From: an uncultured virus (IMG/VR IMGVR_UViG_3300036546_000271)
Lineage: Duplodnaviria > Heunggongvirae > Uroviricota > Caudoviricetes
IMG/VR virus record: IMGVR_UViG_3300036546_000271
Length of the DNA stretch: 20,000 nt
Reading direction: 5' to 3' (one strand)
Position numbers and translations under genes: made by a program. Shown here one piece after another: positions 1 to 20,000 of the stretch. Numbering within the stretch: the first letter of the stretch is position 1; every line of letters begins with the position of its first letter. Below the pieces are notes generated by a model. The model ran no database searches, was not told where the DNA came from, and saw only the letters and a list, made by a program, of their open reading frames with translations.

Positions 1-651
1 AATGCTGGTACAACAGCAACACAAAGAGCAAAACAAATGTGTAGAGATTGGGGGATACCTATAGGTAATTTTGCTGATACAGGTATCCCTCTGTCAAAAA
101 CGCCACCGAAAATAGATACAATTTATGGCATGATGCTGGATGATTTAAGAGAGACCGCTGAAAAAGGAGGCGGTCTTTTTAGATATCGAATGCAAAATAA
201 ATTAGACTTAATCCAGATAGGCAGCAATGAAGTTGTCCACGATATAAGTGAAGTGTTAGAAAATATAGGTCAACTTGGCAGTCTTGAAGGAGCTATATCT
301 AAAGTCAAAGTTCTTGGAAAAAAAGAAGAAGGAACAAAATCTCCAGTGCTTGGTGTTTTTGAAAAAGACACAGACAAAATAGGCACCTTGCAAAAAGTTA
401 TCCAGGATGAAAAAATCCAAGATGTTGGCACTGCCAAAAATAAAGCCGAAGCTTTGTTTTCTAGAGGCGAAGGAAGGATAACGGTAAGAGGAACAGATAT
501 TCCAGATATAAGAGCCGGAGATAAGGTTAAAATTAATGGTTTTTATGTGTATGTAACTAGTGTAGTACACAAACTTGGCGAACCAGGAAGCATGGAACTA
601 GCACTAGAGTCTATAGAACAGATAAGGAGGAAGTACTATGCAGATAGTTGA
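1..651 (+). CDS. Baseplate hub protein, XkdQ/YqbQ-like (5' partial)
   Basis: Frame is open from base 1. C-terminal 'IRAGDKVKING..YVTSVVHKL..MELAL' is typical of XkdQ-like hubs. Lies upstream of XkdR/S/T/U-like genes. Confidence 0.75.
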   Translation, partial: NAGTTATQRAKQMCRDWGIPIGNFADTGIPLSKTPPKIDTIYGMMLDDLRETAEKGGGLFRYRMQNKLDLIQIGSNEVVHDISEVLENIGQLGSLEGAISKVKVLGKKEEGTKSPVLGVFEKDTDKIGTLQKVIQDEKIQDVGTAKNKAEALFSRGEGRITVRGTDIPDIRAGDKVKINGFYVYVTSVVHKLGEPGSMELALESIEQIRRKYYADS

Positions 652-1045
652 TGAAATAGCAAGAGAATTGAATAAAAAGCAAAAAAGTGCCATAGGAAAA
701 GCCTTGTTCAACACTGGTCTAGTGCTAGGAACTGTGACTGGTCCTAATAAAGTAAAATTGGATAATTTCAAATATGAAGTGACTTGTTTGTTTTTAGAAT
801 ATGTGACCAGAAAACACAAACGAATTGTAACGATATCTCACGACGAAATGACAGAAAGAGATTTAGGAGATAAAACAGAATATGATTACTTAGACACAGA
901 TGACAAAGCTCCCCCATACACAAGTTATAAGCATAGTTTTGTGGAGTTGAAGTTTGAGGATGTTCTAAAGGCAGGAGATAGAGTCCTGGTAGCCGTTGTT
1001 AACAACGGTTCTGATCATGTCGTGTTGGGGAGGGTTGCAGAATGA
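638..1045 (+). CDS. Baseplate spike-like protein, XkdR/DUF2577-like
   Basis: 'LGTVTGP' and 'LKAGDRVLVA...HVVLGRV' motifs, AGGAGG RBS, synteny. Confidence 0.7.
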   Translation: MQIVDEIARELNKKQKSAIGKALFNTGLVLGTVTGPNKVKLDNFKYEVTCLFLEYVTRKHKRIVTISHDEMTERDLGDKTEYDYLDTDDKAPPYTSYKHSFVELKFEDVLKAGDRVLVAVVNNGSDHVVLGRVAE

Positions 1046-1506
1046 CAAACCTCTTTCCGGAAAATATGGATTTTGAAATAACAGATATGACAGAAAGCGA
1101 AAGTGAAAGTGTTGAAAATTTCAAAAAAACATATGCTTTTGACTTTGAAAAAGGAGATTTTATAAGAGGACCAGATGGAAAAATCATTTTAGTGAACAGA
1201 CTCGAGGCATACAAGCAATGGTGTCAAAAGGTGCTACTAACAAAGAGAGGTAAACACCTTTCGTATACGCACCTTTATGGCCAAGAATACTACAAATTAA
1301 TCGGACAAGATATCAGTAAATCAGCAATAGAACTAGAGGTTGAAAGAATGACCAGGGAAGCTCTTATGGTCCATCCATATACTAAAAAAGTTGAAAATTT
1401 TGATTTTGAATGGGATAAAAACGAAGAAATCTTATATTTCACTTTTGATGTTATGACAGTTATGGATGAGCTGTTTACTATTGAGCATGTAGAAGAAATG
1501 AGGTGA
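1042..1506 (+). CDS. Baseplate wedge protein, XkdS/DUF2634-like
   Basis: 'YAFDFEKGDF', 'KQWCQKVLLTKRG..YG' and 'EALMVHP' motifs. Immediately precedes baseplate J. Confidence 0.8.
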   Translation: MTNLFPENMDFEITDMTESESESVENFKKTYAFDFEKGDFIRGPDGKIILVNRLEAYKQWCQKVLLTKRGKHLSYTHLYGQEYYKLIGQDISKSAIELEVERMTREALMVHPYTKKVENFDFEWDKNEEILYFTFDVMTVMDELFTIEHVEEMR

Positions 1507-1510
1507 TGAA

Positions 1511-2641
1511 ATGGAAAGAGAATTAAAAATGCCGGATTTTCTTCAAGAGGACGCTGATACCATCCATAATAGAATGCTAGAAAACGCACCCCTAGATATT
1601 AACCTTGTGGAAGGTGATTTTTTTTGGGATGCAACAAGACCTACTGCAGAAGAAAAAGCAGAACTTCTACAGATAAAGCTTCAAAATATATTAAAACTTG
1701 CATTTCCTCAAACAAGTTACGGACAGTATCTAGATTTTTTAGGAGAATTTAAAGATGTATACAGGAAGCCTCCCACTAAGGCAACTGGATACATAAAAGT
1801 AACTGGTAGCATTGGAGCGTATATGCCAAAGGATACGATTATATATACAGAGTCGTATGACGGACCTTCTATAGGATTTGTAGTTTTAGAATCTACGGAA
1901 GTAGATGAAAATGGAGAGGCGATGGTTAAAGTTGAATGCACAGAACCAGGAGTGATTGGCAATGTAGCTTCAAATACAATTAAAATACCAGAAAAAGATA
2001 TTCCTGGCATAAAAACAATAACTAATCCGGAGTCTTTAACAGGAGGAACAGGAGAAGAAGACGACGAGGCTTTTAGAGAAAGAGTATTAGCTGCCTATGA
2101 TGAAAGTCTAAGTGGATCAGATAGCGATTATAAAAGATGGGCCTTACAGGTACCAGGAGTCGGGCAAGCATACGTCATTTCAGAATGGGAAGGTTTTGGA
2201 ACTGGAACAACTAAGCTTCTTATAATGGACTCTAATGGGCAACCTGCGAATGAAACATTGATATCACAGGTGCAAGAATATATAGCTCCACTGGTAGAAA
2301 AAAATAGAGGAGGCTTAGCTCCTGTAAATGCAAATGTAACTGTATCAGCACCAGATGTAATTATTATAAATATATCTGTAAGTCTAATCTTTAAAGATGG
2401 TTACGAAAATTCTGCAGTCATTGAAAACTTGAAAGAAAATATAAAAGAATACCTTAGCACAATTGAAATAACAACTGATGATGAGAATGCTGAATATGTC
2501 TATAAAGAAGCTATAGGACATGTCATATTGAGTACACCAGGTGTAAAAATATATAGCAACTTAACAATTAACGGAGGAACAGATCCAATATTAGTGCCTT
2601 TAGGAGAAGTTCCAGCTTTAGGAGAGGTGTCTATATTATGA
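1511..2641 (+). CDS. Baseplate J/gp47 family protein (XkdT-like)
   Basis: 'EGDFFWDATRP', 'VECTEPGVIGNV', 'GGTGEEDDEAFRERVL' and 'DYKRWALQVPGVG' are hallmark baseplate J motifs. Confidence 0.9.
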   Translation: MERELKMPDFLQEDADTIHNRMLENAPLDINLVEGDFFWDATRPTAEEKAELLQIKLQNILKLAFPQTSYGQYLDFLGEFKDVYRKPPTKATGYIKVTGSIGAYMPKDTIIYTESYDGPSIGFVVLESTEVDENGEAMVKVECTEPGVIGNVASNTIKIPEKDIPGIKTITNPESLTGGTGEEDDEAFRERVLAAYDESLSGSDSDYKRWALQVPGVGQAYVISEWEGFGTGTTKLLIMDSNGQPANETLISQVQEYIAPLVEKNRGGLAPVNANVTVSAPDVIIINISVSLIFKDGYENSAVIENLKENIKEYLSTIEITTDDENAEYVYKEAIGHVILSTPGVKIYSNLTINGGTDPILVPLGEVPALGEVSIL

Positions 2642-3435
2642 TAACTTCTTCTAAAGGAAAACAAATGTTTCAAGCAGTAAGTCCTATATATTATCAATCG
2701 ATTATAATGCAATCTATTTTTCAAGTCATAGGAACAGAATGGGAAGATATAGATAAAATAGTAGACGAGATATTATTGCAGTTATTCCCACAAACAGCTA
2801 CTTGGGGTTTAAGGTATTGGGAGGAACTTTTAAATATACCAGCAAACGAATCAATTCCCATAGAAAAAAGAAGATCCTTAGTAATGACTAGAATAAAACT
2901 CAGAGCACCAATGACACCAGCAAGAATATCAAGTGCAGTAAAATCTTTAGCGGGTCAAATTGCAGATTTTGTAGAGGTAGTCGAAAACGTTGAACCTCAT
3001 GTATTTAGAGTTGTTCTAGGAGCTAAAGAAAGCGGGATTGATTACTTAAGCATTTATAGAGAGATAAAAAGAATAAAACCCTCTCATGAAAGCTTCTATT
3101 TAGGTAATAGCTACCTAAGATCCTTTAGTTTGAATGGAAAGTATATACGTGGTTTTTCTAAAATTCAACATACAATAGGTACATTTGTATGCAGTAAAGA
3201 TGATGTTGAATTTTTAGCCACAAAAGGATATAGAAGAGTTGAGGATATCACAATAGAGAAAAACAGAATATATGGAACATCGGATCCTTTGGTATGTAGC
3301 GAAAAATTAATACACACAACCGAAGGTTTTTTAGATAAAAGCATAATGGACCAGCAAGTGAGTAGCTCAACTGGAACCTCAAACCCTTTGGTTTGTAGTA
3401 AGAACCTCAAGTATACAAGAATAGAGGTGGTGTAA
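2638..3435 (+). CDS. Tail/baseplate protein XkdU/YmfQ (DUF2313)-like with extended C-terminus
   Basis: 'QLFPQTATWGLRYWEELLNI' and 'IKPSH' motifs. Follows baseplate J with ATGA overlap. Confidence 0.8.
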   Translation: MITSSKGKQMFQAVSPIYYQSIIMQSIFQVIGTEWEDIDKIVDEILLQLFPQTATWGLRYWEELLNIPANESIPIEKRRSLVMTRIKLRAPMTPARISSAVKSLAGQIADFVEVVENVEPHVFRVVLGAKESGIDYLSIYREIKRIKPSHESFYLGNSYLRSFSLNGKYIRGFSKIQHTIGTFVCSKDDVEFLATKGYRRVEDITIEKNRIYGTSDPLVCSEKLIHTTEGFLDKSIMDQQVSSSTGTSNPLVCSKNLKYTRIEVV

Positions 3436-3734
3436 TGAATAATTATGGAATTCAAAGAATTTTAGACAGTATAGAGCTGATGGTTAAAGAGGCAAGGGTA
3501 ACATTTTCTGATGGCAACAAAGAAATGATCCCTATAAGGAAAGTAGAAAGAGAAAATGAAACTATAAGAATATTTTTCTACATCCCTGCAGAGCAAACCG
3601 CTCAAACTATAACAAGAGTAGAGCTCATAGATAATAGAGGTTCGGTTATAGATGAACAGACTGATGTAGTTGAAAAAGCTAAAAGGCAAGGTTTTATGAC
3701 TGCTTTTGAATACACGTATAGCGAGGTGAATTAG
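3435..3734 (+). CDS. Hypothetical tail-associated protein
   Basis: 99-aa ORF translationally coupled (TAATG) in the tail operon, GAGGTGG RBS. Confidence 0.6.
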   Translation: MNNYGIQRILDSIELMVKEARVTFSDGNKEMIPIRKVERENETIRIFFYIPAEQTAQTITRVELIDNRGSVIDEQTDVVEKAKRQGFMTAFEYTYSEVN

Positions 3735-4172
3735 ATGTACGATATTATCAAGTGGTATGATGAAGTAAAAGACCAAAACGGAAATCTTTTACAAGAAGGA
3801 ACTTTGCATGATGAAGTCAATATGAACCGTATGGAAGAAGGGATATACCAAGCGAATCTATTGGCTTCAATGTTAGTTCAAAAAGAGCTTCAACAGAAAA
3901 AAGTATTAGCAGCATTGGAAGGAGAGACGGGTCAAATTACTTTGACTAATAGCGAAACATTTCCTTTCAATAATTCCGTTCAGACTATAGCAATGGAAAA
4001 GCAGAGAGATGCTTTGGACTATAGAGTTTCTGTTGAAGTTATATCTAGTGATGGTGTTGTTGGAGATATCATAATCTCTGATAAGCAGCTAAATGGTTTT
4101 AAAATCGAATACACAGGTAGTGCTACAAGTGCAACTATTAAATATTACGTCCAAGGAGGCATGTATCAATAA
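3735..4172 (+). CDS. Hypothetical tail fibre/adaptor-like protein
   Basis: 145 aa, abuts the previous stop. N-terminal 'W.D...QEGT...NMNRMEEGI' resembles fibre N-termini. C-terminus is beta-rich. Confidence 0.55.
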   Translation: MYDIIKWYDEVKDQNGNLLQEGTLHDEVNMNRMEEGIYQANLLASMLVQKELQQKKVLAALEGETGQITLTNSETFPFNNSVQTIAMEKQRDALDYRVSVEVISSDGVVGDIIISDKQLNGFKIEYTGSATSATIKYYVQGGMYQ

Positions 4173-4336
4173 TGGCTAATGTTATACTTAAAAGCGATGA
4201 TAGAAAACAAAGAGAAAGACAAATTTTAAAGGATTTTGGATATAGTTCTAATACAGCTAGTAAAGAAGCTAGAGAAAAAGCTGAATATATAGCAGAAAAA
4301 ACTATGGAAATCAAGAAAAGTTGGGGGTGTAAGTAG
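4172..4336 (+). CDS. Small hypothetical protein (54 aa; not in ORF track)
   Basis: ATG at 4172 overlaps the upstream TAA, AGGAGG RBS upstream. Reads MANVILKSDDRKQRERQILKDFG...KSWGCK, with TAG abutting the next ATG (4337). Confidence 0.7.
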   Translation: MANVILKSDDRKQRERQILKDFGYSSNTASKEAREKAEYIAEKTMEIKKSWGCK

Positions 4337-4666
4337 ATGAATGTGATTGAAAAAAATGCAGGTCCTAAGATTGAATATAAACAAGAAAGTGAAAGCATAA
4401 TTTCATTTAGAGATGAATTATTTTTAAATCTTGAAAAATGCGAAAGAGACTATCCTGTGCAAATTGATATATGTGAAAATGAAGATGGAATACTAACTAC
4501 AGGCATTTCAAAGAAATATATAGCTCAAATAGAAATACCAGCACGAAAATACAGTGAAATTCCAATACAAGAAACAGGAACTGAAATCGAGGGAGAATCA
4601 ATAAAGCTCGAGCCAGTTCCTTTTTCAATGGACAATATAATATTAACATTATGGGCGATAAAATAA
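4337..4666 (+). CDS. Hypothetical protein upstream of DGR target
   Basis: 109-aa acidic ORF, GGGGG RBS, coupled to its neighbours. Confidence 0.65.
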   Translation: MNVIEKNAGPKIEYKQESESIISFRDELFLNLEKCERDYPVQIDICENEDGILTTGISKKYIAQIEIPARKYSEIPIQETGTEIEGESIKLEPVPFSMDNIILTLWAIK

Positions 4667-4678
4667 GGAGGTTATAAC

Positions 4679-5743
4679 ATGAATTATGATATGCTAAAAC
4701 TTGCGGTAGAAGGACTTAGTGGAGGAAAAAACACTATTTTGTTAGATGATAGAGGTATGCCAAGCTTTATGGTTAGATTTCCTAAATTAAAAGATTCTGA
4801 CCTGGTAGATGGTGCTACGCAGGATACTCACGATGCATTTATAGTCGATGGTGTAGAAAAAGACTTTTTCTATGTTTCTAAATACCAAAACATAGTAAAA
4901 GATGATAGAGCATACAGTTTGCCACTAATGGATCCAAGGGTATATGTGAACTTTGACCAGGCTAAAAACTATTCCGAAAACAAAGGATTAGGATGGCATC
5001 TTATGACAAATGCCGAGAGAGCAGCTATAGCTTTATGGTGTAAAAAGAACGGTTTTATGCCTCGTGGGAATAACGATTATGGCAAAGACGTATCTGCCCC
5101 TCATGAAAAAGGTATTGTTACTTATAAATATACAAGTGGTGAGACTGAATTAGATGGTAGAGTTGCTACTGGTTCTGGCCCTGCAAGTTGGGCACATGAC
5201 GGTACAACAGATGGAATCTATGATTTAAACGGGAACGTCTGGGAATGGTTTGGAGGCTACAGACTTGTAGATGGGGAAATTCAAATCATCCCATATAATA
5301 ATGCTGCTATGCAAGTAAATCAAGATCCAGATAGCACTCTTTGGAAAGCGATTATGCCAGACGGTTCATTAGTTGAACCAGGAACAGCTGGAACTCTTAA
5401 ATACGACGCAACTAATGCAGATGGCAGTGGTGGAATTCAAATTGGAACAGATGTTGTTAATCAAACAACTGGAGACCCATATGCAGCTCAAACATTAGAA
5501 ACTATAGCTGCAAAATCTGGAATTACAATACCAAATATCATGAAAACTTTAGCTTTAGCTCCTATAGACTCTGACCACGGAGGAGATTACCTGTATATGA
5601 GAAACCTTGGAGAGAGACTTCCGTCTTTCGGTGGCTGCTGGCACAGCGGTTCTTGGGCTGGTGTGTTTGCGGTGTACCTCCCCCACCCTCGCTCGTACTC
5701 CCTCAGCAGTATCGGTTTCCGCTCCGCTTATATTGAACTGTAA
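4679..5743 (+). CDS. DGR target protein; Mtd-like putative receptor-binding protein with C-type lectin (FGE-sulfatase-like) fold
   Basis: 'GIYDLNGNVWEW' and terminal 'GG.W....AGVF.......RS.S..SIGFRSA' match CLec/FGE-type DGR targets. The 3' end carries the VR. Located at the end of the tail module. Confidence 0.9.
   Translation: MNYDMLKLAVEGLSGGKNTILLDDRGMPSFMVRFPKLKDSDLVDGATQDTHDAFIVDGVEKDFFYVSKYQNIVKDDRAYSLPLMDPRVYVNFDQAKNYSENKGLGWHLMTNAERAAIALWCKKNGFMPRGNNDYGKDVSAPHEKGIVTYKYTSGETELDGRVATGSGPASWAHDGTTDGIYDLNGNVWEWFGGYRLVDGEIQIIPYNNAAMQVNQDPDSTLWKAIMPDGSLVEPGTAGTLKYDATNADGSGGIQIGTDVVNQTTGDPYAAQTLETIAAKSGITIPNIMKTLALAPIDSDHGGDYLYMRNLGERLPSFGGCWHSGSWAGVFAVYLPHPRSYSLSSIGFRSAYIEL
5618..5728 (+). 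repeat. DGR variable repeat (VR), 111 bp
   Basis: Ungapped match to 6186-6296 with 14 mismatches, each opposite an A in TR. Confidence 0.97.
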
Positions 5744-5773
5744 TCTGAAATCTGTAAAACTGATAATCTGAGT

Positions 5774-5793
5774 AGTCCTGCGATAGCAGGGCT
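5774..5793 (+). promoter_or_regulatory. DGR target-recognition hairpin/cruciform
   Basis: AGTCCTGC-GATA-GCAGGGCT: 8-bp stem (one G-T pair) with a GRNA-type 4-nt loop, about 45 bp downstream of VR. Confidence 0.75.
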
Positions 5794-5818
5794 TTATATA
5801 GCATTGGAGGTTGCAATA

Positions 5819-6160
5819 TTGAAGCAAGATTTCAAGATACTTCAAAAAACTTATGACATGATACTTTATGGCAATATATGTTTAAAGCAGTTTCCGAAAT
5901 TTGAAAAACACGTAATGTCAGCGGATATACGAAGTTCCATGTACAAATTATTAAACCTTATAGTTAGAGCTAATAAAAAATATTACAAGAAAACTACTTT
6001 ACAAGATATAGATATAGAACTAGAAGTTTTAAGAACATATATAAGACTTGCAGCGGATCCAAAACTAAAATATTTACCGCTTAAGAAATATGAAAATTGG
6101 AGCAAAATGCTTAACGAGATTGGTAGAATGTTAGGAGGGTGGATGAAATCCACTAAATAG
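5819..6160 (+). CDS. avd: DGR accessory variability determinant (four-helix bundle)
   Basis: Basic protein with 'QFPKFEK', 'LQDIDIELEVLRTYIRLA' and 'EIGRMLGGW', between VR and TR. TTG at 5819 chosen over 5804 because GGAGG lies at 5806-5810. Confidence 0.92.
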   Translation: MKQDFKILQKTYDMILYGNICLKQFPKFEKHVMSADIRSSMYKLLNLIVRANKKYYKKTTLQDIDIELEVLRTYIRLAADPKLKYLPLKKYENWSKMLNEIGRMLGGWMKSTK

Positions 6161-6169
6161 GTATAATAT

Positions 6170-6443
6170 GGGGAATGGATCGTAACTTCCGTATTTCGGT
6201 GGCAACTGGAACAACGGTTCTAGGGCTGGTGTGTTTGCGGTGAACCTCAACAACCCTCGCTCGAACTCCAACAACAGTATCGGTTTCCGCTCCGCTCATT
6301 TTCATAGTCAGAAGGCAAGCGGCTCAAGGGCACTTGTTCAGCACATGAAAATAAGGGGTCCATTTCCCTGCCGATAAGGCAAAAAATTATATTGCTATGA
6401 AAACAGTTAGTAGGTTAATTCTCGAAAGGTGTTACACATAGCA
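6170..6443 (+). ncRNA. Putative structured DGR template RNA (TR plus flanks/spacer)
   Basis: 6170-6181 can pair with 6357-6368. Further stems at 6298-6305/6345-6352, 6369-6381 and 6393-6399/6437-6443. Boundaries are inferred. Confidence 0.55.
6186..6296 (+). repeat. DGR template repeat (TR), 111 bp
   Basis: Non-coding copy of VR with 9 in-frame AAC triplets and 22 adenines, between avd and RT. Confidence 0.97.
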
Positions 6444-6472
6444 TTTAAATACAACATGGAGATGACGAGAAA

Positions 6473-7612
6473 ATGAAAAGATATGGCAATATATATAAAC
6501 AAATATATGATTTCGAAAATTTGTACCAGGCCTATTTAGAGGCAAGAAAAAACAAAAGGTACAGAGCTGACGTTTTAGAATTTAGTGCAAACTTAGAAGA
6601 AAACCTCATAGAAATTCAAAATGAATTGATATGGAAAGAATATGAGGTTGGAAGATATAGAGAGTTCTATGTATATGAACCTAAAAAAAGGCTTATAATG
6701 GCACTCCCTTTTAAGGACAGAGTGGTTCAATGGGCGATTTATAGAGTATTAAACCCAATATTTAATAAAACCTTTATAGAGCATAGTTATGCATGCAGAA
6801 AATGGAAAGGAACTCACAAAGCAGCAGATAAATTGCAGGATTGGCTTAGGAAACTAGATAGAAAACCAATTAAACACTACTATCTCAAAATGGATATATC
6901 AAAATATTTCTACAGAGTAGATCATGACGTTGCATTAAATATCCTTGAAAGAAAAATAAAAGATAAAGACGTGATTTGGCTGCTAGAAAAGATTATCAAG
7001 AGCAAACAAAAGCCATTTGGATTGCCATTGGGTATGGAGCCTGGAGATTGCCCTAAGCATATGAGGTTGTATAACAAAGGAATGCCTATAGGCAATCTAA
7101 CAAGCCAGCTCCTGGCAAACATATATCTCAATGAACTGGATCAATTCTGTAAACACGACCTAAGGATTAAGTATTACATCAGATATATGGATGACTTTAT
7201 TATTTTACACCATGATAAGAAATATTTACACAGGTTAAAAGTGGAAATAGAAAGCTTTTTAAACAGCCAACTTAAACTGCATCTCAATAAAAAGACTTGC
7301 ATTAGGCCTATAAGCTTAGGCATAGAGTTTGTAGGTTTTAAAATATGGCCAACCCATAGGAAATTAAAGAAAAAATCGGCTATCAAAATGAAAAGAAGAC
7401 TTAGGTATTTAAAGAAGGCATATGCCAGAGGGGAGGTTGCTTTAGATGAAATAAATGCAAGCATACAAAGTTATTTAGGGATACTGCAACATTGTAATAG
7501 TTATTCTCTCAAAAAGTCTATTTTTAAAGACTTGATTTTTACAAAGGACAAAATAAAAGAGTTCGCTAATAAAGGTATAGAGCAAGAAAACTCCAGTGGC
7601 TCACAAACATAA
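6473..7612 (+). CDS. DGR reverse transcriptase
   Basis: 'YIRYMDDF' catalytic motif, DGR-type 'GMPIGNLTSQ' motif, 'KDRVVQ', 'LKMDISKYF'. 379 aa with no maturase or endonuclease domain. Confidence 0.97.
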   Translation: MKRYGNIYKQIYDFENLYQAYLEARKNKRYRADVLEFSANLEENLIEIQNELIWKEYEVGRYREFYVYEPKKRLIMALPFKDRVVQWAIYRVLNPIFNKTFIEHSYACRKWKGTHKAADKLQDWLRKLDRKPIKHYYLKMDISKYFYRVDHDVALNILERKIKDKDVIWLLEKIIKSKQKPFGLPLGMEPGDCPKHMRLYNKGMPIGNLTSQLLANIYLNELDQFCKHDLRIKYYIRYMDDFIILHHDKKYLHRLKVEIESFLNSQLKLHLNKKTCIRPISLGIEFVGFKIWPTHRKLKKKSAIKMKRRLRYLKKAYARGEVALDEINASIQSYLGILQHCNSYSLKKSIFKDLIFTKDKIKEFANKGIEQENSSGSQT

Positions 7613-7626
7613 ATTGGAGGTGTATT

Positions 7627-7881
7627 ATGGACCAGACGCTTTGTAACGAAAAACATAAAAGAATTGAAGAAAGATTGGAAATACAAGATAGAAGATTAAA
7701 CAATCACTCGGAAAGACTTGATAAAATAGAACAGCTTCAATCAAGGACAGAGGCTCAAATTTCTAGTCTCTGCGACCAAATCAAGTCACTTGTTACAACA
7801 ATGAGGTGGTTTATAGGATTGTTAGTAGGAGCTTTTGTAAGCTTCTTTTTTTATGCAGTTCAACAAAGTCTTTTTAAATAG
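7627..7881 (+). CDS. XhlA-like (hemolysin family) lysis membrane protein
   Basis: N-terminal coiled coil 'RLNNHSERLDKIEQ' plus one C-terminal TM helix 'WFIGLLVGAFVSFFFY'. First gene of the lysis cassette. Confidence 0.8.
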   Translation: MDQTLCNEKHKRIEERLEIQDRRLNNHSERLDKIEQLQSRTEAQISSLCDQIKSLVTTMRWFIGLLVGAFVSFFFYAVQQSLFK

Positions 7882-7893
7882 GAGGTTTTGAAA

Positions 7894-8604
7894 ATGAAAG
7901 TGATTATAGACCCAGGGCACGGAGGGAAGGATCCTGGTGGTGGAAGTAATAACTATTGGTTAGAAAAAGATAAAACATTAGAAATATCGTTATATCAATT
8001 GAAAAGACTCAAAGAGCTTGGGATAGATGTAGAAATCACAAGAGATAAAGACATATATTTAGGCCCTACTGAAAGAACAAAGATAGTAAGAAATTCTAAT
8101 GCCGACATATGCATTTCAAACCATATAAATGCAGGAGGCGGTGAAGGTGCTGAAACGATACACAGTATTTTTTCAGATGGCAAGTTGGCAACTATCATTC
8201 TGAATAAAATGGTGGCTGCAGGACAGAAAAAAAGAAGAGTCTTTTGCAAAAAAAGCTCAAGATGGCCTGGAAAGGACTATTATTACATGCACAGGCAAAC
8301 TGGCAATGTGGAAACTGTTATAGTAGAGTATGGGTTCGCAGACAATGAAAATGATACAGAAAGAATAAAAAAGCATTGGAAAGAATATGCTGAGGCAGTT
8401 ATTAGAGCCATATGTCAATATGCAGATATTCCATACTCAAATCAGGCTAAAGAAGATAAAGCAGATGGACCGAGTCCGTGGGCTAAGGAAGCTTGGGAAA
8501 AATCTATTAGGATAGGTCTAAATGATGGAGCAGGAGCTAAAAATCCTGTAACAGAAGAGCAACTTATGGTTTTCTTCGATAGACTTGGGCTATTAGACAG
8601 ATAA
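7894..8604 (+). CDS. Endolysin, N-acetylmuramoyl-L-alanine amidase (Amidase_3) with C-terminal SLH-like segment
   Basis: 'IDPGHGGKDPG', 'EK', 'SNHINAGGGEGAE', 'VIVEYGF'. C-terminal 'WAKEAWEK...NPVTEEQL'. ATG at 7894 fits the AGGAGG RBS. Confidence 0.92.
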   Translation: MKVIIDPGHGGKDPGGGSNNYWLEKDKTLEISLYQLKRLKELGIDVEITRDKDIYLGPTERTKIVRNSNADICISNHINAGGGEGAETIHSIFSDGKLATIILNKMVAAGQKKRRVFCKKSSRWPGKDYYYMHRQTGNVETVIVEYGFADNENDTERIKKHWKEYAEAVIRAICQYADIPYSNQAKEDKADGPSPWAKEAWEKSIRIGLNDGAGAKNPVTEEQLMVFFDRLGLLDR

Positions 8605-8618
8605 AGGGGTGATTGCAA

Positions 8619-8879
8619 ATGAAAAAGAAAATGGAGTTTTCTAAAATCTTAGCGATAATTATAACCATACTGTTTGTAGTAAGTATAATTTTTGTATTTG
8701 CAGTGTGGTATTTTGAAAACAGGCTTGGAACAGAAATTCTTTCTTATGTTGCAATGCCTTTTGGCGTTGTTATAAGCGGGTATTTTGCAAAGGCGGGCTT
8801 TGAGAACCATAGAAAAATCAATAATGCAGGCAAAGAAATCGTAAAGTTTAATAATGAGGAGGAATATTATAATGGATAA
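8619..8879 (+). CDS. Small two-TM membrane protein (holin-like)
   Basis: 'MEFSKIL' followed by two hydrophobic helices and 'GYFAKAGFEN'. In the lysis cassette. Start could be 8613. Confidence 0.6.
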   Translation: MKKKMEFSKILAIIITILFVVSIIFVFAVWYFENRLGTEILSYVAMPFGVVISGYFAKAGFENHRKINNAGKEIVKFNNEEEYYNG

Positions 8880-9192
8880 TAATGCTGTAATAGAAATTGG
8901 GACTATCATAATCGCTCTTATAGGTGCGGTTATAACGTATATAGTTACACCATACATCAAAAGCAAGACCACCGCAGAGCAATACAAAAATATAGAGTTT
9001 TGGGTTAGGTTTGCAGTTAAAGCTGCAGAACAAATATTCAACCAGCCAGGTATGGGAAATAAAAAGAAACAATATGTCATTGACTTTTTAACCAGCAAAG
9101 GCATAAACATAACACTTGATGAGTTGAATGTATTGATTGAAGCTGCAGTCCAAGAACTGAATTTAGAAAAAAGAGATTTGACCAGGGAATAA
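8872..9192 (+). CDS. Phage holin, LL-H family-like
   Basis: N-terminal TM helix, 'AVKAAEQIF..G.G.KKKQYV' and 'LIEAAVQEL'. GAGGAGG RBS before ATG 8872. Confidence 0.82.
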   Translation: MDNNAVIEIGTIIIALIGAVITYIVTPYIKSKTTAEQYKNIEFWVRFAVKAAEQIFNQPGMGNKKKQYVIDFLTSKGINITLDELNVLIEAAVQELNLEKRDLTRE

Positions 9193-9207
9193 TCCCTGGT
9201 CTTTTTT
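9180..9207 (+). terminator. Rho-independent terminator of late/lysis operon
   Basis: GACCAGGGA-ATAA-TCCCTGGTC perfect 9-bp stem followed by T6. Confidence 0.88.
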
Positions 9208-9221
9208 AATTTAAAGAATTT

Positions 9222-9268
9222 TGATATAATAATTTGATATAATAAATAATACAAAATTTAAGGAGGAG
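9222..9268 (+). promoter_or_regulatory. Tandem extended -10 promoters and RBS for the miaB 5' fragment
   Basis: TGATATAAT at 9222-9230 and 9235-9243 (TGn-TATAAT), then AAGGAGGAG upstream of ATG 9274. Confidence 0.7.
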
Positions 9269-9273
9269 AATAA

Positions 9274-9426
9274 ATGAGCAAAAGGAAGGAAATAAATGTA
9301 TCTAAAAACGAACTAGCTAAGCAGCAAATTTATATAGATAAAATAAGAAAGATGAACGACGAATACTACAAAAGAACAGGCAAGAGGAAAAAACATCTCA
9401 CTCTAACGTTCGGTTGTCAGATGAAC
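9274..9426 (+). pseudogene. miaB: Phage-borne 5' fragment of tRNA methylthiotransferase MiaB (51 codons; ORF runs on to 9510 in unrelated sequence)
   Basis: Ends in 'LTFGCQMN', the N-terminal Fe-S Cys motif characteristic of MiaB. The expected continuation (xxDSE) is absent, and the frame runs antisense into the integrase 3' end. Confidence 0.8.
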
Positions 9427-9443
9427 TCACTGAGATGTATTTT
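9388..9443. other. Putative attP site of the serine integrase
   Basis: Inverted repeat AAAAAACATCTCA (9388-9400) / TGAGATGTATTTT (9431-9443), 12/13 match, centred on TG at 9415-9416, 16 bp from the integrase stop. Confidence 0.72.
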
Positions 9444-9459
9444 TATTTCCCAACTTTCA

Positions 9460-11175
9460 TCACTTTCTATAAACAAACCTATGGGTAATTCCATTCACAA
9501 ACTCAATTGACGATATGCGTCTATCCTCCTCTATAGTTATGTTTTTGATAACACACCTCATGAAATCCTGGAGCAACTCTTTGTCTACCATTTTTACAAT
9601 TTTGTTGTAGTTAATAGGTTTATTTGTGGCAAGGTTTTGAGCAATAAGATACTGAGTTGCTTTTTTTATAAAACTCAAATCATGACCTGGAAGGCTCTTT
9701 GCATATTCCTGGGTCCTTTTTTTAATTTTTGTATTTATACTATTTATCCTTTTTTCTATATCTTGCTTTTTTATTAAGTAATTTTTTTCTGACATACCTT
9801 CATCGCTGAACAGATATAAATCTTCTAATCTTTTCAAAGCTCTTTCAAACTTCTTCTTTTGAGATTTTAAAGACTCAAGCTCTGTGTCTTTTTCAATGCT
9901 CTTAATTTCATCTTTCTGGTCAAACAATATATTACCAGTACTTTTTAATAAAATATCGTATGTGGTTTTTAAATCCTGCGGAATAATTCCAGCAACATTT
10001 TTAAATGCCGGACCTTTTAACAAAATCCTCTCAACTTCTTTTTCTGTGCCTTTCGTTCCATAAGTATTGATAAAATTATTTGCTTTTACTAGGTTGGCGA
10101 TATAATTGATAATAAATGGTCCAAGCTTAACCTCTCCAATGCTCCCGCTGCATGTCCTATATTTCTTTTTGTTATGAACGTAATTATAACACCTATACAC
10201 AGATGGTCTGTATCCATCAGATCTAGGACGGTCAACAGTGGCTATATAATTTTTATTACATTTGCCACAAGTTATTAATCCCTTGAAAACATGTGTATGG
10301 TTTTTTAGAGTTCTATCAGATCCTCTGCCATGTGCATTGGAATCCATTATAGCGTTGCATTTTTCATACTGAACTTTTGAAATAATAGCGGGATGATTGT
10401 CTTCGACCACAACCCATTCTTCCTCAGGACGAATTTTTCCATGTGGACTATATCTGTAGTTGTATCTATAGGTTCCTATATAAAATGGATTCCTAATTAC
10501 ATCAGCTATAGTTTTTGTGGTCCAATGTCCATTCCTTTTGGTGCGTATTCCACGCTCCTCTAAAAGATGTTTCACTTCTCCTGTAGATCTAGTTTTTTCA
10601 TACGAATCAAAAATAAAACGAACTGTTTCGGCCTCTTTTTCATTGATTACAGGAAACTTTGTTTCTTCATCAAAATCATATCCAAGAGGAACTGGAGCTC
10701 CGTTCCATAAACCTTTCTCTGCTCTAGATAGCATTATAGAGTAGACTCTCTCTGCAGCTAACTTCCTTTCAAGTTCTGCGAATACTAGGATTATCTTAAG
10801 CATTGCCTCTCCCATAGCAGTGGATGTGTCAAATTGTTCATTTTTGGATATAAAAGTAATATTATGCTTTTTTAGCTCCTCATACATTTCAGTGAAGTCT
10901 TTTAAATTTCTTGATATACGATCTATTTTCCAGACCAAGAGATGGGTAAATTCTCCATCTCTTATCCTTTTCATCATTTCCTGGAATTTTGGACGATCTG
11001 TGTTTTTACCACTATAACCAGCATCTTCAAACACTTCATAGTTATCTATGCCTAACAAGTATTTAGAGTAATTGATGAGCTCCTTCCTTTGGAAGGGAAG
11101 GGAATCTTTATCCACTTGATGATGGGTTGACACTCTTATGTATAAAGCTGCTTTGTTTTCTGTGTTTTTATCCAT
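9460..11175 (-). CDS. Large serine recombinase (phage integrase)
   Basis: 'ALYIRVST' catalytic Ser, '[12 protein letters not shown]', 'KIDRISRN', recombinase domain 'NPFYIG', zinc ribbon 'CGKC...YRC...C' and a coiled coil. Confidence 0.96.
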
Positions 11176-11203
11176 ATTACAAGACCCCCTTTGTTTTATT
11201 TAA

Positions 11204-11695
11204 TTACCACGAAATATTCTTAGCTTCTTTAACTTTAGCTCCATCAACAATTGTGTGTTCTGGCGAAGACCCAACAACTACAAGCAAGTTATAATAATCA
11301 TACAATTCTCCTAAATAGTCATTTTTAGGTGGCTCAAGCTCATCTCCATCATTATAAAAAGCAACACCAGATGATAAAGCTCTTACAAAGCTATCCGCTA
11401 ATTCTCTAGCTGTTTCTTCGTTTATTGAAGCTCCAACTTGTATAGCCATAGATATCGTCTTATCTTCTTTATTTACTTCAACATGTGCATCTTTAACTTC
11501 ATCATAGCCCAATATTATGTCATAAGCGTGTTTCATTGCCGCATCTGATATTTCCGGTAATTGCACATTTTCTTCTGTAACAGTTTTATCTGTTGGCTGA
11601 CCTTCATTTTTTTTCTCATCTGGTCCCCCAATAAAAAGCGATAAAACAATTAGAAAAGCGGTGACACCTAATAATATTTTTAATACTTTTTTCAT
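11204..11695 (-). CDS. Membrane-anchored/exported protein (candidate superinfection-exclusion or lysogenic conversion protein)
   Basis: Start MKKVLKILLGVTAFLIVLSLFIGG at 11695 with GGGGG RBS, N-terminal TM helix then an acidic domain. Sits between repressor and integrase. Function inferred from position only. Confidence 0.65.
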   Translation of the reverse strand: MKKVLKILLGVTAFLIVLSLFIGGPDEKKNEGQPTDKTVTEENVQLPEISDAAMKHAYDIILGYDEVKDAHVEVNKEDKTISMAIQVGASINEETARELADSFVRALSSGVAFYNDGDELEPPKNDYLGELYDYYNLLVVVGSSPEHTIVDGAKVKEAKNISW

Positions 11696-11730
11696 TTTTA
11701 AATATCCCCCTTTTAAAATATTTTTTAAAA

Positions 11731-11930
11731 ATTTGCGTCGGTTTAGCAGACACAAACCCTAATTTGTGTCGGTTTAACAGATACTATTGCGTCGGTTTAA
11801 CAGAATCAAATCAATTCACTGTGTCGGTTTAAACGAGGCAAAATATTTTGCACTATCGGTTTAACAGACACAAAACACCATTTGCGTCGGTTTAGCAGAC
11901 ACAAACCCTAATTTGTGTCGGTTTAACAGA
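11731..11930. repeat. Iteron-like array of seven ~17-bp direct repeats (consensus TGYGTCGGTTTARCAGA)
   Basis: Core TCGGTTTA starts at 11738, 11769, 11792, 11824, 11856, 11887 and 11918. The 51-bp block 11731-11781 is repeated exactly at 11880-11930. Confidence 0.9.
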
Positions 11931-12027
11931 ACATATATTATCTATCTTATCTATTATATATATTAATAATAAATAGATAGATATGATATGTATTAATAAG
12001 AATAACAAAAAGATTTAAGATTTAAAA

Positions 12028-12660
12028 TTAAACTTTAAATTTAACATGAATGACTTTGCCAATAATTTGTACATAGCCAGATTCAACATCGCTAGACTTA
12101 AAAACCATAGGTTTATATTTAGGGTTTTCTGGTTGAAGAATGACAGAGTCATTAGTTTTTAATACTCTTTTTAGAGTAGCTTCATCTCCATTCACTAAAA
12201 CAACAGCAATTTCGCCATTATCCACATCAGATTGCTTTCTAACATAAACAAGATCGCCGTCATAAATTCTAGCACCTATCATACTATCTCCATTAACTCT
12301 TAAATAGAAGAATTCACCGTTTTGAGCTTCTGATACATCGACATACTCATAGCCTTCAATATTCTCAGCAGCAAATATAGGTTCTCCAGCTTTGATCACT
12401 CCTAGAATTGGGATAGAAATAGTATCGTTCAGCTCAATAATATCCTTCAAATCTTCGTTCCTTTTATTTGTTTTACCAATAAGGTAATCAATAGAAACAC
12501 CGAAGAAATCTGACAATGCTCTTAAAGTCTTTATGTCTGGTTCTCTTTCTTTGAGTTCGTACTTAGATATAGTAGTATTTCTTACGTTTAATATTTTTGC
12601 TAAATCCTTTTGAGTCAAACCTTTTTCAGTTCTTAATAATTTTAGCCTTTTAGAAAACAT
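12028..12660 (-). CDS. CI-like repressor (XRE HTH plus S24 LexA-type autopeptidase)
   Basis: 'RLKLLRTEKGLTQKDLA...ISKYE...REP' HTH, Ala-Gly cleavage site 'IKAGEP', catalytic 'GDSM' and 'ATLKR'. Confidence 0.93.
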   Translation of the reverse strand: MFSKRLKLLRTEKGLTQKDLAKILNVRNTTISKYELKEREPDIKTLRALSDFFGVSIDYLIGKTNKRNEDLKDIIELNDTISIPILGVIKAGEPIFAAENIEGYEYVDVSEAQNGEFFYLRVNGDSMIGARIYDGDLVYVRKQSDVDNGEIAVVLVNGDEATLKRVLKTNDSVILQPENPKYKPMVFKSSDVESGYVQIIGKVIHVKFKV

Positions 12661-12684
12661 AATTTTCCACCTCCTTTTATTTAA

Positions 12685-12713
12685 ATTTTATATTTCCCAT
12701 ATCGGGAAATCAA
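12685..12713 (-). promoter_or_regulatory. Leftward (lysogenic) sigmaA-type promoter
   Basis: Minus strand TTGATT-N17-TAAAAT, with an operator palindrome across the spacer. Confidence 0.7.
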
Positions 12714-12809
12714 GAAAATAAATTATTATCCCCAAAAAGGGAATTTAGACTTGACTTTCCCATAACGGGGATATATAATTATTACAAAGACGTTCCCCAT
12801 AACGGGGAT
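12692..12809. promoter_or_regulatory. Four repressor operators, consensus WTYCCC-N5-GGGRAT
   Basis: Sites at 12692-12710, 12728-12744, 12756-12772 and 12793-12809. A fifth lies at 13019-13035. Confidence 0.82.
12751..12779 (+). promoter_or_regulatory. Rightward (lytic) sigmaA-type promoter
   Basis: TTGACT-N17-TATAAT, with an operator in the spacer. Confidence 0.85.
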
Positions 12810-12823
12810 ATGGAGGTGATCAA

Positions 12824-13042
12824 ATGTATGAGCGTCTAAGAGAATTAAGAACAAATAACGGCTATACACTACAGCAAATGTCAAATCTTCTAGGATACTC
12901 TTCTCCAAACGCATACGCAAGAAAAGAAAAAGGAGAGAGAAGATTTACTATCGAAGAGGCTATGAAAATATCGAAACTTTTTAAAAAGCCAATTGAAGAA
13001 ATTTTTTTTGAAGATGAAATCCCCAATAAGGGGACTGATTAG
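12824..13042 (+). CDS. Cro-like XRE HTH regulator
   Basis: 'RLRELRTNNGYTLQQMSNLLG..YARKEKGERRFTIEEA..IEEIFF'. Divergent from CI, GGAGG RBS. Confidence 0.9.
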   Translation: MYERLRELRTNNGYTLQQMSNLLGYSSPNAYARKEKGERRFTIEEAMKISKLFKKPIEEIFFEDEIPNKGTD

Positions 13043-13142
13043 ACAATCAACTTAATAAAAGGGGACAAGTTAATTATCTCATATATAAATACCACAAAAA
13101 AAGATGTAATTTATGGAAATGTTGGAAGGGAGGTGAGATGCA

Positions 13143-13328
13143 ATGGACAGATACAAAAGAGCTCTTAAGTATTTAATAACCAATAACTGTACAAGCCTAC
13201 AAGAACCATGCGAAAAGTTCTTTGAGGATTATCCAGGAGAAAAACTCAATGAGATTATAGAGAGACTCACATTTGAAGAAGGATTAGAACCTAGCGAATT
13301 TTTATACCACCTAGGGTATGTAAAGTAA
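13143..13328 (+). CDS. Hypothetical early protein
   Basis: 61-aa ORF with GGAGGTG RBS. Confidence 0.65.
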   Translation: MDRYKRALKYLITNNCTSLQEPCEKFFEDYPGEKLNEIIERLTFEEGLEPSEFLYHLGYVK

Positions 13329-13365
13329 AATCCAATAGATATTTAAAAGAAGGGGGAACGATAAA

Positions 13366-13509
13366 TTGGATAAAGTTCAAAAACTAAAAGATTACATGGA
13401 AAAAGAGTTTGGCATCACTCCTCAAAATATAGATGAAAAACTAGAAGAATTGAAAAAGAGTTTATTTGAAAGGGGGCTAGTAAGAAATGAAAAATGTGAA
13501 GGGATTTAA
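13366..13509 (+). CDS. Small hypothetical protein (47 aa; not in ORF track)
   Basis: TTG start after AAGGGG RBS, reading MDKVQKLKDYMEKEFGITPQNIDEKLEELKK.... Fills the gap between early genes. Confidence 0.5.
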   Translation: MDKVQKLKDYMEKEFGITPQNIDEKLEELKKSLFERGLVRNEKCEGI

Positions 13510-13693
13510 CAAATTGACTCCTGACCAGCAAGAACTTCTTATCAAAACAAATAAAAGGCATAAAGCTGGAGTAGGATCTGACTACAAAGATGACTGGACA
13601 CCTGTTAGTGTAAAGCCGCTAGGAAGAAATCTAAAAGTAGTATTCAAAAATGGAGAATGGCTCCACTACACACCAGAAGGAACTTGGTATTAA
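13487..13693 (+). CDS. Hypothetical early protein
   Basis: 68-aa ORF, AGGGGG RBS. Confidence 0.65.
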   Translation: MKNVKGFNKLTPDQQELLIKTNKRHKAGVGSDYKDDWTPVSVKPLGRNLKVVFKNGEWLHYTPEGTWY

Positions 13694-13719
13694 CCTACAA
13701 AAAAAGGGGGGCGAACAAA

Positions 13720-13971
13720 ATGAAAAAAAGATACATCACATTGATAATCATAGGGATAATCTTAACAGAAATGGCTCATAAAATCGCAACAGCACAAAGA
13801 GGTTATGATGCCATAGGAGGAGAGATTTTTATGCTACCATTACTCCTTTTTATGGGACTAGCAGTAGATGAAGGAAAAGCGATGATTGAGGAAATAAAAG
13901 AAACATTCAAAGAAGGGGATGACGGGAAATGGAAACAAAAAGAAAGAGCCTCCAGCACAACGAGGTGCTAA
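13720..13971 (+). CDS. Hypothetical membrane protein
   Basis: Likely start MKKRYITLIIIGIIL after AGGGGG. 'RGYDAIGGE' lies between two hydrophobic stretches. Confidence 0.65.
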   Translation: MKKRYITLIIIGIILTEMAHKIATAQRGYDAIGGEIFMLPLLLFMGLAVDEGKAMIEEIKETFKEGDDGKWKQKERASSTTRC

Positions 13972-14255
13972 AGGCTACAAATCAAAACGTTGATACAGCC
14001 ATTATATCACAAATGGCTGTAAATGAAAAGCTTGACATAATCAAAGAGACGGAAACCATCTTAGGATATAAAGTGGACAAGCATAGGTACCAAAAAGCTT
14101 ATGAGTACGCATTACATAAGCTAGGATGGCAAAGCAAGTTATATGGATGCAAATACAATAAAAGATACTTAGCGATAGTTACAGCAGAAACCTATGAACA
14201 GCAAATATTTCAAGATTATATAAATTCAACTTCAATGAGGAGGTTAAGAGCATGA
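13929..14255 (+). CDS. Hypothetical early protein
   Basis: 108-aa ORF coupled (ATGA) to the ATPase gene. Confidence 0.6.
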   Translation: METKRKSLQHNEVLKATNQNVDTAIISQMAVNEKLDIIKETETILGYKVDKHRYQKAYEYALHKLGWQSKLYGCKYNKRYLAIVTAETYEQQIFQDYINSTSMRRLRA

Positions 14256-16204
14256 GATTTATATTAGAAAAATTGAAAATCAGAAATTTTAAAGGGATTA
14301 GAGAACAAGATATAGATTTTAGCCCAGTTTCCACAACAATCTGCGGAGAAAACGCAACAGGGAAAACCACAGTAGTAGACGCATTCACATGGCTGCTATT
14401 TGAGAAAGACAGCAAAGGAAGAACGCAGTTCGAAATCAAGACACTAGAAGATGGAGAGCCACTACACGGATTAGATCACTTGGTAGAAGGGATATTTAAG
14501 ATTGACGGAAGGCAACTAAAGTTAAAGAAAATATACAGAGAAAAGTGGACCAAAAGAAGAGGAGATGACCAAGAAGTATTTACAGGCCACGAGATTGAAA
14601 GGTTTGTAAATGACATACCATGTAAGAAAAGCGAATACGAAAAGAAAATAGGACAGTTGATAGACGAAAAGATATTCCAGTTACTGACTGACCCACTATA
14701 CTTCTCACAACAGCTAAACTGGAAGGAAAGACGAGCAACATTATTTGCACTAACTGGAGAGGAAATATCAAAAGAACACATATTCCAAGCTAACCCAGAA
14801 TTAAAAAATATAGAAGATGACCTAAAGGACAAAACCATAGAAGAGCTTAAGAAATCTTTAAGCTATCAAAGAAGAGAGCTTAACAAAAAACGCGAGAATA
14901 TACCGGTTAAAATAGAAACTCTGAATAGCACTATAAAGGACATAGACAAAACAGCACTAGACATAAGACTACGAAGCATAAAGGGTGGAATAAGCAAAAT
15001 AGAAGAACAAATGTTAGATATAACCAAGTTAAACGACGAGCAGCTAAGAAAACAGGATGATATGTATAAACTAAAAAGCAAGCTAAGAGAGATAGAATAT
15101 GAAATCAAAAACAACATAAAGGATCCGGATGAAGAAATTAAAAATCAAATTAGAGAATACAAAAATAGATTAAGAGAACTCGAAATAGAAGAAAATGGAG
15201 AAAAAAGAAGAGTTGCAAACCTTGAAAAAAATATAGAAAGAGGAGAAAGAACACTAGAAAGGCTAAGAAATGACTACAAGCGAGAAGCAGAAAAGCAGCT
15301 ATCGATAGATGAGAATATCAAAGTATGCCCAACATGCAAGAGACCATTTCCGGAAGAGGAAATTGAAAGTAAAGTAGCAGAGCTTGAAGCAAACTTTAAA
15401 GAAAATCAAGTAAAGGAATTAAAACGATTAAGAGAAGAAGGGCAGTCCATGGCCAAGGAAGTTAAAGAATACAAAGAAGAGCTCGAACAGACAACAAACA
15501 AGCTCCAAGAGATACAAAAGGAATCACAAACCTTAAGAGAGCTAATAGAAGATCGAGAGGCTATGATTGGTTCCAATCCTAAAACAGACATAGAGACTTT
15601 ACTAAAAGAAAATAAAGAGTACCAGGAAACTAAAACTAGAATTAAAAAGCTTGAGTCAGATATACAAAACCAGGACCATGAATCAGTATTAAAGGAGCTC
15701 AAGAAGAAAAAGACTGAACTAGAACTAGAGCTAAGGGAAACTGAGAAACAACTTCACCAAGAAGAAATAAACGAAGAAACTAAAGCAAAAATTAAAGAGT
15801 TAATTCGAGAAGAAAAAGAACTCTCACATGAGATAAATAACATAGAGCGAAAAGAAAGTTTAGCAGATAAATATATAGCAACTAGAGCTGAACTGATAGA
15901 AAAAAGCATAAATCAAAAGTTCGGTAAAGTGTCGTTTAGGCTCTTCAAAGAGCAAGTAAATGGAGGACTGGATGAAACCTGCGATGTCCTAGTCGATGGA
16001 GTGCCATTCGATAATGCCAACACAGCTGGCCAAGTAAATGCAGGACTAGATGTAATCAACAGCCTATGCAGACACTACGACACATACACACCAATCTTTA
16101 TAGATAACAGAGAGAGCATAAATGAACTGATAGAAACAGACTCACAGATAATCAACCTAAAAGTGACTAGACATAAAAACTTAAGAGTAGAGGTTGATAG
16201 CTAA
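14252..16204 (+). CDS. SMC/Rad50-like AAA ATPase
   Basis: 'LKIRNFKG', Walker A 'GENATGKTT', long coiled coils with central 'CPTC' hook, Walker B-like 'PIFIDNRES'. Confidence 0.88.
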   Translation: MRFILEKLKIRNFKGIREQDIDFSPVSTTICGENATGKTTVVDAFTWLLFEKDSKGRTQFEIKTLEDGEPLHGLDHLVEGIFKIDGRQLKLKKIYREKWTKRRGDDQEVFTGHEIERFVNDIPCKKSEYEKKIGQLIDEKIFQLLTDPLYFSQQLNWKERRATLFALTGEEISKEHIFQANPELKNIEDDLKDKTIEELKKSLSYQRRELNKKRENIPVKIETLNSTIKDIDKTALDIRLRSIKGGISKIEEQMLDITKLNDEQLRKQDDMYKLKSKLREIEYEIKNNIKDPDEEIKNQIREYKNRLRELEIEENGEKRRVANLEKNIERGERTLERLRNDYKREAEKQLSIDENIKVCPTCKRPFPEEEIESKVAELEANFKENQVKELKRLREEGQSMAKEVKEYKEELEQTTNKLQEIQKESQTLRELIEDREAMIGSNPKTDIETLLKENKEYQETKTRIKKLESDIQNQDHESVLKELKKKKTELELELRETEKQLHQEEINEETKAKIKELIREEKELSHEINNIERKESLADKYIATRAELIEKSINQKFGKVSFRLFKEQVNGGLDETCDVLVDGVPFDNANTAGQVNAGLDVINSLCRHYDTYTPIFIDNRESINELIETDSQIINLKVTRHKNLRVEVDS

Positions 16205-16222
16205 AAGGGGGCCTATATAAAA

Positions 16223-16423
16223 GTGGAAACTAACATAACCACTGAGGATATCTTGCATTACATTGAAGAAGCTAGAAATGAGATGGAATCGGCTATAAAT
16301 AGATTTAATAATGCTACTACTGAACCAGAAATTGATATAGCCATATACTCAATGATAGCTGCAGAAAAGAAAATAAACATGCTATACAAAGCAGCTAAGG
16401 AAATCATAGGGTGGGCTAAATAA
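16223..16423 (+). CDS. YaaL/DUF2508-like small protein
   Basis: 'IEEARNEMESAINRFNNATTEPEIDIAIYSMIAAEKKINMLYKAAK' resembles the DUF2508 pattern (recalled, not searched). Confidence 0.6.
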   Translation: METNITTEDILHYIEEARNEMESAINRFNNATTEPEIDIAIYSMIAAEKKINMLYKAAKEIIGWAK

Positions 16424-16443
16424 ATAGCAAAGGAGAATGGAAA

Positions 16444-17217
16444 ATGGCGAATAATGATATTTTAAACAAACCAGTAGTTTATGAGGTGAATGGTCAAGAA
16501 GTAAAGCTTACAGGTAAAATGGTTAAAAATTATCTTACTAGAGGAAATGACGATGTGAGCGAACAGGAAATAGTAATGTTCATAAATCTTTGTAGGTACC
16601 AAAAACTTAACCCATTCCTTAACGAGGCATACTTAGTTAAATTTAAAGGAGCACCGGCACAACTAATCACTAGTAAAGAGGCATACATGAAAAGAGCCTT
16701 CGAGCATCCGAAGTTTGATGGAATAAGAGCTGGAATTATAGTTCAGAGAGGAGAAGAAACGCTGGAACTGGAAGGGAGCTTTAGCTTGCCAGGAGATATA
16801 TTACTAGGTGGTTGGGCAGAGGTATATGTGAAAGACAAAAAATATCCATACGTAACTAAGATAAATCTAGAAGAATTTAACAAAGGACAAGCTACATGGA
16901 AAAACATGCCCAAAACAATGATAAGAAAAACAGCATTAGTACAAGCATTAAGAGAAGCTTTTCCGGATAACTTAGGAGCAATGTACACAGAAGAAGAACA
17001 AGCAGTGGTAAGAGAGGTGAGTGAAACAGAAGTAGAAGTAGCAGAAGAAATAGAAGCAAATGCCAATAAGGAGATTATCGATATACCAGATGAAGAAATA
17101 ACAGAAGTAAAACCAGAGAATCAACAACAAAGACAAAAACAAGGAGCTAAGCCCAAAGGGCAACGACCAGAAAAACAGCAAACACTAGATGATTTATACG
17201 AAGGACCAGGGTTTTAA
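16444..17217 (+). CDS. bet: Single-strand annealing recombinase Bet/RecT
   Basis: 'FINLCRYQKLNPFLNEAYLVKF', 'GGWAEVY', 'WKNMPKTMIRKTALVQALREAFP'. Confidence 0.9.
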   Translation: MANNDILNKPVVYEVNGQEVKLTGKMVKNYLTRGNDDVSEQEIVMFINLCRYQKLNPFLNEAYLVKFKGAPAQLITSKEAYMKRAFEHPKFDGIRAGIIVQRGEETLELEGSFSLPGDILLGGWAEVYVKDKKYPYVTKINLEEFNKGQATWKNMPKTMIRKTALVQALREAFPDNLGAMYTEEEQAVVREVSETEVEVAEEIEANANKEIIDIPDEEITEVKPENQQQRQKQGAKPKGQRPEKQQTLDDLYEGPGF

Positions 17218-17957
17218 TGAGACTAAAAATATTAGCAAGCGGTAGCAGCGGAAACTGCTACCTGCTTGAAAACCAATATGAAACACTGATTCTGGAGGCT
17301 GGGATAACATTCAAGAAAATACAGGAAGGGATAAATTACAAAACAGGAAAAGTAGCAGGTTGTCTGGTTACCCACGAGCACAATGATCACAGCAAAAGCG
17401 TAGAGCAGTTAATCAAAAACAGCATAGATGTTTATACAAGCAAAGGAACGATAGATGCACTAGGATTAAAAGAAAATTATCGATTAAAAACTATAAGAGC
17501 ACAAAAAAAAATAAGTGTAGGAGGATTTACAATACTCCCATTCGAAACACAACACGATGCAGCTGAGCCTCTAGGATTTCTAATCCATCACAAAGATATG
17601 GGAAAGCTGCTTTTTATAACGGACTCATACTACTGCAAATATAAATTTAAAGGGCTGGACCATATCATGGTAGAGTGCAACTACAAAAAAGAAATTTTAA
17701 ACCAAAACATAGAGGCTGGAATAATACCAGAATGGTTAAGAAAAAGAATAACAAAATCACACTTCGAACTGGAAAATGTAAAAGATTTTTTAAAAAGCAG
17801 CGACTTAAGCAGAACTAAAAATATAATACTAATACATTTAAGCAGTCAAAACAGCAATGAGAATCTATTTAAAACATATATAGAAAAGTCAACAGGAAGA
17901 CCAGTATATGTAGCCAAGAAAGGACTAGAGATAGACATAAGCAAGCAAGTGTTTTAG
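17217..17957 (+). CDS. MBL-fold metallo-hydrolase (probable exonuclease partner of Bet)
   Basis: 'LASGSSGNCY', 'THEHNDH', 'HDAAEP', 'TDS', 'ECNY', 'LIHLS'. Confidence 0.9.
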   Translation: MRLKILASGSSGNCYLLENQYETLILEAGITFKKIQEGINYKTGKVAGCLVTHEHNDHSKSVEQLIKNSIDVYTSKGTIDALGLKENYRLKTIRAQKKISVGGFTILPFETQHDAAEPLGFLIHHKDMGKLLFITDSYYCKYKFKGLDHIMVECNYKKEILNQNIEAGIIPEWLRKRITKSHFELENVKDFLKSSDLSRTKNIILIHLSSQNSNENLFKTYIEKSTGRPVYVAKKGLEIDISKQVF

Positions 17958-17970
17958 GGGGTCAACATAA

Positions 17971-18747
17971 ATGAGAGATGAAATGGAAAATCTTGATATA
18001 ACCATACAAATAAAAATGTTCTACGAATGGCTTGAAAACAATAAGCTGTCGGCTACAGAGATATCCTTATGGCATGCTCTACTTCATATAGGAAATGAAG
18101 TAGGATGGCCAAAAACGCTGTCAGTACCTATATCCAAGTTGTCAAAAATGACTGGGATGAAAAAAGACGCTATATATACAGCAAGAGACAATTTAGAAAA
18201 GTCCGGAAGAATAGAAATAATTCCAGGAAAGGGTAGTAAGGCAGCACAATACAGAATTATACCATTTATCGAAGATTATTACACTAAAACTCCAGATATA
18301 GAAGATGTCTCTCAAGAAGATATACATACAACGGAAGATGATAGCTCTGTTACTGACCCCCCAACAGAACTTCATGATAAAAGACCACAAATTAAAATCT
18401 TTAGAAAAATGCAAGATTTAATAATGATGCCAAGTCCAAATGATATACACCAAATAAAAAGCTATTTAAATGAAGGCATGGAAGATCAGCTTCTATGTGA
18501 GAGCATAAAAATATCAGAAGGTAAACTTCCAAACAAAAAACCTATGGACAAATGGAAATATGCCAAAGGCATAATGCGGACTTGGTACAACAACGGAATA
18601 AGGACGTTCGAGGAATATCAAAAACATGAAAAGGAAAGGGAGGCTCAAATAAATGGAGGCAATAAGGAACGTAATAAGTATGTACAACCCAAAGCAGAGC
18701 CAAGACAAAAAACAAACGGAATGCGAAAATTCCGAGTCCCAAAATAG
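17971..18747 (+). CDS. Phage replication initiator (N-terminal wHTH, C-terminal DnaD-like domain)
   Basis: 'FYEWLENNKLSATEISLWHALLHI' N-terminus and 'WKYAKGIMRTWYNNGIRT' DnaD-like motif. Upstream of the helicase loader. Confidence 0.8.
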   Translation: MRDEMENLDITIQIKMFYEWLENNKLSATEISLWHALLHIGNEVGWPKTLSVPISKLSKMTGMKKDAIYTARDNLEKSGRIEIIPGKGSKAAQYRIIPFIEDYYTKTPDIEDVSQEDIHTTEDDSSVTDPPTELHDKRPQIKIFRKMQDLIMMPSPNDIHQIKSYLNEGMEDQLLCESIKISEGKLPNKKPMDKWKYAKGIMRTWYNNGIRTFEEYQKHEKEREAQINGGNKERNKYVQPKAEPRQKTNGMRKFRVPK

Positions 18748-19621
18748 AGATAATTTCATATTCACATCCAAAGAGATATACAAAAGAGGTTATAGTTTCG
18801 GATTAGAACCAGAAAAACCGGTAAGATGCAATTTTTGCGGTAAAGAGCTGTACCCAAGAGGTGTAGTCAATCCAATAACAAACAGAGTTATAACCTGGCT
18901 TAGTCATGAGAGGTGTAATTGTAAAAAAGCAAAGGAATATTGGGTCAAATATGATAGAAAAGAGCAGCAAATAAAAGAACGACAGAAAAGAGAAGAAGAG
19001 AATAGAAAGAAAAAAGAGAAGATAGAAAAACTACTTGGAAGCAGTAGGATTAAAAAGCGATTTCAAAACAGAACCTTCAAGACTTTTAAGATAGACGATG
19101 CCAACAAAGAGGCTTATAACAACTCAAAGCTTTATGCAGAAAACTTTCAGAAATTCAAAGAGACTGGAGAAGGAATTTACTACTCTGGAACATTTGGGAC
19201 GGGCAAAACACATTTAGCTGTTGCTATAGCATTGGATTTGATAAAAAAAGGTGTGCCGGTTATATGTATGACAGCAATAGATTTATTAGCTGAAATAAGA
19301 AAAACCTATGATAGCGACAGAAGCGTAAGCGAGTATCAAATACTTAAAGCATATAAAGAAGTAGACCTCCTAGTAATAGATGACCTGGGCAAAGAATACT
19401 GTAGTGATTGGGCGATTTCAATGCTATATGACATTATCAATGACAGATACGAAAGGTGCCTGCCTGTAATAGTGACTACAAATTACAATGACGAGGATTT
19501 GATTGATAGACTAGCAAGGAAAAGCAACTATGAAACTGCAGGAGCTATAGTGAGCAGACTTCACGAAATGACAATGGGCATAAACATGAACGGAAAAGAT
19601 AGAAGAAAAGAAACTTTTTAA
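18653..19621 (+). CDS. DnaC/IstB-like helicase loader ATPase
   Basis: Zn motif 'CNFC...CNC', Walker A 'GTFGTGKTHLA', Walker B 'LLVIDDLGKE', 'IVTTN', 'SRLHEM'. Confidence 0.92.
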   Translation: MEAIRNVISMYNPKQSQDKKQTECENSESQNRDNFIFTSKEIYKRGYSFGLEPEKPVRCNFCGKELYPRGVVNPITNRVITWLSHERCNCKKAKEYWVKYDRKEQQIKERQKREEENRKKKEKIEKLLGSSRIKKRFQNRTFKTFKIDDANKEAYNNSKLYAENFQKFKETGEGIYYSGTFGTGKTHLAVAIALDLIKKGVPVICMTAIDLLAEIRKTYDSDRSVSEYQILKAYKEVDLLVIDDLGKEYCSDWAISMLYDIINDRYERCLPVIVTTNYNDEDLIDRLARKSNYETAGAIVSRLHEMTMGINMNGKDRRKETF

Positions 19622-19648
19622 CACTTTGAAAGCGAAGGAGGGTCATGA

Positions 19649-19879
19649 ATGAAAAACACACTTGGGGATTTAAACAACCATTTATTCGCTCAACTAGAGA
19701 GACTGAGCGATGAAGACATAAAAGGCGACGACTTGAAGGAAGAAATCGAAAGAGCAAAAGCAGTTACACAAATCGCTACAAAGATAATAGAAAACGGAAG
19801 TTTAGTATTGCAGGCAAAAAGATTGCATGACAACCGAATGGATGCCGATCTAAAACTACCTAAGATGTTGGAGGGTTAA
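19649..19879 (+). CDS. Conserved phage hypothetical protein
   Basis: 'MKNTLGDLNNHLFAQLERL...EEIERAKAV' is a recurrent phage protein type. AGGAGG RBS. Confidence 0.75.
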   Translation: MKNTLGDLNNHLFAQLERLSDEDIKGDDLKEEIERAKAVTQIATKIIENGSLVLQAKRLHDNRMDADLKLPKMLEG

Positions 19880-19881
19880 AG

Positions 19882-20000
19882 ATGCATTTTTACAGCAATA
19901 TAGAAATAGAGTTCTTGAAAAAAATTTCTCCTGGAAAAACAAACAAAGAGATAACAAAATTATTCAATAAAAAATTCAATCTCAATCTAAGCGAAAAAGC
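19882..20000 (+). CDS. Partial ORF, possibly N-terminus of an HNH endonuclease-family protein
   Basis: MHFYSNIEIEFLKKISPGKTNKEITKLFNKKF..., open to the window end, GGAGG RBS. Product inferred from the usual pairing with the upstream gene. Confidence 0.45.
   Translation, partial: MHFYSNIEIEFLKKISPGKTNKEITKLFNKKFNLNLSEK

Follow-up and report, generated by a model that had tools for sequence, protein, structure and literature searches.

Large catalogues of DGRs exist, and the kind of cassette considered here is already known, as the same cassette is carried by the deposited and described isolated phages Saumur (Clostridium), Lagaffe (Faecalibacterium), BalMu-1 (Bacillus) and Bise (Pseudomonas). 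In the first three, baseplate J and gp48-like genes are followed by small ORFs, target, avd, TR, RT and lysis genes; in Bise, as in BPP-1, a target-avd-TR-RT core lies after the tail genes. BPP-1 itself (mtd-avd-TR-brt) shows the succession tail gene, target with a VR at its 3' end, avd, TR, spacer RNA, RT and lysis genes. TaqVP, the target of a Thermus aquaticus prophage DGR (PDB 5VF4), is a single-domain monomer of unassigned function, whereas Mtd is a trimer, according to the available text of PMC6328139.

In this work, we show that the 20,000-nt stretch of viral DNA analysed here (the window) carries a complete phage DGR of this well-known type; the element lies within the tail-fibre region, and the phage that bears it is temperate and associated with anaerobic Bacillota (table 1). 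The gene order is that of BPP-1 from the tail gene to the lysis genes, and the core follows the tail genes as it does in Bise. The target, avd and RT ORFs (4679-5743, 354 aa; 5804-6160; 6473-7612, 379 aa) were recovered exactly where the preliminary description had placed them, and its identification of a BPP-1-type DGR holds, since RT clade and signature, Avd, TR/VR pair, hairpin, CLec target and gene position all agree. The cassette does lie between baseplate and lysis modules, with sheath initiator, Baseplate_J and Mu gp48-like genes on its 5' flank and lysis genes on the other side. That description spoke of an insertion, which gives a wrong impression, since several known phages keep the cassette as a conserved part of this tail module. 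The remaining epithets are borne out by similarity: contractile-tailed by the sheath initiator and Baseplate_J (the baseplate proteins are 48% identical to those of Clostridioides difficile myophages), temperate by the serine integrase and S24 repressor, and Clostridia-type by the nearest RTs, which fall in Bacillota, Caloranaerobacter and Desulforamulus being among the relatives. BPP-1, in contrast, has a short tail and a proteobacterial host. Our overall explanation, to which we assign a probability of about 0.85, is an active DGR that rewrites a TaqVP-type target with a presumed role at the tail and in receptor binding.

Table 1. Features of the DGR locus and of its surroundings in the window
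Feature	Position	Strand	Details
Baseplate J-like and Mu gp48-like baseplate genes	1511..3435	+	Pfam Baseplate_J 213 bits, Phage_Mu_Gp48 133 bits
Small fibre-like protein, 145 aa	3735..4172	+	Predicted long helix, then beta-sandwich knob; conserved upstream of target
109-aa protein, function unassigned	4337..4666	+	Always immediately upstream of target; phrog_8734
DGR target (variable protein), 354 aa	4679..5743	+	FGE-type C-type-lectin fold, TaqVP family, from sequence and predicted structure
Variable repeat (VR)	5617..5728	+	Codons 313-350 of target; 3' end of gene
IMH-like 3' end of VR	5712..5734	+	A-free 17 nt (5712-5728), 11/17 G/C, identical to TR; TR divergence from 5729
DNA hairpin/cruciform 3' of VR	5774..5793	+	8-pair stem including one T.G pair; loop GATA (GRNA-type)
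avd (accessory variability determinant)	5819..6160	+	ORF open from 5804; likely start TTG 5819
Template repeat (TR)	6185..6296	+	23 adenines; 9 AAC codons in VR frame
Rfam RT-14 (RF02921) structured RNA	6295..6441	+	Between TR and RT; 64.4 bits (gathering 48.1), full model length
DGR reverse transcriptase (RT), 379 aa, intact	6473..7612	+	RVT_1 84.5 bits; IGNLTSQ, YMDD
Lysis module (3' context)	7627..9192	+	XhlA 7627-7881, Amidase_3 endolysin 7888-8604, holin 8854-9192
Lysogeny module	9460..12660	-	Large serine recombinase 9460-11175, S24/HTH repressor 12028-12660

The standout direct repeat pair of the window is 127 nt long (5608-5734 and 6176-6302) and encloses the VR and the TR. Over the 112-nt core, at an offset of 568, the two differ at 14 positions, every one of them a TR adenine (23 A in 112 positions; hypergeometric chance 3.4e-12) and every one at codon position 1 or 2 in the frame of the target, whose stop codon lies 15 nt beyond the end of the VR. 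The adenine-specific repeat pair that had been claimed, with its VR closing the target gene, is present. At the non-A positions of the TR the VR matches 89/89; elsewhere in the window the best agreement is 40/89, so no second VR was found when these positions were compared along the 20 kb, whereas a second VR is reported for Lagaffe in the text available of PMC11792537. An exact search of viral, genome and metagenome contigs with a 61-nt stretch of the TR gave no match, and sister phages sharing the TR could therefore not be compared by that route; megablast of the cassette against the phage collection likewise returned no nucleotide-level match. An A-biased repeat pair was found in 101 of the 161 sources tested, with the VR before the TR, as here, in 93 of them.

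The lectin fold that had been suggested for the target was recovered by structure prediction. In a phmmer search of the PDB, residues 4-352 of the target matched TaqVP (E 1.2e-69), and its AF2 model (pLDDT 93.1) gave a Foldseek TM of 0.92 to 5VF4, with 39% identity in the structural alignment; weaker fold matches were obtained to TvpA, FGE and Mtd. The BPP-1 protein has extra N-terminal domains, unlike the TaqVP-like target of the window, for which the Foldseek match to Mtd stood at E 7e-4 and a TM of ~0.3. The target also matched phrog_2889 (E 1e-133) and Pfam FGE-sulfatase (28.1 bits, cut-off 23.3), and those of Saumur, Lagaffe, BalMu-1 and Bise are 45-47.5% identical to it. The host of TaqVP belongs to another phylum. 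The VR corresponds to the C-terminal segment that varies in TaqVP, and by analogy the VR residues would lie on the surface of the protein.

Gene order and the fibre-like neighbour at 3735-4172 point to a role of the target in the tail. On this synteny we favour, with some reserve, a distal tail (receptor-binding) protein, in which case diversification would change the host or receptor range. We consider it rather unlikely, but worth weighing, that the DGR is real and active while its target is an accessory adhesin, a decoration protein or a protein acting in the lysogen, the receptor binder being the 3735-4172 product or a gene outside the window. TaqVP, the closest solved relative, has no known function or anchor domain in the account available from PMC6328139, the authors of a Faecalibacterium prophage study call the exact function of such targets unknown (PMC11792537, text available in part), and the 145-aa neighbour has a predicted lectin-like knob of its own. 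Against this alternative stands the fixed place of the target gene, which in phages of both Bacillota and Pseudomonadota occupies the fibre position past the baseplate J and gp48-like genes; moreover, the equivalent BPP-1 gene is a proven tropism determinant, and no other fibre-sized gene was found between the baseplate and lysis genes of the window.

The two small proteins upstream of the target recur in related phages. Homologues of the 145-aa protein are present in Saumur, Lagaffe and BalMu-1. By fold, its AF2 model (pLDDT 85.5, pTM 0.55) resembled H-type lectin, tailspike and pyocin-fibre C-terminal domains, but weakly, with no PDB match at or below 1e-3 (best E 4.8e-3) and five BFVD matches at <=1e-3. 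No meaningful Pfam family came up, at E values up to 1, for this protein or for 14 of its homologues; an Atlas look-up, which we take as a lead only, matched it at 0.92 to an H_lectin/Gp53-like_C cluster. The 109-aa protein has homologues in 16 related loci, and in BalMu-1, Saumur, Lagaffe and Bise the homologue (E 3e-32 to 5e-12) is the immediate 5' neighbour of the target; the Atlas look-up, again a lead only, gave unnamed viral clusters. A complex prediction for the target and the 109-aa protein (score 0.00, mark 0.32) speaks neither for nor against binding. This conserved set of small proteins around TaqVP-type targets is a candidate tail-tip module.

The same phage was found in assembled contigs from four metagenome runs, in which the DNA around the VR is about 99% identical between natural populations. 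The VR differences listed among these contigs fall at 18 distinct places, all 18 at TR-adenine sites (chance of lying within the 23 A sites 1.2e-16). No such rule governs the differences listed outside the VR, and none of those listed is in the TR. Contig X1, possibly from the window's own sample, is identical to the window over 3601 nt except for two TR-adenine sites, 5625 and 5637. Contig X3 has 43 differences over the same length, of which at least 17 among those listed are in the 112-nt VR and up to six are unplaced; X7 has five VR differences among those listed. Together with the differences between the window and its own TR, 20 of the 23 A sites have been seen varied. All listed VR differences being on TR-adenine sites, and none of the differences listed being in the TR, the DGR has been at work in nature. 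X4, from the same study as X3, is represented by two contigs, one ending at 5635 and the other beginning at 5709, so that most of the VR is missing from them; we considered assembly breakage on VR heterogeneity and rejected it as an argument, because a hole between contigs proves nothing.

That the cassette is instead an inactive relic, with VR differences between samples produced by ordinary divergence or by selection on surface loops, appears very improbable. Assembled contigs drop rare variants, so that ongoing variation within one population is invisible in them, and some cultured phage DGRs lack read-level variation in the text available of PMC11792537. Nevertheless, all ORFs are intact, the catalytic and signature residues are kept, and the confinement of the listed VR changes to template adenines, the lack of TR changes among the differences listed and the two A-site differences of X1 all argue against a relic.

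The RT has both of the motifs first read in it, YMDD and GNLTSQ (within IGNLTSQ), as well as counterparts of bRT R74, I181, Q187 and D215/216. The BPP-1 RT is homologous to it and shares its signature and catalytic residues, and among solved structures bRT (8ub7) matched with an E of 1.9e-53 and 185 bits, whereas the best group II RT reached 4.5e-23 and 85 bits. In a tree of 36 sequences, the window RT grouped with BPP-1 Brt, the RTs of Saumur and Lagaffe and 29 RTs from DGR loci, in a clade split with an SH-aLRT of 98 from an outgroup of only three sequences (two group II, one retron-like RT), one of them on a very long branch. The preliminary description had named grouping with group II intron or retron RTs as an outcome that would overturn it; the affinity found is with Brt. 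The DGR signature [I/V/L]GxxxSQ, as defined in the available text of PMC7826257, occurs in 30 of the 33 sequences of the DGR clade, whereas the three outgroup sequences have QGxxxSP and YADD. An RT from a group II intron or a retron, with the repeat as a coincidence, was rejected as having next to no probability: the best NCBIfam match is a group II maturase model (TIGR04416, 147 bits, cut-off 300, in a collection without any DGR-RT model) and the retron model St85 reaches 45.5 bits (cut-off 235), but both scores are below their cut-offs, QGxxxSP is replaced by IGNLTSQ, bRT is by far the better solved match, the tree sets group II and retron-like RTs apart, an Avd equivalog adjoins the RT, and Rfam detected RT-14 and neither a group II intron nor an msr/msd RNA family.

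The target site of phage DGRs is described in the text available of PMC3240598 by an A-free, GC-rich VR 3' end and a downstream GC-rich hairpin with a 4-nt GRNA loop. Both were found here, the former as the 17-nt A-free end and the latter as an 8-pair stem with a GATA loop, in line with the hairpin initially noticed past the VR. By analogy with IMH/IMH* of BPP-1 (PMC3240598, available in part), 5712-5734 may act as an IMH. The hairpin (DNA fold of -8.5 kcal/mol, z -2.3, with 8 of 200 shuffles as good) starts 45 nt past the last VR position, farther out than the 4-34 bp quoted for phage DGRs and farther than the GRNA-loop hairpin that BPP-1 also has (PMC3240598, same portion). In 13 related loci a GATA loop lies in the same place (35-43 nt) and the stem sequences differ. 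The T.G pair of the stem becomes C-G in a natural variant (5776 T>C). In a promoter and terminator scan, 5500-7900 did not stand out from shuffled sequence, nor does the hairpin resemble a terminator.

RT-14 was detected at the same position in 19 related loci; in these and in the window it starts between -10 and +4 nt of the TR end. Its position is equivalent to that of the BPP-1 spacer RNA, although the families differ (RF03022 in BPP-1, RF02921 here). We propose that RT-14 is the spacer (Sp) part of the DGR RNA, which would give this orphan Rfam family a function in one DGR clade. The paper that described the motif made the link to a DGR for RT-10 alone and was speculative on the other RT motifs, as far as the available text of PMC5737381 goes, and conservation of DGR RNA elements across phyla is reported in the accessible part of a preprint (10.1101/2023.10.23.563531). 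Between TR and RT of Saumur and Lagaffe there was no Rfam match at the gathering threshold, and by-eye inspection settled on no TR:spacer priming duplex.

Putting these elements together, an RNA containing the TR and the adjoining RT-14 would be bound by an RT-Avd complex and copied to cDNA; opposite each of the 23 adenines of the template, synthesis would put in a nucleotide at random. With the A-free 3' end common to both repeats and the GATA-loop hairpin as guides, this cDNA would then take the place of the VR at the target's 3' end. In this way, 13 surface codons of the C-type-lectin-fold protein could be rewritten, giving up to ~7e12 protein variants. The homing steps and a priming role for RT-14 are presumed. 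More tentatively still, a PBSX/phiCD-like lineage may have swapped its long tail fibre for a compact receptor-binding module, made up of the 145-aa mini-fibre, its 109-aa partner and the monomeric TaqVP-type target as main programmable binder, with RT-14 as the self-priming spacer of this DGR clade and diversification going on today in deep-subsurface communities; as a whole, this scenario is doubtful. The element leaves general knowledge of DGRs unchanged, and is a clean and fully equipped phage example from subsurface and shale-type metagenomes whose natural variants show past working.

A minor observation concerns avd. The presence of this gene next to the TR, as first described, agrees with matches above the cut-offs of Pfam bAvd (120.9 bits, cut-off 40) and of the NCBIfam equivalog DivGenRetAVD (NF033474, 130.8 bits, cut-off 80), and with phrog_3206. 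Its start is probably the in-frame TTG at 5819 and not 5804: the TTG sits 8 nt past a GGAGG (5806-5810), and, in the frame opened at 5804, alignment to the family models sets in at residues 6-12.

By a repeat search over 4000-8500, the outstanding direct repeat pairs 5608-5734 with 6176-6302 (127 nt, 84% identity), the remaining pairs in that interval being 20-29 nt each. The core, made up of the variable repeat (VR) of the target gene and the template repeat (TR), has 14 mismatches, with an adenine in TR at every one of them (VR counterpart C at six, T at five and G at three). With 23 adenines in 112 TR bases, the probability of this outcome by chance is 3.4e-12. In the target frame, all 14 mismatches affect the first or second codon position. 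Read in that frame, TR holds nine AAC codons together with TAT, AGG, AGT and ATC; substitutions at these adenines yield no stop codons, and about 7e12 protein variants are possible. The ends of the homology are marked by the first non-adenine mismatches, at 5615, 5729 and 5732. The A-free 3' end of VR, identical in TR and followed by divergence, shows the pattern expected of an IMH/IMH* pair, the BPP-1 elements at the VR and TR 3' ends, and may have the same role. All 89 non-adenine TR positions match VR and the runner-up site in the window matches only 40 of 89, so no second VR is found by this match in the 20 kb. Of the 23 adenine sites in TR, 14 (61%) are changed in VR, close to the 52% misincorporation per adenine reported for bRT, the reverse transcriptase (RT) of BPP-1, in vitro (PMC7826257).

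Coordinates of the DGR features in the window
Feature	Position	Strand	Description
Target ORF	4679-5743	+	354 aa
VR core	5617-5728		112 nt
A-free VR 3' end	5712-5728		17 nt, 11/17 G/C
DNA hairpin	5774-5793		eight pairs, one T.G; loop GATA; DNA fold -8.5 kcal/mol, z -2.3
avd ORF	5804-6160	+	118 aa
TR core	6185-6296		112 nt
RT-14 RNA (RF02921)	6295-6441		between TR and RT; Rfam 64.4 bits vs gathering 48.1, whole model
RT ORF	6473-7612	+	379 aa

The RT matched RVT_1 (84.5 bits) and phrog_1423 (E 2e-154), and its best solved relative was bRT (8ub7; E 1.9e-53, 185 bits), against E 4.5e-23 for the best group II intron RT. Counterparts of bRT F66, R74, I76, I181, G182, Q187 and D215/D216 are kept in the 8ub7 alignment; R74 and I181 are reported to promote adenine mutagenesis in bRT (PMC7826257). 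The enzyme carries YMDD and IGNLTSQ, the latter in the form of the DGR signature [I/V/L]GxxxSQ, which is QGxxxSP in group II and retroviral enzymes (PMC7826257). The top NCBIfam match, in a collection without a DGR-RT model, was a group II model whose cut-off is more than twice the 147 bits scored. We built a tree of 36 RTs: those of the window, BPP-1 (Brt), Saumur and Lagaffe, a further 29 chosen by hand among the 160 related loci so as to cover the range of identities, and an outgroup of three from as many genomes, one retron-like and two scoring as group II RTs over the TIGR04416 cut-off. The 33 DGR rows split from the outgroup with an SH-aLRT of 98, which serves as a check and not as a full phylogeny, because the outgroup is small and its retron-like row sits on a very long branch. 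The window RT grouped with those of two related loci, L083 and L003 (support 100). A regex search found [IVL]GxxxSQ in 30 of the 33 DGR rows, and QGxxxSP with YADD in all three outgroup rows. Avd passed its NCBIfam equivalog (130.8 bits, cut-off 80) and Pfam bAvd (120.9, cut-off 40); its gene likely starts at TTG 5819, 3' of a GGAGG at 5806-5810.

A preliminary description had read 4679..7612 as a complete DGR of BPP-1 type. The ORF list agrees exactly with its target, avd and RT, and the 3' VR, the TR, the hairpin and an intact RT were all recovered. The reading is supported by the relation to bRT, the Avd equivalog and the A-specific repeats, and the window RT falls with the BPP-1 Brt clade, apart from group II and retron-like RTs.

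The same stretch is present in eight public metagenome runs, two of which may be the origin of the window, and we compared assembled contigs of four of them over 4300-7900. X1 (study P1), a possible source of the window and not independent of it, has a single contig covering 3601 of 3601 nt with two differences, at 5625 and 5637, each at a site where TR has an adenine. X3 and X4 come from one study (P3): the first has a single contig of the same coverage with 43 differences, 17 of them within the 112-nt VR, and the second has two contigs (4300-5635 and 5709-7900) with a single VR difference, at 5625. X7 (study P4), represented by pieces, has five VR differences. Among the differences listed, one or more runs deviate from the window at 18 distinct VR sites, every one of which is a TR-adenine site (chance 1.2e-16); when the runs are pooled with the window-versus-TR differences, at least 20 of the 23 TR-adenine sites have varied. 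Relative to the window, 11 VR residues are changed in X3, five in X7 and two in X1. Outside VR, the listed differences, which lack positions for six of the 43 in X3, are sparse and of mixed types except for a cluster at 5033-5074. None of those listed in the contigs of the four runs lies in TR, and the X7 contig over 6219-6572 has one difference only, at 6338. Even so, that is, with contigs that are partly dependent, the pattern is the one predicted for mutagenic retrohoming, unlike ordinary divergence, and provides evidence at the sequence level for natural DGR activity.

The 5033-5074 cluster, in the target gene outside VR, comprises nine differences in 42 nt common to X3, X4 and X7. High-depth contigs from the targets of other organisms also align to this segment, and the cluster resembles a patch of recombination in a conserved motif rather than the work of the DGR.

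Related stretches found by the RT search numbered 186 for viral contigs and 410 for genome contigs, 80 of each being kept. An A-biased repeat pair (at least 80% of at least five mismatches at adenines of one copy) was found in 101 of 161 sources, that is, the 160 loci and the window; the window cassette thus belongs to a large class that has been described before. The window's own pair fails this filter (15 of 20 mismatches at A) because BLAST extended it into the flanks. VR precedes TR in 93 of the 101. In eight related loci (L035, L045, L046, L048 and L049 among them), TR comes first and VR lies about 1.9-2 kb downstream, past the RT. There was no nucleotide-level match of the element among deposited phages, and protein identity between isolated phages and the cassette reaches at most 47.5% (target).

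The hairpin matches the pattern published for phage DGR targets, a GC-rich stem of 7-10 bp with a 4-nt GRNA loop, but it lies 45 nt from VR instead of 4-34 bp (PMC3240598). In a survey of the 93 VR-first loci for perfect stems of at least six pairs with loops of 3-5, within 110 nt, at least 47 had a hairpin and at least 21 a GRNA-type tetraloop; these are lower bounds, since the rule misses the window's own stem with its wobble pair. At least 13 of the 93 have a GATA loop at 35-43 nt, and their stems differ widely in sequence. In three runs, T at 5776 is replaced by C, turning the T.G pair into C-G.

The RT-14 RNA, an Rfam orphan, recurs in viral loci ranked by RT similarity to the window: 18 of the top 20 and four of the next 20 have it. 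In the 19 of these loci with a locatable TR, it starts -10 to +4 nt relative to where the TR homology ends. The BPP-1 record, used as a control, has RF03022 ('Bacteriophage Diversity-Generating Retroelement RNA') between TR and brt, and Saumur and Lagaffe gave no Rfam match between TR and RT at the gathering threshold. The paper describing the RT motifs, as far as its text on them goes, ties only RT-10 to the BPP-1 DGR and speculates on the others (PMC5737381). The BPP-1 DGR RNA is reported to wrap the RT-Avd complex and supply the priming adenosine, similar elements occurring in 207 of 278 Avd-containing DGRs (10.1101/2023.10.23.563531). Given this literature, the control and the position after TR, we read RT-14 as a putative spacer part of the DGR RNA in the window's clade.

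The target is a full-length homologue (E 1.2e-69, residues 4-352) of TaqVP (PDB 5VF4), the variable protein encoded by a prophage DGR of Thermus aquaticus; TaqVP adopts an FGE-type C-type-lectin fold and is described as a monomer with a single domain (PMC6328139). An AlphaFold2 model based on 28 aligned relatives (pLDDT 93.1, pTM 0.93) matched 5VF4 with a TM of 0.92 (E 8e-43), the next structural matches being TvpA, FGE enzymes and Mtd, the BPP-1 target (E 1e-4 to 2e-3). By analogy with TaqVP, the variable residues would form a binding surface.

On the 5' side of the DGR are YqbQ-like, DUF2577, sheath-initiator, Baseplate_J and Mu gp48-like genes, then four small ORFs (99, 145, 54 and 109 aa) before the target; on the 3' side are XhlA, an Amidase_3 endolysin and a holin. 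The annotated order baseplate J, gp48-like, small ORFs, target, avd, TR, RT, lysis is shared with Saumur (Clostridium), Lagaffe (Faecalibacterium) and BalMu-1 (Bacillus), and its tail part with Pseudomonas phage Bise. In BPP-1, Mtd, the proven tropism determinant, is encoded between a tail-fibre gene and avd-TR-brt, with the lysis genes beyond. Homologues of the 109-aa ORF lie directly 5' of the target in Saumur, Lagaffe, BalMu-1 and Bise (E 3e-32 to 5e-12) and occur in 16 fetched loci, and the 145-aa ORF is conserved in the first three phages. The 145-aa model (pLDDT 85.5, pTM 0.55), a long helix followed by a beta-sandwich, weakly resembles H-type lectins as well as C-terminal knobs, namely those of phage tailspikes, R-pyocin fibres and AP22 fibre gp53 (best PDB E 4.8e-3; five BFVD matches at or below 1e-3, including two labelled as putative tail fibre proteins). 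The ORF list and Pfam/PHROGs matches revealed no other fibre-sized gene between the baseplate and lysis genes. On the basis of gene order, conserved neighbours, the fibre-like model and this last result, a distal-tail role of the target is the best reading, with a probability of roughly 0.6. A role of the DGR in tropism may follow the Mtd example; the authors describing Lagaffe-type targets, in the text concerned, give their function as unknown (PMC11792537).

Beyond the lysis genes, a large serine recombinase and an S24 repressor are encoded on the opposite strand, with a Cro-like gene and a recombination/replication module after them. For the Baseplate_J protein, identity to its counterparts in Clostridioides difficile myophages, phiCD27 and phiCD508 among them, is 46-48%; the nearest genome RTs among those kept are from a Bacillota MAG (80%), Caloranaerobacter (71%; Bacillota, Tissierellia) and Desulforamulus putei (64%), and the G+C content of the window is 35%. 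Baseplate and sheath genes, integrase with repressor, and Bacillota RTs make a temperate contractile-tailed phage of anaerobic Bacillota a well supported assignment. The lectin fold, the placement between baseplate and lysis modules, and the contractile-tailed temperate phage of the preliminary description are supported as well.

Over 7627-13042, the lysis genes directly adjoin the integrase and repressor with no host DNA between them, therefore the window has the gene order of an unintegrated (circular or concatemeric) genome, not of an integrated prophage. The 201-aa ORF at 8649-9254 (-) is unlikely to be a gene: it overlaps the holin gene and has no family match in Pfam, PHROGs or NCBIfam. 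Near the end of the integrase gene, at 9220-9245, a 13-nt sequence (TTTGATATAATAA) occurs twice in perfect tandem. A unit of about 31 nt (core GTCGGTTTAACAGA) is present in seven copies at 11730-11930, in the interval separating the repressor gene from the start of ORF 11204-11755 on the minus strand. Several copies sit within a short palindrome (TTTGTGTC...GACACAAA), and the units may be binding sites of operator or iteron-like type. In the early region, a recombination module at 14252-17957 encodes RecT, a metallo-beta-lactamase-fold protein and a 650-aa SMC/Rad50-like ATPase with a weak zinc-hook match.

Follow-up and report, generated by a model that had tools for sequence, protein, structure and literature searches.

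The locus studied here lies between the lysis genes and the integrase gene of a tailed phage, and it raises the question of why a virus should carry, right at its attachment site, promoter-like signals and the first codons of miaB, a conserved bacterial tRNA-modification gene. We analyzed a window, i.e. the whole stretch of 20,000 nucleotides of DNA from an uncultured virus (IMG/VR record IMGVR_UViG_3300036546_000271). Our answer, which we hold with good confidence, is that this temperate phage integrates at the cysteine codon of host miaB, and that the cassette supplies a putative promoter and the start of an in-frame chimeric miaB gene.

The gene order obtained by scanning the window with PHROG and Pfam profiles is given in Table 1, together with the features of the cassette. 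The lysis genes adjoin the integrase gene, and the window therefore represents a temperate tailed phage in its excised state, with attP present. The host group of this phage is subsurface Clostridia, and the public sequencing runs containing the stretch are shale-gas, soil and subsurface metagenomes. The integrase contains the three domains of large serine recombinases, namely the resolvase catalytic domain (PF00239, 5.3e-38), the recombinase domain (PF07508, 2e-25) and the zinc ribbon (PF13408, 3.9e-8). Its stop codon falls 34 nt past codon 51 of the miaB fragment. The terminator, the extended -10 promoter, the RBS, the 51 miaB codons, attP and the convergent integrase gene would together form the integration module. 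The cassette region had no near or distant DNA match in the phage collection, and a tblastn search of the 51 residues against phages gave a single weak match (E 0.06).

Table 1. Features of the window, in window coordinates
Feature	Position	Strand	Details
Baseplate and tail genes	37-5743		PHROG scan
Diversity-generating retroelement	after tail genes		PHROG scan
XhlA-like protein	upstream of endolysin		PHROG scan
Endolysin	7888-8604		PHROG scan
Holin, final lysis-module gene	8854-9192	+	phrog_6918, E 1.9e-25
Intrinsic terminator	9180-9208 (stem 9180-9201, then T run)	+	9-pair stem, 6 GC pairs
Two tandem extended -10 boxes TGATATAAT, putative promoter of miaB cassette	9222-9230, 9235-9243	+	
RBS AAGGAGGAG	9260-9268	+	5 nt upstream of ATG at 9274; read from sequence
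Phage-borne miaB 5' fragment, 51 codons ending TFGCQMN	9274-9426	+	
attP inverted-repeat arms 9388-9400 / 9431-9443, 30-nt centre	9388-9443		arms of 13 nt, 92% complementary
14-bp core GGTTGTCAGATGAA, common to both prophage junctions (attP = attB here)	9412-9425		X3 contigs
Putative central crossover dinucleotide TG, bases 1-2 of Cys codon 48 (in GCQMN)	9415-9416		
ORF run-on in excised form, 27 codons (SLRCIFIS...)	9427-9510	+	
Large serine recombinase (integrase), 571 aa	9460-11175	minus	Pfam Resolvase + Recombinase + Zn_ribbon_recom
CI-like repressor with S24/UmuD-like domain (lysogeny module)	12028-12660	minus	phrog_4 at 1.7e-46, phrog_811
cro-like, SbcC-like, RecT and DnaD/DnaC-like genes	after CI-like repressor		PHROG scan

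In the excised form, the cassette ORF (9274-9510) encodes 78 aa, of which residues 1-51 end in TFGCQMN. The run-on that follows crosses the P' arm, antisense to the integrase 3' end, and overlaps the integrase gene by 51 nt (9460-9510). The 78-aa ORF had no match in Pfam or NCBIfam and contains none of the UPF0004, radical SAM and TRAM domains of a complete enzyme; judged from its sequence, the 51-codon fragment is a gene start and not an enzyme. When the 51 residues were searched among longer proteins, one match was obtained from ten candidates, P0003 (476 aa, E 3.4e-8, 61% identity, all 51 residues aligned). P0003 passes the cut-off of the MiaB equivalog model TIGR01574 (532 bits vs 355) and stays under those for MtaB and RimO. 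By BLASTP, residues 1-52 aligned on residues 1-52 of P0003 with 31/52 identical (E 2e-18), and nothing aligned past N51. The fragment is thus collinear with the MiaB N-terminus up to the first cluster-binding cysteine motif, which is the identity that the first-pass annotation, made from the letters of the sequence, had assigned to it. Since the TIGR01574 model starts at P0003 residue 40, the phage piece corresponds to a lineage-specific N-terminal extension followed by the first conserved strand up to the cysteine. With a related short ORF, P0006, as query, we retrieved 24 proteins from 44 candidates. Of these, 23 have lengths of 445-486 aa, and for nine the source gives the name MiaB (Tepidibacter, Alkaliphilus, Clostridium formicaceticum and others). 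A stretch KHL[T/I]VTYGCQMNEHDSE, which resembles the window's own, is present in 18 of the 24. The same annotation held that the paralogues MtaB and RimO have motifs different from TFGCQMN; this was borne out for MtaB, the paralogue of genome G003 reading TLGCKVN (TLGCKVNQYETE).

If such a fragment serves at integration, a lysogen is expected to have the phage 5' piece joined to miaB at one end and the host miaB start joined to the integrase side at the other, as the first-pass annotation had predicted. Logan contigs of runs X3 to X6 were compared with positions 8400-10400 of the window, and 30 letters were read beyond each junction. Both predicted junctions were found in run X3. Record 1 (14,768 bp, depth 61.4) matches positions 8400-9425 with 26 differences over 1026 positions, and past 9425 it reads, in the frame of the phage ORF, (N)EHDSEKLAG. 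The nine residues EHDSEKLAG follow GCQMN identically in two proteins named MiaB by their source (P0056 and P0058). The record extends 1,739 bp past the junction, room enough for the remaining part of miaB, and represents an element-borne gene start fused in frame to a host gene. Record 2 (5,067 bp, depth 61.2) matches positions 9412-10400 with 24 differences over 989 positions, and upstream of the match it contains ten codons, TMKKYIIETW, which probably belong to a different miaB start. The two records overlap solely in 9412-9425, and their equal depth is what one prophage in a single host would give. The X3 phage is a close relative of the window phage (97.5% identical) and not the same genome. 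No contig spanning the excised form was found in run X3; this form was observed independently in an X4 contig from another study (579 bp, spanning 8917-9495).

We propose that the integrase would recombine attP with host miaB at the TG with which the first cysteine codon of G-C-Q-M-N begins. At one prophage end, the phage cassette would then provide the promoter, the start codon and residues 1-47 of an in-frame chimeric miaB; at the other end, the host promoter and gene start would stay as a short stub reading into the antisense strand of the integrase gene. Such a lysogen would keep an intact-looking MiaB rather than lose MiaB, and the chimeric enzyme is presumably active. The targeting of the GCQMN codons of host miaB, already put forward in the first pass, agrees with the X3 junctions and with a host-side junction found in a bacterial contig (L023, see below). 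Integration is not always into miaB. Runs X5 and X6 (depths 12 and 391) contain the same phage variant, with its left side joined after 9416 to unrelated sequence, and the junction reads TTC GGT TGA, i.e. a stop codon. In locus L019, identity with the integrase side starts at TG, and the partner is a non-miaB region with SSB and DUF7694 genes. These partners may be secondary-site insertions or may result from exchanges with other elements.

The region around the junctions has the anatomy of a serine-integrase attP: imperfect inverted arms on either side of a central dinucleotide, ~50 bp in all, beside the integrase gene. Its symmetry is centred on T9415 G9416, and the same symmetry about TG was observed in the excised forms of three other loci (L020, L021 and L022) and is missing where the left side is host DNA (L023 and L009). 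This symmetry, the break after G9416 in X5 and X6 and the identity of L019 from TG onward all point to TG as the crossover dinucleotide; the X3 junctions by themselves place the cut somewhere within the 14-bp common core. The putative centre coincides with the 9416/9417 break placed there by the first-pass annotation. The left attP arm sits within miaB codons (K-H-L-T), which are coding sequence and recombination site at once. A motif of this arm, ATCTCA, was considered as a diagnostic of phage arms and was dropped, as it is found with identical spacing in L039, a native miaB in ordinary host surroundings. It is nearly matched in another native miaB (L031) as well, and may have been inherited from captured host miaB coding sequence rather than being an integrase signal.

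We then considered whether the cassette could be expressed. Every element of the first-pass description is present, i.e. the terminator, the two extended -10 boxes, the strong RBS and the 51 codons ending TFGCQMN. Between 8800 and 9600, two terminator-like sites were detected (both strands of one hairpin) vs 0.3 expected, and this terminator would stop transcription of the lysis operon ahead of the cassette. The pattern TGNTATAAT has only two matches on the + strand of the window, and these are the two TGATATAAT boxes; on both strands it has five matches vs 1.8 expected, a count that is not significant alone (10 of 200 shuffles reach five). A generic promoter scan did not score the two TGATATAAT boxes as a -35/-10 pair and instead paired TTGATA (9221-9226) with AATAAT (9245-9250). 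Extended -10 promoters in Firmicutes are able to work without a -35 box. Rfam detected no RNA family in 9200-9274. The cassette has the anatomy expected of one that would drive miaB expression, since it follows a terminator, contains extended -10 boxes and an RBS, and keeps the reading frame. The first-pass proposal that the fusion restores the gene stands for the reading frame, which is joined in X3, and activity of the phage promoter is its predicted part.

Does the cassette occur elsewhere? A degenerate pattern made of the core and the integrase-side arm retrieved one locus in IMG/VR and five in metagenome contigs. L020, a JGI contig, is nearly identical to the window and in the excised form. 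The holin of L021, which comes with an endolysin, belongs to another family (phrog_1299); the terminator and TGATATAAT of the window recur after it, with an RBS and only 27 miaB codons, and L022 has 55 miaB codons in its cassette. In an alignment of the window with L021 and L022, the terminator stem, one TGATATAAT box and attP are invariant and the coding part differs, with a 28-codon gap in L021. Since these elements are invariant despite differing lysis genes, the cassette and the integrase travel together among phages. With the Clostridium phage described below, the cassette is present in three further phage lineages. On the host side, in L023 (a 137-kb bacterial contig, read over a 12-kb locus), the integrase-side arm is fused to a miaB start of 52 codons; upstream of this start are genes for a branched-chain amino-acid ABC transporter, a CBS/ACT protein and a firmicute fructose-1,6-bisphosphatase. 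An IMG/VR provirus, L009, has the same junction. In L003 (a Tissierellaceae MAG whose integrase is 69% identical), a 16-codon start is joined to the arm before the contig ends, and this junction is probably host-side too. Relatives of the integrase in Blautia and in a Lachnospiraceae MAG (L004, L005), in IMG/VR (L011), in FP_Brigit and in MT835491 had no GCQM codons in the stretches examined and probably use other sites. The far end of provirus G001 contained no junction, and G002 breaks off at the stop codon of the integrase gene. Viral contigs scanned for the terminator-promoter pattern and for the phage arm followed by NEHD gave no match.

The closest deposited integrase is the serine recombinase of Clostridium phage phiCT19406C (52% identity). 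This phage (KM983332) is a prophage of Clostridium tetani ATCC 19406, and its record is in prophage coordinates. At its left end, the integrase side is joined to 28 codons that end in ETWGCQM and are preceded by an RBS, a promoter-like region and a terminator; its right end contains a second copy of the terminator, promoter, RBS and gene start, and both copies end at GGTTGTCAAATG. The target gene is visible up to the junction, where the record ends, and is putatively miaB. The two copies align over 189 bp, with 166/189 positions of the host copy invariant; identity is highest over the terminator and promoter, and the differences cluster in the codons forming the phage arm. With the same TG as in the window at the centre, this arm is symmetric to the one next to the integrase gene (AAAAATTCTTCTTTA), and the arm motif is unlike the window's. 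The ATG is lost in the phiCT19406C copy, but an in-frame TTG comes at once. Since the phage signals are almost the host's own here, phage-derived signals need not mean different regulation, and we regard phage control of tRNA modification as a possibility and not as a finding.

In order to estimate how often such fragments occur, we searched the 78-aa ORF with phmmer against 1.84 billion representatives and obtained 39 hits at E <= 0.001, of which 36 were examined after leaving out three long proteins without the motif (2101, 2558 and 582 aa). Twelve of the 36 are short ORFs with a tail after GCQMN that resembles the one encoded by the window's integrase-side arm (x-[V/L]-R-[C/P/R/L]), two have variant tails after GCQMN, ten continue as MiaB, and in twelve the sequence stops at the motif or diverges inside it or right after it. 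P0005 and P0006 represent one common start in both states. Among 301 sampled genomes of G003's class, the miaB start gave one match in 43 genomes and two copies in none. The integrase-side arm pattern was found in 1 of 401 genomes of G003's order, which is G003 itself, with no further lysogen. The target is conserved at the DNA level: 20 of the 30 miaB loci examined contain the codons GGN TGY CAR ATG AAY G[A/C]N. In these 30 loci the DNA right of TG is strongly conserved and the left side is variable, which makes the site well suited as a target in hosts whose MiaB starts differ.

Phages and islands are known that duplicate the 3' end of their target, a tRNA gene or a protein-coding gene, e.g. 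phage 21 at icd. They also restore a conserved target from element sequence; however, as they replace the 3' end, they need neither promoter nor start codon, unlike the window phage. A close published parallel is that of the dusA islands or DAI prophages, which integrate at the dusA 5' end and replace it with their own sequence (PMC4482086, Farrugia et al. 2015). In the accessible text of that report, putative -10/-35 promoters are described before and after integration, the enzyme takes its first beta strand from the replaced part, and a rimO-targeting element is listed alongside the dusA elements (PMC4482086). In both systems, as far as this text describes the islands, the 5' end of a conserved tRNA-modification gene is replaced by element sequence. 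The islands use tyrosine recombinases and target dusA, whereas the window phage has a large serine recombinase and probably targets miaB; after integration, and unlike in the islands as described there, its replacement piece lies far from the integrase and behind its own terminator. The window phage thus lacks the tyrosine integrase of the DAI clade and the dusA target that define these elements, but it works like one of them.

Burkholderia phage JC1 is the other close case. According to the accessible text of its description, its serine recombinase gp1 integrates it at the rimO 5' end, and a phage ATG keeps rimO in frame with 6 of the first 10 residues altered (PMC9144972). JC1 and the window phage are alike in being serine recombinase phages that enter a methylthiotransferase gene at its start, the two targets belonging to one superfamily. 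They differ in that the target of JC1 is rimO, its attP is upstream of the integrase start, and no dedicated promoter cassette is described in the accessible text. JC1 gp1 is 20% identical to the window integrase (78/391, E 2e-8), and no GCxxN codons are visible in the JC1 attP region. In the literature searched, made up mostly of main texts outside subscription journals, no paper describes miaB as a phage attachment site. The first pass had presented 5'-end replacement with a promoter as less familiar than 3'-end duplication at tRNA sites; the accessible texts already report it for the dusA islands, and start-codon replacement for rimO in JC1. On that evidence the principle is already published, and what is new here is the target miaB and the integrase.

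An explanation that would require no function of the cassette is that the phage requires no more than the left attP arm, which by chance descends from host miaB through a faulty excision, the ORF, the RBS and the boxes being idle, so that miaB would be knocked out in the lysogen or transcribed by read-through only. MiaB is dispensable in model bacteria, and the N-terminus brought by the phage is strongly unlike that of the host in the X3 lysogen (HLTLTF vs YIIETW); it also differs between L023 (52 codons) and L021 (27 codons), the latter with a nearly identical integrase end. However, a start codon, an RBS, the frame into GCQMN, a preceding terminator and a TGNTATAAT-like box are retained in four lineages, despite a diverged coding part whose length has changed by 28 codons. 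Even in phiCT19406C, where the ATG is lost, an in-frame TTG directly follows. We therefore find an idle remnant improbable. That the arrangement was produced by a chimeric assembly or a mistaken join of host and phage DNA is a concern with a window from a metagenome-like source, but we give it next to no credit: the same arrangement is found in the JGI contig L020, in the X4 contig from another study and in runs X1 and X2, and related cassettes occur in L021, in L022 and in a GenBank phage record.

Could the cassette be a regulatory device and not a repair? Integration would then swap the miaB promoter and N-terminal extension, place methylthiolation under phage or constitutive signals, and leave an orphan host promoter antisense to the integrase gene that helps to lock lysogeny. 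The terminator that insulates the cassette, the two tandem extended -10 boxes, the host stub facing the integrase 3' end and the overlap of the excised-form ORF with the integrase gene would all suit such a device. In phiCT19406C, however, the upstream copy is nearly the host's own, which speaks for conserved regulation and not for rewiring, and we consider a purely regulatory role very improbable. In a broader version, a portable cassette would move among unrelated phages, land at the first iron-sulfur cysteine codon of miaB, where the DNA for CQMNEHDSE is nearly invariant across Clostridia, enter hosts with differing MiaB starts, and build a chimeric MiaB with a foreign extension under phage-borne signals, thereby retuning ms2i6A37, with antisense integrase RNA from the orphan host promoter locking lysogeny. 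Taken as a whole, we find this version doubtful. The reading we prefer is the one given at the outset, in which the cassette would supply the start of a working host gene.

The system offers a testable case of whether a prophage alters host tRNA modification. Its integrase belongs to a serine-integrase family whose natural landing site is conserved at the DNA level in many Firmicutes, and it may be of interest to developers of integration tools. For annotation, considering the whole cassette corrects the calling of att sites and flags the miaB of lysogens as a chimera: the phiCT19406C record annotates a 38-bp attL/attR, which is the terminator repeat, vs an actual duplication of ~190 bp. Junctions inside conserved genes can also be mistaken by gene callers for gene disruptions or for tiny hypothetical ORFs. 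PHROGs already lists ORFs of this kind as phrog_38798, a family of unknown function, which the 78-aa ORF of the window matches with an E value of 1.4e-14.

The deposited record of the Clostridium phage phiCT19406C (KM983332), whose integrase is the closest deposited relative, annotates attL and attR of 38 bp; the true duplication spans about 190 bp, with 166 of 189 positions invariant between the two ends of the record (L001 1-198 at one end and L002 3018-3204 at the other), and it stops at the GCQM codons. In the phage copy, the ATG start codon is replaced by ACG, adjacent to which is an in-frame TTG. At another locus, L039 (1504-1560, genome G028), a native miaB gene in an ordinary host context carries GTATCTCAT 14 nt to the left of the TG of the Cys codon, a sequence similar to that of the left arm of the phage attP. 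This host site would be half phage-like in the view of the integrase.

Contigs from two public metagenome runs, X5 and X6, show unrelated sequence directly after G9416 of the phage left side (break 9416/9417). At this junction, which is found at contig depths of 12 (X5) and 391 (X6), the reading frame runs TTC GGT TGA and thus ends in a stop codon. The junction may correspond to an insertion at a secondary site or to an exchange with another element.

The metagenome locus L019 (1-2400 and 2389-2426) contains an integrase and an integrase-side arm identical to the type observed at the related locus L021. To the left of its TG, the sequence ends in CTAGCC in place of the miaB start, and SSB and DUF7694 genes occupy this flank on the minus strand. 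At L023 (6001-6038 and 6029-7747), another locus with a related arm, the arm on the integrase side of the attachment site includes the integrase stop codon, and therefore the end of the integrase gene and the recombination site overlap.

Finally, the window contains a complete diversity-generating retroelement (DGR; 4679-7612).

Components of the DGR, in window coordinates
Feature	Position	Remarks
Target gene	4679-5743	
Variable repeat	5608-5734	Inside target gene
Avd	5804-6160	
Template repeat	6176-6302	84% identity to variable repeat
RT-14 RNA	6295-6441	Rfam, 64 bits
Reverse transcriptase	6473-7612
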